Source: Macrostomum lignano (Eukaryota). Taken from it: 64,000 nucleotides of DNA. The DNA lies in NCBI GenBank assembly GCA_002269645.1, contig NIVC01001545.1, forward strand, positions 62,001 to 126,000. The letters are read 5' to 3'. Shown one piece after another: positions 1 to 64,000 of this stretch. Numbering within the stretch: the stretch's first letter is position 1; the number at the start of each line of letters is the position of its first letter. A program made the position numbers and the translations under genes. Under the pieces are notes generated by a model. That model made no database searches and was not told the origin of the DNA. It was given only the letters and a program-made list of their open reading frames with translations.

Positions 1-781
1 CAATTTGCATGAAGAGAAAACAACTTGTCTTGACTGGTTCAAGCTTCAAATCAGCTTTCAATCCTTAATGGTTAGTTGAAAAATCTGTTAGGGCCTAGTA
101 GTATGTAAAAATGAGAACTTTTTATTTAAAAACATAATAGTTTAATATTGTAAAACTTTAAAACAAAAAATCAGTTAATATAGAATATAAAAAAATAAAG
201 CTTTTGTTTTAATTTTTGTTTAGAAAGGTGATTATATATACTTAGCAACATGTTAAAGTTTTTACCCCAAAGGCAAAGCTAATGGCCAACTTCTAGATTA
301 TTCATCAGTTGAATAATGAAAGAATTAATTAATTAATTAATTCCTAATATTATCATTGACAATACAATAATATCAGTTTATTTTTCTTCATATCAACTTG
401 ATTGCAAAATTAGCCCATATATGCCTGCAGATATAGTGTGAATTGCATTGGGTCTAAGATCTAAGAAAAGTTGACCACTAGTTTTTAAGTGGAAACTTTA
501 ACATAAATTTTAAAATAATTTTATTATTTTGATACTTTTGTCTTATAAGTTTCAACGATTAACAATTCTATCTAACTATATTATATAATGTTTTTTTATA
601 TTGCTAAATAATTGAACTTTCTATAAAATGCTATTTGGTTCTATTGATTTAGACAGAAAGCAATATTTATAAAAAAAACAGAGCAGTTTATTTACAACTT
701 ATTTATCAATGTCCCTCTTTGGCGTGTGAGTTTAATTAAATTTAATTTACTCGATGTTATCAATTTCAGATAGTCAAAATC

Positions 782-2234
782 ATGTCACAGTCTGCTACCA
801 GAAAAAGCAATTCGTCTTTAGTCCTGACAGCAACTGCACCGCCTGATGGAGTGTTTCAGGTTGGCATTTTCTTTAACTAGTAGCATATCTGAGGCCTAGT
901 GGGCGTACTAATATCTTTATTGTACTTCAATTGCCTTCCTCAGAGTGCCAAGGTATTCGAAGCCATTCGCGCTGGCCTAGCCGAAGAGGGCAAAGAACTT
1001 GTGAACCGAATCAAGGGCGTCTTCGCCTTCAAGGTTACTGGGGGCAGGGATGGCGCTGAAGGACTTTGGATTGTTGACTGCAAAACTGGCACCGGCTCTG
1101 TGGAGTTTGGCGGGAAAGGTGAGTGAGTCCATTGGATTCTCCTTTATTGCTGGGCCACCCTCCCAGATCCTCGGTTGCTGGGCCAGCCTCCAAGATCCTC
1201 CTTTATTGCTAGACCAGCCTCCAAGATCCTCCTTTATTGCTAGACCAGCCTCCAAGATCCTCCTTTATTGCTAGACCAGCCTCCAAGATTCTCCTTTATT
1301 GCTAGACCAGCCTCCAAGATCCTCCTTTATTGCTAGACCAGCCTCCAAGATTCTCCTTTATTGCTAGACCAGCCTCCAAGATCCTCCTTTATTGCTAGAC
1401 CAGCCTCCAAGATCCTCCTTTATTGCTAGACCAGCCTCCAAGATTCTCCTTTATTGCTAGACCAGCCTCCAAGATCCTCCTTTATTGCTAGACCAGCCTC
1501 CAAGATTCTCCTTTATTGCTAGACCAGCCTCCAAGATCCTCCTTTATTGCTAGACCAGCCTCCAAGATTCTCCTTTATTGCTAGACCAGCCTCCAAGATC
1601 CTCCTTTATTGCTAGACCAGCCTCCAAGATCCTCCTTTATTGCTAGACCAGCCTCCAAGATTCTCCTTTATTGCTAGACCAGCCTCCAAGATTCTCCTTT
1701 ATTGCTAGACCAGCCTCCCAGATCCTCAGTTGCTGGGCCAGCCTCCCAGATTCCCAGTTGCTTGGGCAGCCTTCCAGATCCTCAGTTGCTTGGGCAGCCT
1801 ACCAGAGTGTCAGTTGCTGGGCCAACTTCCTAGACCTGTTGCTGGGCCACCCGCCTCCCAGATCCTCAGTTGCTGAGCCACCAGCCTCTCAAATCCTGTT
1901 GCTGGGCCACCAGCCTCTCAGAACCCCTGTTGCTGGGCCACCAGCCTCCCAGATCCCCTATTGTTGGGCCACCAGTCTCCCAGATCTCCTGGGTCCAGTG
2001 ACCAGCGCAGATCCATACTGCTGCACCATACTAGGTAACAATTGAAGGTGAAACCTGTCCCGCAGGCAAGCCAGACGTGACCCTCACCATCAGCGACGTG
2101 GACCTGCTGCAGCTCATGAGCGGCAGGCTCAACCCCAGCAGGCCTTCTTCACTGGCCGATTAAAACTGCAAGGCAACATGGGGCTGGGCATGCGCCTCAA
2201 GGAGTTTCAGACGAAATTCTCTGGAAAGCTCTGA
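782..2234 (+). CDS. SCP2: Sterol carrier protein 2 (SCP2 domain) protein; exons ~782-859, 944-1118, 2066-2234; apparent 1-nt frameshift at 2133-2136
   Basis: The spliced translation matches the SCP2 fold: SAKVFEAIRAGLAEEGKELVNRIKGVFAFKV...LWIVDCKTGTGSV|GKPDVTLTISDVDLLQLMSGRLNP(Q)QAFFTGRLKLQGNMGLGMRLKEF..GKL*. GT-AG junctions are phase-consistent and the C-terminal GKL is PTS1-like. The 5' end is uncertain and could be the tail of a longer SCPx gene starting before the window. Confidence 0.85.
1131..1990. repeat. 31-bp minisatellite (ccagcctccaagatcctcctttattgctaga) in an SCP2 intron, degenerate after ~1720
   Basis: Directly visible tandem copies. Confidence 0.95.
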
Positions 2235-2650
2235 GCTTTAAAGCTTTTGTCCATCCTGATATTGACTGCCAGGTGGCTAGGTGTTTCAATCTAGAACTGA
2301 TCCTTAGTGCGCATAATCATAGCAATAAGTTTAGTCTTTAAACTACTCACGACCCTTTCAAGAGATTTTCCCGCTTTTTTTAATTTTGATTTTACAAGTT
2401 TTTTACACAAACTGTCTCGTGTTTAAATTAATTTTCAATTTTCAGTGCAGTCAGTATTGTACACTTGTATTCATTTTGCTTATTTAAGGTCAAGGCAACT
2501 TCTGTTTTGAAATAAATATGATTGATTTTAAATGATTTTACTATTGATTGATGTCCGTATGTTTCCTGTGTGGGCTTGGTGTATTTTTGTAGGTTCCCTA
2601 TTAATATCCTAAATGCAAACATAATCTACTATTGAGCATCTAAATTCGGA

Positions 2651-4148
2651 TTAGACACTCAGATAATCTCCTATCCAAAATTGCCCAGACACTCAGATAA
2701 TCTCCAATCTAAAATCACCCCAGACACTCAGATAATCTCATTTAAAATCCACCCAAACACTCAGATAATCCCCCATCTAAAATTGTCCCAGACACTCAGA
2801 TAATCTCCCATCCAAAATCCGCCAGACACTCAGATAATCTCCCATCCAAAATCCGCCAGACACTCAGATAATCTCCCATTAAAAATCGCCCTAGACACTC
2901 AGATAATCTCCCATCAAAGTCGCCCCAGACACTCAGATAATCTCATTTAAAATCCACCCATACACTCAGATAATCCCCCATCTAAAATTGCCCCAGACAC
3001 TCAGATAATCTCCTATCCAAAATTGCCCAGACACTCAGATAATCTCCAATCTAAAATCACCCCAGACACTCAGATAATCTCATTTAAAATCCACCCATAC
3101 ACTCAGATAATCCCCCATCTAAAATTGCCCCAGACACTCAGATAATCTCCTATCCAAAATTGCCCAGACACTCAGATAATCTCCAATCTAAAATCACCCC
3201 AGGCACTCAGATAATCTCATTTAAAATCCACCCAGACACTCAGATAATCCCCCATCTAAAATTGCCCCAGACACTCAGATAATCTCCCATTAAAAATTGC
3301 CCTAGACACTCAGATAATCTCCTATCCAAAATCCACCAGACACTCAGATAATCTCCCATTAAAAATCGCCCTAGACACTCAGATAATCTCCTATCCAAAA
3401 TCCGCCAGACACTCAGATAATCTCCCATTAAAAATCGCCCTAGACACTCAGATAATCTCCCATCAAAGTCGCCCCAGACACTCAGATAATCTCATTTAAA
3501 ATCCACCCATACACTCAGATAATCTCCCATCTAAAATCGCCCACACTCAGATAATCTCCCATCCAAAATCCGCCAGACACTCAGATAAGAGATAATCTTC
3601 CATTAAAAATCGCCGCAGACACTCAATCTCATTTAAAATCCCCCAAACACTCAGATAATCTCTCATTAAAAAACGCCCCAAACACTCAGATAATCTCCCA
3701 TTAAAAATCCCCCCAGACACTCAGATAATCTCCCTTCTAAAATCCCCTAGACACTCAGATAAGAGATAATCTTCCATTAAAAATCGCCGCAGACACTCAA
3801 TCTCATTTAAAATCCCCCAAACACTCAGATAATCTCCCATTAAAAATCGCTCCCAACACTCCGATAATCTCCCATCCAAAATCGACCCAGAAACTCAGAT
3901 AATCTCCCATTAAAAATCCCCCCAGACACTCAGATAATCTCCCTTCTAAAATCCCCTAGACACTCAGATAAGAGATAATCTTCCATTAAAAATCGCCGCA
4001 GACACTCAATCTCATTTAAAATCCCCCAAACACTCAGATAATCTCCCATTAAAAATCGCTCCCAACACTCCGATAATCTCCCATCCAAAATCGACCCAGA
4101 AACTCAGATAATCTCCTATTAAAAATCGCCCCAGACACTCAGATAATC
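2651..4148. repeat. ~33-34-bp minisatellite (gacactcagataatctcccat..aaaatc..cca) with higher-order blocks, between SCP2 and THOC5
   Basis: Directly visible tandem copies ending about 35 bp before the THOC5 ATG. Confidence 0.95.
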
Positions 4149-4184
4149 TTGGGAGAAAAACATTGCAGCAAAATTCAGGTTGCC

Positions 4185-7100
4185 ATGCCAACCAAAACGG
4201 ACGCCTCGGCCGCAGCTGCTGGCACAGTCAAGCGAAAGATCTCTCGCAGATCAGCTGCACAGTCAACTACTGCTAGTAGTAATGCTAGTAGTAGTAGTGC
4301 AGCAGCTGCAACTCAGCCCGATGCTCCTGCAGCTAAGGTGACAGTAACTGAGGAACCAACGCCTAGCACAGCCAAGCCTGCAGTTAGCATCGATCCAATT
4401 AGAAAAGCATTCTTCTTTGAAGAGGAAGGCAGCGCTGGTATCGGCAGCGCAGATGACGATTGCACTGACGCAGCTGACAGAGACAGCGGCCCGCTTGTAG
4501 CTTTCATGGCTGTGAAAAACAGCCTGCTAGCCCGCCTGTCTGAGGTGGCTCAGTTAAAAGCGAAGTCTGCCATGGAGTCAGCTGATCAAAGCCGTCTGGA
4601 AGCCCTGCGCACCGGCTGCATGACGGATCTGATGGTTATGAAGCGGCTGAATCGCGAGGCCCAGTTCCGATTGAAACGAGCCCGCGAGCTGACGGCCAGT
4701 TCTAAACTCCAAGCCGATTCGCGACATTTGCAATTGCAGAATTTATTGTACGAATGTCGGCATTTGCAAAGGGAAATCACCAGATGTCAGGTTAGTTAAT
4801 AGTTATAGTAGGTAAATTCGTATTTAGCATTTGTTTTTTTTAAATTAACTAAAAACGGTGATAATATGCGCAATTTTTTTGTATAGTAGGCTTGAGTAGT
4901 ATAAAATGCGTTTTGTGGTAAAAATTATTTAAACTAATTAAAAAAATTGCGCAATTTTCTTTTTCAGTAGTTTTAAGTAGCAGTATTAGCGTTTTTGTCG
5001 GAATCTTTTTCTTACTCAAAAAATTCTCCGTTTTTCACCACTCTTTCAAGGACTTTCGCTCTCGCCACGAGACAATCACCCTGGCGCCATTGGATCAATT
5101 CGCTCGCGAATCTGGCGTCAATCCGGACGAACTGTCCGAGCACGAGTGCACTCTGGCCAGGCTGCGCTGGGAGCTCAAGCAGCGCGAACAGCTGGCTAAG
5201 CAACTCCGTGCCGGCAAACGAGAAGCTGCCGCTGTTCAGGCCGACATCGCCGAGAAGCGTCGTCGACTTCACTCGCTGGCGCCGCTGCTGGAGACGGTGG
5301 CCAAAGCGGCCGAGCCGGTGGAATCGGCGCTCGGTTTGGACTCCGGCCCAGGCGCCAGCGCCAATGCTCGATGGAAGGCCGAGTCTGCCGCTAAACTGCT
5401 GCCGGCGCCGCTGTACCTGCTCTACTGTCAGCTGAGCGCCTATGCTGACAGCGGCTGTCTAGGCGAGGATGATGCCGATAAACCCCCTGCTATGCTGGTT
5501 AGTCTTAGTATTTTAATTACTAATGCTGCGTTTGGTGCCGAAATGTATCGAAAATTGGGTTTAAGTATAGTTGTCAATAATGCATCGAAATTATAATATA
5601 TTTGTGAATGGTGCATATATATATATATATATATGTATTGAACATTGGATTCATTATTATCTTTGTCAGTAGTGCTGATGTGTATCGAAAATTCGATTTA
5701 ATAACAGCGTCGATGATGCCGGGATGTATCGAAAATTGGGTTTAATATCAGCGTCGATAGTGCCGATATGTATCGAACTTTAGTTTAATATCAGCGTCGA
5801 TGGTGCCGATATGTGTCGAAAATCGGATCTAATGTAAAAGTTGTCAGTGGAGCCGATATCCATCCGAAATTGGGTTTATTATCGTCGCCAATGGTGCCGA
5901 TATGTATAGAAAATTGTATTAAATAAATGCATAAATGATTCCCAATATATGTTCAATATAATTATTTAAACTAAATTAATTTTTCATTATACGTTTTGAC
6001 TATTAAAACTACTTTGAAAATATTGAATATACTTTGCCGATATGTATCGAAAATTAGATCATTTTTTGAATTCCTGTCGGTTTTTTGATAGAAAATGTGT
6101 AGCTGCTGGTTTAAATTTATGTTACTGGAACGTGTATGCCGATATGTATCGAAAGGTACTCTAAATACACTAAATTTCACTAACTGCCTTTCTACCGTGT
6201 CAATCGCAGGTTGAAATAATCGGCGATCAAGACGAAGCCGCTGCTATTCGTCAGGCCGAGCTTGACCGATTGAAATCGGCCAGCTCTGCAGACCCGACAA
6301 AGACGGCCGGCGGCGGCGGCAAAGTTGGCAACAAAGACCCGGCCTTTGAAGATGAAGACGATGAAGAAGAAGAAGAGCTGGCTAAAAGCAAGAAGAAAAA
6401 GAAGAAGACAAAGAAAGACAAGATGAAATCTGGCAATAATTCCAAGAGTAAAAAGTCGGCCGGCAAGAGAGGCCACGATGAAGCTGATGATGAAGAAGAG
6501 GCTGGGACTGACAGCGGCGCCGAGGAGTCGGCAGTCCGCCAGCTGCTCAGCCCGCACCCGCTGAGTGTCCGGCTGAGCCTGTCCGTGCCCACCTGTCCGG
6601 AAAGGCGCCTGTCGCTGCAGTTCTACTACCTGACCGGCTGCAGAGTTGTGACAGTGCGTCACGTGACTATTGAACCGGCGCCTGCAGCGTTTAGCTCTAA
6701 AAATTCGTTGATTATTGCTGATGACGCCGGCGGCACTGGGGCGGACAGCGACATGCAGCGCCTGCTGGACTGTCTGTACCCCGGCGACGATGCCCGACGG
6801 GCTCCCGGCTACGCCGTCAGGCACGCCCTTGGAGGCGTTGGAGATGATTTTCTCTGGCTCCGTCGGCGAGATGTCGGCCTGGCCTACGGCTGGGCCCAGC
6901 GGTTGGCCGGCATTGTCTGTCAGAGCGGGGCCGATAGCAAAGGTAGGCCTACCTCTTTGTCAAGTAGATTTGCCGATATGTATCGAAAATTGTGTTTTTA
7001 ATATAGGCTGACTCCATTGCCGATATGTATCGACAATTGTGTTCTTAACATAGGCGGACTACATTGACAATATTTATCGACAATTGTGTTCTTAATATAG

Positions 7101-8370
7101 GCGGACTACATTGACAATATTTATCAAAAATTGTGTTCTTAATAAACGCCGACTAGATTGCCGATATGTATCGAAAATTGTGTTTTTAATAGAAGCGGAC
7201 TACATTGCCGATATGTATCGAAAATTGTGTTTTTAATATAGGCGGACTACATCTACATTGACTATATTTATCGAAAATTGTGTTTTTAATATAGGCGGAC
7301 TCCATTGCCGATATGTATCGACAATTGTGTTCTTAACATAGGCCGACTAGATTGCCGATATGTATCGAAAATTGTGTTTTTAATATAAGCGGACTACATT
7401 GCCGATATGTATCGAAAATTGTGTTTTTAATAGAGGCGGACTACATTGACTATATTTATCGACAATTGTGTTCTTAATATAGGCGCACTACATTGACTAT
7501 ATTTATCGACAATTGTGTTCTTAATATAGGCGCACTACATTGACTATATTTATCGACAATTGTGTTCTTAATATAGGCGCACTACATTGACTATATTTAT
7601 CGAGAATTATGATAATACGATTGAGCAGAATTGGCTGAAGCAGGGGGGGGGGGACTGGCATTGGTCCGTACAGCAGTCAGTATAGAATAAGACCTAAGTG
7701 TCATATGCCCCACCCCCTCCCCCCCGCCAACCTACTCCCAGCCTCAATCGACATCGTGCTGGACTCTGAAGCGTCGTTTCGCGGCGTCGCCGATTGCGTT
7801 CGCCGGCTTCGACGTCGCGCCGATGCTCGCCTGCAGCTGCTGGCCCGGCTGGAGGACCTGGCAGCCGGTCACTTAGCAACCAAACTGCCTGCGATTGGCC
7901 TGCCGCCCATCGCCAGTTGCACTTTGTCGCGTCCTTGGCAACGCATCAGCTACGACGCCTATTGTGAATTGAGCTGCACAGCCAGGCTGCGGGAGCTCGC
8001 GCTGCCGTCGGATTTGTTCTTCTCCGCTGCCATTCGCTGCAGTCAGCAGCGAATTGCCTTCCTGGCTCTGTGCGTGCCTGTTGACTATCCCGATCGTCTG
8101 CCGCTGTTTGGCGTCGGTGTCGCTCCAGCCGCCGCCGCCGACAATCCCAGTTCGGCGATGCTCACCTGTTCGAGCGATCTGGAATTGCACGAGGTCGAGT
8201 CCGAGATCAATGTTCATCCGCTGGAGTTCCTGCCTGACGAAGCTGACAGGCAGAATGTGCTGCCTGTGCAACTGCACCGGCTGGCCCTGGCTCTGGAGAT
8301 GTACTTTAAGCGGCATCAAAGCGGCGGTGCAAATCCGCCGAATCGTTCCGGGCGACCTTATCGACCTTGA
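4185..8370 (+). CDS. THOC5: THO complex subunit 5 (FMIP); exons 4185-4790, 5051-5497, 6210-6942, 7742-8370 (~804 aa)
   Basis: Recognisable THOC5 motifs: MKRLNREAQFRLKRAR..HLQLQNLLYECRHLQREITRC|DFRSRHE, TLARLRWELKQR, LPAPLYLLYCQL, HPLSV..LQFYYL, LDCLYPGD, YGWAQRLAG. All junctions are GT-AG and the summed exon length is divisible by 3. Confidence 0.92.
5520..6155. repeat. Degenerate repeat with gccgatatgtatcgaaaatt core (THOC5 intron 2)
   Basis: Repeated core visible by eye. Confidence 0.8.
6965..7605. repeat. ~47-bp minisatellite (gccgatatgtatcgaaaattgtgtttttaatataggcggactacatt) in THOC5 intron 3
   Basis: Directly visible tandem copies. Confidence 0.9.
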
Positions 8371-8735
8371 GTTAGCTTGAAGTTTGAGTAGACAGTCTGA
8401 ACAGGTTCTCAATGCTAGCTAATTAGTTACTAAATTATGGCTCTGTTGTTTCAATTTGCAACATCTTTGAAAAATGCGTTTACTCTAATAATATTACTAA
8501 TAGTAGTAATAATTAATTATAAATAAACTTCGAACATTTTTGTCAGCTGTTGGTAATTTCATCGTGTGGTTTGCAACTTTCCTTTAAGTCTGTCTTGATA
8601 GGTCTTCTGTGACTATAGAAGCTCAATTTTATTGGCAATTAATAAATTTCACCGCAATTCCAGCTCCAATCCCAACTAATCTATATAAAAGTACATCGGC
8701 AAGCTCCTATAGTCACTGTCTCGCAACAGTCGGAC

Positions 8736-11700
8736 ATGTCCGGTCGCGGTTCTCAGAAGCAGCAAGGCGGAGCCGCCAGCGCAGCAAAGCGACGTCGATT
8801 CAACGATGATGACGATGATGACGAAGATTACGGCAGGTCCACTTTTGAGCAGGTTGGTGGTTGCTATGGTGATTGCTCAGGGGAGCTGCGACCACTGCTG
8901 TGGTGTGGTCTGTCGGTGTGAACATTTTCTCATGTTTTTAGCTGCTCGTGTCATGGTCCTCATCCCGTGTCTTCTAGTTCCTTGATCCCGTGTCTTTTAG
9001 TCCCTTGATCCCGTGTCTTCTAGTCCCTTGATCCCGTGTCTTCTAGTCCCTTGATCAAATGTCTTCTAGTCCCTTAATCCTATGTCTTCAAGTCCCTAAT
9101 CTCGTGTCACAGGATGGATGGATTAAAGGCTTTGAGATGTTGTATCAGTAACTAAAATATACTGGATCAAGGACCTACAGTAATGGAATCAGAGGACTTT
9201 CAAGAAACTTAGTCAGGAACTTGAAGACGCGGGATCAAGGGATTTAAAGACATTAGTTGCCTTCAGCTTAATAAATCCTGTGAAAAAACTCCCCAGGAGC
9301 TGGCCATGTTCGAGGAGGAGGCAGACGCCGCCGCAGCCGAAGCCGCCGACGCCGCCGATGTCGCTGCGATCATTGACGCTGACGCCGCCTCCGCCGCGGC
9401 GGCTAACGCCGGTGCCGACGCCAAGAAATGGCGCCGGGCGCCGCTGCCGCATGCCGCAGACCCGGCCACCCAGCCGCTGGTGTTCCAGCAGATGGACTTG
9501 GACTGCTACACCCTGCCTGCGGCTGGCTCGGGCTCCGGCGCCAGCCCCGTAGTCCGCATGTACGGCATCACCGAGGCCGGGCACTCAGTCCTGGTGCATG
9601 TGCACGGATTCAATCCCTACTTCTTTGTGCCCGCGCCTGAGGGCTTCTCGCCTGCCGATTGTCATTCGTTTAAGCAGGCGCTCAATCAGGCTGTGCTCAA
9701 AGATCTGCGCGGGAATCGAGAGGGAATTGTTGAAGCCGTGGTTGCCGTCAGGCTGGTTGATAAGGAAAGCATCTACGGTTTCCATAGGAACAGGAAGCAG
9801 CCGTTTCTACGGGTGACCGTAGCGCTGCAGCGGCTGATGGCGCCGGCTAAGAGGCTGCTGGAGCAGGGGTTCTCCTGGCTGCAGGGCCGCGGCTCCCACT
9901 GTTTCAGCCTGTATGAGGCTAATATCGATTTTGAGATCAGGTTTATGGTGGATACCGGACTGGTTGGCTGTTGCTGGGTGAGTTGTGATTGTTTATCATG
10001 TGTATTTTTAATGTATTTTCGTGTGTTGATCATGTGCAATTCATGTGCTCTCTTGTGTTTACCATGTGTATATCATGTATTTTCGTGTGTTTAGCATGCG
10101 TATTTGATGTGCTCTCTTGTGTTTATCCTGTGTATTTTTTATGTATTTTTGTGTGTTTAGCATGCGTATTTGATGTGCTTTCTTGTGTTTACCATATGTT
10201 TATCATGTGTATATCATGTGTTTTCGTGTGTTAAGCATGTGCATATTATGTGTTGTCCTGTTTTAAACATGTGTATATCATATGCTTTCTTTGTTATAAG
10301 CATGTGCATTTTATGTGATTTTGTGTTTCAACATAATGTGCTTTCCTGTGCTCACCAGGTGGAGCTGCCGGCGGGCAAGTACACCCTGCGCGAGAAGGAG
10401 AACCGCTTGGCGCCTCAGTCGCGCTGCCAGCTCGAAGCCGACGTGGCCTCCTGGTCCGATGTGGTGGCGCACCCAGCCGAAGGCGTCTGGAGCAAAGTGG
10501 CCCCGCTGAGAATTCTCAGCTTCGATATCGAATGCGCTGGCAGGCGCGGGGTGTTCCCCGAACCCGAGCGGGATCCAGTCATCCAGATTGCCAACATGGT
10601 GGTGCGTCACGGCGAGACCGACCCGTTCATTCGGAATGTCTTCACCTTGGGCACCTGCGCTTCCATTGTTGGCTCTCAGGTGTGTTTTAGCTACTGTCTT
10701 GCTTGATCCCCGAAATCCCACTCCCTTCCCAGGTGTAGTCGATCTCTGATACCTATAGCTAATCCCCATCTCTTACCAGGTGCAATCAATCTCTGATCCC
10801 TATAACTAATCCCCATCTCTTCCCAGGTGCAATCAATCTCTGATCCCTATAATTAATCCCCATCTCTTCCCAGGTGTAATCCGATCTCTGATCCCTATAA
10901 TTAATCCCCATTTTTTTCGCAGGTGTAATCCGATATCTAATCCCTATAATTAATCCCCATCTCTTCCCAGGTGTAATCCGATCTCTGATCCCTATAATTA
11001 ATCCCCATCTCTTCCCAGGTGTAATCCGATCTCTGATCCCTATAATTAAGCCCCATCTCTTCCCAGGTGTAATCCGATCTCTGATCCCTATAATTAATCC
11101 CCATCTCTTCCCAGGTGTAATCCAATCTCTGATCCCTATAATTAAGCCCCATTTCTTCCCAGGTGTAATCCGATCTCTGATCCCTATAATTAATCCCCAT
11201 TTCTTCCCAGGTGCAATCAATCTCTGATCCCTATAATTAATCCCCATTTCTTTCCAGGTGTAATCCGATCTCTGATCCCTATAATTAATTCCCATTTCTT
11301 CCCAGGTGTAATCCGATCTCTGATCCCTATAATTAAGCCCCATTTCTTCCCAGGTGCAATCAATCTCTGATCCCTATAATTAATCTCCATTTCTTCCCAG
11401 GTGTAATCCGATCTCTGATCCCTATAATTAATTCCCATTTCTTCCCAGGTGTAATCCGATCTCTGATCCCTATAATTAATTCCCATTTCTTCCCAGGTGT
11501 AATCCGATCTCTGATCCCTATAATTAATCCCCATTTCTTCCCAGGTGCAATCAATCTCTGATCCCTATAATTAATCCAATCCTCAAGTTTACCCCCCCCC
11601 GCAAAAAATATCCAAATTTCATTAATAAATTCCTGTGATATATACTAATCTCCAAGTCCTCCAACCCTAACCCCAACTCACGCAGGTGCTGTCCTTCAAG

Positions 11701-14700
11701 ACCGAGTCAGACCTCCTAGCAGCCTGGTCGGCCTTCGTTCGCGACGTTGACCCGGACGTGATCACCGGCTACAACATTCAGAACTTCGACATGCCCTACC
11801 TGTTGAAACGGGCCGCCACTCTGAAAGTGCAACAATTCCCATTCTTAGGCCGAATCTCGGCCACTAAGTCCACCATTCGCGAGGCCCAGATCCAATCCAA
11901 GCAGATGGGCCGCCGCGAGAACAAATGGGTGAACATGGAGGGCCGGGTCCAGCTCGACCTGTTGCAGATTCTATTTCGAGACTACAAGCTGCGCAGCTAT
12001 TCGCTCAACGCAGTGTCCTATCATTTCCTGCACGAGCAGAAGGAGGATGTGCAGCATTCCATTATCACCGAACTGCAGAATGGCAACGAGCAGACGAGGC
12101 GCAGGCTGGCTGTCTATTGTCTCAAGGATGCCTACCTGCCTTTGAGGCTTATGGATAAGCTCATGTGCCTGGTTAACTATATGGAGATGGCCAGGGTCAC
12201 TGGAGTGCCGCTCACCTTTCTGCTGTCTAGGGGGCAGCAGGTGAGACTGCTTTTCTAATTGGCAAGAAATTTGTGAAGTACAAAGCGTTTTTCTCGGGGT
12301 GGCCTGGTAGGTCTTTGAATCCCACCGCTGCCACCAGTGAAATAGATGGGGTTTTTCTCGGGGTGGCCTGGTAGGTCTTTGAATCCCACCGCTGCCACCA
12401 GTGAAATAGAATGGGTTTTCTTCCCGGTTTAGGCCCTTGCGGATTACCTTCAGACTCGGGCCTCTTCAGTGGGAAGTTCTCTCAACTCTCTCAGTAGCGT
12501 AGGTAGTGCTGCCACCAGTTCCTTCAGGTCTCGGCCTTCGGTGAGGTGAGCTTCCCGTCGGAACGAAATAATGAAGTCAACGAACACAGCACGACGTGCA
12601 GATTTGCAGCTCAACGTATAAGGCGTCTCGTCAGCAGCACCTGCCGGGCTAGGATGGTAGAGGGAGGGCTGAGTTAGCCTCTCGTAGACTTGGATTGGTT
12701 TGGTCGGGTCTCAGTCGGAGCAATAGGAACAGAATCAATGTGCGCAAAGACTCGGACACTCGAGACTTAGTCACACGCGGACGTAGAACTCGAGGTTGAA
12801 CAGAAGGAAGACTCCTTGACGGAAACAAGGGGGAGAGGGCTCCTATTTATAGCCGGGAAATTCCCACGCTCCAGACCTCGTGACTTGTTCTATTTTTAGA
12901 ACTGACGTCACTCGAGAGTCTCAGGCAGGGTTCAAGCGCGCGGAAGACCTCGTGACTTGTTCTATTTTTAGAACTGACGTCACTTGAGGGTCCCCGGCAG
13001 AGTACACATGGCTGTGACTCAGTTGCTATTTTTAGCAACATGAGTCACTCCTCTCCTTAGGAAAGGGAGGGGTCCGAAAGCATGTGACTCACCCGGTAAA
13101 CAGGGCCAACGAGTGCAGTAAACATGTTTACTGCACTTTAAGACTCAAAGAACGCAAGAGCTGTCATGTGACTTGCTCACAAGACAGGGAAAACGGGACG
13201 GGAGCGAAACAGAGACAGCCCACAGTCGAGAGACTGAGGGCTGAGAACGGAAACGCAGCAGGGCGGAAAGGACACGGGGGCAACAGGCAAGCGAAAGGAG
13301 GGCGGGAAGCTGACCAGCGGCAGACAGCAACCCAGGGCGGAGGCGAGGGAACAGCTGACAAGGGCGACGCCTAACCATAAACTAGCGGCTCACTACACTC
13401 TCTTCGTTCAAATAAAGAGGCGGAGTGAAGGCGGAGCGCGCCTTTATTTAAAAAGTAAACTGCAGAAACAAAATTTTGATTGGCAAAGAGATGTTACACT
13501 GTCGGCGTAATGCACGGTTCGGCTGGGTCAGGGCCTTGATTGACCCTAAACGCATTGCGGGGGCGTCGGCCCGCCCTGAGAAAGACGCCTAAATGCCGGG
13601 TTGCCTTCGAATAATAGCAGAGCCCGTGGGGGGAAGAAAAGGGGTTACCGAGCAGGCAACGAGGACATTAAAAGAGAAGGCCACCAAGGGCTACATGCGC
13701 ACGGCTGGGCGAGGGCCGTATTGCCGCCCAAAAATTGCTGGCAAGACACGGAACAGACCGAAAAAAGGGGGGTGGGGCGCCGGCCCCGTCGTAAGAAAGA
13801 GGCGCCTAAATAGATGAGTAGGTGGGTTGCGGGAGTCAAATGCAGAGCCCACAATTCGGCAAGAGAAAAAAAAAGGGGGTCAAATGCGCCAGGAAGGCAA
13901 AAAGGACATGTCGATGGCGGGCAAGAGTCGCCCAAAACGCAGTGAAAGGCGCGGACTGCGCCTGAACAAACGCAGGCAGCGCTAAAAAGGCAAGGGCGCT
14001 AAATTAAGCGGGGCGCCTATTGATTCCGAGGTGGGCTGCAGTTCTTCGAGTCAATAGTTACTCCGCCCTGTCGCAATGCATCACAGCCTCAGGCACGGCC
14101 GGAGTGCGCCCAGCGATCTGGGCCGCTATGAGACGGGCGACAGCGCGGACAGTCTCCGGGTGCGGAGGGTTCCGCAACGTGGGCGCAGCCAGCTGAGCGG
14201 CCTCGTCCAGTAGCCGCTGTCGGTCGCCATCGCTCAGGGCACGGAGACAGGCCCATCGCGGCCAGTCCTCCAGGGTGGGCAGAGTGCCCAGTTGAGCGGC
14301 GGCTCTTAGCTGCTGCGCCAGGTAGTAAACTGCTTCGATATAGCGGTTTACCGCCGCCTGGACTTCCGGCGAAGGGTCTCGTGGCACTGGCTCCGTAGTC
14401 TCAATTGCGTTCACCGTTGCTGGCATGCCAGGCTGCTCCGGCGTGTTCGGCGGGGCCGGCGGTTCCGTGCTGCCGGGGGCCAAAGCCTGGCGGATCGCTG
14501 CAGCTAACTCGGTCCGGGTGCTCTCCTGTAGGTCGGGGTCTCCTGGGTGGTCCTCCGTCTGACACGCGGCCTCGGTCGTCCCCAGATCGTCTGCGGCCTC
14601 GACCTCAGGGACCGTGGGCAGCCATGAAATGTCGTCGCGCGGCGGCGAGGCCGGTTCCAGGCGGCAGTCAGGCCCGACGATCCTGCAGAGGAAAACTGGG

Positions 14701-17700
14701 GCGGTATCGACACTCGCCCTCGTTCCAGCGTTCTCAGCCGTCGCCTCTAGCCGTCGATCTTGGCGTTCTTTCTTGGCCGTCGGGGCCGCGGGCACGGATG
14801 ACGTTGGCTGCCGAGGTGAGAGCTGATATCGGACGGTTGCCAGGGCTGCTACGACGGAGTCCTTGGTAGACGGGCAGGCCTGTTGAGACTGGGTTGCCGG
14901 GCTGGTCATTGGCGAATCTGACCCGGTCAGGTCAATATAGATGGGAGCAGCCGTCCGCGGTCGGCGTTGCTCCTGGCCTTCGGACTTGCGGTCAGTTGTG
15001 GCGGGCTTGAGCAGTTCTCGGCCGTTACCCGCAGCTTCAAGTGCCTGGTTGCTCTCGACCTGGCGGCGGATCGACGCGATCCCCAGTGCGACTCCGTCGT
15101 GCAGGGCGGCTGGTGGAGCGGTTTGGCCTTCTGATGAGGTCGACGCGACACGACGGACGACGGTTGGGTTCTCCTCGGGCGTCCCCTCGGCACCGGCGGT
15201 CCGGTTGTGCCCCGGTCGTCGTCGTCGTCTGCGTGACCTTGAAGAGCGGCGCTGCTCCTCCGGCGGCGGTGTAGCTGGGCAGTTCCTCGGGTGAAACCCG
15301 AGCCTAAGCCGGGGAGGGACGCGCTGGACCTCCCTGTGCTCACCGGATTCCATCTGGCCGGCTGCTGCTCCGATCGGTAGAGCTGATTCCGCGTAATATC
15401 GGGCTCGGCGGAGGCGAGTTTCCGCCGAGGGAGAGCGCTCAGTGCGCTTAGACGAGCGGCGCGAGTGCATTTCTGCGCTGAAATGCGTTTTAGTTTGTGC
15501 GCGGATGCGGGCGGTGCGACTATCATAAGTCTTAGCCCTCGGATTAATAATCAGCCTCTCAGGCTGCCTACGATTCCTAGCCGGCCTACCGGCATCTACT
15601 ATTCCTACTGACGCTTCCACCGGAGTGGTGCATAGCGACGGCCCAGGGGTCTGGACCACAGAAAAGGCAGCACTGGGGGCGGGAGCAGAAACGGGAGGAA
15701 AAGAAACAGCAGGCATAGACGCATTAGGAACAGGCTCATGCAAATGGCATTCACCATACGGCACTGGCTCACGCCGAAGTGCACTTGCCTGGTTCGCTGG
15801 TGTCGTGACCGGTCCACCTCCTGGCTGCACCTCCGGGATCGCCAAAGGCCGGAAGTGCCATCGGAAGGCCGGCCTTGCGTCGTAGCCATCATCATCGTCA
15901 TCGTCGGGGTCGTCCTGGTCGTCCTCGGGGATCGGCGTCAGGGTCGCGGGTCCTGCGCCGTCGGAAACGTCGGGCGGTCGTCGACGCTTCTTCGGTTTGT
16001 CGACTTCAGGATCGGAAGTCCTCGTGTAGTCAGCGTCGGGCACGAGCAGAAGGTTCCGGCGATGGACGACTAGTTCGTCTCGTCTAGCTCTCGGGTTAGG
16101 CAGTCTCCGTCGTATCTTGTAGACGACCTCGCCCTTGGGCTCGACGACTTCGTATAAGGCTTTGCGAGGTCGATGAAATTTCGCCGCTTCGTCCGGTTTG
16201 AGCACCGGGTTGTTGAGGAAGACCAGATCGCCGGGTTGGAGCTTCTTGGCGGCGGGCAGGTTCGAGTAGTGCTCGTCTCGCAGTTGTTGGTGCAGGTGCA
16301 GGCGCTCCTTGGCCAGCTCAGTCGCCTCGTCCAGGCGACACTGGAAGTCTTTGACGTAGTCAGGCAGATCGGCGTACTCAGGCAGCTTCTTCAGTGCGTT
16401 GTCGATCGGGAGTCGGAAGTCACGGCCGAACACCAGGTAGTGAGGCGTGAAACCTGTCACCGGGTGGACGCTGGAGCGGAGAGCCATCAGGCAGGCTGGG
16501 AGGTAGGTATCCCAGTCGTTGTGGTTGCGCTCAAGGAGACAGGTGAGGACCTTCTTCAGTTGTTTGTTCAGATTCTCGACTTGTCCATTGGAAGCTGGGT
16601 TGTATGGTGTTGTTGTCGTATGCCGAATGCCAAACAAGTCGCAGAACTTCTTGAAGGCCGAACCGGTGAAGTTGGTGCCTTGGTCGGTGTGGATCCAGCA
16701 TGGTACACCGAACTCGGGGATGAAGCGCTCCTGCAGAAGCTTGATGACTGTTTTGGCTTTCTGGTTTCTCATCGGGTAGGCGAATGGATACTTCGACGTC
16801 GCATCGCACAGGGTCAGGATGTAGCGGTTGCCGCTCTTGCTCTTCTGCGCGATTGGTCCTACTACATCACAGTGTATTCTACCCAGAACTTCGCAAACTG
16901 GGAAGCTCTGGACCGGAACTCTCTCTCGCCGTCGCGATTTACTTTCAAGGCAGGTGCGGCACTTACTGATGAAGGTCTTGGTAGTACGGGCTAATCCGGG
17001 TCTCCAGAACCGTTCTCGTAGCCGCAGTAACGTCTTCGTCTCGCCGAGGTGTCCACACAGTGGGGAACTGTGGAGCTCCTGGAGCACCTGGGCGTCAAGG
17101 GCCTCAGGCAGAACAACCTTGGGCGGCTGCTGTCCATCAGTCAGATCAATCAGCAGCAGGCCGTTGTCCTCCTGCAGGTTCTCGTAGTATCCGAGCAGAT
17201 TCCGCTGCTTCTTAGTCAGTCGCAACCGGGCGTCGAACTCAGGCTTCGGGGCTTTGTTCTCGACCAGGTTGAGCACGTAGCTGATGGCTCGGTCAGCGCG
17301 TTGGGCGTCAACGAACTGTTGGCGAGTCATCGGCAGCTTCAGAAAATCAGAGAGCACGGCGCGGCATGGCTGAGGGGTCATGACTCCCGCAGTCTCCGCT
17401 CTAATGGCTCCAGGTCGATCACACGGCACCGTCTTGTCGGCGTCAGGATTAGGTCGCTCCGAGGGACTTTGTCTCACAACGTCGGCGTACGTCCGTTGAT
17501 CTAGAATCGAAGTTCTCTTCATCGCTCTCATGACAGAAAAATCCGCAGATGGAGCAGCGCGCATGCCTCCACTGCATAGCCCAGGCGACTCTTGGCTGTA
17601 GGGCGGGACGCAACACGTAAAGCACGCCTCGTCGCTGGCAGCCGTAGCCGTCGGCTCAATCGTAGTCAAAATTGGGTGAGTCTTCTCGTGCACTGGGCGG

Positions 17701-20700
17701 TGTCGCAAAGGGGGACTCGACTTTCCGCACAGGCGATGAGCAGTTGTCTGTCGGCCCGGGGGACAGAGCTTCGACCTTGCAGCTGGCGCGAGATTCTGGC
17801 CTCTGTCAACACGGCGAGAAATCTCAGCGAAAGGCTCGGCGGGGTTGTAGTTAAATTGCTTGCCTGGAGTTGCGTTGCGGGCCGTCATCAGAAGGGCTGC
17901 TGGTGCGGTGGCCTTTGAATCTTGGTCCGTGGGCGTCTCCAGAGTCCGAGACCTGTAGTCTTGGGCGTCGTCAAGGAGGTCTGTGTCCACAGTGGCCTCA
18001 AGGTCTTCGTCCAGGTTGGTCTCCAAGTAGCGGCAGTCGGCGTGGGCATCGTTGCAGAGGGCTGTTGTCACAGTGGCCTCTGAGTTGTCGTCCAGGCCGA
18101 ACTCCAGGCGTTGACTGCATCGGTGGGCGTCGTGCTGGAAGGCTGCTGGCGCGGTGGCTTCCAGGTCTTCGTCCAGGTCAGTCTCGGCCTCCAAGGAGCG
18201 AGAGTGGACAGTCTTCGGGAGGGCTGCTCTGGCAGTGGCCTCGGGTGTCGCGTCCAAGTCCGTTTCCAGGAAACGTCGGCGCTCAGTCTTGGGGCTGTCG
18301 CCGGCACCGGGTTGGGCTGCAGAACCGGGTGGTTCAAGGAGTCGGCCATGCTCGAAGGTGATCGGTGGTGTCTCCGGTCTTCTTGACAGGGCGTCGGCGT
18401 TGACGTGGTCCTTGCCTTTGCGGTGGTTGAGCTGGAAGCGGAACTCGCTTAGGCGTTCGATCCAGCGGCTTAAAATACCTGTGACCTGAGTCTGGTTCAG
18501 TAACCACAGTAAGGCCCGATGATCGGATCGAACTTCAAACTTCTTGCCAATTAAATAATGACGGAAATGTCGCATAGCGTCCACAATTGCAAGCAGCTCT
18601 TTCTTCGTGACCGTGTAGCGCTTCTCAGGATCGCGAAGTTTACGGCTAAAGAATGCAATTTGACGTTCGACGCCGTCGGATTGCAGTTGTCCAAGGCAAG
18701 CGCCTATTCGAATATCAGAGGCATCCGTGTCGAGGACAAACTTCACTGCAGGATGAGAATTAAATTCAGGCAGAGCGAGAACTTCAGTAGAACACAATTT
18801 CTTCTTCAAAGTGTCGAACGCTAACTGATGCTCGGGAGTCCAATGCTGCCGCAGGCTGCCAATGTCCTTTCGCGTCAGGGCATGCAGCGGCGCAGCCACT
18901 CCAGCGTAGCCGTCGACAAACTTGTGGTAGTAATTGGCGAGGCCTAGGAATTGTCTCAGTTGCGTAACGGACTGTGGCACGGGCCAATCACGGATCTGCG
19001 CAATCTTGTCCTCACAGGTCTTCAGGCCGTCGGGAGTCACGACGTGACCTAAATAATGCAGCTCCTTGAGGAACAAATGACACTTCTTCGGTTTCACTTT
19101 GAGGTTGGCTGCGATGATGCGCTGGAGTACAGTTCGCAATTATCCAGCTGTTCCTCAAAGTCACTGAGTGCACCACGATGTCGTCCATGTAGCCAAGCGC
19201 AGTCTTTGGCGTCAGGCCGTCCAGGAGCTTATTGATGCAACGCTGAAAGCTGCCGGGACTATCGTGGAGACCCATCGGTAGAACGTTAAAACAGAATTGG
19301 CCGCGGTCGATTACTGAGAACGCCGTCAGGTGCTGGTCGCAGTCCGCAGCGGGATCTGCCAGAATCCTTGAGCAAGGTCCAGGCTGGAATACCACTGAGC
19401 ACCACGAAGCTTCGCGAAGGTTTCCTGGATGTGCGGCAGCGGATACGGGTGATACACACACCTGTCGTTGAGAGCTCTGAAGTCGTGGACTAGTCGGATG
19501 TTGCCATCCTTCTTGGGCACGATGAGCATTGGCGAATTGTAGCTCGAGTAGGCAGGGCGAATGATGTGCTTCGCCAGCATCTCGTCTAGCAGGGCGTCGA
19601 GCTTGTCCTTCAGATGAGGCGGGATTCGGCGCGGTGGTAGCGCAACTGGTGTCCGGTCCTTCAAGATGATCTCGTGGGTCACCAGGTGAGTCAGGCCGGC
19701 GTCTAGCGGGTGCTTGGAGAAGGCCGCTTGACATTCGACTAGTAGATCTCGCACTCTTTGATGTTGTTCTTTGGACAATTCGCTGTTGATCTCGACTTCA
19801 TCTAGCCATGCTGTGCTGGACTCTTCAGAGTTCTTCGGGAGATGTCGCACTTCAGGTTCTGGCGTCTCGCTCAAGTACATCAGGTCGGCAGTTCGGAGTG
19901 GCGTCGCGACACCAACACGGATACCGGCTTGCAGAAACACTTCGCTGTCAGCGGTGTTGACGACCTCAATGTAGCCGCGACCTTCAGGCATCGTCATCAG
20001 AGCAGGCGCTGCTCCAGAGCGTTGCAGCTGGGATGCAGCCTCGACTTAACCAGCTCGACAATTGATGGCGATCCTCGATTCTCGGAATGGCCGTCATCCA
20101 ATCTGACGGGAAGCAGCGCTGAACTTCTAGGCGGCAGGGTGCACTTCTCGGAGGTGTACACTCGGCAGGTTTGAAGCTCACGACGCGAATAACGAACAGG
20201 GATACACGTGCCATTGTTGAACGTTAGCATTCCTTGAGCGAAGTCCAAGTTCTGGCAGTGCTCTCGCATAAACGATACGCCAAGCAAATTTTCACAATCG
20301 GAGACCGTGACGAGGAATTCGGTGTCCGCGACGACATCACCAAACTCCACGGGATGGTCACCTTACAAGCAAGTGGGAGCTGCGTCCCATCATACATAGT
20401 TACGCAATCGGGATTAGCATGCGATATAATACAACGAGGCATCCGGCGTCTAATAGCGGCCCAGGTTGACGAACCAAGGAAGTTTTTCCGGCTGCCGCTG
20501 TCTAGCAAGAAAGGGACCTCTCGACTCGCAACTCGACCTGTGACGTACGGATCGGCCTCACGCGCATGGATTTTTTGATTCGGGGAGGTGTCCACGAAAC
20601 CTCCGCACTCCGCGTCACTTACTGACGAGCGACTGTCGGACTGGGCATTGGCGCCTGCACAGCCGACATCCTCTTCTTCTGGTGACCTCTCGGAGTCTGC

Positions 20701-23700
20701 CAAGTAGCCTGGGCTTGGACCTCGCGGAGGGCGGTGCCGTTGTCGCTCTCCGCCTGGCCGTTTCCCTGGTTCTGGCGCATCGGGCACTGGGTGTTGCGAT
20801 GACCGGGCTGTCCGCAGCTATAGCAGATTATAGCTCTCTTTGGCGGGCTGGCTACCTGCTGTTGGTCACGCTGCACCAGGTGATCCAGCATTCGCTGCTG
20901 CTTCTCAATCAAGTCGGTTAGAGTCAGTAAGGCTTGGGCGGTGACGTCGGGTTTCGGGTCGCCGTCCTCCTCCCCGTCCAACATCCTAACCGGGGGTTGA
21001 GCAGATCGGTGCGCCAATTCTTTGGCGCCTTCTAGTCGTCGTAGCTCTCGAATCGCAGCAAGAAGATTGTTCGGGCGAACCCAGTACAGCCGTTCGCGCA
21101 GATCTGGAGTCGTCCGGATACCAGCAAGAATTGATCAGTAATCTCCTTCTCGCGGTCTTCAGGATGCATTCGAGGATATGCACGTTCACCCAGAGTTCTC
21201 AGGGCGTCAGCGAACTCTTCTGCTGACTCATTCTTGCCTTGTTGACGACGTCGCAACAGTTCTCGATACTCATCAGCACCACCATGACGGGCAAATCGCT
21301 CAATCAGACGTTGCTTGACCTCCTCGTAGCTGGCGAAACGCGGAAGATTCATACCAAGCAAGGCAGGATACGCAGTAGCCAAATCGAGACTCGCGATGAG
21401 GTGTTGCTTCATCTCGAACGGGTCGACGATGCGCTCCATCTCGCAACGCTGCTCGAACGCGGCAAGCCAGACATGAATGTCCTGACTTGGAGTAAACTTC
21501 ACAATTTTAACTTGTTTACTCACGGGCCGCTCCATCTGCTGCTGCAGAGCTGCCATCATGGTCCTGACGTCTTGGTGCGTGATGTTCCGGCCGATGTTGT
21601 CCAGGCCTTGCAAAAGCTCGTCTGGCGGGTCGTCGGACACGTCGCTTCTCGCACCTCGCCTCGGCGTTGGCTGCTGACCAAGGTCGTTGATCGCTGCTGC
21701 TGCTGCGGCGTCCGCTGCCGCAGGCCTCGAACTGCTGATGTGCTGATCCAGCCGGCTGCTGCACCGGCTTTCGTCTCGCTCGTTGAACATGTTGAACTCG
21801 TCGTAGTCGCTGGCCGAAGTCGTTCTCGAAAGAGCGGTTGTCTTGGGTGTGTCGTAGTCGGATCTCACCGCTGCGTCACCAGTGAAGTACAAAGCGTTTT
21901 TCTCGGGGTGGCCTGGTAGGTCTTTGAATCCCACCGCTGCCACCAGTGAAATAGATGGGGTTTTTCTCGGGGTGGCCTGGTAGGTCTTTGAATCCCACCG
22001 CTGCCACCAGTGAAATAGAATGGGTTTTCTTCCCGGTTTAGGCCCTTGCGGATTACCTTCAGACTCGGGCCTCTTCAGTGGGAAGTTCTCTCAACTCTCT
22101 CAGTAGCGTAGGTAGTGCTGCCACCAGTTCCTTCAGGTCTCGGCCTTCGGTGAGGTGAGCTTCCCGTCGGAACGAAATAATGAAGTCAACGAACACAGCA
22201 CGACGTGCAGATTTGCAGCTCAACGTATAAGGCGTCTCGTCAGCAGCACCTGCCGGGCTAGGATGGTAGAGGGAGGGCTGAGTTAGCCTCTCGTAGACTT
22301 GGATTGGTTTGGTCGGGTCTCAGTCGGAGCAATAGGAACAGAATCAATGTGCGCAAAGACTCGGACACTCGGGACTTAGTCACACGCGGACGTAGAACTC
22401 GAGGTTGAACAGAAGGAAGACTCCTTGACGGAAACAAGGGGGAGAGGGCTCCTATTTATAGCCGGGAAATTCCCACGCTCCAGACCTCGTGACTTGTTCT
22501 ATTTTTAGAACTGACGTCACTCGAGAGTCTCAGGCAGGGTTCAAGCGCGCGGAAGACCTCGTGACTTGTTCTATTTTTAGAACTGACGTCACTTGAGGGT
22601 CCCCGGCAGAGTACACATGGCTGTGACTCAGTTGCTATTTTTAGCAACATGAGTCACTCCTCTCCTTAGGAAAGGGAGGGGTCCGAAAGCATGTGACTCA
22701 CCCGGTAAACAGGGCCAACGAGTGCAGTAAACATGTTTACTGCACTTTAAGACTCAAAGAACGCAAGAGCTGTCATGTGACTTGCTCACAAGACAGGGAA
22801 AACGGGACGGGAGCGAAACAGAGACAGCCCACAGTCGAGAGACTGAGGGCTGAGAACGGAAACGCAGCAGGGCGGAAAGGACACGGGGGCAACAGGCAAG
22901 CGAAAGGAGGGCGGGAAGCTGACCAGCGGCAGACAGCAACCCAGGGCGGAGGCGAGGGAACAGCTGACAAGGGCGACGCCTAACCATAAACTAGCGGCTC
23001 ACTACATTTGGTAAATGGTAGAGGGGAGAGAGGGTAGATGGTAGAGGGGAGGAGGGGAAATGGTAGAGGGGAGAGAGGGTAGATGGTAGAGGGGAGGAGG
23101 GGAAATGGTAGAGGGGAGAGAGGGTAGATGGTAGAGGGGAGAGAGGGTAGATGGTAGAGGGGAGAGAGGGTAGATGGTAGAGGGGAGAGGGGGTATATGG
23201 TAGAGGGGAGAGAGGGTAGATGGTAGAGGGGAGAGAGGGTAGATGGTAGAGGGGAGAGGGGGTATATGGTAGAGGGGAGAGTGGGTAGATGTTAGAGGGA
23301 AGAGAGGGTAGATGGTAGAGGGGAGAGAGGGTAGATGGTAGAGGGGAGAGAGGGTAGATGGTAGAGGGGAGAGGGGGTATATGGTAGAGGGAAGAGAGGG
23401 TAGATAATAGAGGGGAGAGAGGGTAGATGGTAGAGGGGAGAGAGGGTAGATGGTAGAGGGGAGAGAGGGTAGATGGTAGAGGGGAGAGAGGGTAGATGGT
23501 AGAGGGGAGGAGGGGAAATGGTAGAGGGGAGAGTGGGTAGATGGTAGAGGGAAGAGAGGGTAGATGGTAGAGGGGAGAGAGGGTAGATGGTAGAGGGGAG
23601 AGAGGGTAGATGGTAGAGGGGAGAGAGGGTAGATGGTAGAGGGGAGAGAGGGTAGAGGGGAGAGAGGGTAGATGATAGAGGGGAGAGAGGGTAGATGGTA

Positions 23701-26700
23701 GAGGGGAGAGAGAGTAGATGGTAGAGGGGAGAGAGGTTAGATGGTAGAGGGGAGAGAGGGTAGATGGTAGAGGGGAGAGAGGGTAGATGGTAGAGGGGAG
23801 AGAGGGTAGATGATAGAGGGGAGAGAGGGTAGATGGTAGAGGGGAGAGAGAGTAGATGGTAGAGGGGAGAGAGGTTAGATGGTAGAGGGGAGAGAGGGTA
23901 GATGGTAGAGGGGAGAGAGGGTAGATGGTAGAGGGGAGAGAGGGTAGATGGTAGAGGGGAGAGAGGGTAGATGGTAGAGGGGAGAGAGGGTAGATGGTAG
24001 AGGGGAGAGAGGGTAGATGGTAGAGGGGAGAGAGGGTAGATGGTAGAGGGGAGAGAGGTGCAATAGTACAGGGGAGAGGGCGAATTGTAGAAGGAAAAAA
24101 GTTAAGTGTTGGATGGTAAAGAGGGTGAATGGTAGCAATAAAAGCTGGTAAATGGTAGAAGGGAGTGACTTGAACTGGTTAATGGGTAGGTAAATGATAA
24201 ATTGAAGAGCGGGTAAATGGTGGAACCGGGTGGGTAAATGGTAGAGACGAAGCGGTTAAATGGTAGAGGGTGAATAAGAGTGGTGCTACATTTTTCAGTA
24301 TCGGCGCTATGATTTCTTTAATGGCGCATGCATTGCCTTAGTCTAATAGTGGTCGGTCATCAATTCCGATATGTTGTGTAAATAACTTGCAACATTGCTT
24401 TATTTCTCATTCCCAGGTAAAAGTAATCTCTCAGCTTCTTCGCAAAGCCAAAGAGCAGGATCTGTTGCTGCCTACTCAGAAAGTTGAGCAGGGCGATGAG
24501 TACACGGGTGCCACAGTGATCGAACCTGTGAAAGGCTACTACACCACACCGATTGCTACTCTGGACTTCTCTTCTCTGTACCCGTCAATCATGATGGCCC
24601 ACAACCTGTGCTACACCACCCTGCTGGACCAGGCCTCCATAGCCAAGTACAGCCTGCAGCCAGACGAGTACATTAAAACACCATGCGGATCCTACTTTGC
24701 TAAGAAAAATGTTAGGAAAGGCCTGCTACCAGAGATTCTTGAGCAGTTGCTCAACGCTAGGAAGCGAGCTAAGGACGATTTGAAGAATGAAACTGACGAG
24801 TTTAAGAAGCGGGTAATTTATTGCTGCTGCTGCTGGGTTCTAGTCTAAAAGTTTTCCCTGAGAATATTCCTTAATTCTCCCTGAGATTAGACCTTAAATC
24901 TGCCTGAGAATAGACCTTTGATCTCTCTAAGAAAATACCTTAAATCTCTAAGAAAATACCTTAGATCTCCCTAAGAATAGACCTTAGATCTGCTTGAGAA
25001 GAGAGCTTGGATATCCCTGGGAATAATAGACCTTAGATCTCTCTAAGATAATACCTATATCGCCATGCGAATCAAATTAAAGCGACTAGACCTCAAATCC
25101 CAGTGAGACTAGACTTCAAATGAGATTAGACCACAAATGAGACTAGATCTCAAATGAGACTAGACCTCAAATCCCAGTGAGACTACCTCAAATCCCAGTG
25201 AGACTAGACCTCAAATCCCAGTGAGACTGGACCTCAAATCCCAGTGAGACTAGATCTCAAATCCCAGTGAGACTAGACCTCAAATCCCAGTGAAACTAGA
25301 TCTCAAATCCCAGTGAGACTAGATCTCAAATCCCAGTGAGACTAGACCTCAAATCCCCAATCCCAGGTGCTGGACGGTCGCCAGCTGGCCCTGAAGATCA
25401 GCGCCAATTCCGTATACGGTTTCACCGGAGCCCAAGTGGGCAAGCTGCCCTGCCTGGACATCTCTTCAAGTGTCACCGCATTCGGCCGGACCATGATTAT
25501 GGAAACTAAGCGATACGTTGAAGAGCGCTATACCGTTGCCAATGGCTACGCTCACGACGCCAAGGTGATCTACGGCGATACGGACTCGGTGATGTGCCGG
25601 TTCAATGCGGCCACGGTGGCTGATGCCATGAAGCTGGGCAGGGAGGCTGCGGATTACATTAGCAGCAAATTTCCACCCCCGATTAAGCTGGAGTTCGAGA
25701 AGGTGTACTGTCCCTATCTGCTTATCAACAAAAAGCGGTGAGTCGGGTTGGCTTTGAGCTGGCCTGAGAAATCGCCCTTCAATATCACCTGAGAATCGCC
25801 CTTACCTTATTGAACTTTCTTTAAAATCGACCTAGATTTCACCTAAAAATCGACCTAGATCTCACCTAAAAATCGACCTAGATCTCACCTGAAAATCGAC
25901 TTAAATGTCACCTAAGAATTGGCCTAAATCTCACCTTAGAATCGCCCCTAAATCTCACCTGAGATTTGCCCCAAAATCTCACCTGAGAATCGCCCCAACT
26001 TTCACCTGAGAATCGCTACCAAATCTCACCTGAGAATCGCTACCAAATCTCACCTGAGAATCGCTACCAAATCTCACCTGAGAATCGCTAACAAATCTCA
26101 CCTGAGAATCGCTACCAAATCTCACCTGAGAATCGTTACCAAATCTCACCTGAGAATCGTTATGAAATCTCACCTGGGACTCGTCCCTAAATCTCACCTG
26201 AGAATTGTTCCTAAATCTCACCTAGGAATCGCTACCTAATGTCACCTTAGAATCGTTATCAAATCTCACCTGGGACTCGCCCCCAAATCTCACCTGAGAA
26301 TCGTACCCAAATTTCACCTGAGAATTGCTACCAAATCTCACCTGAGAATCGCTACCAAATCTCACCTGAGAATCGCTACCAAATCTCACCTGAGAATTGC
26401 TACCAAATCTCACCTGAGAATCGCTAACAAATCTCACCTGTGAATCGCTACCAAATCTCACCTGAGAATCGCTACCAAATCTCACCTGAGAATCGTTACC
26501 AAATCTCACCTGAGAATCGCTAACAAATCTCACCTGTGAATCGCTACCAAATCTCACCTGAGAATCGCTACCAAATCTCACCTGAGAATCGTTACCAAAT
26601 CTCACCTGAGAATCGCTAACAAATCTCACCTGTGAATCGCTACCAAATCTCACCTGAGAATCGTTACCAAATCTCACCTGAGAATCGTTACCAAATCTCA

Positions 26701-29626
26701 CCTGAGAATCGTTATCAAATCTCACAATCGTTCCCAAATCCCAAATCTCATCTGAGAATGGCCCTCAAATATCACTTGTAAATCGCTCCCTGAATCTCAC
26801 CTGAGAATCGCCCCTGAATCTCACCTGAGAATCGCCCCTGAATCTCACCTGAGAATCGCCCCTGAATCTCACCTGAGAATCGCCCCTGAATCTCACCTGA
26901 GAATCGCCCCTGAATCTCACCTGAGAATCGCCCCTGAATCTCACCTGAGAATCGCCCCTGAATCTCACCTGAGAATCGCCCCTGAATCTCACCTGAGAAT
27001 CGCCCCTGAATCTCACCTGAGAATCGCCCCTGAATCTCACCTGAGAATCGCCCCTGAATCTCACCTGAGAATCGCTACCAAATCTCACTGAGAATCGCCC
27101 CTGAATCTCACCTGAGAATCGCCCCGTAAATCCGCACAATTCTGCAGCTACGCAGGCCTGTACTTCACCAAGCCGGACAAGCACGACAAGATGGACTGCA
27201 AAGGCATTGAAACGGTTCGCCGGGACAACAGTCCACTGGTTGCCAATCTGGTCAACGCCTGTCTGCACAAGATCCTCATCGATCGGGATCCCGATGGCGC
27301 AGTGCAGCACGCCAAGAGCGTCATTAGCGACCTGCTGTGCAACCGGGTTGACATCTCCCAGCTGGTGAGTTGGGGGAATCGGTCAAAATATAGCCGTGTA
27401 CTCAATTGGGAATTATTAGGAAATCAATATACTGTGTACCAGTATAAATTAATTTTAAGTCAATCTATTTTGGAGTAAAATGTGTAACTTTCTACTATAA
27501 GTAGGTTAAAAGCGCACGCCACCAATTTATTTTATTCATAAATTCCCGGCCAGGTAATCAGCAAAGAGCTCACAAAAACTGATGACGAATACGCTGGCAA
27601 GCAGGCTCACGTGGAGCTGGCCAACAAGATCAGGAAGCGCGACCCCGGCTCCGCCCCTCAGCTTGGCGACCGGGTGCCCTACGTGATTGTGTCTGCCGCC
27701 AAGGGCACCCCGGCCTATCAGAAGGCCGAAGATCCCATCTACGTCCTGGAGAACAATGTACCAATTGATACGAATTATTACCTGGAGAACCAATTGGCTA
27801 ATCCACTACTGCGTATATTTGAGCCTATTCTAGGCGACGGTAAAGCTCGCTCAATGCTGCTAAGCGGTGAGCACACTCGGGTGAAAGCTGTGGTCCACTC
27901 CAAAGTTGGTGGTTTGGCCGCTTTTGCTACTAGGAGAGCCGCCTGCCTCGGCTGCAAGGCGGTGCTGCCGCAGGACGCCGCCAATGGGGCCGTGTGCAAG
28001 CACTGCGAGCCCAACGAGTCGGCGCTCTACCAGCGGGAGGTGCGTTGAGTTTTTCGATACACATCGGTAGAATGCTCCATTTGATACATGTCGGTAGAAT
28101 TCTTCATTCGATACATCTCAGTAGAATTCTTCATTCGATACATGTCGGTAGAATTCTTCATTTGATACATGTCGGTAGAATTCTTCATTCGATACACGCG
28201 GTAAAAATCATTCATGCAGTACATATCGGTAGAATGCTTTATTCGATACATATCGGTAGAGTGCTTCATTAGCTGCATGTAGCTAGGGTAGAAAGTTTTT
28301 TTTCGATACATATCGGTAGAGTGCTTCATTAGCTGCATGTAGCTAGGGTAGAAAGTTTTTTTCGATACATATCGGTAGAGTGCTTCATTAGCTGCATGTA
28401 GCTAGGGTAGAAAGTTTTTTTCGATACATATCGGTAGAGTGCTTCATTAGCTGCATGTAGCTAGGGTAGAAAGTTTTTTTCGATACATATCGGTAGAGTG
28501 CTTCATTAGCTGCATGTAGCTAGGGTAGAAAGTTTTTTTCGATACATATCGGTAGAGTGCTTCATTAGCTGCATGTAGCTAGGGTAGAAAGTTTTTTTTC
28601 GATACATATCGGTAGAGTGCTTCATTAGCTGCATGTAGCTAGGGTAGAAAGTTTTTTTTCGATACATATCGGTAGAGTGCTTCATTAGCTGCATGTAGCT
28701 AGGGTAGAAAGTTTTTTTCGATACATATCGGTAGAGTGCTTCATTAGCTGCATGTAGCTAGGGTAGAAAGTTTTTTTCGATACATATCGGTAGAGTGCTT
28801 CATTAGCTGCATGTAGCTAGGGTAGAAAGTTTTTTTCGATACATATCGGTAGAGTGCTTCATTAGCTGCATGTAGCTAGGGTAGAAAGTTTTTTTTCGAT
28901 ACATATCGGTAGAGTGCTTCATTAGCTGCATGTAGCTAGGGTAGAAAGTTTTTTTTCGATACATATCGGTAGAGTGCTTCATTAGCTGCATGTAGCTAGG
29001 GTAGAAAGTTTTTTTCGATACATATCGGTAGAGTGCTTCATTAGCTGCATGTAGCTAGGGTAGAAAGTTTTTTTCGATACATATCGGTAGAGTGCTTCAT
29101 TAGCTGCATGTAGCTAGGGTAGAAAGTTTTTTTCGATACATATCGGTAGAGTGCTTCATTAGCTGCATGTAGCTAGGGTAGAAAGTTTTTTTTCGATACA
29201 TATCGGTAGAGTGCTTCATTAGCTGCATGTAGCTAGGGTAGAAAGTTTTTTTCGATACATATCGGTAGAGTGCTTCATTAGCTGCATGTAGCTAGGGTAG
29301 AAAGTTTTTTTCGATACATATCGGTAGAGTGCTTCATTAGCTGCATGTAGCTAGGGTAGAAAGTTTTTTTCGATACATATCGGTAGAGATTCTGTATCTA
29401 TCTAATGTTCTTCAATCAATCAATGCAGGTCGGCGTTCTTCGCGTCCTCGAAGAGAAATTCAACCGTCTGTGGACTGAGTGCCAGCGCTGTCAGGGCTCC
29501 CTGCACGAGGACGTCTTGTGCACCAGCCGGGACTGCCCAATCTTCTATATGCGCAAACGGCTGCAGAAAGACCTGGCTGATCAGGACGCTCTGGTTGGAC
29601 GGTTCGGGGAGCCGTACGATTGGTGA
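8736..29626 (+). CDS. POLD1: DNA polymerase delta catalytic subunit; exons 8736-8852, 9297-9977, 10359-10679, 11686-12240, 24417-24812, 25367-25737, 27148-27364, 27554-28039, 29429-29626 (~1113 aa)
   Basis: Family-B motifs are intact: SFDIECAGR (ExoI), TGYNIQNFD (ExoII), YCLKDA (ExoIII), [40 protein letters not shown], plus CysA and CysB ([23 protein letters not shown]). All junctions are GT-AG and in phase. Confidence 0.98.
8960..9110. repeat. Short 23-bp tandem repeat (cttgatcccgtgtcttctagtcc), POLD1 intron 1
   Basis: About five visible copies. Confidence 0.8.
9985..10335. repeat. Degenerate TG/AT-rich repeat filling POLD1 intron 2
   Basis: Recurrent catgtgt/ttttcgtgtgtt motifs. Confidence 0.65.
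10735..11575. repeat. 48-bp minisatellite (tctgatccctataattaatccccatctcttcccaggtgtaatccgatc), ~17 copies, POLD1 intron 3
   Basis: Direct; gives a 16-aa periodicity in the antisense ORFs. Confidence 0.95.
12274..13397 (-). repeat. 3' LTR of Gypsy element 1
   Basis: Matches 21883-23006; one substitution found by eye (12763 A vs 22372 G). Confidence 0.95.
14058..20766 (-). CDS. Gypsy pol (aspartic protease, RT, RNase H, long spacer, integrase, long C-terminal tail), entered by -1 frameshift; several 1-nt breaks between 19139 and 20353
   Basis: FLLDSG protease; [33 protein letters not shown]; DTDAS/ELLAIV/SDHRAL RNase H; [12 protein letters not shown] zinc finger; [19 protein letters not shown] integrase. 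Confidence 0.93.
20619..21790 (-). CDS. Gypsy gag with CCHC zinc knuckle (1-nt break near 21125)
   Basis: Capsid-like [20 protein letters not shown]...[14 protein letters not shown]; [14 protein letters not shown] knuckle. The start codon is inferred. Confidence 0.85.
21883..23006 (-). repeat. 5' LTR of Gypsy element 1
   Basis: Starts TGTAGTG on the minus strand, ends TACTTCA, and is followed by C-TGGTG (PBS-like). Confidence 0.95.
23011..24060. repeat. 23-bp purine-rich minisatellite (ggtagaggggagagagggtagat), POLD1 intron 4
   Basis: Direct; begins immediately after the TSD. Confidence 0.95.
25090..25360. repeat. 23-bp minisatellite (aatcccagtgagactagacctca), POLD1 intron 5
   Basis: Direct. 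Confidence 0.9.
25830..27125. repeat. 24-bp minisatellite (aaatctcacctgagaatcgctacc, later ...cgcccctg variant), POLD1 intron 6
   Basis: Direct; two sub-arrays with different variants. Confidence 0.95.
28050..29390. repeat. ~60-bp minisatellite (tcgatacatatcggtagagtgcttcattagctgcatgtagctagggtagaaagt(n)), POLD1 intron 8
   Basis: Direct; copies differ mainly in T-run length. Confidence 0.95.
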
Positions 29627-30194
29627 CTACTGGCTCTGGGTGCCTATTTTTTGGATTTAAAAATATGCGAAAACACGTAAAGCTCTACTTATGACTGATT
29701 TACTAGTAGCATGTGTAGAATGCTAAACTATTTTTTCAATTATAATAAAAATAAATACTCAAAATGTTTTCTACTCTACTTGCAAGTAATTTTCTAGTAG
29801 CGTGTTTCGGATGTTGGGATCTTTAAAAATGGTGTGTTTTCAACAAGCATTTAAATTGTAATTTCAGCTCTATTTTGTAATATTTTGAGTAATGTTTATT
29901 AAAGTGGCTCGATGACCAATGCGTATTTTGCTATGAAATTTTATTCCAGTTCCTTTGAAAACTGAACGCGCTATTTCAATTTGTTCTATTCTTTCAATTT
30001 CGCTATTTTGTTGCATTTTGTAATTTCAATTTTAAGCATTCAACTATAATTATAAAGTATTGTTTTATGACTTATTGTGCGTTTACATTCTTTAAAGCTG
30101 TATTTGTTAGTCAAACGAATAATCGGAAATACACTTAGTTTATGGTTAGCTAATCGGGTTTTGTTTGATTTTTAACGATTCCTGTGCGTATCAA

Positions 30195-30720
30195 TGACCC
30201 AACCTACCCTTGACCCAACCTACCCTTGACCCAACCTACCCTTGACCCAAACTACCCTTGACCCAAACTACCCTTGACCCAAACTACCCTTGACCCAAAC
30301 TACCCTTGACCAAACTTACCCATGACCCAACTTATCCATGACCCAACCTACCCATGACCAAACCTACTCAGGACCCAACCTACCCTTGACCCAACCTACC
30401 CTTGACCCAACCTACCCATGACCCAATCTACCCATGACCAAACCTACCCTTGACCCAACCTACCCTTGACCCAACCTACCCTTGACCCAATCTACCCATG
30501 ACCAAACCTACTCAGGACCCAACCTACCCTTGACCCAACCTACCTTTGACCCAACCTACCCTTGACCCAAACTACCCTTGACCCAACCTACCCATGACCC
30601 AATCTACCCATGGCCAAACCTACTCAGGACCCAACCTACCATTGACCCAACCTACCCTTGACCCAACCTACCCATGACCTACCCTGTAAATGACCCAGGC
30701 TACCCATGACCAAACCTATA
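30195..30720. repeat. 16-bp minisatellite (tgacccaacctaccct)
   Basis: Direct. Confidence 0.9.
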
Positions 30721-30823
30721 ATGACCAAAATGCAAATGATGAACCAAAGCATGATCCAGGGTTTAGAGCCTCGCTATTTACTATAGCAATTATCTAACAG
30801 TGCAAATCCAATGACTGCTGCAG

Positions 30824-31201
30824 GCTGCACACAATTGGCAATGGAAGTCGTGCCAGAGGCACTGCTTCAATGACGGTTTCTGCTCCGAGTGTCTGCTGGT
30901 CCGCCTGTCTGCCAGCGACAACACCAGCGTGGCCCGCTGCACCCAGTGCCACTGCTACAGCCCGTTCAAGGGCGACAGGTGCGAGATTCGGACTGGCGAG
31001 TCCTACGAATCTGGCGTGGTGTCCACTTCGAAGGCTATGGCTGTCATTCTGCCGCTGATGGCCCTGCTGGTCCTGATTGCGGTCGGGCTGGTGCTCTACC
31101 ACAGGCACCGACATCTGAGGGGCCGCTCTAGGGAGCACCGCATCATCTACAATGAGGAGCGGGTGGATATGGACTCCGCCAGTGTGGCCAACGAGGCCTG
31201 A
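30824..31201 (+). CDS. Terminal exon of a single-pass membrane protein with one EGF-like domain
   Basis: After the acceptor ctgcag: AAHNWQWKSCQRHCFNDGFCSECLL..RCTQCHCYSPFKGDRCEI, then a hydrophobic TM segment (MAVILPLMALLVLIAVGLVLY), a basic stop-transfer HRHRH and a short tail. The upstream signal-peptide exon is unresolved (candidate 30067-30105). Confidence 0.75.
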   Translation, partial: AAHNWQWKSCQRHCFNDGFCSECLLVRLSASDNTSVARCTQCHCYSPFKGDRCEIRTGESYESGVVSTSKAMAVILPLMALLVLIAVGLVLYHRHRHLRGRSREHRIIYNEERVDMDSASVANEA

Positions 31202-31269
31202 ACTTGTGGGCTTGGGTTGCTCTGAGTTGCTAGGGAGTTCATTAGGCTAGTTTAAAGCTTGGGTATGTT

Positions 31270-32275
31270 TTAGGCTTGTTTGGGGCGGTTGTTTAGGGTA
31301 GCTTAGGGCGGTTATTTAGGGTAGTTTAGGGCGGTTATTTAGGGTAGTTTAGGGCGGTTGTTTAGGGTAGTTTAAGGCGGTGATTTAGGGTAGTTTAGGG
31401 TGTTAGTGTAGTTTAGGGCGGTCATTTAGGGTTGTTTAGGGCGGTCATTTAGGGTTGTTTAGGGCGGTTATTTAGGCTTGTTTGGGGTGGTTATATAGGG
31501 TAGTTTAGGGCGGCTATTTAGGGTAGTTTAGCGTGGTTTTTTAATGGTAGTTTATGGCGCTTATTTATGGTTGTTTATTGCGCTTATTTAGGGTTGTTTA
31601 TGGCGGTTATTTAGAGCTGTTTAGGGCGGTTATTTAGGGTAGTTTAGGGCGGTTATTTAGGGTAGCTTAGGGCGGTTATTTAGGGTAGCTTAGGGCGGTT
31701 ATTTAGGGTAGCTTAGGGCGGTTATTTAGGGTAGCTTAGGGCGGTTATTTAGGGTAGTTTAGGGCGGTTATTTAGGGTAGCTTAGGGCGGTTTTTTAGGG
31801 TAGTTTAGGGCGGTTATTTAGGGTAGTTTAGGGCGGTTATTTAGGGTAGCTTAGGGCGGTTATTTAGGGTAGTTTAGGGCGGTTATTTAGGGTAGTTTAG
31901 GGCGGTTATTTAGGGTAGTTTAGGGCGGTTATTTAGGGTAGCTTAGGGCGGTTATTTAGGGTAGTTTAGGGCGGTTATTTAGGGTAGCTTAGGGCGGTTA
32001 TTTAGGGTAGTTTAGGGCGGTTATTTAGGGTAGTTTAGGGCGGTTATTTAGGGTAGTTTAGGGCGGTTATTTAGGGTAGTTTAGGGCGGTTATTTAGGGT
32101 TGTTTATGGCGGTTATTTAGGGTAGTTTAGGGCGGTTATTTAGGGTAGTTTAGGGCGGTTTTTTAAGGTAGTTTAGGACGGTTATTTAGGGTAGTTTAGG
32201 ACGGTTATTTAGGGTAGTTTAGGGCGGTTATTTAGGGTAGCTTAGGGCGGTTATTTAGGGTAGTTTAGGGCGGGC
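31270..32275. repeat. 23-bp minisatellite with embedded TTAGGG (ttatttagggtagtttagggcgg)
   Basis: Direct. Confidence 0.95.
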
Positions 32276-33159
32276 TGTTATAAGCTTCTTATTTTACAAT
32301 CAAATATCCAATTTCAAGCTACATTGTTAACAGATGAGTCAGTTCTCTCACATTCTGTATTGAGGCGTGTCAGCCTATTTTTTTACTTTCTACTACTCGT
32401 AATTCCTTATTGATCTGTGCATAAGGAGCACCTGTTTTGCAATCAAAGCAATGTGTTGTTATAACTTGTACCGCTGTGATCTCATCGCCTCATACTACTT
32501 AGTTGTAAGTAGCAGATTTTGCTGGTTTGCTTTGGAGAATTTTTTATCAAATTTCCGACAGTCTGTTAGTTTTGTCATTGCACTACTAACAGTAGGAGTA
32601 GACCCCAAGCTTTTGTTGTCTTTTAACACAGCGCTATTTTTTACGAGATTAAACATGCCTTGATTTTGTCTGCTTTTAATCTTGTTCCCACTGTTTCATA
32701 GCATTGCTAGATAGCGTAGGGTTCCCGCTTTGGCCTATGCTGACCCTACATTTGAAAATGTTATACTGTTATAAAAAACTTTGTCTCTACTGTCAGCAAT
32801 AAAATTAGCGTTTTTTGTCTATTTCCTGTGTGCGTGTCTGAATTGAAAGTGAAGCTTGATTGACTGATTTTGATTGTCAAATATTTTTATTTTTTGAAAC
32901 TAATGTTTAATCTTAATTGACATTGTGTCTGCCGCTTGTGTTCACGTGGTTTTGTCCGCTTTCGCTTTTATTAATTCGACTGATTTTGCTTATAAAATTG
33001 AATATTGCATCTCTCATCACGAGTTGTTTGTATTATTAATTAATTATATCTTTGCTGTCCCACTGAGGACATTGTGATCCTGATGATGTACATGTATGCT
33101 TTGTAATGATTCACTTCCTCTGCTAACCTCAGTTTTTGCTGAGTCAGCCTTCGATAGTA

Positions 33160-33800
33160 ATCTCTGATTCTCATGTCTCATGTCTGATTCTCATGACTGA
33201 TACTCATGTTTTATGTCTGATTCTCATGAATGATTCTCATCTGATTCTCATGTCTCATGTCTGATTCTCATGACTGATTCTCATCTGATTCTCATGTCTC
33301 ATGTCTGATTCTCATGACTGATTCTCATCTGATTCTCATGTCTCATGACTGATTCTCATCTGATTCTCATGTCTCATGTCTGATTCTCATGAATGATTCT
33401 CATGACTGATACTCTTGTTTTATGTCTGATTCTCATGAATGATTCTCATCTGATTCTCATGTCTCATGTCTGATTCTCATGACTGATAATCAGGTTTATG
33501 TCTGATTCTCATGAATGATTCTCATCTGATTCTCATGTCTGATTCTCATGACTAATTCTCATGGTCTCATGTCTGATTCTCATGACTAATTCTCATGGTC
33601 TCATGTCTGATTCTCATGACTAATTCTCATGGTCTCATGTCTGATTCTCATGACTAATTCTCATGGTCTCATGTCTGATTCTCATGACTAATTCTCATGG
33701 TCTCATGTCTGATTCTCATGACTAATTCTCATGGTCTCATGTCTGATTCTCATGACTAATTCTCATGGTCTCATGTCTGATTCTCATGACTAATTCTCTT
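33160..33800. repeat. Minisatellite built from ttctcatg sub-units (ctcatgtctgattctcatgactaattctcatggt)
   Basis: Direct. Confidence 0.9.
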
Positions 33801-33979
33801 ATCTGATTCTCATCATGCCTCTCTATCTGAATCTTCTGTGATCCCTTCTCCTAATTCTCCTGAGATATCCCGGCGTCTCCTGTTGCTGGGCACGGGATTA
33901 ACATTTCTAAGAATCCACTCGCCCACCCGCCACCGCAGAGACCAGCTCAGCAGCCAGTCTCCAAGCTGCTCCATCAAAA

Positions 33980-36851
33980 ATGACCAAAATGAAGAAGAAA
34001 TTCACTCGCGGCGAGGCCACCACCTTCATCTCGCGCAAGCAGGCGCTGAAGCGGCTGCAGCTCTCGCTGAACGACTTCCGCCGGCTGTGCATCCTGAAGG
34101 GCGTCTACCCGCAGGAGCCGGTCAACAGGCGCCGGGTGAACAAGGGCTCTTCAACGCCAAAGGTGTACTATCACCTGAAGGACATCCAGTTCCTCGGCCA
34201 CGAGCGGGTCATGCAGAAGCTGCGCGACATCAAGGCTCACCTGAAGAAGGCCAAGCGGGCCAAGGAGCGCGGCGAGATGCACACGGTGGACCGGCTGCAG
34301 AGGAATTTCCCCGCCTACACCCTGGACCACATCATCCGGGAGCGCTACCCGGCATTCGAGGACGCGGTCAGGGATCTGGACGACTGTCTCTGCCTGTGCT
34401 TCCTGTTCTCCCGCCTGCCCAAAGAGCGCGGAGTCCCCGTGGAGCAGATCCGGCTGTCCGCCCGGCTGACTGTGCAGTTCCTGCACTGGGTCATCGCCGC
34501 CCGGGCCCTGCGCAAAGTGTTTGTGAGCATCAAGGGCTACTACTTCGAAGCGGACGTCAACGGCGTGTCCGTGGTGTGGTCGGTGCCGCACCAGCTGGGC
34601 CTGCACGACCCGGCCGATGTGGACTTCAAAATTCTGCGCACTTTCAACGATTTTTACACCACCATGCTGGGGTTCGTCAACTACAGGCTGTACAGCAGTC
34701 TGGGACTGGCTTACCCGCCTGCGCTGGCTAACGAGGTGAGCTAGTCTTTGTTTCGTGCTTTCCTATTGTACAATTCACCATACTGATCCTAAAGGCCGTG
34801 TGATAATTCCAAAATCCAGTCTCATTATCCCAAAATCTCATCTCATAGTCCCAAAATCCCATCTCATGATCCCCAAATCCCATCTCATGATCCAGAAATC
34901 CCATCATAATCTCTAAATCCCATCTCATGATCCCAAAATCCCATCTCATGATCCCAATTTTTATCTCACGATCCCAAAATCCCATCTCACAATCCCCAAA
35001 TCCCATCTTACAATCCCAAAATCCCATCTCATAATCCCAATGCCTAACTCATGATTCAGAATCCTATCTCGTTCTCAAAATCTTAACTCGTGATCCCAAG
35101 ATCTCATTCTCATCTCACAATCCCAATCCAAAGTACATGCTGAACTAAGCCCCTCCGAACGCCGCTCCGCCCAGGTGGACCCCTCCGACTACTGCCAGAC
35201 CGGCGAGGCCCACGAAGAGTTCATGGCGTCGCTCAACCAGCCGCTGTTGAGTCGCCGTGGCGGCGAAGCCGAGGGCAACCCGGCCGAGCCGGACGACTTC
35301 CCGGACGAGGAGGCCGAAGGCGCCGAGGCGGCCAGCGCCGCCAGGCGGAAGGCGCGCGCCCAGCAGCGGCTGTTCAACGGCTGCCGCTTTTTCTTGAACA
35401 GGGAGACCCCCAGGCAGATTCTCTGCTTTGTGATTCGCTCCTGCGGCGGCGAGGTGAGCCACCAGCCCACCCACACCCCATCAGCCCATCCCACACCCCA
35501 CCAGCCCATCCCACACCCCATCAGCCCATCCCACACCCCACCAGCCCATCCCACACCCCATCAGCCCATCCCACACCCCACCAGCCCATCCCACACCCCA
35601 TCAGCCCATCCCACACCCCATCAGCCCATCCCACACCCCATCAGCCCATCCCACACCCCATCAGCCCATCCCACACCCCATCAGCCCATCCCACACCCCA
35701 TCAGCCCATCCCACACCCCACCAGCCCATCCCACACCCCATCAGCCCATCCCAAACCCCACCAGCCCATCCCACACCCCATCAGCCCATCCCACACCCCA
35801 CCAGCCCATCCCACACCCCATCAGCCCACCCACACCCCATCAGCCCATCAGCCCATCCCACACCCCACCAGCCCATCCCACACCCCATCAGCCCGTCCCA
35901 CACCCCATCAGCCCATCCCACACCCCACCAGCCCATCCCACACCCCACCAGCCCATCCCACACCCCATCAGCCCATCCCACACCCCATCAGCCCATCCCA
36001 CACCCCATCAGCCACCCCACACCCCACCAGCCCATCCCACACCCCACCAACCCACCCACACCCCATCAGCCACCCCACACCCCACCAACCCACCCACACC
36101 CCATCAGCCACCCCATGACTCTCCCAATGCCACGCGCATTTTATTCCCATCCCAGTCGCCCCGGTTCTCCCTAACCCCCCCCCCCCCAACTGCCGCGCCG
36201 ACCCTGCAGGTGTCCTGGTCGCCGCTGAGCGGGCCGGGCAGCCGCTACCCGGAGTCGGACCAGCGCGTCACCCACCAGATTGTCGACCGGCCGCTCGGCG
36301 ACAGCCGGCTGTCCGGCCGGGCCTACGTGCAGCCGCAGTGGGTGTTCGACTGCGTGAACAGCGGCTCGCTGCTGCCCACCGGAGACTTCGCGCCCGGCCT
36401 GCCGCCGCCGCCTCACCTCAGCCCGTTCGCCGCCTACTCAGCTGACGATGCCGACGGAGGCGATGAAGCCGCCCAGCTGCCCTACTCGGCCACTCGGTCG
36501 GCGCCGCCAGACCCCGTGGAGCTCCGGCGACCGTCCGCTGCCGCTGAACTGGAGGAGGAGGACGATTATGAAGCTGAGGATGCTGCGAAGCGGGAAACTG
36601 CCGCTGCCGATGCAGCTCAGGTCGGGAAGCAGCAGAAAAATCAGAAAAAGCCGTCCGTGGTTGCCGAGGGAACTCAGCGTCGAACTCAGGACGCCAAGCA
36701 GGCGGCGGCCGAGGAGCGCCGGCTCCGGGAGATGATGCTGCCGAAGAAGCACAAGCAGCTGTACAAGAAGATGGTCTTCTCCCGGAAGCGGCAGGCTCGC
36801 GAGTCCGCCCAGCTGGCCGAGAAAAAGCAGAAACGGCAGCGAACTGCCTGA
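33980..36851 (+). CDS. PES1: Pescadillo homolog (PeBoW complex); exons 33980-34735, 35175-35453, 36210-36851 (~558 aa)
   Basis: N-terminal [77 protein letters not shown]; BRCT ([28 protein letters not shown]); C-terminal [15 protein letters not shown]. Confidence 0.96.
34800..35130. repeat. Degenerate ~21-bp repeat (aaaatcccatctcatgatccc), PES1 intron 1
   Basis: Direct. Confidence 0.8.
35458..36120. repeat. C/A-rich minisatellite (cacaccccatcagcccatcc), PES1 intron 2
   Basis: Direct. Confidence 0.92.
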
Positions 36852-37084
36852 GACTGCAATAAAACTCGTTGCCGCATTTTCAGCATTTTCTAACGCGATG
36901 CGATATGGGTGACCTGCGACTTCAGCTTGAAGAATAAATACAAATCCTATCGATTGTGGCCAGGACCGGAGCTGCAGAGCTGGCGGTCGGTGCTCTGATA
37001 ATTCTTGTGCTTCTGAGGCCTCGGCTTGCAGACTTTTCTTCTTTTTTGGGTGCACCGTTGTGGAAGAGCTCAGCTCTGACACTG

Positions 37085-38095
37085 CTGAACTGATGGTTTG
37101 GGGTGGCTGCAGTGTCAGAGCTGATGATTTTAGGGTGGCTGCAGTGTCAGAGCTGATGATTTTAGTGTGGCTGTGGTGTCAGAGCTGATGATTTTGGTGT
37201 GGGTGGCTGCAGTGTCAGAGCTGATGATTTTGGGGTAGGTGGCTGCAGTGTCGGAGCTGACGATTTTGATGTGGCTGTAGTGTCAGAACTGATGATTTTG
37301 GTGTGGCTGTAGTGTCAGAGCTGATGATTTTGGGGTGGGTGGCTGCAGTGTCGGAGCTGACGATTTTGGTGTGGCTGTAGTGTCAGAACTGATGATTTTG
37401 GTGTGGCTGTAGTGTCAGAGCTGATGATTTTGGTGTGGCTGTAGTGTCAGAACTGATGATTTTGGGGTGGCTGTAATGTCAGAGCTGATGATTTTGGTGT
37501 GGCTGTAGTGTCAGAACTGATGATTTTGGTGTGGCTGTAGTGTCAGAGCTGATGATTTTGGTGTGGCTGCAGTGTCAGAGCTGATGATTTTGGGGTGGCT
37601 GCAGTGTCAGAGCTGATGATTTTGGGGTGGCTGCAGTGTCAGAGCTGATGATTTTGGGGTGGGTGGCTGCAGTGTCAGAGCTGATGATTTTGGGGTGGGT
37701 GGCTGCAGTGTCAGAGCTGATGATTTTGGGGTGGCTGCAGTGTCAGAGCTGATGATTTTGGGGTGGCTGCAGTGTCAGAGCTGATGATTTTGGGGTGGGT
37801 GGCTGCAGTGTCAGAGCTGATGATTTTGGGGTGGGTGGCTGCAGTGTCAGAGCTGATGATTTTGGGGTGGCTGCAGTGTCAGAGCTGATGATTTTGGGGT
37901 GGCTGCAGTGTCAGAGCTGATGATTTTGGGGTGGGTGGCTGCAGTGTCAGCTGATGATTTTGGGGTGGGTGGCTGCAGTGTCAGAGCTGATGATTTTGGG
38001 GTGGGTGGCTGCAGTGTCAGAGCTGATGATTTTGGGGTGGGTGGCTGCAGTGTCAGCTGATGATTTTGGGGTAGCTGCAGTGTACACTGACGTCA
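37085..38095. repeat. ~31-35-bp minisatellite (gtggctgcagtgtcagagctgatgattttggg)
   Basis: Direct. Confidence 0.93.
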
Positions 38096-38814
38096 GAGGT
38101 GATGATTTTGCGCACATTATTTCACATTCCACATCAATCTGAATTCCGAACGCAGCAGCTCCCTGTTCGCAGGGATTGCAGCAAAAATCAATCCTGTTTG
38201 CAGAGACTGGAGGAAAGCAGTGTTTTGTTTGCTTTTTTATCCCAGCTGTATCAGATACCGGAGTGGGGATTTCTGATTTCATGGGGCTGCAGTGCCTCAT
38301 CGCTATTCATCAAAATCTGCCTGTAAAAGGGCGGCAGGATATGGGAGAATTATCCCATATTTGTAGAAATCTGCAGTTGACAAATCTGCTGTTACTGATA
38401 TTGGGACACTGTGGGAGGCAATTCAATTGCAAGGACTATCGGTAATTGATTGCATTCAGGTGTTTGGCCATGGCGTGAGCACGTGTGTCACCGGGGATGC
38501 ATTTCTATAGCTCAGTTTGGCTGGGGCGACACGTGATTTCCTGCTGTCTCCCGTCTGTATCGGCTGGTCTGGGGATGGTCAGCATGCCCGTGTCAGTTTT
38601 TGCGGGGCTTTTTAGCTTCGTTTTTGTAAGCCTTAATAGGCTTTTAGTTTAATTTGGGCTACTCGGGGTTTACAGTTTAAAGGGATTTAGAAATTAATTA
38701 GGATTAAGCTTAGGGTCTGGACAGTCCACTATACTAAAAAAGTGAGTTGTCTCTCTAGGTAGATATGATACCTATAGATATACGAAGATCAAAAATCAAC
38801 CATAAAACAATTTG

Positions 38815-39305
38815 TCATGTCAAACCTAAAAGAAGCGTCATGTCAAACCTAAAAGAAGCGTCATGTCAAACCTAAAAGAAGCGTCATGTCAAACCTAAAA
38901 GAAGCGTCATGTCAAACCTAAAAGAAGCGTCATGTCAAACCTAAAAGAAGCGTCATGTCAGACATAAAAGAGGCGTCATGTCAAACCTAAAAGAAGCGTC
39001 ATGTCAAACCTAAAAGAAGCGTCATGTCAAACCTAAAAGAAGCGTCATGTCAAACCTAAAAGAAGCGTCATGTCAAACCTAAAAGAAGCGTCATGTCAAA
39101 CCTAAAAGAAGCGTCATGTCAGACATAAAAGAGGCGTCATGTCAAACCTAAAAGAGGCGTCATGTCAAACCTAAAAGAAGCGTCATGTCGGACATAAAAG
39201 AGGCGTCATGTCAAACCTAAAAGAAGCGTCATGTCAGACATAAACTAAGCGTCATGTCAAACCTAAAAGAAGCGTCATGTCACGCAAAAGAATTATCGTC
39301 ATGTC
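38815..39305. repeat. 23-bp minisatellite (gcgtcatgtcaaacctaaaagaa)
   Basis: Direct. Confidence 0.93.
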
Positions 39306-40171
39306 AAATCCATATACTAAAAATGTAAGACTAAGACTCGTGGGGGAGCTCACGGGGGATTTCAGAAATGCTAGGTGGCTCAAGGCTCATGCGGAATCGC
39401 TGAGAAGGGTCAATGGGAGCTGTTGGTAGAACGGTAGGTCAAGTCTTAAAGGAAGGCTTTGATGCCAAAGCTCGCAGGGGTGCTGATATCTTAGGCTAGA
39501 CGGCTTTCGTGCAGGTTTTTTATTCATAAGCATCATCTTACTGAAGAAACTAACAATCGCGACAGTACAGGGTCAAAACCTGGCATGCAGTTTATGTAAA
39601 AAGAAAATTATTCATTTCATCGTTGCCTCCCAACGGGGGGCGCAGATTGCTAGTTTAGAAACCAGGTTTCTGAGCGCACACGCAAGGGGTCCGTAAATTT
39701 TCGGGTTCCAACCAGAGTGTACAATTTACATGTTGCCGGCTTCAAGAAGCTGCAAAGTGATGAAGTTTCACTGGCTGAATTCCCCCAACTAGCAGCAGCC
39801 AATCGGCAAGCGGCTTCATCGCGCTCAGCAGCCATAAGTGGGGATGCCGCGGGCGCACGGGCCGTGCTGGCACCGTCCATCAGACAGCAGCCGTTCACTC
39901 CCACGCCAAGGCAAACACAGGACCCGCTCGGCACCAGGCAATTACAGGTGAGCTGAGCTGCTACTGGGGGCCTGAGACACTCGACACACTGCAGATTAGA
40001 CGAGGGATTTTTCTTAATTCCAAGCAAATTAATCCCAAACAAACACACAGCCCCCCCGCAGTTGACTGCCGCTCCCACCGCTCCGCCCCCGCTGCGCAAA
40101 TTAATTTCAGAAAACGGAATCCCCACCAGAATTTGTCCAGCTCGGAGACCAAAGCCACACATTTTGAGATT

Positions 40172-41185
40172 ATGTCGGCACCACTGCGCTCAGCGATGCT
40201 GCTCCTCGCTGCCACCCTCTGCCTGCTCTCGGGCACCTGGACCGGCGTGTCCGCTCACGAGACTGCCGTCCAGCGAATCTGCGGCCGGAACCCGTTCTCC
40301 CAGATGAAGCAGATGGCCGAGCAAATTCTCGGCCGCTATCTTGATGCGTGTAGGTGGAACAATTTCTTTAAGTATACCGTAAAACGGCCCTATTAGAGCA
40401 GAAACTCTATATGTGGAAATCTTACTTTGTACGTGTCGTTTAATTAGATTTTTTATCCTGTTCACCACAAAACGGCCCTTTAAGGGCACAAAGTTGAAAA
40501 ATGGAAACGATTAGGCGTAGTTGTTCCCCGAGTTCTCTGACTTAAGTGCCATAAAACGGCCCTTTCAAGGGCACAAACTTAATCGATTAGGTGTAGTTTT
40601 CCCTTTTTTTTATTAGAGGCAGGGGGTTGTGTGCACCCTGGCGCACTTTAAGCGACATAGGCACACAACCGGCGAGAGGCATTACTGCCCATTCCGCCGA
40701 CTCCCCTGAGCAGGCATACAAGCGCGCGGATACGTACGCAGGCACACACTCACACAGGAGTGTACAGCGGCCTTAACTTTATTTTATCGTTAGGCATGTA
40801 CACTTCACTGCGCCTTGGGGGGTTGGCTCTCAAGGCCGTTAATTGCACGAGCAGAGCCAAGCCGAGATTCCAATTCAGCCCCAAATTAATGTGACTGCAC
40901 TTGGAATCGAGCCTGGGTCGCTGGCACACCAGAGCAGCTGCGCTACCGCTGGGCTACGGCCCCCTAGTTTTTCCCATAGTTATCTCTGACTTACGTGCCA
41001 TAAAACGGCCCTTTTAAGGGCACCAAATCCGAAGTCAGCAATCGCATCGCATAGCATTTATTTCAGACGAGTTCAACGCGATATTCAACCGCGCCCTGAA
41101 CGACAAGTTTCGCGGGCGGCGCCTGAGACAGCTGGTCACCCAGTATCAGGACTGCCGGCTGGCGGTGGAGAACGGGCACTTCTGA
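40172..41185 (+). CDS. Small secreted protein of unknown family, 98 aa, exons 40172-40349 and 41067-41185
   Basis: Signal peptide MSAPLRSAMLLLAATLCLLSGTWTGVSA. A phase-1 GTAGGT...TTTCAG intron joins GC3-rich exons. Mature sequence HETAVQRICGRNPFSQMKQMAEQILGRYLDAYEFNAIFNRALNDKFRGRRLRQLVTQYQDCRLAVENGHF*. ATTAAA/AATAAA follow the stop. Confidence 0.75.
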
Positions 41186-41469
41186 GCTGGCCCTAAAGAT
41201 TCTTATTAAAGGCTTTGATATAATCTCTGGAAGCCCATGACGATCCTGACAGCAAATCCAGCAGCGGATAATAAAATTAATTTGCCGTTCACTGTGAACC
41301 GCTTTACTGTGAAAACCTTTTTGAGAGTCACAGTTTCAGACTACAATTCTAATAAAAACCGACCAAGACCGATCGCCACTGTTAATTTTATTTTCGCATC
41401 ACCGAGTTCGAAGACGGACAATCGATAAAATTTGTTTAAAATCGATCGATAGCGAGCCTTGAGCAGATT

Positions 41470-41797
41470 TCAGAGCTTTGAGGAATTAACGCTGCGCTTC
41501 CCCAGTAGGAAAGGGGATTTCTTTGCAAAGGCGATTGCCCTCTGTGTCCTGCCTGCCCGCTTGGACAGGGAGCCCGGGCCGGAAATGAATCCCGGGGAGC
41601 CTTCCAGCCTCAGTTGCCCTTCATCATGGCCAAGGGATCATCTTCATAAAATTCTGGAGTGAGGCTGCTCCGTGACGCCACTGCTTTCTCCTTTGTTGGC
41701 CACTCTCTCAAAACCGCTCCCTGCTCAGGCTCTGGCCGACCTGCTGTTTGACTCGAGAGCGGGGCCGCTCTGACAGCTGAGCACTCCAGTGACTGAA
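41470..41797 (-). CDS. Possible neuropeptide-precursor-like terminal exon (interrupted frame)
   Basis: The frame ends ...GSLSKR-AGRTQRAIAFA-KK-SPFLL-GKR-SVNSSKL*, with a minus-strand AATAAA ~80 nt downstream. The upstream frame is broken by TGA codons. Confidence 0.25.
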
Positions 41798-41989
41798 CTA
41801 AAGGCTCAGAGCCATCAAATTATTGGCTAAGTCTGACCGCAAAAGAATATCCCACAGCTCTTGACTGCCTCCAATAACCGCTTTTATTTATATCCCCTTG
41901 AGCACTCGCGGGCACTTGATGGGCTACAGATATCCCACCTGGGGATTTGGCTTCTTATTCTCCATCTAAAATTCAGCATTCTATGCATT

Positions 41990-42510
41990 ACCCATCATCC
42001 AACTTGAGCATTCAGCATCCTACACATTCCCCATCATCCCATCTGAACATTCAGCATCCTACACATTCCCCATAATCCCACCTGAGCATTCAGCATCCTA
42101 CACCTTCCCCATCATCCCACCTGAGCATTCAGCATCCTACACCTTCCCCATCATCCCACCTGAGCATTCAGCATCCTACACCTTCCCCATCATCCCACCT
42201 GAGCATTCAGCATCCTACACCTTCCCCATAATCCCACCTGAGCATTCAGCATCCTACACATTCCCTATCTCCCACCTGAGCATTCAGCATCCTACACATT
42301 CCCCATAATCCCACCTGAGCATTCAGCATCCTACACCTTCCCCATAATCCCACCTGAGCATTCAGCATCCTACACCTTCCCCATCATCCCACCTGAGCAT
42401 TCAGCATCCTACACCTTCCCCATAATCCCACCTGAGCATTCAGCATCCTACACATTCCCCATCATCCCACCTGAGCATTCAGCATCCTACACATTCCCCA
42501 TCATCCCACC
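41990..42510. repeat. 39-bp minisatellite (cacctgagcattcagcatcctacaccttccccatcatcc)
   Basis: Direct. Confidence 0.93.
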
Positions 42511-43009
42511 CGAGAAAGCAAGAAATTGAATTCCAAGAGCAGGCATCAGTGAGCCAAAGCTATCCCATAACTCCTCTTATTGTGACTGCAACAATATCAG
42601 GCAGAAACGAATTAACAAACAGAATCAAAGCAATACAAATCTCATCACGTGATCTCACGCTGGCAGAAGTATGCTCATGGCTCATACAAAGAGAGCAGCC
42701 AGCAGTCAGACTCAAACCGCTACTCATTTCCGCTACAATGCAACACGGCTTGCTCCTCTACACACGTCATCAAGTTTCCCATACAGAAAGGACGAGAGTC
42801 CCGGCTCAACCGCGGTCAGCTGGTCAGCCAAACTGGCTGCATTTCTGGCCACACGCGATGCCGCACTCAGCAAGCAGGGCAGTTAAGGATGCAAGATGCT
42901 TCTTCGACTCAACACTGTGTTTTCAACTAACTATTTACTGTCTATGTATCCGAAGAAACTATTCCACCTCCCTTTCAGGCCATTCTCCCCTTTCATATGC
43001 ATTTCCTCC

Positions 43010-43620
43010 CAGCATATCCGATCCCTGCATTCCCTCTCCCTACATTCCCAATCCCTGCATTCCCTCTCCCTACATTCCCAATCATTGCATTACCTCTCCC
43101 TACATTCCCGATCCCTGCATTCCCTCTCCCTACATTCCCAATCCCTGCATTCCCTCTCCCTACATTCCCGATCCCTGCATTCCCTCTCCCTACATTCGCG
43201 ATCCCTGCATTCCCTCTCCCTACATTCCCGATCCCTGCATTCCCTCTCCCTACATTCCCGATCCCTGCATTCCCTCTCCCTACATTCCCGATCCCTGCAT
43301 TCCCTCTCCCTACATTCCCGATCCCTGCATTCCCTCTCCCTACATTCCCGATCCCTGCATTCCCTCTCCCTACATTCCCTCTCCCTACATTCCCTCTCCC
43401 TACATTCCCTCTCCCTACATTCCCTCTCCCTGCATTCCCTCTCCCTACATTCCCTCTCCCTACATTCCCGATCCCTGCATTCCCTCTCCCTACATTCCCT
43501 CTCCCTACATTCCCGATCCCTGCATTCCCTCTCCCTACATTCCCGATCCCTGCATTTCCTCTGCCTACATTTCGATCCCTACATTTCCAATCCCTGCATT
43601 TCCGATTGCTGCATTCTCCC
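43010..43620. repeat. 30-bp C-rich minisatellite (cccgatccctgcattccctctccctacatt)
   Basis: Direct. Confidence 0.93.
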
Positions 43621-43844
43621 CCTACGTTCCGTCCCTGAATTTACAATCCCTGCAATGCCTTCCTGCATTTTCCCTTTTCCATCGCCATCATAAATAAACA
43701 GACAAGACAGCAGTCAGCAGCAATTACTAGTACAAAATGAACTTTATTTTGCTAACAAGCGCATGAAATTGCTGGCAACAATATTTTTATCAAGCAAGCG
43801 GATTACAAGCTGAATTATTGATTTGAATCTTTGTATTCGGGTCC

Positions 43845-44735
43845 TTAATCCCCTTGTTTCTCGGACTGCTGCTTTTGCTGTTGCTCCCGGACCCGCTCCA
43901 CCAGCCGGCCCTCCATCTCTGCCTTCTTCTCCGCCTTCTTCTTAGCCTTCTTCTCTTTCTTGGCCTCCTCCGAGCGGGCCTCCTTCAGCCGGATGAACTT
44001 GTCGTCCTGGGCGTCAACCCGGAAGCCGAAGTGGTCCCTGGCCTCCTCCAGCTCGGCCAGCTTGGCCGCCGCCGCCTCCTCCTTGGCCTGGCGCGCCCTG
44101 GCCTGGCGGGCCTCAAACTTGGCGAGCTCCTCGGGCATCCGGGCCAGACCGGCGTCAATCCTGGCGTCCAGCTCCGCCAGCCGCCTGCGGCGCTCCTCAG
44201 CCGCCTCAGCCCGCCTGCTCAGCATCCCGGCCAGCCCGGAGCCGTCCAGATCGCCTTCCAGCCAGCGGTCCCTGGCGGTGGCCTCGGCCAGTTGGTCGGG
44301 TTCCGGCCAGCAGGCCGAGGGTTCGAGTCCCGTGGCCGCGGCGCCGAACCGGCCGATGCAGGCCCGCTGGTAGTCGCGGCCGGCCTCCAGGGCGTTGGCC
44401 GGCGGTGGGAAGCCGGACTCCGCCGAGCCGTTGAGGCGGCGGCGCAGCCGCCGCGGCAGGCCGCTGATGTCGGCCACCAGGGCGGCGCTCTCCGCCGCCG
44501 CCGCCGCCGGTTCGACTTCGCCGAATTCAACGGCTTCGTCCAGCTGCTTAAGCCGTTCGCGGCGCTCCGACATCCACTGGTCGTGAATGTCCGGCTGGCG
44601 TCGGCGCAGGTTGAAGTCGTCGACAAGCGAGTGCGGCCGATGCCATCGGGCAGCCACGTGCTTGTAGGCCAGGCCGCGGCGGGGGCAGCGGCTGCGGACC
44701 GCCCCGTGCTTGAGCAGCCCGCCGAGTTTGGCTTG
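43845..44735 (-). CDS. GADD45GIP1: GADD45GIP1/CRIF1, mitochondrial ribosomal protein mL64; main exon, start exon unresolved
   Basis: YQRACIGRFGAAATGLEPSACWPEPDQLAE, LARMPEELAKF and EARDHFGFRVDAQDDKF align by eye with the CRIF1 family (ARYGAASGV.PGSLWPSPEQL; MAKMPQM; LGYQVDPRSARF). Lys/Glu coiled tail. No in-frame ATG in this exon. Confidence 0.85.
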   Translation of the reverse strand, partial: QAKLGGLLKHGAVRSRCPRRGLAYKHVAARWHRPHSLVDDFNLRRRQPDIHDQWMSERRERLKQLDEAVEFGEVEPAAAAAESAALVADISGLPRRLRRRLNGSAESGFPPPANALEAGRDYQRACIGRFGAAATGLEPSACWPEPDQLAEATARDRWLEGDLDGSGLAGMLSRRAEAAEERRRRLAELDARIDAGLARMPEELAKFEARQARARQAKEEAAAAKLAELEEARDHFGFRVDAQDDKFIRLKEARSEEAKKEKKAKKKAEKKAEMEGRLVERVREQQQKQQSEKQGD

Positions 44736-44842
44736 CAGTGAGCTTAGCAGAAGGTGCAACCGGGGGGGGGGGGTTGGTTCTGCAACCGGAATCGAGCTCG
44801 GTACCTTTTAAAGGTTTTAAAGAGTTTTCTTGAATTATTCAG

Positions 44843-44845
44843 TAA

Positions 44846-44909
<64 letters not shown>

Positions 44910-44936
44910 TGGTGTCTGTCTGTCTGTCTGTCTGTA

Positions 44937-44979
<43 letters not shown>

Positions 44980-44990
44980 TGGTGTCTGTC
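44843..44990. repeat. (GTCT)n microsatellite
   Basis: Direct. Confidence 0.97.
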
Positions 44991-45047
44991 TACAGTGTGC
45001 ACAGCAGCCTTCAGACATGTACACTCTTTGAGCATTGTGCGGTTTGG

Positions 45048-46062
45048 CACTCATTGGCGTGAACAGCATCCGGGAGAAGTCTAGATCACTCATTGGCGTG
45101 AACAGCATCCGGGAGAAGTCTAGATCACTCATTGGCGTGAACAGCATCCGGGAGAAGTCTAGATCACTCATTGGCGTGAATAGCATCCGGGAGAAGTCTA
45201 GATCACTCATTGGCGTGAATAGCATCCGGGAGAAGTCTAGATCACTCATTGGCGTGAACAGCATCCGGGAGAAGTCTAGATCACTCATTGGCGTGAATAG
45301 CATCCGGGAGAAGTCTAGATCACTCATTGGCGTGAATAGCATCCGGGAGAAGTCTAGATCACTCATTGGCGTGAATAGCATCCGGGAGAAGTCTAGATCA
45401 CTCATTGGCGTGAACAGCATCCGGGAGAAGTCTAGATCACTCATTGGCGTGAATAGCATCCGGGAGAAGTCTAGATCACTCATTGGCGTGAATAGCATCC
45501 GGGAGAAGTCTAGATCACTCATTGGCGTGAATAGCATCCGGGAGAAGTCTAGATCACTCATTGGCGTGAATAGCATCCGGGAGAAGTCTAGATCACTCAT
45601 TGGCGTGAATAGCATCCGGGAGAAGTCTAGATCACTCATTGGCGTGAACAGCATCCGGGAGAAGTCTAGATCACTCATTGGCGTGAATAGCATCCGGGAG
45701 AAGTCTAGATCACTCATTGGCGTGAATAGCATCCGGGAGAAGTCTAGATCACTCATTGGCGTGAACAGCATCCGGGAGAAGTCTAGATCACTCATTGGCG
45801 TGAATAGCATCCGGGAGAAGTCTAGATCACTCATTGGCGTGAATAGCATCCGGGAGAAGTCTAGATCACTCATTGGCGTGAATAGCATCCGGGAGAAGTC
45901 TAGATCACTCATTGGCGTGAATAGCATCCGGGAGAAGTCTAGATCACTCATTGGCGTGAATAGCATCCGGGAGAAGTCTAGATCACTCATTGGCGTGAAT
46001 AGCATCCGGGAGAAGTCTAGATCACTCATTGGCGTGAATAGCATCCGGGAGAAGTCTAGATC
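45048..46062. repeat. 39-bp minisatellite, ~26 near-identical copies (cactcattggcgtgaa[c/t]agcatccgggagaagtctagat)
   Basis: Direct. Confidence 0.97.
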
Positions 46063-46574
46063 AATGCATGCATGGCTTGTGATTTCCGTATGCATATAAA
46101 GTACCCAGAGCTAAGGACAGCAGTTGGCACTGTTCCACGTCCAGAAGCGTTCGCAGATCAGATTCGATAAGGCAAATACCTGAACTGTAAAAACTGAAGC
46201 GCTGGGAGACAATGGAGGGGGGATTCTCAAGCCCCGAACAGATTGGCATCAGGGAAACAGAGGCAGGGACAGGCATAAACAAAGGCTTCCATGCTTATCA
46301 CTAGGCTAGCAGCACTGGCACAATGGGACCAGTGACGCCTTACTGCATGCAGTGTTGTGCTTGACAATAACTGTGAAATAAGCGAGTCCAACGGTTAAAC
46401 TATCAGCAAAACGTTGGCTCTTACACAGCCCAGTGATTGCGAATGTTGCTGCAGTTTATTTATAGCAGTTAAACGCTTACAAGCATTTCTTTAGCGAAAG
46501 ATAGTCGCGTGTTTTATTAGTGCTAAGAGGCGTATTTGGAGACTCTGCGGGATGGGAAAGGAGCCTTGGTTATA

Positions 46575-46920
46575 AGCAGTCATTGCAACACACTGTGGGG
46601 TGACAGAGGGGCCTTGGCCATAGACAACAGCCACTGCAACACACTGTGGGGTGACAGAGGGGCCTTGGCCATAGACAACAGCCACTGCAACACACTGTGG
46701 GATGACAGAGCAGGGGCCTTGCATGGCCATAGACAACAGCCACTGCAACACACTGTGGGGTGACAGAGGGGCCTTGGCCATAGACAACAGCCACTGCAAC
46801 ACACTGTGGGATGACAGAGGGGCCTTGGCCATAGACAACAGCCACTACAACACACTGTGGGATGACAGAGGGGCCTTGGCCATAGACAACAGCCACTACA
46901 ACACATTGTGTTGTGACAGA
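46575..46920. repeat. 51-bp minisatellite (cagccactgcaacacactgtggggtgacagaggggccttggccatagacaa)
   Basis: Direct. Confidence 0.92.
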
Positions 46921-47654
46921 GATATAGTGGCCTTGGTGATAAACAAAAAGGCTATTTAAACAAATAACCATAAAAACGGTATCATAAAAAGTTTAAGCCA
47001 CAAAACTTGATAGGCTAAGGATTAGCTGAATGCAACGCTAGACAAAGAATGATAAAATATGATTTGTTAACACGAGCCAAGCTATTTTTGAGAAATTTGT
47101 TTTTGAGTACAAAAAGTATATAAAAGAACAATATTACTGACATTAATAAGATAAAAGTGCACAGGAAAAGTCGCAGATAATGCAATTTTTTGGTGCTAGA
47201 TAAGATCCAATTGTATACTACATAAATAGAAAAGAAAACATAAAACCAAGCACTTCGTATTTGGTTGCAGAGTCGGCAAAAGGCATTAAAAAAAGTTGCT
47301 TATAAGAATAAGATTAACCAGACGATATGTTTAGAAAATAACTTTTTAAAGCAGAATTGAACGCAGAGACGCAAAAGGAAAATCAAGAAAAGGAATGGAG
47401 GATAGGGCGGAGGAAGGTGAACCGCTTTGGTCCAGATGAAGTTTTTTCAATGTTGCTAAAATAGTAAACACTAAAACAAAAGTTTTTACTTAAAAAAACA
47501 TACAAAACGGAACTAAAAATAAAATTTCTACTAGAGACAGAAACAGTTCAGAACGACAGAAAAAAACAGCCGAAGGAGTACTGTACATTATTTTACAGTA
47601 AAGTACAGGCTGTAACGCCGTCCTACAGACCTTTTGTTGCAGACTTTAACACAC

Positions 47655-48115
47655 ACTGCTACAGACCCTGAAAGACAGTCACAACCTACTACAGACCCTT
47701 AAAGACAGTCACAACCTACTACAGACCCTGAAAGACAGTCACAACCTACTACAGACCCTTAGAGACAGTCACAACCTACTACAGACCCTTAAAGACAGTC
47801 ACAACCTACTACAGACCCTTAGAGACAGTCACAACCTACTACAGACCCTTAGAGACAGTCACAACCTACTACAGACCCTTAGAGACAGTCACAACCTACT
47901 ACAGACCCTTAGAGACACTCACAACCTACTACAGACCCTTAGAGACACTCACAACCTACTACAGACCCTTAGAGACACTCACAACCTACTACAGACCCTT
48001 AGAGACACTCACAACCTACTAAAGACCCTTAGAGACACTCACAACCTACTACAGACCCTTAGAGACACTCACAACCTACTACAGACCCTTAGAGATAGTC
48101 ACAACATACTACAGA
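47655..48115. repeat. 30-bp minisatellite (ctactacagacccttagagacagtcacaac)
   Basis: Direct. Confidence 0.93.
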
Positions 48116-48267
48116 CCCCTACAGACCGTGGCACTACTACAGACCCTTACAGCTCCTCACTGCACTTTGGGACAGTCGCATCTTACTACAGACTATAACG
48201 CACTATAGACTATAACGCATTATAGACTATAACAGCCAAAATAAGCAAAGCTGCAACGAGTTGCGCC

Positions 48268-51200
48268 TCATTTAAAGTTGAACCGCACCTGCACCAGGTA
48301 CCTCAGACGCAGCTGATTCACATTGTACACAACGTACTCATTATAATTGAGCACAGTTGACAGGTTGCTGGCCACCAGCTTGCCAATGGGAACTTTGCAC
48401 CCGTCGGCCAACTGCTCTGCAGACGAAGGATTTGGAGTCAATTCTCCAATGCCTTTGACGCTGTTGAATCCGGCAGGCAGCTTGGCCGCCTCATAGTCGG
48501 CCTTGTTCAGCTCTCGACTGGTGCCCAGGGCCACTTCGCATAGGGCCAGCACACCTGTTGGCTTGCTTCTAGTAGCGTACAGGTAATTGGCCGACTTGCT
48601 GCTCACGTCGGCAAAGTACACGCCTTTGCCGAACATGTAGCCTGTGGCCGGCGCCTCGGGGGGCGCCACGCGGAGGCCCTGAGATGGGAGCGGGAGATTT
48701 GGGGCTGCTTGAGGGCGATTCTTGGGGCATTTTGAGGGTGATTCTTGGGGCTGTTTGAGGGCGATTCTTGGGGCAGTTTGAGGGCGATTCTTGGGGCAGT
48801 TTGAGGGCGATTCTTGGGGCAGTTTGAGGGCGATTCTTGGGGCAGTTTGAGGGCGATTCTTGGGGCAGTTTGAGGGCGATTCTTGGGGCAGTTCGAGGGC
48901 AATTCTTGGGGCAGTTCGAGGGCAATTCTTGGGGCAGTTCGAGGGCAATTCTTGGAGCAGTTCGAGGGCAATTCTTGGGGCAGTTCGAGGGCAATTCTTG
49001 GGGCAGTTCGAGGGCAATTCTTGGAGCAGTTCGAGGGCGATTCTTGGGGCAGTTCGAGGGCGATTCTTGGGGCAGTTAGAGGGCAATTCTTGGGGCAGTT
49101 CGAGGGCAATTCTTGGGGCAGTTCGAGGGCAATTCTTGGGGCAGTTCGAGGGCGATTCCTGGAAGGGATTGTTGTTAGATTCTTAAAAGGCTACAGATTA
49201 GGCGGTAAGCGGACTCACCTGAGACAGAATTCCAGCCCAGTTAGACAGCCGAGACCCGTGCCACAGCAGCATCCGGTTAGGCAGATCCGATCTGAACCGA
49301 GCAGTCTCAGGCGCTCGCTGCACTTTAAACAGCGCTCCCAAACTCAGGGTGTACAGACTGTGAGTCGGACCGTGAGTAGTCTGCAGGTATCTGTCAATCA
49401 TGGAGAACTCCTCAGAATTGGAGTCCACAGGCTCAATATCGCAGGCCAGCCGCCTGTAGCACCGGTCCAGCGGGTGCTCAGCAGCTGCCGAGTCCCCAGA
49501 CTCCTCCGCTCCATCGCTAACCACTTTCAGAGCAGTTTGAATCTGCTCCAAGGCCTGCAGCAGATCTGCCTTGGCCTGGATCTCTTCTAGGCTGCGAATA
49601 ACGGGCGGTACCCGCATGCCGAAGTCGTGCGGTATTCGGGTGTAGAAATCGTTGCAGGCCGACACGAGCTTCTGGCCGGAGCTGTGCCCGCCTCGGACCA
49701 GCGCTTCGATAGCTTTGAGGGCTACGAAACCGGCTTTGATCTGGGCGGCGGTCAGCTTGCCAAGAGGCATCCGCTTGGCATCGTAGCGCATCTCAACCAC
49801 CGTGTCCTCCATCTGCTGCACATCGCAGATCATGCCCAGCAGGGCCTGCAGTGCCGCGTGCAGCCGGCTGGCCGCCTCAGCTTTCCGCTCAGCGGCGGCC
49901 TGTTTCTTGGCTGCTTTGTCAGCTTTGTCGTCACCTGCGCCGCCGTCGCCGCCAGCCTTGTGATCCCGGTGCACCAGATCGTACTTGCCAGCCACCTACA
50001 CAAATTAATTTACATTATTTTTAAGCGTTTTTTTGGTAGAAAAAAAACTTTTATTTTCTACTGACAGTAGAGCTATAAGAAAGAGCATCAAATTTCTGAA
50101 AAGTTATTTTAAAAAAAAGGTTTCAATTTCGTCTTTTTAGAACCAGAATTTCCCAGGTAAGGTACCACGAGGTACCACAACCCGAACCCTGAACCAAGGT
50201 ATCACAACTCGAACCCTGAACCAAGGTACCACAACTCGAACCCTGAACAAGGTACCACAACTCGAACCCTGAACAAGGTACCACAACCAGAACCCTGAAC
50301 CAAGGTACCACAACCAGAACCCTGAACCAAGGTACCACAACCCGAACCCTGAACCAAGGTATCACAACTCGAACCCTGAACCAAGGTACCACAACCAGAA
50401 CCCTGAACCAAGGTACCACAACCCGAACCCTGAACCAAGGTACCACAACCAGAACCCTGAACCAAGGTACCACAACCAGAACCCTGAACCAAGGTACCAC
50501 AACCAGAACCCTGAACCAATGTACCACAACCCAAACCCTAAACCAAGGTACCACAACCAGAAACCTGAACCAAGGTACCACAACCCGAACCCTGAACCAA
50601 GGTACCACAACCCGAAACCAGCAAGACCAACCTTGGTAAAAGTTTTAGCAGCCACAGATGCCCATTCATTTTTTGTTTTATCCTCGAACTTCTTGCAGAA
50701 GAGCGCCTTGGCCCGGTCAAGGTCGGGACCACAAGGCACCAGACTGTGCTGACCGGTTTTGCCCACCCGGCCCCAGCGGAACCAGACCCAGTAGTCTCTG
50801 GGCGCCTTGTGCAACAGCTGCAACAGGTAGAACTTGTTGTTGTTAAACTGCAAGTTGGTCTGGTTCAGCATAGCGTCGTACACTGTGCCGCCTTCGGCGT
50901 GGACTCGAACTGAAGCTGCCGACAGGCCCGTCAGCTCGGAGTCCACCGCGGCGCCACCGCGGACAAGCACCACCTTCTCGTCTGAGCCGTCTTCATCCTC
51001 CTCAGCTGCTGCTGATGCTGCTGCACGACCGCTGCTACCGTTCTTCTGCTTCTGGCGTTTCTGCTTTTGCTGCCGCTTCTGGGCTTCTTCGTCATCACCG
51101 ACATCATCATCAGATGGTGGAGGCGACGGAGACGCGGCTGGCCGCTTGCGAGCCCCAGCTGCCAGACGGCCGCTGGTTCGGCGGGTTGGCGCTGAAGGCG

Positions 51201-52569
51201 CCGGCGGAGCTGCTGCAGAGGTTTGCGAGAGGGGAAAGAGTGACGGAGTGACAGACAGTTAACAGAGTGACAGGTAGGTTTGGTGAGTGACAGACAGTTA
51301 ACAGAGTGACGGATAAGTGAGTGACAAGCAGTCAAGACTCGAGAGTGAAGGATAAGTTGGGAGAGTAACTGACAGAGCGACAGACAGCCACCAGCTCACC
51401 CGCCCCAGTAGACTTGGCCGCAGCGGTTGCACTTTTAAATTCCCGCTCGGCCAGAACTCTTCGGCGAATATTTCTACGAAAGCCGGTCCTGTCGTTGGTC
51501 TGGTGCAGCTTGCGCAGGTCCACCGTGTAGGAGTTGCCGCCGATGCTGACGGAGACGGAGGCGTCACCCCGGCTGTGCGCGGCCTCCAGCTTGTGGGCCG
51601 CTGACGGGGGCATGTTGGACCACGGCTTCAGGTCAGCCTGCCACAGCGCTGCGACCTCTGCGAGGGCGACGGTTCATGGGATACTGACAGTCTGACATAG
51701 GCTACTGACAGTCTGACATAGGCTACTGACAGTCTGACATAGGCTACTGACAGTCTGACATAGGCTACTGACAGTCTGACATAGGAGCTACTGACAATCT
51801 GACATAGGAGCTACTGACAATCTGACATAGGAGCTACTGACAATCTGACATAGGAGCTACTGACAATCTGACATAGGAGCTACTGACAATCTGACATAGG
51901 AGCTACTGACAATCTGACATAGGAGCTACTGACAATCTGACATAGGCTACTGACAGTATAGGAGCTACTGACAATCTGACATAGGCTACTGACAGTCTGA
52001 CATAGGCTACTGACAATCTGACATAGGGTACTGACAGTCTGACATAGGCTACTGACAATCTGACATAGGGTACTGACAGTCTGACATAGGCTACTGACAA
52101 TCTGACATAGGCTACTGACAATCTGACATAGGGTACTGACAATCTGACATAGGCTACTGACAGTATAGGAGCTACTGACAATCTGACATAGGCTACTGAT
52201 ATTTCCAATCTGAGATTTTAAAACTCACCACGAGTTGCACTATTGCCTGACTGTAGCACAAACACAACTCGAACTTTACGCGATGGCCCAGTCGTGCCAC
52301 CTTTCCGAGTCTGAATGCCTTTGTCAAAGTCGACCGAAATCTCATAATTATTGGGCAGCTTCAGATCGCACTAAATCAAATATTGTTTTGATTGTTTCAA
52401 ATTCAATATTTCGATAATTCTTTGTTCAAGTTATAAAAATGTGCAATCTACGAGTACTTACAGTATTACTATTAGCAGCAATAGCAGCATTCAACGCTGT
52501 TATGTGTTTATCTGAGTAGTTTCTCCAAACATCAGGCCCATCTTCATATTGCCACAATGGTTTAGCCAT
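48268..52569 (-). CDS. PARP2: PARP2-like poly(ADP-ribose) polymerase, WWE-WWE-WGR-regulatory(HD)-catalytic; exons 52569-52462, 52370-52229, 51657-51400, 51212-50632, 49995-49219, 48678-48268 (~758 aa)
   Basis: WGR: VYDAMLNQTNLQFNNNKFYLLQLL..WFRWGRVGKTGQ. HD: MPLGKLTAAQIKAG..FYTRIPHDFG. Catalytic H-Y-E intact: LLWHGSR, GYMFGKGVYFAD..KSANY, LNYNEYVVY. Two WWE-like repeats at the N-terminus. Exon phases are consistent (0,1,1,0,0). Confidence 0.93.
48690..49160. repeat. 23-bp minisatellite (gggcagtt[t/c]gagggc[g/a]attcttg), last PARP intron
   Basis: Direct. Confidence 0.93.
50160..50620. repeat. 27-bp minisatellite (gaaccctgaaccaaggtaccacaacca), PARP intron
   Basis: Direct. Confidence 0.93.
51680..52200. 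repeat. 21/23-bp minisatellite (ctgaca[g/a]tctgacatagg(ag)cta), PARP intron
   Basis: Direct. Confidence 0.93.
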
Positions 52570-53097
52570 TTTAGATGTTTAGTTTTCTTTTATCTGCAAT
52601 AATGAAATTTTATATGGTTTCAACCATAATTTTAACAGATATTAATAGATATATATATATAGATATTATAGAACTGAATTCTAGTTTACACTTTTTAAAC
52701 CTATGCTAAATGTGTCAAGATAGTCTATTTTTGCATTTTTGCCTTAGCATCATTTTATCACTGAGAGTATTAAAATGGATGGAGGTTTGCAGAAACAGGA
52801 GCCAAATTCTGATAGTCTAACACAGGCCAATACGCAGATATTAAATGATCCAGCAATGCAAAGATATTTTTTGTAAAGTGGCATGAATGTATGGTATGAG
52901 CATTGCAGTTAATGCAATATAGTGCTTGGTGTATACCACTTTCTGTGGCATTTGGCATAGCCACAGTGCAGCCCTTGGCAAGAATACTTTGCATATGGTA
53001 TTCTTCAGCATTTGTTGCATAGAAAAAAAAATTCTATCCATTAGACTTCACCAGTCTATCAATAACCCTTTAAGAACTCTGTGCCATATCTTTAATG

Positions 53098-53621
53098 CAA
53101 GGTCAGCAGACTCTGACCCGCAGGCCACATGTGTCCACAAGGTCTCTCTATCTGGCTTTTAGGTCCATTGAAAGTTCACAATAGCAATCTAGCCTGCTCA
53201 AGGTTTGTGTCTTTTCTAAGTTCTCTCCTCTCCTTTCTCTCTTCTCTCATCTTGTCTCCTTTTCTCCTTTCCTCTCATCTATTATCTTCTCTCTTCTCTC
53301 ATCTCTCTTTTCTCCTCTCATCTCTTATCACATCTCTTTTCCTCTCTCTTCTCATCTTTTCTCCTCTTTTTTCCTTTCTCTTCTCATCTCCTCTTTTCTA
53401 TCCTTTCATTGCCTTACCTTTCTCTCTCTCCTATCTTTATCTTTTCTCTTCTCTCATCATGTCTACCATTTTGGCTCTTATTTCTCCTCTTTTCTGTCAT
53501 CTCTTATCTCCTCTTTTGTCTTTTCTCTTAACTATTCCATCTCATTTCCACTCTTATCTAGCCCATAGAAATGACCTAGATTCCTTATCAGGCCCTTGAA
53601 GTAAAAAGTTGGTCAACCCTC
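53098..53621. mobile_element. Possible degenerate hAT/Charlie-like non-autonomous element with CT-rich interior
   Basis: The left end caaggtcagcagactctgacccgcaggccacatgtgtcc and right end ggcccttgaagtaaaaagttggtcaaccct resemble Charlie-type termini as recalled. The TIR match is poor and no TSD was verified. Confidence 0.25.
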
Positions 53622-53875
53622 ATTTTAATGAATATTTACGCATTTTTAGAATTTTAGCAAATAATCTTGGCTAATGGTTAAGCTTTAGCTAACTAAGCTT
53701 AAGGTAGCAATAGACTAGCAAAGCTAATCAGCCAGTTATCACATGATTAATACAAATTTTTAGCAAGCCATTAGCATTTTATAGTTGAATTTGCACTTGC
53801 ATTAACAATAACAAACTAATGATAGCTACCTAAAATAACTGGCTAAGGCTAAGCACTATCTTTATATTCAGTAGT

Positions 53876-54020
53876 GTTCCGCCGTAAGGAGGGTCCATGT
53901 ACCGTAGCCGTAGCCGTAAGCAAAACTACTGCTTACTCCAATTCTCCGTGTTCCGTAGCCGTAGGGACCCCGAAATTACCATATTTCCGTAGTTCCCGTA
54001 GCCGTAGCCGTAGCCGTAGT
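53876..54020. repeat. Cluster of ccgtag hexamers
   Basis: Direct. Confidence 0.7.
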
Positions 54021-55387
54021 TTTAACAAAAAGTCTACAAAACAAAACATTTTGACTCAAGAAGATAACCTAGTGCTTAAACAACTGCAAATTAAATTAGA
54101 AAATAAAAGAAACACTTAATTGTCTTTGTAATATTATATTTTGTCTTTTTTCAGAGCAACAATACTTAATCGTTATTGAAAGTACTAACGCTAGACTGTT
54201 TCACATTAATAAAAATTGGAGTTTGCTAGTGTTTTATTGTACTTTTTTAGGTATATTTTATAAGTTTCTAGGTTTATAATATAGTTTACTAAAAGTATCT
54301 TTGTTTTACTCTACCTGTTTCGAATATTTTTTCAATTTTTAACATTAATAATGTGGTAGGGCGATCTACCACTGACCGACGAACGTGATGACGCCGTGTG
54401 GTGACACTTGCTCATGACTCTCTGTTTTTCCGTCACTCGGTGCGCCGTCCCTTGCCCCATCCCTCACCCCATCTTTTGCCATTGCTCAATTGTTTGTTAA
54501 TTCCCGTTTGCGGCTTTAGTGTCGTCCGCTGCCCCATCGTCTGCCCCATTCCTTGCCCCATCCTTCGCCTTCCTGCCCCATCTGTTGCCCCATCCCTGTC
54601 CGGACGACATTGTTTCCCCTATTTATAAGACCATTTCGGGCTGCCTTTTGGTTTGTTCGCGCGCGCGCATTTTTTTCCGTATTTGTCGTTTTTCCTCGTG
54701 TAAACTCCGTGGTTTGTGCTCGTTCATTAGTGTTTGTGTTTATCCAGTTTCTGTTTAGTGTTTATAGTTTTTGCCTCTGCTAAGTAAGTTTTAATAGTTT
54801 CGCTTAATAGTTAGTCGTTCGGCACCCGGCACCGGCCGTGGACATCTTGTGAAATTAATATTTTTCTCTAATAACTACCGCCTGCGCAATTAACAATTGA
54901 GGCAGAATCCTTATAAACTATTTAAACTATAAAACTATAAACTATTTATAAAGTTTAGTTTATAGTTTAGTTTAAACTATAAACTATTTATAAACTATTT
55001 AATCCTCCGACCCTAAGGAAGCCGTACAGGCTAACAATAGACATTAGGCATTAAGAGATTAGGTATTAGGGAAGTAGATTAGTTACCGCTAGACAACCTT
55101 GATGCCCGGAAAACGCTAGACTTTCGGACTGAATTAGGGAATTAGACAGTGTCTTACCACTCGGGCACTACACGCTATCACAAGGTTTTCTAAGAAATCG
55201 TGTGAGTTAGGAATTCCTAGGAAAAATTCATAGTTTTGAATATTTAAAGTAGAAATTTAGTAATTTTAGACAGACAACTAGGTCTACAGCACGATGAAAT
55301 AATAGGACAGGAGTTTCCCCTGGAACAACTTGGTGGCAGCGTAAAGGGATCAAGAAACCAGCGGAAAACTAACTAGATAAGTGAAAA

Positions 55388-56332
55388 ATGGCAGGAATTA
55401 ATGACGCACTAGCGTTACTAGCCGAAGAACTTAGGAATCGTCTAGAAATAGGACTGGCAAGGCATGTGAGAATTCAGAAGTACACGCCAAGCCAAGACAT
55501 TAGGATCTGGTTGACAGCTTTTGATCAGAGGTGTGAATCAGAAGGAATTGAGGAGAATCATAGGAAAACTGAGCTATTAGCTAATTTAGGCTTAGCAACA
55601 GCGTTCGCCGCTGTACAACGACTTAATCTGCCAGAAGATCTAGGGTATGAAGAATTCAAGGAGCACTTGATCGAGAGATTTGGTAGAATAGGAAATGCGT
55701 CAGAGTTTAGGGAAGAGTTTAGAGGCAGAATGCAAGGAAGGAATGAGTCAAAGGACGCTTATGCTGATGCACTGATTGAGCTATCAGATAGGGCCTTCCC
55801 GAACATGAATGCAGAACAGCGAGAGGAAGAGATAGTAGAGCAGTTTATTAAAGGAGTTAGGATTCCGCCAGATACTAGGGAGGAGTTAATCTTCGCCCAA
55901 CCTGCGAATCTGCAAGAAGCTAGGCGAATGCTAAGGCGAATTGAGGCCGCATGGCAACTATCGCACAAAGGAGGTGTTAGGATGATGAAAGAGGGAGAAG
56001 GAGAGCAAGAGAAGAAGCTCCAAGATTTAGTTCAACAGCAGAAGAGTGAGTTAGAGCAACAGAAGAAGCTGATTCAGGAGCTGATGGTGCACAAGCCACC
56101 ACCTATGGTTAGACTACAGCCATGCCCAGCTCAGATGCCGCAACGGAATTATCAGCAGCAACCGGTGTTTCAGCCGAGATTTCCGGCATATTATCAGCCT
56201 AGACCTAGGAGAGAGTTTCCGATTCGCTCTTATTCGCCGCAGCCAGGAAGGTGTGCGATTTGCCAGCAACCCGGCTCAATAAGGCCTGGTATAGGTCACC
56301 AGTGCCGAGTGAATCGCAAACAGGGAAACTAG
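55388..56332 (+). CDS. Gypsy gag (element 2)
   Basis: KYTPSQDIRIWLTAFDQRCE...QGRNESKDAYADAL..EQFIKG; ends GGA AAC TAG at a slippery site. Confidence 0.88.
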   Translation: MAGINDALALLAEELRNRLEIGLARHVRIQKYTPSQDIRIWLTAFDQRCESEGIEENHRKTELLANLGLATAFAAVQRLNLPEDLGYEEFKEHLIERFGRIGNASEFREEFRGRMQGRNESKDAYADALIELSDRAFPNMNAEQREEEIVEQFIKGVRIPPDTREELIFAQPANLQEARRMLRRIEAAWQLSHKGGVRMMKEGEGEQEKKLQDLVQQQKSELEQQKKLIQELMVHKPPPMVRLQPCPAQMPQRNYQQQPVFQPRFPAYYQPRPRREFPIRSYSPQPGRCAICQQPGSIRPGIGHQCRVNRKQGN

Positions 56333-58526
56333 AGTACAGAGGGTGGCATGAGAGGCCACGACCCTCTAGGAGAAATGAGTACAAAATGAAGGCCTCTAAT
56401 TGTAAATATAGTGTAGATAGTGAAGGTTGGCGAACAGTCCCAATGCGAAAAAGACACATGGGTGGTGTGCATGTAAATAATGCTTTTGCACCAGCACCAA
56501 TTTCCACTTATTCTGCGTCAGCACCTCATGCGTATGCACCAGCCGCATCATCATGTGTCAATCCTGCTTATGCTACTGAAAACCTAGCACCAGTAGTAAA
56601 AGAAAAATCCGAACCCGATTTTCGCCAGCCAAAGCCTAAGAAAATAGTTAAGCAAAAGGTTTTTCTGAAACCGAAAGTTGAATTAATAAACCAGACAGGC
56701 TATGAAGCAATAGTAGTATGCAGTATTGATAATCAAGAAGTAGACTTTCTAATAGACACAGGCGCTCAAAATAATTTCCGAAGCAGATTAGTTTGGTCAA
56801 AAGTATTTGAGCCGAATCAGATTAGAGAGACAAGTAGGAGAGTTTCCACATTTGATGGAACTACAGTGAAATTAGAAGGAGAAGCGAGTACTTTAGTGCA
56901 GTTCGGAGATTTAGAATTAGAAATAGAATTTCTACTTTGCAGCCACGATTGTGACAACATATTAGGCATGGAATTCTTTAAAGATCGCTGTGAGAGCATC
57001 CAATTAGCCAAAGGCATGTTAATTTTTAAAAGAGGGGACTTGTATTGTAATCCCATGCAGTATACTCATTTGCCAGTAAAAGTCTGCCGAGTATATACTC
57101 AGGAGAGAACAGTAGTTCCGCCTAATAGCGCACTGCGAGTTCCAGTTAGATTAGCCAACAATTCAGAAACTAATTATGGTACGCCAATGACTATTGAGAC
57201 TATTGGAAGTAGTATAAGAACTAAAGGCAAGACATTAGACATGAATCCGACCTTAGTTACTATGCGCGATGGCGTAGCCATAGTAGAAGTAGTGAATCAA
57301 AGCACGGTAGAGGTGAAATTGCCGAAATCAACCTTAGTAGGTTTAGCTAAGCCAATCAGAACTAGAGAGCTCACCTACATGAATGGTGGAGTAGATCAAA
57401 CCGTGCCACCAGATCAGCCAATCACCGGACGTGTCAATCAAACGCAATCTACAAGTGAAACTCGGATTAGCGAAATAGATATTAGCGAAAATTTGACCGC
57501 AGAACAGAGAGATAGAGTGATTCAGCTCGTAAAAGAGCATAGAGAGGCCTTTTCGCAACATGATCTAGACATGGGCTTAACATCGTTAGTCACGCATGAG
57601 ATCTCATTAAGAGACGAGACACCTGTTAGGATTCCAACCAGAAGGATCCCCCCTCATCTGCAGAAACAGGTAGATGCCCAGCTAGATGACATAATAGCTA
57701 AGAACTTAATTAGGCCATGCTATTCTACTTATTCAACACCTTTAGTGATTGTACCAAAGAAAGATGGTACTATTCGAATAGTTAGTGAATTTAGAGTGCT
57801 GAATTCACGAGTGAATTACTTTCCGTATCCGCTGCCAAATATTCAGGAGACATTTTCGAACTTAACAGGCAGTCAATACTTTAGCAGCCTTGACCTGAAT
57901 TCTGGTTATTGGCAAGTTCCGATAAAAGAGGAACACAAGTTTATGACCGAATTCTCAACATTAACAAGAGGTCAGTTTGAGTACCAAGTTATGGCTCAGG
58001 GCTTATCTAATGCCCCAGGTACTTTTCAAAGGCTTATGAATCTAGTATTAGCAGGCATTCAGCATAAATATGCCATGTCATACATAGACGACATAGTGAC
58101 CTATTCTAAGCAGTTTGAAGATCATTTAGAACACCTCAGAGAGGTATTTAAAAGACTAATTAGTGCAGGACTGAAGCTAAGAGCTAAGAAGTGCAATCTA
58201 TTCCGCAGTAGAAAAGCATGTGGCAGAGTGCATCCCATGCTTAGAGAGCGAAAGAGGCCATAAAGTGCAAGCTCCGATTCAGTCATTTCCAATTAGTGAG
58301 CCGTTTCACCGATTACACATAGATGTGATAGGGCCAATTTCTCAGATTAGCAAAAGAGGCCATCAATATGTGTTAACAATAGTAGACAGCAATACTCACT
58401 ATCCATTCGCATTTCCAATGCGCAACCAAAAAGCTGACACAATTATTAAGCTATTGCAAGAAAGAGTATTCAGTGAATATGGCCAATACCACTGGATTCA
58501 CACAGATAATGGCAAAGCATTCACTA
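56323..58526 (+). pseudogene. Gypsy pol remnant (element 2): protease and RT to KKCNLF, joined near 58210 to an integrase fragment that ends at HTDNGKAFT
   Basis: FLIDTGA protease, YFSSLDLNSGYWQVP, YIDD; then C.PC, LHIDVIGP, YPFAFP in a different frame. RNase H is absent. Confidence 0.88.
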
Positions 58527-59081
58527 CACTGTGAATCAAAAAGGTCCAACGGAGGTCCAAATTTATAATTTGGACTTTTGTCATCTAGAGGTCCATTTTT
58601 ATAAAAATGAAAAAAGGCTTTCTATTCCATTAAAAAGCCATGTTTAATTACAATTTGTGTACCAATTGTTATATGATCAAATTCACGTAATGTTATCAGC
58701 AGTAACTGCATTTACAACTGGAATTTGTTTAGGGGACTTGGCTTTCATTTTTGAAAATAATGAAAGGAAATGTTAGTGCTAATAACGTTGTGCAAAAACA
58801 TTTACTGCTATTGATAATATAGTATCTAAGAGTTAGGAGTCTTGGTTAATTAATAATTATGTAATCGTTCTGCGTTAATATTTTGCCACTGTTATAATGC
58901 CTGCGTTCAAAAGCAATACATACAGACTGGACAAACCGTCCATTTTTCCAGCTTTTTTAAACTGATTTGCCCTCCCTGACGGTAGTGAAGTCAAAGCTTA
59001 CGTTCACACTTACTTCAGGCCTCATTAATTAATGTAAAGTCGAATAGATATTAGATATTTTGTCTTAGAAATAGGATTTTC

Positions 59082-61486
59082 ATGGAACAGGATATGGATA
59101 GGCATCTTGCTTCTAAATCTAATCATAAGAATAGTGAAATAAATATAAAATGTACATTTTGTTCATTTTCATGTCATAGTATTTTTAAGGTTATATCTCA
59201 TATTAAGTTTACACATTCATTTGGATGTCACTGTTTTACCTGCCCTATCTTAGATTGTTTTTTATAGTAGTGGTTCAATAGAAGCTTTAAGAGCTCATGC
59301 TTATCATATGCATAGTCAACTTACTAATGTTGATTCGTATGTTATGTCTAATTTAGAAAATGCTCTGAAAACTGAGGATGAAAAAAATGAAACAGTTGAA
59401 GTCTGTCCTGATCATTGTCAACCTAGTCTTAATGGTACCAATGAGCCTAATAATGGCTTAAATGAAGAAAATGAAAGTATTCCAACAATAAATCCAGAAA
59501 AAATAACATGTGATACCCTTCGAGACAATATAAGAAAAAACCTTGCTAAAAACTTTGTATACTATTATTTCAAATGTGAAAATGCATTTTTTATTTCTAA
59601 AGAAAAGTCTAATCAGTTATGTGAATTGGTAAAAGAAATGGTTTCACAATTTGCTCATGATTATCTCTGCCTATTTGAACAGTTTTTAAAGGAGGAATAT
59701 CCATCTTTTAGTAAAAACTTAATTAATAATCAGTTTAATATGCAAGAAATGATTGATATCTCATTAGAATTTTTATTAACTGATTCAAAGGTCTTTGATA
59801 TTCTAAAACATCAATATAACTTAGTTCAGCCAATAGAAATTGTCCACCCAGAGATGGGTTCTAAAATCCAATATATCCCAATAGCTGAAATGCTTGCTTC
59901 AATAATAAAAAATGAACATTTGATGAAATTTATTGTTGAGCCATGTATCAATAATTATAACTTTTTTACATCAACCTATTTTAAAGAATGTATATCATCA
60001 TTGGTAACCAGTGACAGTGGGATTTTTTTGAAACTGTACTCAGACGAAATTGAAGTTTGTAATCCAATTGGATCAGCCAAGACAAAGCATAAGCTATGTG
60101 TTATTTATTATAGTATTCTTAATTTTCCTGAATACTTGAATTCATCATTAGAATTATCTTTCTTGTCAACTAGTTTTTCTGAGTCTACAATAAAGAAAGC
60201 AGGCTTACAATTTTGCTTGTCTCCATTAATTGCTGAGCTTAATGATCTATATTATAAGGAATTTGAAATAAATACTTCTTTAACACTGCCTGTTGTGGCT
60301 TGCTTTATGACTGGGGATAATCTATCTATGCATCAAATGTTAGGTTTACAGAAATGCTTTTCTAGTGGGTATGTATGCAGGTTTTGTTATAAGGAATATA
60401 GACAGCTTTGTAGTATAAATATTCAACATTTAGATACACTCTTTCAATTTAATTATAGGACCCATTTATCAAATATCAATGATTCACAACAATTAAACAA
60501 TGGCTTTGTTAGAAATTCAGCTTTTGAGGGTTTGTCTTATATTGATTTGCAATATTTTTTCCTACCTGATATTATGCATGATGATTTGGAACGATTTTCA
60601 CATCTGGTTGTGTGTCTTGTACTATTAAATGCTATGGAAAAAATCATGTAAGCATGGATTTATAAATGAACAATTTAGCAAAATTTATGATATGTCACTT
60701 CCTAAGCTAAGCAAATATAACATAAAAAACTTTCATTTGCCATGCACTGCTAGTCAAATGATAGTCATCTTACAATATTTTGGTTTACTTTTTGGGGATT
60801 TATTTGATTATGATGATGACATTTGGATATTATTCTGCAACCATAAGCTTTTTCTTAATATTATATTATCACCATATTATGATAAGGATGTTGATATTGA
60901 TTATTTTAAGTTTTTAGTAGCAGCACAACTTGAAACTATATATAAATACACTGACTTTAACCCAAAATACAAATGTAAACTATATTATATCTGCCATTAT
61001 CCAGAATTATACCATTATTTTAGTGGTCTAGGGTATCTTTGGTGCATGCGAAGTGAGGCCCAACATCAGGTAATAAAGAATATAAGTAGACAATGTAAAA
61101 ACTATAATAATGTTGCCTTTACATGTGCAAAAAACTTTCAAATTCAAAAGGCTTTAGTTGTTACACATTTCATGCCCCATGATCTAAAAGAAGCAAAGTG
61201 TAGTAGTATAATTAAAATCAGTTCAATTTTAACAACTCCTGAGAAAATCAAACTAAGTAATACACTCAATGTCAAATTTGATTCATTAGGCCAGATTTGC
61301 TTCTCAACCACAGTTCTAAATTTTAGAGGATTTCATTATAAAACTCCAACACTTAATAAAAGATATTGCTTGGCTATATTTAAAGATAGCTATATTGATT
61401 TAATAATGATTTCTTGCATCATTAAGGTCACAAACAAATGGGTTCTCATTTGCATAAAGATTAAAGCTACATTTTCAACCCATTAA
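59082..61486 (+). pseudogene. EnSpm/CMC-type transposase, broken into three ORFs (59082-59267, 59308-60651, 60629-61486)
   Basis: N-terminal C2H2-like fingers; LYSDEIEVCNPIGSAKTKHKL..YYS, GDNLSMHQMLG..F..GYVCRFC, PDIMHD, HYPELY, WCMRSEAQH. These are motifs typical of animal EnSpm transposases, partly degenerate. Confidence 0.8.
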
Positions 61487-62037
61487 AATTGTTATTTATG
61501 TACTATTTTAAATGATGACACTATATTCTGTATGCCTAGCCAGCATATTGTTCACCAGCAAGTTCCTCTTATGCTTTATCGTGGCCAACTTTATGCTTCA
61601 TTAAAATACCATCCATATGTTGATATGCTGAATGAAAAGTCAGTTTAAAAAAATAATAGCAATAAAAGTAGTCCAATATGTTCCAACTTGTAGCTCAATG
61701 ATATATACTTTTTAGTAAACTTATCAACAAACTTTTTCTGTTATGCACCAGCAGTGGAATAGTTGTTTTGTCTGAACTAATTATGACTTAAATACTTAAT
61801 AATGTCAGTGCCAAGGCTGCGTGTGGCACCTTGAGGCATGGCAAAGAGTTTAGCACTGGTATGTGCTCTCTGGCTCTAGCTAAAAACTGGTCTATAGGCA
61901 TTTGTCCTTTTTATGATGGATGGGCTTGCCCGTCCTGACTAGGCTAAGCTTAGCAAGTGTTGGATGCCAGTTTTGCCATTTCTTGGCCCAAAATGTGCAA
62001 TTATACATATTGCATATATTTTCTGCATGCACAAATC

Positions 62038-64000
62038 ATGCAACCAATAGAAAATAGGCGAAAACAAAACAAAGAAGCTTTGGTAAAACCACACGACATC
62101 ACTACATTCTTACAGCTCAACAACAATTTTGGACGTAATGTGTCTTACCAGATTAACTCTGATGTCCTTAACATAATTTTTCACTTCAGCTTCGAATCTG
62201 CACTGGTGACAAGTCAAGAAAGAAGCTTGTTTGTGCTTTTTCGCTTGACCAGTTGCGATTAAAAGGATGCGAGAAGCTCGGCATTGCTGATGCGGATAAT
62301 GTCCGGATTGTTACCGAAGATGGCTTCGAAATCGATGACGACGATTTAATACCAGAAATTGCAAAGGAAGCTGTAGCAGCACCAAAGCATTCATCATTTA
62401 TTATAATTATTTCTTATTCCATATTCCAATCGCATTAGTTCACCCATAGACACTTCTGTACTATTTGTTCGCCCCAGCGCTAAATAGCCCCCAACGCAAT
62501 GACAAAATATACTAAAAAACCTCCCGCTTTTGCTAGCTATCTTCGAAGTGCCACTTATACTCGTAAGCTTGTAGCGGTAACCTAACACTACAAAGCAAAG
62601 TTTGTTTACTTTTTGCTTCAAGGTGAGCTTTTGGACTGTGTATCAAAGCCATCAAATGAGATGCTTTTCATGCCAAGCACTCCTGCCAGACAGCAAGCCA
62701 GTAGCTCCGAACTTGTAGGATCTACTGGAGTGAGCATGCCAGGTGGAGCAGCTGCTGGTAGCTTACCGTGGCCTGAGGTCTATACCCTGCCTCGGATGGG
62801 CAAATTGAGTGACGCTCTTCGCGAACTTCGGCTCAATCCAGAAAAGGGTGCAGAGTTCAAAGTTAACCCAACATTTGTAAACCGGTTTCTAAAGTTCATT
62901 ATTGAGGACGTCTTTCAACAGTTCAAGTCTGAAGACAATCCATATTTGTCTGGTGTTGAAATTCGCGATATCTGCTGTGCCATAATTGCAACCTATTCTG
63001 GCCTCCGGGACGATTCGCCTGAAGGGTTCCATTTTTGGCAAATTAAGATTTGCCATCGCTTGAAGGACCTACGCAGCAGAAAGCTTACATCATTCACAAG
63101 CCCAATTGTTTTGCAAATGTGTGGCAAGCATGGGAGGAAGCGCAAAGTAACTGCTGCTGCTGCTGCATGTGCTCCCACTAGCGACACTTCAGCTGATGAA
63201 TTGGGTGATGATGGTGTTGATGAACCCATTGACGACTCTGGTGATGATGAGCAACCACCATTTGAGCATCGACCAGTCGAGCCCGACTGTCGAAGTGTAA
63301 TGAATAAAAGTGTAGATTTTGAAAATGATGGCACCGTACCCCCTAGCCATGAACAGCGACGAGAGCAACTGAATTCTGATTTTGGCAGAGTCAGTATTTT
63401 GGAAGTGCTGGATGAAATGCATGTGCTATTTCCTGTTCGAATTTCACGATGCCAGGATAAAACTGTTGCCGAGGAAGTTGAACTTTACCGACTGCTAACT
63501 TTATTGCTTGTCATTCTTCAAGAGACTCATCTGATGATTGAGGAGTACAATAAAAGCAAGACAGACTATATTTGTGCATCAGGTCCAAATGAGATTCGGA
63601 CTAACATTACGGCAGCGCTGATGAAAATATACAACAATAGAAAACACCTAAAAAACTACAAGTTCTGCAAAAAATATGTGGATGCTGTCGACTCTGATGA
63701 TGAAAAATTGTGTGCTGCAGTCTGTCTTCTTCTTGGTCGGCTGAAGATTGATGCCAAGAAGATTTTTTGCGATGGTCTTCCCGTAAGAATTGTCGAGAAC
63801 AGCAAGTGGTCTGGCGTTTCTGTCAATGGTGCTACCCTGGTGTTTGATAATGCAGTGGATACCGTCATTGTCTTCATCATCATGTATGTTGCTTTCAACC
63901 TACAGCATGTCCCCTTCCTGGAACCATTCCTCGAGACGATTGAGGTTCTGGCCAAGCTGCGCAGCCGGTCTGCTGTTTCACGTAGCTCCACCAAGACTGT
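62038..64000 (+). CDS. Transposon ORF2 (multi-exon): CIDE-N-like N-terminus, acidic linker, helical C-terminal region; 3' end outside the window
   Basis: Candidate exons 62038-62082, 62190-~62372 (LRICTGDKSRKKLVCAFSLDQLRLKGCEKLG..VRIVTEDGFEIDDDD) and a stop-free frame 62623-64000 that the ORF track omits because it has no stop. The junction region 62373-62622 is unresolved and contains stops. Confidence 0.65.

Follow-up and report, generated by a model that had tools for sequence, protein, structure and literature searches.

The element and its LTR modules

The window, by which we mean the whole stretch of 64,000 nucleotides analysed here (Macrostomum lignano contig NIVC01001545.1, positions 62,001 to 126,000), contains a young Ty3/gypsy retrotransposon on its reverse strand (Table 1). 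The element has direct long terminal repeats (LTRs) with TG...CA ends and is flanked by a short target-site duplication (TSD). The domains detected by Pfam run from a CCHC knuckle through reverse transcriptase (RT) and RNase H to integrase, which is the Ty3/gypsy order, and the match to Ty3 Gag-Pol had an E value of 1.1e-54; a protease was undetected by Pfam in the single frame scanned. A primer-binding site (PBS) complementary to the 3' end of a host tRNA adjoins the 5' LTR, and it is imperfect here but a perfect 18-mer at 14 of 65 junctions of the family. The gag and RT regions are broken across frames in this assembly. Because contigs of other sequencing runs (4 of 24 runs were compared) differ by single-letter indels, some of these breaks may be assembly errors. 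The insertion lies antisense to a host exon of a family-B DNA polymerase, which we take to be delta-like, 33 bp past a donor-like GT at 12241 whose role as a splice site is suggested by the consensus.

Table 1. Features of the element and of the adjoining host exon, in window coordinates
Feature	Position	Strand	Remarks
LTR retrotransposon, Ty3/gypsy	12274-23006	-	LTR pair, domains
5' LTR	21883-23006	-	1124 bp, TG...CA ends
3' LTR	12274-13397	-	1 mismatch to the 5' LTR in 1124 bases
TSD TTTG, left copy	12270-12273	+
TSD TTTG, right copy	23007-23010	+
Boundary PBS	21862-21881	-	tRNA-Leu pairing: 5 bp, 2-nt bulge, 9 bp, mismatch, 3 bp
Distal module, 5' LTR	21883-21946	-	PBS, anti-PBS spacer, copy of U5 end
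Proximal module, 5' LTR	21947-22010	-
Inner PBS	21926-21945	-	20-nt complement of the tRNA-Leu 3' end
Inner PBS	21990-22009	-	20-nt complement of the tRNA-Leu 3' end
Anti-PBS	21907-21920	-	predicted 12-bp hairpin with inner PBS; also 21971-21984, 12298-12311, 12362-12375
Distal module, 3' LTR	12274-12337	-	PBS 12317-12336
Proximal module, 3' LTR	12338-12401	-	PBS 12381-12400
10-nt PBS half-site in U5	22117-22126	-	also 12508-12517
gag region	20619-21790	-	first ATG after a TATA-like box, at 21790; CCHC zinc knuckle; multiple frames in assembly
RT pieces	19012-20045	-	PF00078, two frames
RNase H, then integrase	14058-19139	-	1693 open codons; best solved relative Ty3 Gag-Pol
Family-B DNA polymerase exonuclease-domain frame, host exon	11671-12240	+	Pfam

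Two stretches were without a Pfam match, one of about 440 residues separating the RNase H domain from the integrase domain and one of about 800 past the integrase core. The LTR-to-LTR spacing across the family ranges from about 8.0 to 9.6 kb. The window also holds a second Ty3/gypsy-type element on the forward strand (about 54350-61500). Its Leu-type PBS, at 55331, is 11 nt long; the element also has a protease and an RT, and by eye its gag start looks like that of the first element. Minisatellite arrays with units of 13-59 bp are numerous between 1000 and 51000, and one of them (about 23010-24060) abuts the 5' LTR.

Each LTR carries two 64-bp units at its U5 end, the pair in one LTR lying 9609 bp from the pair in the other. 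An earlier note made from the sequence alone had described these units, and we confirmed them; 59 of the 64 bases are shared between the two. The inner 20-mer occurs at the four places given in Table 1 and nowhere else in the window. Reading along the element strand, a module consists of the PBS, two extra bases that match the tRNA, a short linker, an inverted degenerate PBS (the anti-PBS, which agrees with the tRNA end at 11 of 15 bases) and a copy of the U5 end. The inverted copy, and a 10-nt half-site further upstream, were absent from the earlier description. Because further decayed modules are present in a sister subfamily, the half-site is likely to be an older decayed module. The hairpin predicted between anti-PBS and inner PBS was matched by 66 of 2000 shuffles of the spacer, and shuffles of the whole unit gave z values of -1.4 and -1.65.

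The alternative LTR ends that had been proposed exist, in that LTRs of the family end after 0, 1, 2, 3 or 4 modules. Among 101 further LTR loci that were read (15 without the LTR start in view, duplicates retained), the distal end is matched by a 4-bp TSD in 19 of 27 module-free LTRs, in 38 of 53 one-module LTRs and in 5 of 6 two-module LTRs. The genome contains 255 exact matches to the spacer core, many of them in solo LTRs, and 389 to the U5 anchor. Modules were present at 39 of the first 100 anchors, so that about 60% of LTRs have none. They occur in both subfamilies, and their number is unclustered on the LTR trees. Tandem elements with a common middle LTR were also seen (G000 C1903, C2137 and C3668; L050, L051, L053, L059, L060), and in C1903 and C2137 the last LTR is that of another haplotype and has one module.

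The proposal that the LTR grew by duplication of the PBS was not borne out. None of 110 inner sites is bulged and 83 are perfect, a sample biased towards intact sites because the search for most of them required the spacer to match exactly, and the spacer differs from the leader. The modules are therefore not duplicates of the working PBS. A donor family with the module spacer as its own leader was sought and none was found in 60 loci drawn from the first 100 of the 255 cores. As a guess, the modules could have arisen by fold-back of plus-strand strong-stop DNA. We found no description of tandem PBS modules within an LTR in the open-access literature. The modules are unusual and look like mostly idle passengers.

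The boundary PBS and its tRNA

The sequence at 21881-21862 reads as the earlier note had claimed, with a 2-nt bulge and a mismatch against the tRNA. The same 20-mer is present at 33 places in the genome and a contig of another run (X3 record 30) spans the site without a gap, so the window copy does not owe the site to an assembly error. A pattern search of the genome with the first 20 leader bases yielded 65 family junctions, all of which were read. Bulged sites made up 48 of them: 33 are exactly the window 20-mer, 4 have the bulge, the mismatch and a further change, and 11 have the bulge only. The unbulged junctions comprise 14 perfect 18-mers and 3 with small changes, and the mismatch without the bulge was found at none of the 65. 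The bulge is older than the mismatch substitution.

Grouping by shared flanks reduced the 65 junctions to 55, and removal of 3 duplicates or tandem partners left 52 independent insertions, a conservative set because one bulged insertion (C3668) was dropped. The bulge is present in 37 of the 52, which is above one half (p 0.003); 26 have bulge and mismatch, 11 the bulge only, and 15 are unbulged. The sister subfamily, with 81-84% identity across leader and gag start, is bulged at the corresponding position in 6 of 17 loci, representing 3 insertions by flank. Several bulge variants exist. Every junction class includes copies with identical LTRs, indicating that all classes are still being made. 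The bulged boundary site is thus an old, family-wide allele, and neither decay nor the drift proposed in the earlier note describes it. The commonest PBS of the family is imperfect and is common to many young copies.

The last 12 U5 bases (21883-21894 and their counterparts in relatives) are mosaic and highly variable, with 25 forms in 51 insertions; the first 12 leader bases have 2 forms, and the first 12 LTR bases have 4 in 46 insertions. This variable end is possibly a switching hot spot where minus-strand synthesis starts. Part of the sister subfamily (L333, L334, L337, L340, L344, L347) has 30-50 extra bases between the PBS and the usual leader start, and these include short repeats ending in GGAT.

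The earlier note had matched the inner 20-mer to the 3' end of tRNA-Leu(AAG/UAG). Host tRNA-Leu genes with this 3' end were found in all 12 loci of a pattern search (7 AAG, 5 TAG), in agreement with that assignment. The predicted energy of pairing with tRNA-Leu was -26.0 kcal/mol for the site with bulge and mismatch, -32.9 with the bulge only and -39.0 for the perfect site. The bulged site keeps 17 bp of pairing, and the mismatch faces nucleotide 4 of the 18-nt 3' tRNA fragment.

Priming and inheritance of the PBS

If synthesis is primed at the most distal site, both LTRs of an insertion should carry all of its modules. The 3' LTR was found for 54 of the 65 junctions. Of these paired rows, 30 are module-free on both sides, 20 have equal numbers of modules (18 insertions, 11 of them bulged), 2 have one module on the 5' side only and have TSDs (C163, C2478), and 2 belong to one tandem array with unlike LTRs. 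Thus 18 of 20 paired module-bearing insertions are symmetric, suggesting that the inner sites rarely prime. The claim that the last cycle of the window element was primed at the imperfect distal site fits all 11 independent bulged, module-bearing insertions with paired LTRs, each of which has the same number of modules on both sides. As judged from these sequences, the distal site appears to be used nearly always, either in cis or on a co-packaged RNA. Backup priming by the inner copies, which had also been proposed, is at most occasional (2 of 20). Both cases have a second explanation, since C163 and C2478 each have a module-free, bulged sister with 0 leader and 0-2 LTR differences and may be fresh module gains.

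The predicted opening cost was 17.0 for inner sites (25 sites) and 12.0 for bulged sites (26 sites), whereas the median predicted net binding of the tRNA, with the hairpin opened, was -22.0 and -14.0 kcal/mol, respectively. Because net binding favours the inner sites, folding alone has no power to explain distal priming, and we infer that leader context or kinetics must matter.

Perfect or otherwise unbulged boundary sites occur in 15 of the 52 insertions and in 6 of the 30 that are module-free, short of the roughly 50:50 inheritance of the primer copy seen in retroviruses. The perfect allele is unclustered on all three trees. On the leader tree (48 of the 52 rows, four with broken or short leaders being omitted) the perfect label required 14 changes for 15 rows, compared with a shuffled mean of 13.0; on the R-U5 and U3 trees (46 rows each) it required 12 and 13 changes for 14 rows, compared with 11.9 and 12.0. 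Perfect alleles are scattered among close relatives, and perfect and bulged copies that differ at 0-2 of 900 leader bases were found as pairs (C2478/C73, C163/C2457, C659/C702, C2525/C702). That the perfect allele travels with one of its flanks was considered and was not seen on the leader, R-U5 or U3 trees. An allele bound to neither flank would fit regeneration from the tRNA, and copying of the tRNA appears repeatedly to restore the perfect site. The alleles would be scattered, too, if template switching were heavy on each side of the PBS; the leader and LTR trees disagree, indicating that recombination is common.

For perfect copies lacking modules, no bulged sister lies as near as 9 differences. 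Six perfect copies have a bulged sister at 7 differences or fewer, and all 6 carry more modules than the nearest such sister, but an association between a perfect boundary and module gain was not significant (Fisher p 0.13; median p 0.375 for independent pairs). Repeated origin of one and the same bulge is improbable, and yet the bulge is in the majority, suggesting that perfect copies leave fewer descendants.

Proposed mechanism and alternatives

On balance we favor, with somewhat better than even confidence, a reading in which the bulged boundary PBS primes with tRNA-Leu and is kept by selection, and in which the inner copies, carried in 0-4 modules, prime rarely. The bulged allele is the majority and is common to the sister subfamily. 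Minus-strand synthesis would begin at the distal site, so that every module is inherited by both LTRs. The plus strand would then copy the tRNA and replace or mend the site in up to about 30% of insertions; replacement of the whole site would yield the perfect allele, and mending of the mismatch only would yield the bulge-only allele. Perfect copies would have to leave few descendants, as otherwise the bulge would be lost. Strand transfer out of register, from one PBS copy to another on co-packaged RNAs, may add and remove modules, while the predicted anti-PBS hairpin and the absence of the leader context would keep them mostly idle. By analogy with mouse endogenous retroviruses (ERVs), the advantage of the bulge may be escape from 3' tRNA fragments. 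Against this model, the hairpin is just modestly above chance, reversion is below the retroviral proportion, and Ty1 and Ty3 are reported to lack primer inheritance.

The perfect inner sites might instead be selected as decoys for 3' tRNA fragments, or as reserve priming sites, that shield the bulged site. The many perfect and never bulged inner sites, the 255 cores with many in solo LTRs, the occurrence of modules in both subfamilies, and the 3' LTRs of C163 and C2478, which end at an inner site and are flanked by TSDs, are in keeping with such a role. We nevertheless consider it unlikely: about 61 of 100 LTRs and 24 of the 37 bulged insertions have no module, and the two asymmetric insertions may be gains, as noted above. 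Bulged sites show no enrichment of modules (13 of 37, versus 9 of 15 unbulged; Fisher p 0.13), which are, if anything, commoner with perfect boundaries. The inner sites are predicted to be folded, although net binding is still -22 kcal/mol, and one would expect silencing to be attracted by a perfect target located on the same RNA. We put little weight on the idea that bulged RNAs are not primed at all and receive their strong-stop DNA from another, co-packaged RNA whose boundary site is perfect, with template switching shuffling the alleles. The weaker pairing of the bulged site and the frequent recombination are consistent with it, but the majority of copies are bulged, and close bulged sisters retain LTR and leader together (C73 and C423 are identical in both).

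In retroviruses, U1 controls polyadenylation in the 5' LTR. The substitution in the boundary PBS creates a GT(A/G)AG motif at 21868, the sole one in the scanned stretch downstream of the TATA-like box, and it could have been kept as a splice-donor-like U1 site just past the 5' LTR, acting in splicing or as a block to early polyadenylation. This is compatible with the model that we favor. We assign it a slight probability, given that no joint at 21868 was present among 15 of 41 joints (in contigs whose status as RNA is a guess) and that the bulge, the older change, would be left unexplained. Finally, a second primer might exist to which the bulged site is exactly complementary, namely a tRNA, or an RNA resembling one, that the assembly lacks. 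The 33 identical copies of the site would suit such a primer, and an Rfam tRNA search scored 63 of 61,948 candidates and so covers a fraction of the host tRNA set. A host tRNA matching the boundary site perfectly, which the earlier note had named as refuting a degenerate PBS, was not found with exact and 2-mismatch patterns. All 33 exact matches to a 15-mer of the site are element junctions (30 read, 3 by place). A pattern anchored in the T-loop gave 63 matches, all with 2 mismatches and mostly junctions; 6 of the others were read and none is a tRNA gene, 3 having been scanned without a tRNA and 3 read without a PBS start. Since several bulge variants also exist, we regard a second primer as very improbable. 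A likeness of the bulged site to the end of tRNA-Trp gave 3 matches, with no tRNA at the match, and was dropped.

A mismatched PBS with reversion is already known from mouse ERVs; here it is found in a class reported to behave otherwise. In the mouse ETn, MusD and IAP elements, as described in section 4.3 of PMC7472051, the commonest PBS is mismatched, indels are tolerated and perfect revertants are scattered over the whole tree, reversion being ascribed to primer copying and the advantage to escape from 3' tRNA fragments. The present family resembles them in its most common imperfect PBS and in the spread of perfect and imperfect alleles across the tree. It differs from these mammalian Retroviridae in belonging to Ty3/gypsy, in having a bulged allele that exceeds one half and spans two subfamilies, and in its PBS modules inside the LTR, which that section does not mention (PMC7472051). 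With yeast Ty3 and Ty1 it has in common the Ty3-type domain order, priming from a tRNA 3' end and the persistence of an imperfect PBS (PMC5371799). Ty1 and Ty3 are, however, stated to inherit strictly their PBS and not the primer sequence (PMC7472051), and the passages on Ty1 and Ty3 in PMC5371799 describe a bipartite PBS and report that the primer sequence is not inherited, whereas in the present family perfect alleles recur at tree tips. Nor is a bipartite PBS apparent here, since pairing of the tRNA body with spacer, leader or U5 was not above shuffles in four nearby stretches (for the best, 50 of 500 shuffles were as low). The Drosophila Gypsy element likewise has an extra site besides the working one; it is described as having two tRNA-Lys2 binding sites, the second of which binds the primer although cDNA synthesis can proceed without it (PMC1635307). 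Gypsy has one site per genome end, as opposed to a variable tandem array in U5 in which each copy has an LTR-end motif and an anti-PBS (PMC1635307).

A fuller reading, which we hold tentatively and think less likely than not to be right in all its parts, is that this family has partial primer inheritance, unlike yeast Ty3, that the bulge has been held across two subfamilies because tRNA-Leu fragments silence perfect copies, and that the self-masked modules form a reversible ladder of LTR lengths.

The family-wide pattern tells more than the single copy suggested. A perfect PBS match can lie inside an LTR, and calling the boundary from the best PBS would then leave the LTR 64 to 256 bp too short. 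Dozens of very young insertions in one genome show four PBS states (a perfect site, the bulge only, bulge with mismatch, and a masked inner copy), which makes the family a natural experiment. It bears on whether Ty3/gypsy elements inherit primer sequence and on whether tRNA fragments shape PBS evolution beyond mammalian ERVs. If the fuller reading is true, it would represent a case of priming being traded off against silencing outside the mammalian retroviruses, legible in one genome.

Follow-up and report, generated by a model that had tools for sequence, protein, structure and literature searches.

Organization of the locus

The window, that is, the whole 64-kb stretch of Macrostomum lignano DNA analysed here, carries on its forward strand a small gene with two coding exons. 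Degenerate motif searches identified no further copies in the 64-kb window, where it is a single gene. The features of the gene and of its neighbourhood are listed below.

ORFs 33980-36851, + strand: pescadillo homologue, according to Pfam labels on the homeologous loci
39844..39947, + strand: upstream exon, probably 5'UTR, with an upstream ATG at 39844 and the donor CAG/GTGAGC at 39947/39948; the N-terminal extensions of the public models P0001, P0008, P0009, P0002 and P0010 map here
39948..40110, + strand: 5' intron, annotated with either of two acceptors, so that the following exon starts at 40111 (NCBI models) or at 40130 (UniProt model), as read from P0001 and P0002 against the sequence
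40111..40171, + strand: putative 5'UTR at the head of coding exon 1, which the public models translate
40172..40255, + strand: start codon and signal peptide of 28 aa, assigned by eye; its counterparts in the paralogues are divergent in sequence
40256..40349, + strand: start of the mature chain (residues 29-59 and the first base of Tyr60), with helix 1, the RICGxNPF turn including Cys37, and helix 2
40350..41066, + strand: phase-1 intron of 717 bp, GT...AG, whose position and phase are kept in the paralogues; it holds hairpin repeats and an insertion of ~350 bp, the latter absent from homeologue g1
41067..41185, + strand: coding exon 2, from the second base of the Tyr60 codon through residue 98 to the stop codon; helix 3, basic loop, helix 4 with Cys89, and the C-terminal VENxHF
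41111..41122, + strand: RGRR, proposed furin-like site; paralogue-specific form of [K/R]-G-x-R-L in the helix 3-4 loop, at the junction with helix 4
41186..41356, + strand: 3'UTR with AATAAA candidates at 41270-41275 and 41351-41356, near-identical in three homeologues
43845-44759, - strand: CR6_interact/CRIF1-type gene, according to Pfam labels on the homeologous loci
48268-50973, - strand: gene resembling poly(ADP-ribose) polymerases, with WGR and catalytic-type sequence, from a reading of the ORF translations only

Joining 40172-40349 to 41067-41185 yields a protein of 98 aa (MSAPL...VENGHF). Its ATG lies in the context GAGATTATGTC, where position -3 is occupied by an A. The donor GCGT/GTAGGT closes exon 1 at 40349, exon 2 begins at 41067 after the acceptor TTTCAG/AC and its polypyrimidine tract (ATTTATTTCAG, followed by AC), and the TGA stop occupies 41183-41185. 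The intron is in phase 1 and splits the codon of Tyr60 (T/AC). When the 40349 donor is read through without splicing, a stop codon is met 15 codons further on. The 40349/41067 splice proposed in the preliminary description is borne out by the GenBank and UniProt models, which share the LDA-Y-EFN junction; the alternative donor that it also pointed out is used in no public model.

The precursor is composed of a signal peptide, MSAPLRSAMLLLAATLCLLSGTWTGVSA, and a mature chain, HETAVQRICGRNPFSQMKQMAEQILGRYLDAYEFNAIFNRALNDKFRGRRLRQLVTQYQDCRLAVENGHF. The cleavage site (GVSA/HET, after Ala28) was assigned by eye, as was the layout of n-, h- and c-regions with an AxA-type end. The 70-aa mature chain contains exactly two cysteines, Cys37 (40280-40282) and Cys89 (41153-41155), a third one (C17) being located within the signal peptide. 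The RGRR motif corresponds to residues 75-78 (41111-41122; residues 47-50 of the mature chain) and is thus located between the two cysteines. Inspection of the 98-aa protein revealed neither an N-x-S/T sequon nor a KDEL-type end, nor any further hydrophobic segment. The spliced translation therefore agrees with the secreted protein initially described: a signal peptide and a 70-aa chain with two cysteines and RGRR between them.

Intron repeats and surrounding sequences

The intron includes, between 40376 and 41026, four copies of a hairpin motif, AAAACGGCCCTTTyAAGGGCAC, near 40380, 40468, 40553 and 41002. The two strictest copies obtain a weak score with the Rfam histone 3' stem-loop profile (16 bits for a gathering score of 34). 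No strict copy was identified elsewhere in the 64-kb window. In homeologue g1 (locus L006, 3650-3865) the motif is part of a 78-bp tandem array. A segment of ~350 bp (~40610-40965) is found both in the window copy, g3, and in g2, while g1 has extra hairpin-repeat units at this place, which corresponds to an indel between homeologues. The 3' part of this segment looked tRNA- or SINE-like by eye on the minus strand, but neither ARAGORN nor Rfam identified a tRNA.

Long and very regular minisatellite-like arrays occupy 35400-36200, 42900-43700, 44840-46100, 48500-49100 and 50120-50610. They are open in several frames (for example those of the DLDFSRMLFTPMS unit) and coincide with strong local swings of the GC skew. 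One of them lies inside the long ORF 35175-36851, which also holds pescadillo coding sequence. As the ORF list ignores splicing, this array may be intronic.

Homeologous copies, public gene models and translation start

The gene is Mlig030503 and is already annotated as encoding a hypothetical protein. Of its three homeologous copies, the one in the window corresponds to g3 (PAA66646), with which it also shares the upstream residues KRNPHQ...THFEI. Over their C-terminal 98 residues, PAA66660 (g2), PAA66678 (g1) and PAA66646 (g3) are 100% identical to the 98-aa product. The C-terminal 98 residues of UniProt A0A1I8G2A3 are also 100% identical, and A0A1I8JIL4 is likewise among the matching M. lignano models. 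The flanks of the three homeologous loci agree, with pescadillo upstream and the CR6_interact/CRIF1-type gene downstream. At the DNA level the homeologues are near-identical, and their 297-nt CDS differs at a single site, where g1 has GCA for GCG, a synonymous change.

The public models differ from the 98-aa reading by their N-terminus. All three NCBI homeologue models start at the ATG at 39844, 55 residues ahead of the signal peptide, and predict a protein of 153 aa; an older UniProt model (P0010) is open from about 39717. If the 153-aa protein were the true product, the hydrophobic stretch would be an internal signal-anchor or an uncleaved segment, and no free 70-aa chain would be produced. 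An exon start at 40111 does put the ATG at 39844 in frame, and all three NCBI homeologue models use it. However, the acceptor of the UniProt model lies 19 nt downstream and the two exon starts consequently correspond to different frames: with 40130, the ATG at 39844 is out of frame. Moreover, the extension is a low-complexity, Arg/Pro/Ser-rich sequence without any match. The amino acid differences between homeologues (P to S and E to D, in two of the three, within 40111-40171) are confined to it, with none in the 98-aa ORF. Finally, the paralogues B and C presented below begin directly with their signal peptide. Taken together, these points make the 153-aa product very unlikely. They favor a translation start at 40172, which is most likely the genuine one, the upstream exon then corresponding to a 5'UTR or a uORF. 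The N-termini of the NCBI models thus probably start 55 codons too early.

A family of three paralogues under purifying selection

Mlig030503 (hereafter A) belongs to a family of three paralogue groups, all from M. lignano. The second group, B, is Mlig030769 (PAA52929, PAA57787; P0003, 106 aa), and the third, C, is Mlig019370 (P0012, "BOX15_Mlig019370g5", 102 aa). The models P0004 and P0011 are mis-modelled versions of paralogue B. One of them, P0004 (A0A1I8JL11), carries the UniProt name "RGS domain-containing protein", which is not retained here, neither RGS nor any other Pfam family being matched at E<=10 by P0004 or P0003. This model skips the residues FERLKQIAENILQRTLTGP at locus L001, indicating that its exon boundary is wrong.

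The mature 70-aa chains of the three paralogues align without gap and share 54-61% identity. Both cysteines are among the 34 of 70 positions that are invariant. The invariant blocks include RICGxNPF, EF...F.RAL.D, G.RL, VT.YQ.C.L and, at the C-terminus, VENxHF. A signal peptide is likewise common to all three, but its sequence cannot be aligned between them and ends in AAA/Q and ALA/Q in the paralogues. The intron is located at the homologous codon and in phase 1 in B (locus L001, C/CC) and in C (locus L002, G/AC), as it is in A (T/AC). The window gene thus exhibits the pattern of an as yet undescribed Mlig030503/030769/019370 family: a signal peptide, 70 aa of the form RICGxNPF...[K/R]GxRL...C...VENxHF and an intron in phase 1 ahead of the E-F residues of helix 3. 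All members are uncharacterised. B and C share with A both cysteines, the RICGxNPF and VENxHF blocks, the signal peptide and the position of the phase-1 intron. They differ from A by the presence of KGPR instead of RGRR, by an N-terminal Gln instead of His and by their introns (roughly 110 and 260 bp as read by eye, versus 717 bp in A). The net charge, counted by hand, also varies (about +4 in A versus about 0 and +2 in the paralogues), which argues against a generic cationic antimicrobial role. It should be noted that small ORFs for EGF-like single-pass membrane proteins are found upstream of paralogue A (30929-31201, + strand) and of paralogue C (L002, 3342-3743, + strand), both with a C-rich module, a transmembrane segment and a basic tail. 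They may represent a remnant of paralogous synteny, or a coincidence.

Codons were counted by hand. At 20 of the 34 invariant positions, at least one paralogue has a differing synonymous codon, and 21 of the 42 identical degenerate codons differ between A and C. This far-reaching divergence of synonymous sites, with the protein held, indicates an old duplication and purifying selection. Together with the splice junction shared by two independent sets of models and the intron codon and phase kept at two paralogous loci, it indicates that the sequence is more than a chance ORF: on these comparisons, we consider it settled that this is a functional coding gene. The opposite view, a functionless chance ORF or an annotation artefact, could invoke the short length, the lack of a Pfam domain and the lack of a homologue found beyond one species. 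It is extremely improbable in view of three paralogue groups with a kept intron phase, 34 invariant residues with synonymous turnover and a confident fold prediction. The gene is therefore a genuine M. lignano gene for a small secreted protein. Since its RGRR site, discussed below, is not conserved, the chain is probably secreted uncut.

No relative was identified outside M. lignano using phmmer against 1.84 billion representative proteins, a set of clusters drawn from NCBI, UniRef and MetaClust entries among which other Macrostomum transcriptomes apparently do not figure. Word-index searches, whether started from the query, paralogue B or the family profile, also returned M. lignano proteins only. 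The family consequently looks lineage restricted, as initially suspected. Since it goes back to an old duplication and is under purifying selection, it is likely to occur in other Macrostomum species. Two repeat proteins, P0005 (phmmer E 1e-4, 7 stretches) and P0006 (E 6e-4, 5 stretches), were judged to result from additive low-complexity or repeat matches and not to be homologues. P0005 (663 aa) is composed of tandem units of ~62-63 aa, each with two cysteines and a KR end. It looks like a multi-copy precursor of secreted peptides and is probably unrelated.

Predicted structure of the mature chain

The AlphaFold2 model of the mature chain, computed from an alignment of three sequences only, has a mean pLDDT of 91.4 and a pTM of 0.73, and four of the five models reach at least 86. 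A single-sequence run on the 98-aa precursor was uninformative (pLDDT 60). The mature chain is confidently predicted to form a compact domain of four amphipathic helices (mature residues 2-9, 13-25, 31-42 and 48-66) separated by turns of 3-5 residues, in support of the amphipathic helical chain noticed at first reading. In this model the first cysteine (mature Cys9, Cys37 of the precursor) is positioned at the end of helix 1 and the second (mature Cys61, Cys89) within helix 4. A Cys37-Cys89 intramolecular disulfide stapling helix 1 to helix 4 is plausible. The two residues could instead be engaged in intermolecular bonds.

Comparison with known protein families

The preliminary description had recognised no known family in this protein, and the searches lead to the same result. 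Pfam assigned no family to the full-length protein, to its mature chain or to the paralogues, the best scores (DUF5133, E 1.3; GDP_Man_Dehyd, E 0.19) being far below the cut-offs. A sequence profile search of the PDB returned noise only, such as troponin C at E 0.37. Foldseek, which is weak on very small all-helical proteins and was run against the PDB and the viral BFVD library, gave for the model with pLDDT 91 a best PDB match at E 1.9 with a TM of 0.40 (24 matches at E<=10), and no real match in BFVD (best E 0.88). An EF-hand pair was considered from the troponin C match and from calmodulin lobes among the Foldseek matches (E 5.7-9.4, TM 0.28-0.36), all of them sub-threshold. It is rejected, since the inter-helix loops of 3-5 residues are too short for calcium binding, which needs 12-residue loops.

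Several families of small secreted proteins nevertheless share part of this architecture. Insulin and relaxin are produced as secreted precursors whose chains are held by disulfides after a convertase cut, and the likeness would exist only if the 98-aa protein were cleaved. They carry six cysteines (CCxxxC...C in the A chain, C...C in the B chain) and a C-peptide, whereas the 98-aa protein has two invariant cysteines and no excised C-peptide. No Pfam insulin match was obtained at E<=10, and the protein is not insulin-like, in agreement with the preliminary description. The CHH/ITP/MIH neurohormones are also helical, secreted, single-domain proteins of ~72 aa that act uncut. However, they possess six cysteines and three disulfides, versus two cysteines here, and neither a Crust_neurohorm Pfam match nor a Foldseek match was found. 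The cestode hydrophobic-ligand-binding proteins (HLBP) and the 8-kDa subunits of Echinococcus antigen B (Pfam Taeniidae_ag) are flatworm-restricted, helical, secreted proteins of ~8 kDa encoded by small genes with few exons. The intron of Taeniidae_ag genes falls between signal peptide and mature chain; that of the M. lignano gene interrupts the mature chain itself. No Taeniidae_ag match was obtained with Pfam at E<=10 or with phmmer.

Secretoglobin (uteroglobin/SCGB1A1) comes nearest by its size, its number of helices and the placement of its cysteines. Secretoglobins are known from vertebrates, and their cysteines, at positions 3 and 69, form interchain bonds. The likeness is architectural only: a secreted mature chain of ~70 aa forms four helices and has two cysteines, one towards each end, which in the M. 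lignano protein are located at mature positions 9 and 61. Membership of the secretoglobin family was rejected, hhalign giving a probability of 0.8% with a human SCGB1A1 sequence entered by hand and Pfam no match. The uteroglobin fold was rejected as well, none of the 24 PDB matches obtained with Foldseek at E<=10 being a secretoglobin chain. The architecture itself, with 70 aa, four amphipathic helices and one cysteine near each end, would suit a disulfide-linked antiparallel homodimer in the manner of secretoglobins, enclosing a pocket for a hydrophobic molecule (lipid, steroid or pheromone). A 70-aa monomer also leaves little room for a cavity of its own. We regard such a carrier as unlikely, given the missing sequence or profile similarity to SCGB1A1, the lack of secretoglobins in the structural matches and the fact that the monomer folds confidently alone in AlphaFold2.

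RGRR, a processing site or part of a basic patch

According to the preliminary description, a convertase would cut at RGRR to produce a two-chain, disulfide-linked peptide. In such a prohormone the cut would occur after Arg78 ([K/R]-G-x-R/L), and the two halves, HETAV...FRGRR and LRQLV...ENGHF, would be held by Cys37-Cys89. The RGRR motif is indeed present in paralogue A and flanked by the two cysteines. In addition, a basic P4 (K/R75) and an Arg at P1 (R78) are found in all three paralogues, which fits the (K/R)-X2-(K/R) convertase rule. The pattern conserved in this way is the minimal (K/R)-Xn-(K/R), in the form [K/R]-G-x-R, and it adjoins or enters helix 4 of the compact model.

Comparison with the paralogues does not support this cleavage. 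The corresponding columns read E-K-G-P-R-L and H-K-G-P-R-L, with neither a dibasic pair nor R-x-x-R, so that no R-x-[K/R]-R or dibasic site is kept among the relatives and RGRR is specific to paralogue A. What is common to all three is [K/R]-G-x-R-L-[K/R], where P2 is Pro in two of the three (B and C) and the Leu at P1' is invariant. Established rules for monobasic and furin cleavage disfavour an aliphatic P1' such as Leu. In the AlphaFold2 model helix 4 starts at G76, which would place the scissile bond in the first helical turn and not in a free loop; the 10-residue blocks at the site have a pLDDT of 91-94. Conservation is even over the 70-aa chain, suggesting one folded domain rather than a precursor with spacers: both would-be chains are conserved as parts of a single hydrophobic-core fold, and neither an amidation signal nor a spacer peptide is present. 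We therefore consider a two-chain prohormone quite unlikely. If the cleavage nevertheless occurred, the family would define a new class of flatworm two-chain, single-disulfide hormones or pheromones, with one cut, no excised connecting peptide and a fold without a solved counterpart.

The motif by itself is not beyond chance. With 9 Arg among 70 mature residues, we roughly estimate that composition alone would provide ~1 R-x-x-R and ~0.2 R-x-[KR]-R, and this expectation of about one R-x-x-R favors regarding RGRR as part of the conserved basic patch. From the alignment and the predicted structure, it is read as a local, paralogue-specific Arg enrichment of this patch at the N-terminus of helix 4 and not as a conserved processing site. 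The striking feature of the initial description, a furin site bridged by a disulfide, thus fails the comparison with the paralogues.

Proposed mode of action and significance

The explanation that we favor, with some reserve, is that of an orphan secreted four-helix mini-protein acting as an intact, folded extracellular ligand or binder, as suggested by the sequence comparisons and the structural model. The gene would comprise a 5'UTR exon and two coding exons, with translation starting at 40172. The 28-aa signal peptide would direct co-translational entry into the ER and be removed after Ala28. The 70-aa chain would then fold into one compact four-helix bundle, its helices being amphipathic, and one disulfide between Cys37 and Cys89 would probably staple the first helix to the last. 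The protein, of ~8 kDa and with no glycosylation site, retention signal or membrane anchor, would be released intact and serve extracellularly, in folded form, as a ligand or binding protein. This role is the default that such an architecture suggests. Contacts might be made through the RICGxNPF turn, the free C-terminal VENxHF and the [K/R]-G-x-R-L-[K/R] basic patch where helix 4 begins. For the roles suggested at first reading (hormone, pheromone, seminal or adhesive secretion), the results speak neither for nor against.

The gene identifiers were not found in literature full texts or in the supplements of M. lignano papers available in text form, and hence provide no expression information. 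A literature search with peptide strings returned an irrelevant match only. At present this protein is one of many uncharacterised orphan secreted proteins and its interest is modest. Macrostomum lignano is, however, a model for regeneration, bioadhesion and sexual conflict, where small lineage-specific secreted proteins often do the biology. With three old paralogues, purifying selection and a confidently predicted compact fold that has no solved relative, the family lends itself well to further study. Were it shown to act as a signalling ligand, or to belong to the seminal or adhesive secretions, those toolkits would gain a new fold.

Follow-up and report, generated by a model that had tools for sequence, protein, structure and literature searches.

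Poly-ADP-ribose (PAR) reading is coupled to ubiquitylation in RNF146, TRIP12 and HUWE1, three E3 ubiquitin ligases with WWE domains. In RNF146, specificity for iso-ADP-ribose comes from the residues that bind the distal phosphoribose. The roles of the RNF146 pocket residues Y107, Y144, Q153 and R163 have been described (PMC8853533, PMC9367489). Two consecutive WWE domains are found in Deltex/DTX1 (2A90, 8R5N) and in PARP13/ZAP, PARP12 and PARP7 (7KZH, 7SZ2). The Deltex tandem is presented as a Notch-binding unit in the title of a reference cited in PMC8853533, and of the two domains in ZAP the second alone binds PAR (PMC10450202). PARP13/ZAP, PARP12 and PARP7 are clade 3 PARPs, in which the catalytic Glu is missing (PMC2964712). 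Placental PARP2 begins with a short, disordered, basic region, which in human PARP2 binds PAR and is required for PAR-dependent activation and branching (PMC6089979). Human PARP2 terminates in Leu569-Trp570, residues that contact HPF1 (PMC12596734). WWE domains at the N-terminus of non-mammalian PARP2 were noted by Perina et al. 2014 (PMC4245714).

The gene described here is the PARP2 orthologue of the flatworm Macrostomum lignano, an ordinary PARP2 DNA-repair gene that is already annotated. It runs from 52569 down to 48268 on the minus strand of the 64,000-nucleotide stretch of DNA that we analysed (the window), with a start-to-stop span of 4302 bp, and comprises six exons, separated by GT..AG introns throughout, that encode a protein of 758 amino acids. 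For the gene model we rely on the deposited annotation and on orthologues with a collinear order: the spliced protein is identical at 758/758 positions to GenBank PAA66648.1 (UniProt A0A1I8IFF0, M. lignano). The window agrees base for base with contig NIVC01001545.1, and the locus is identical to it over 24,302 bp, with the same 4302-bp gene span. The original prediction was of a PARP2-type enzyme fused to a pair of WWE domains at 51400-52569, a range that covers precisely exons 1 to 3, the 5' part of the gene, and every peptide string that it quoted was found on the minus strand where it had been placed.

Exon 1 (52462..52569, 108 nt, amino acids 1-36) starts with an ATG at 52569-52567, encodes the N-terminal half of the first WWE domain (WWE-1) with strands and helix, including Tyr8 (52548-52546), and ends at a GTAAGT donor. 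An in-frame TAA lies four codons 5' of the ATG (52581-52579, minus strand), so a further 5' coding exon is not expected; a TTGCAG that is a candidate spliced-leader acceptor lies ~25 nt 5' of the ATG. Exon 2 (52229..52370, 142 nt, amino acids 37-84) has a TTTAG acceptor and a GTGAGT donor and contributes the C-terminal half of WWE-1, with Gln56 at 52313-52311 and Arg67 at 52280-52278. Intron 2 is filled by a 525-bp non-coding minisatellite (51675..52199; 21-bp unit, 24.6 copies, 90% matches) that separates the WWE-1 exons from exon 3 (51400..51657, 258 nt, amino acids 84-170), which encodes the entire second domain, WWE-2, with Trp89 at 51643-51641, Tyr127 at 51529-51527, Gln136 at 51502-51500 and Arg145 at 51475-51473. 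Exons 1 to 3 are in frame with one another and with exon 4. The claim that two tiny exons missing from the open reading frame track encode WWE-1 was confirmed, as splicing exons 1 and 2 yields a full WWE domain. The list that lacked these two exons is prokaryote-style, and public eukaryotic annotation includes both.

In the complete protein, Pfam domains follow in the order WWE, WWE, WGR, PARP_reg and PARP. Exon 4 (50632..51212, 581 nt, amino acids 170-363) encodes a disordered linker and then the WGR domain. The linker (amino acids ~155-254) is Pro/Ala-rich, both basic and acidic, carries KRxxKxKRxK-type patches and has an AlphaFold2 (AF2) pLDDT below 50. The WGR domain (PF05406; amino acids 281-356) reaches 85.1 bits, where the cut-off is 22, and its W316-G317-R318 columns (50775-50767) are invariant in 66/66 orthologues. 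Exon 5 (49219..49995, 777 nt, amino acids 364-622) encodes the PARP regulatory (helical) domain (HD) and the start of the catalytic domain. The regulatory domain (PF02877; 136.8 bits, amino acids 406-543, profile positions 1-135 of 135) directly precedes the catalytic domain and is helical in the AF2 model. The remainder of the catalytic domain is encoded by exon 6 (48268..48678, 411 nt including the stop codon, amino acids 623-758), and the PARP profile (PF00644) matches over its full length with 233.1 bits. The H-Y-E triad, which polymer synthesis requires, is intact and invariant in 66/66 orthologues, with His609 (49260-49258) on exon 5 and Tyr643 (48618-48616) and Glu736 (48339-48337) on exon 6.

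From WGR to the catalytic domain the protein scores 544 bits against human PARP2; PARP1 gives 381 bits over this span, and PARP3 gives 205 bits. This WGR-HD-ART region of human and mouse PARP2 (6X0L, 7AEO) is also the best match in the PDB, and the same activation logic is predicted for the flatworm enzyme. No zinc finger, PADR1 or BRCT domain was matched in the Pfam scan at E-values up to 1, and the named best matches of the protein are all PARP2. The predicted PARP2-type enzyme was thus borne out, as was the order downstream of WWE-1: WWE-2, a basic and acidic linker, WGR, HD and an intact H-Y-E catalytic domain.

Both WWE domains exceed the Pfam gathering cut-off individually (PF02825; 21.1 bits), in keeping with their proposed identity, and the matches are far above chance. 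WWE-1, from spliced exons 1 and 2 alone, scores 41.8 bits (E=1.5e-10, profile positions 2-66 of 67) and is a complete domain solely after splicing; WWE-2, from exon 3 alone, scores 50.2 bits (E=3.4e-13). WWE-1 is recognisable only by profile and by fold, and its sole phmmer match in the PDB, an aryl-alcohol oxidase, was judged spurious. The best PDB sequence match of WWE-2 is the WWE domain of TRIP12 (E=6e-6 with the single sequence, 67 bits with the family profile), and the family profile matches the WWE domains of DTX1, TRIP12, HUWE1 and RNF146 via its WWE-2 half. In the AF2 model of the N-terminal region (pLDDT 89.8, pTM 0.83), each WWE domain consists of two strands, a helix and four strands. 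Single-domain Foldseek matches to TRIP12, HUWE1 and RNF146 superpose with an RMSD of 1.1-1.6 Å over 66-69 residues (TM(target) 0.72-0.85); WWE-2 resembles the domains of these ligases in sequence and in predicted fold. As a tandem, the pair aligns with DTX1, Deltex and ZAP (2A90, 8R5N, 7KZH) over 155-167 columns that span both domains, but with an RMSD of 10-13 Å and a TM of 0.34-0.41, so that a Deltex-like rigid tandem is not supported by superposition. The pTM of the model suggests that the two domains are packed in a defined arrangement, one that differs from the rigid-body arrangement of Deltex and ZAP.

We compared both domains with the RNF146 pocket residues Y107, Y144, Q153 and R163. 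The equivalents in WWE-2 are W89, Y127, Q136 and R145 (phmmer alignment to 3V3L), of which W89 was placed by spacing and by the TRIP12 alignment; ZAP likewise has a Trp at the Y107 position (PMC8853533). These residues are conserved in 65/66 (W89, Y127 and Q136) and 63/66 (R145) orthologues. WWE-1 has three of the four (Y8, Q56 and R67), with Ile47 at the Tyr144 position, where Leu, Met or Ile is found throughout the family; its pocket positions come from motif comparison and a MAFFT family alignment, with no structural superposition behind them. For the writer-reader mechanism that the original prediction proposed, the residues conserved speak for ADP-ribose binding by WWE-2 alone, a prediction that parallels the binding of PAR by the second WWE domain of ZAP. 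The M. lignano WWE-2 deviates from its orthologues at A87 (Trp in 64/66) and M99 (Tyr in 61/66), and these two replacements might weaken its fold or pocket. Solved WWE structures contain ATP, ADP or ADP-ribose (8R6A, 9BKR, 6PFL), and iso-ADP-ribose is therefore not necessarily the physiological ligand.

To place this architecture among animals, we surveyed the best 120 homologues listed. Two WWE domains were counted in 64 of these, one in 55 and three in a single protein. Among the matches listed, those with two WWE domains come from sharks, sturgeon, lungfish, amphibians, reptiles, marsupials, molluscs, annelids, a brachiopod and echinoderms, those with one from teleosts, gar and eel, and the one with three from a sponge. 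The combination of WWE, WGR, PARP_reg and PARP occurs in proteins named PARP2 from sponge to marsupials, and a 2545-nt Logan contig from another species carries an unbroken 2187-nt ORF with the same architecture. Non-placental PARP2 proteins (from Xenopus tropicalis, Ambystoma, Scyliorhinus, Lingula, Patiria, molluscs and the marsupials Trichosurus and Notamacropus) have the same WWE-WWE-linker-WGR-PARP_reg-PARP order as M. lignano, are 40-47% identical to it across 99% of the length, and share the WWE-2 pocket and H-Y-E. M. lignano differs in having A87 and M99 in place of the near-invariant Trp and Tyr and small insertions in WWE-1 (T57-R58 and S77-S80), and it lacks the basic extension of ~25-60 residues (MxxRKR start) that precedes WWE-1 in orthologues, its basic patches being in the linker.

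A tandem-WWE N-terminus is therefore a widespread animal state of PARP2, present in most animals except placental mammals. The original prediction held that WWE domains are absent from mammalian PARP1-3, which stands for placental mammals but not for marsupials, whose PARP2 (P0093, P0113) has both. What it called a fusion is not a special one: the architecture is common in animals, has been described (PMC4245714) and is annotated for this very gene. A wide distribution had been foreseen as removing the novelty while leaving the domain call intact, and this is what the survey returned: the WWE pair is real but is the normal state of animal PARP2, so the observation is correct and not new. Its discovery value is little, given an annotated gene and an architecture in the literature since 2014. 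It does mean that domain tables based on human and mouse hide a folded ADP-ribose reader in the PARP2 of most animals.

With good confidence, we explain the locus as a whole as a PARP2 orthologue of the form WWE-1-WWE-2-linker-WGR-HD-ART, in which PAR reading by WWE-2 is the mechanism that we infer. Most likely, the protein would be a PARP that DNA breaks activate and that reads pre-existing PAR through WWE-2. WGR would bind a DNA break, as in human PARP2, releasing autoinhibition by the helical domain and switching on PAR synthesis. WWE-2, with its complete RNF146-type adenine/phosphate pocket, would bind ADP-ribose units in PAR that a PARP1-type enzyme, or PARP2, had already made at the lesion. 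Held to these chains through the long, flexible linker, the catalytic module would tend to be retained, to be activated a second time and to extend or branch the chains. For WWE-1, whose Tyr144 equivalent is absent, the likelier role is that of a structural partner, or of a site that is weaker or of different specificity. PAR reading by WWE-2 would have its counterpart in human PARP2, where the N-terminal region binds PAR, and the disordered region of placental PARP2, standing where M. lignano has folded WWE domains, may be a functional replacement for the WWE module. In RNF146, TRIP12 and HUWE1 the reader is part of a ubiquitin ligase, whereas in M. lignano the enzyme that writes PAR would carry it. 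The protein also differs from PARP13/ZAP, PARP12 and PARP7 in having no CCCH zinc finger and in being a clade 1 H-Y-E polymerase.

We consider it unlikely that the WWE pair instead mediates protein-protein interactions or senses mononucleotides (ATP/ADP), and so targets PARP2 to partners or tunes it to nucleotide levels. Such a role would fit the best tandem Foldseek matches, which are Deltex/DTX1, by analogy with the Deltex WWE domains that bind the Notch ankyrin domain; it would also fit the several WWE crystal structures that hold ATP or ADP and not PAR fragments, and the family-wide absence of one pocket residue from WWE-1. However, rigid-body superposition of the tandem with Deltex or ZAP fits poorly, and each of the four AMP-pocket residues in WWE-2 recurs in 63 or more of the 66 orthologues, which range from sponge to marsupial, as would be expected of a maintained nucleotide or ADP-ribose site on an enzyme that makes PAR.

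This strong conservation of the WWE-2 pocket argues that PAR-guided action of PARP2, ascribed in humans to the disordered N-terminal region, is ancient. Quite possibly, though we would stop just short of calling it probable, the WWE pair was a dedicated PAR-reading 'primer sensor' as early as the animal ancestor and PARP2 has always acted in a second wave, as a polymerase or brancher guided by PAR, with placental mammals substituting a disordered basic region and vertebrates adding an HPF1-contacting Leu-Trp tail. No binding, activity or recruitment data on any WWE-bearing PARP2, and no biochemical study of one, were found in the literature searched. A first direct test could therefore come from M. 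lignano, a tractable, transgenic-ready animal whose WWE-bearing PARP2 would let PAR-primed activation and branching be examined cleanly.

M. lignano has at least five distinct database entries with 94-100% identity to this protein (g1, g2, g4 and UniProt variants), which raises the question of whether the present locus is a silent, decaying or redundant duplicate. This is very improbable, as its 758-codon frame is unbroken, its splice sites are canonical and every catalytic and WGR residue invariant in 66/66 orthologues is intact; some of the differences elsewhere look like model or assembly errors, such as a frameshift-like 'AGAGWAKP' in P0003 and truncated ends. It is scarcely credible that the AT-rich exons 1 and 2, beyond the 525-bp minisatellite, are foreign to a GC-rich PARP gene whose true start lies further downstream: GC3, which is 0.64-0.77 in exons 3-6, is indeed lower in exon 1 (0.28) and exon 2 (0.45), and the public models of two other copies lack these exons (P0005, 486 amino acids with no WWE domain, and P0004, which begins within WWE-2), but a full-length WWE arises only from the exon 1-exon 2 splice, frame is preserved at the exon 2/3 and 3/4 joins, the WWE-WWE-WGR order is collinear in more than 60 orthologues including one transcript-length contig, and PAA66648.1 has exactly these exons, P0004 being the truncated model because its start falls mid-domain. 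A mis-join or chimeric assembly at this composition shift across the minisatellite was likewise rejected because the splice completes a domain and because both the collinearity of the orthologues and the deposited model speak against it.

At its other end the protein terminates in ...VRFNFK followed by the stop codon, and so differs from human PARP2 in having no C-terminal Leu-Trp, which does not affect its family membership. A C-terminal LW is present in 89/120 of the best matches listed, all from vertebrates, and is missing from all invertebrate orthologues listed, which M. lignano resembles (FNFK or FNFN). The alternative 3' end of P0005 (donor CAG|GTGCGG to an exon near 46491-46545) was rejected because read-through gives ...VRFNFK, like the termini of invertebrate orthologues.

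Reading the minus strand of the window from 52620 to 48200 gave a gene model with six exons (e1, 52569-52462, 108 nt; e2, 52370-52229, 142 nt; e3, 51657-51400, 258 nt; e4, 51212-50632, 581 nt; e5, 49995-49219, 777 nt; e6, 48678-48268, 411 nt including the stop codon). All introns start with GT and end with AG, and the joined 2277 nt coding sequence contains no internal stops and encodes 758 residues. The ATG at 52569 was taken as the start codon because an in-frame TAA lies four codons upstream. The original prediction had placed a PARP2-type PARP with a tandem WWE pair at 51400-52569; this range corresponds exactly to e1-e3, and every peptide that it quoted is present. Intron 1 cuts the first WWE domain (WWE-1), which is whole only in the spliced e1+e2 product and thus provides independent evidence for the e1-e2 join. 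The gene (48268-52569) straddles a compositional boundary, with GC3 of 0.28 in e1, 0.45 in e2 and 0.64-0.77 in e3-e6, and GC content of 33-41% in the upstream flank (52500-55000) versus 55-62% in the gene body.

Domains were annotated by a Pfam-A profile scan, in which both predicted WWE domains individually exceeded the 21.1-bit cut-off: WWE-1 (residues 5-70) in the e1+e2 product alone (41.8 bits, E=1.5e-10, profile positions 2-66 of 67) and the second domain, WWE-2 (residues 89-149), in the e3 product alone (50.2 bits, E=3.4e-13). They are followed by WGR (residues 281-356, 85.1 bits), PARP_reg (406-543, 136.8 bits) and PARP (557-755, 233.1 bits) domains; Pfam-A detected neither PARP-type zinc fingers nor a PADR1 or BRCT domain in the 758-aa product. 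The segment from WGR to the C-terminus scored 544 bits with human PARP2 (6X0L), 381 bits with the corresponding PARP1 fragment (4DQY) and 205 bits with PARP3. The catalytic H-Y-E triad (H609, Y643, E736) and W316-G317-R318 of the WGR domain occupy columns that are invariant in 66/66 aligned orthologues. The assignment as a PARP2-type enzyme with an intact triad is correct.

An AlphaFold2 model built with the 66 orthologues was confident for residues 1-150 (pLDDT about 80-96) and for the WGR, helical and catalytic parts, and residues 155-254 are predicted to form a disordered linker (pLDDT <50). The N-terminal 160 residues modelled alone reached a pLDDT of 89.8 and a pTM of 0.83, and a Foldseek search of the PDB with this model returned only WWE structures at E <0.1. 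Single-domain matches to the TRIP12, HUWE1 and RNF146 WWE domains had RMSDs of 1.1-1.6 A over 66-69 residues, whereas matches to the tandem WWE of DTX1, Deltex and ZAP spanned about 160 columns with RMSDs of 10-13 A. WWE-1 and WWE-2 thus both have the WWE fold, and their mutual packing appears to differ from that of Deltex and ZAP.

The top database matches to the 758-aa model are M. lignano proteins. The 90% cluster of the top match includes PAA66648.1 / UniProt A0A1I8IFF0 (BOX15_Mlig024608g2, 758 aa), to which our model is identical (758/758). The deposited gene spans 4302 bp on NIVC01001545.1 (GCA_002269645.1), equal to 48268-52569, and the window is identical to the deposited locus across all 24,302 bases compared. 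The gene, with both small exons, is thus already publicly annotated, as 'hypothetical protein' in GenBank and 'Poly [ADP-ribose] polymerase' in UniProt. The Mlig_3_7 gene set is presumably transcriptome-guided, and the deposited model would then be cDNA-based. The database models of other M. lignano copies are poorer and discordant: P0005 is missing the WWE exons and has a different 3' exon, P0004 starts within WWE-2, and P0002 and P0003 skip the whole linker. The copies are near-identical, and these models look like annotation artefacts, not isoforms. The P0005 model uses a donor (CAG/GTGCGG, 48285-48290, minus strand) just before the natural end and splices to a short exon (46491-46545) inside a 46491-46838 ORF, giving the tail SLQIRLLALIKHATIFR.

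All 115 non-M. lignano proteins among the 120 matches listed carry WWE, WGR, PARP_reg and PARP domains, and most are named PARP2. WWE copies were counted in the 120 matches listed with an HMM built from WWE segments. Two copies are present in 64 (sharks, sturgeon, lungfish, frogs, salamanders, squamates, turtles, marsupials, bivalves, gastropods, annelids, a brachiopod, sea stars, sea urchin and M. lignano), one in 55 (teleosts such as P0013, gar and eel) and three in one (P0019, from the sponge Dysidea avara). In another species, a 2545-nt Logan contig encodes this WWE-WWE-WGR-PARP architecture in a single uninterrupted ORF of 2187 nt, a transcript-like confirmation that all domains share one mRNA. 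Perina et al. 2014 described non-mammalian PARP2 with N-terminal WWE domains (PMC4245714), and the survey of Citarelli et al. 2010 lists WWE for clades 2 and 3 only (PMC2964712). Because of the homologue spread and the 2014 report, the architecture is known, and its distribution points to an origin ancestral to animals. The original observation is thus confirmed and its structural interpretation supported, but neither is new: the gene had been annotated before, the architecture has been in print since 2014, and hundreds of database entries show it. The statement that WWE domains are absent from mammalian PARP1-3 holds for placentals but not for marsupials, whose PARP2 (P0093, P0113) keeps both; the loss from PARP2 is thus placental, not mammalian.

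In RNF146, Gln153 holds the adenine, which is stacked on Tyr107, and Arg163 and Tyr144 bind phosphate (PMC8853533); Y107A, Y144A or R163A abolishes recruitment to poly-ADP-ribose (PAR) (PMC9367489). A phmmer alignment to 3V3L equates WWE-2 Y127, Q136 and R145 with RNF146 Y144, Q153 and R163. By spacing and TRIP12 alignment, W89 takes the place of Y107, a position where ZAP likewise has Trp (PMC8853533). These residues are conserved in 65/66 (W89, Y127 and Q136) and 63/66 (R145) orthologues. A family profile matched the WWE domains of DTX1 (93 bits), TRIP12 (67), HUWE1 (51.5) and RNF146 (32); the part that matched was the WWE-2 half (around profile positions 75-147). Judged from sequence, by motif comparison and a MAFFT family alignment, WWE-1 retains Y8 (family residue Trp), Q56 (54/55) and R67 (48/57) and has Ile47 at the Tyr144 position (Leu, Met or Ile in the family). 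No sequence match of WWE-1 alone to solved WWE domains was detected by phmmer against the PDB. As the pocket is complete in WWE-2 and the Tyr144 equivalent is absent from WWE-1, the predicted reader is WWE-2, with WWE-1 as an auxiliary, echoing PARP13/ZAP, in which PAR is bound by the second WWE only (PMC10450202). The M. lignano WWE-2 itself is slightly aberrant, with Ala87 (51647-51649, minus strand) versus Trp in 64/66 orthologues and Met99 (51611-51613, minus strand) versus Tyr in 61/66.

Binding of a DNA break by WGR would unlock the helical domain and allow the H-Y-E domain to polymerise ADP-ribose. The WWE reader, on its flexible linker of ~100 residues, could then capture PARP2 on pre-existing PAR, which would promote its retention and secondary activation as well as chain extension or branching. 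Experimentally, the nearest parallel comes from human PARP2: there the disordered N-terminal region binds PAR, and both PAR-stimulated activity and the formation of branched chains depend on it (PMC6089979). A folded, tethered WWE reader would serve the same purpose. This mechanism is plausible from established PARP2 biology, is not specific to M. lignano, and agrees with the 'writer-reader' idea of the original prediction. No study of a WWE-bearing PARP2 was found in the literature searched.

M. lignano PARP2 ends in VRFNFK (48268-48285, minus strand), without the terminal Leu-Trp that in human PARP1/2 contacts HPF1 Phe268 (PMC12596734). A Leu-Trp ending is found in 89 of the 120 matches listed, all vertebrate, and is absent from M. 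lignano and all invertebrate orthologues among them (molluscs, annelids, echinoderms, brachiopod, sponge, flatworm), every one of which ends in FNFK, FNFN or a similar sequence. This HPF1-binding tail may have been added to PARP2 in vertebrates.

Eight long minisatellite arrays (42005-42514, 43018-43600, 45048-46063, 46577-46921, 47659-48149, 48699-49162, 50170-50616 and 51675-52199), each with a different unit (21-51 bp, 6.6-26 copies, 90-99% matches), lie at 42005-52199. Three fill PARP2 introns 2, 4 and 5 and the others lie in the 3' flank; on both strands the arrays give rise to long, spurious ORFs made of repeats. Downstream of PARP2, the next gene annotated on the deposited contig (292 aa there) corresponds to a GC-rich (76% GC at 44000-44499) CR6_interact ORF (43845-44759, minus strand; PF10147, 68.7 bits; GADD45GIP1 / mitoribosomal mL64-like). 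LTR-retroelement remnants on the plus strand (55388-58263, perhaps to about 61486) comprise a gag-like ORF with no Pfam match, followed by one encoding aspartyl protease and reverse transcriptase; two further ORFs at 59308-60651 and 60629-61486 had no Pfam match. A 1693-aa retroelement ORF (14058-19139, minus strand) encodes RNase H and integrase. A 558-aa ORF (35175-36851, plus strand) has a weak N-terminal BRCT match (BRCT_2, 33.1 bits) and could belong, as an exon, to a second DNA-damage-response gene close to PARP2.
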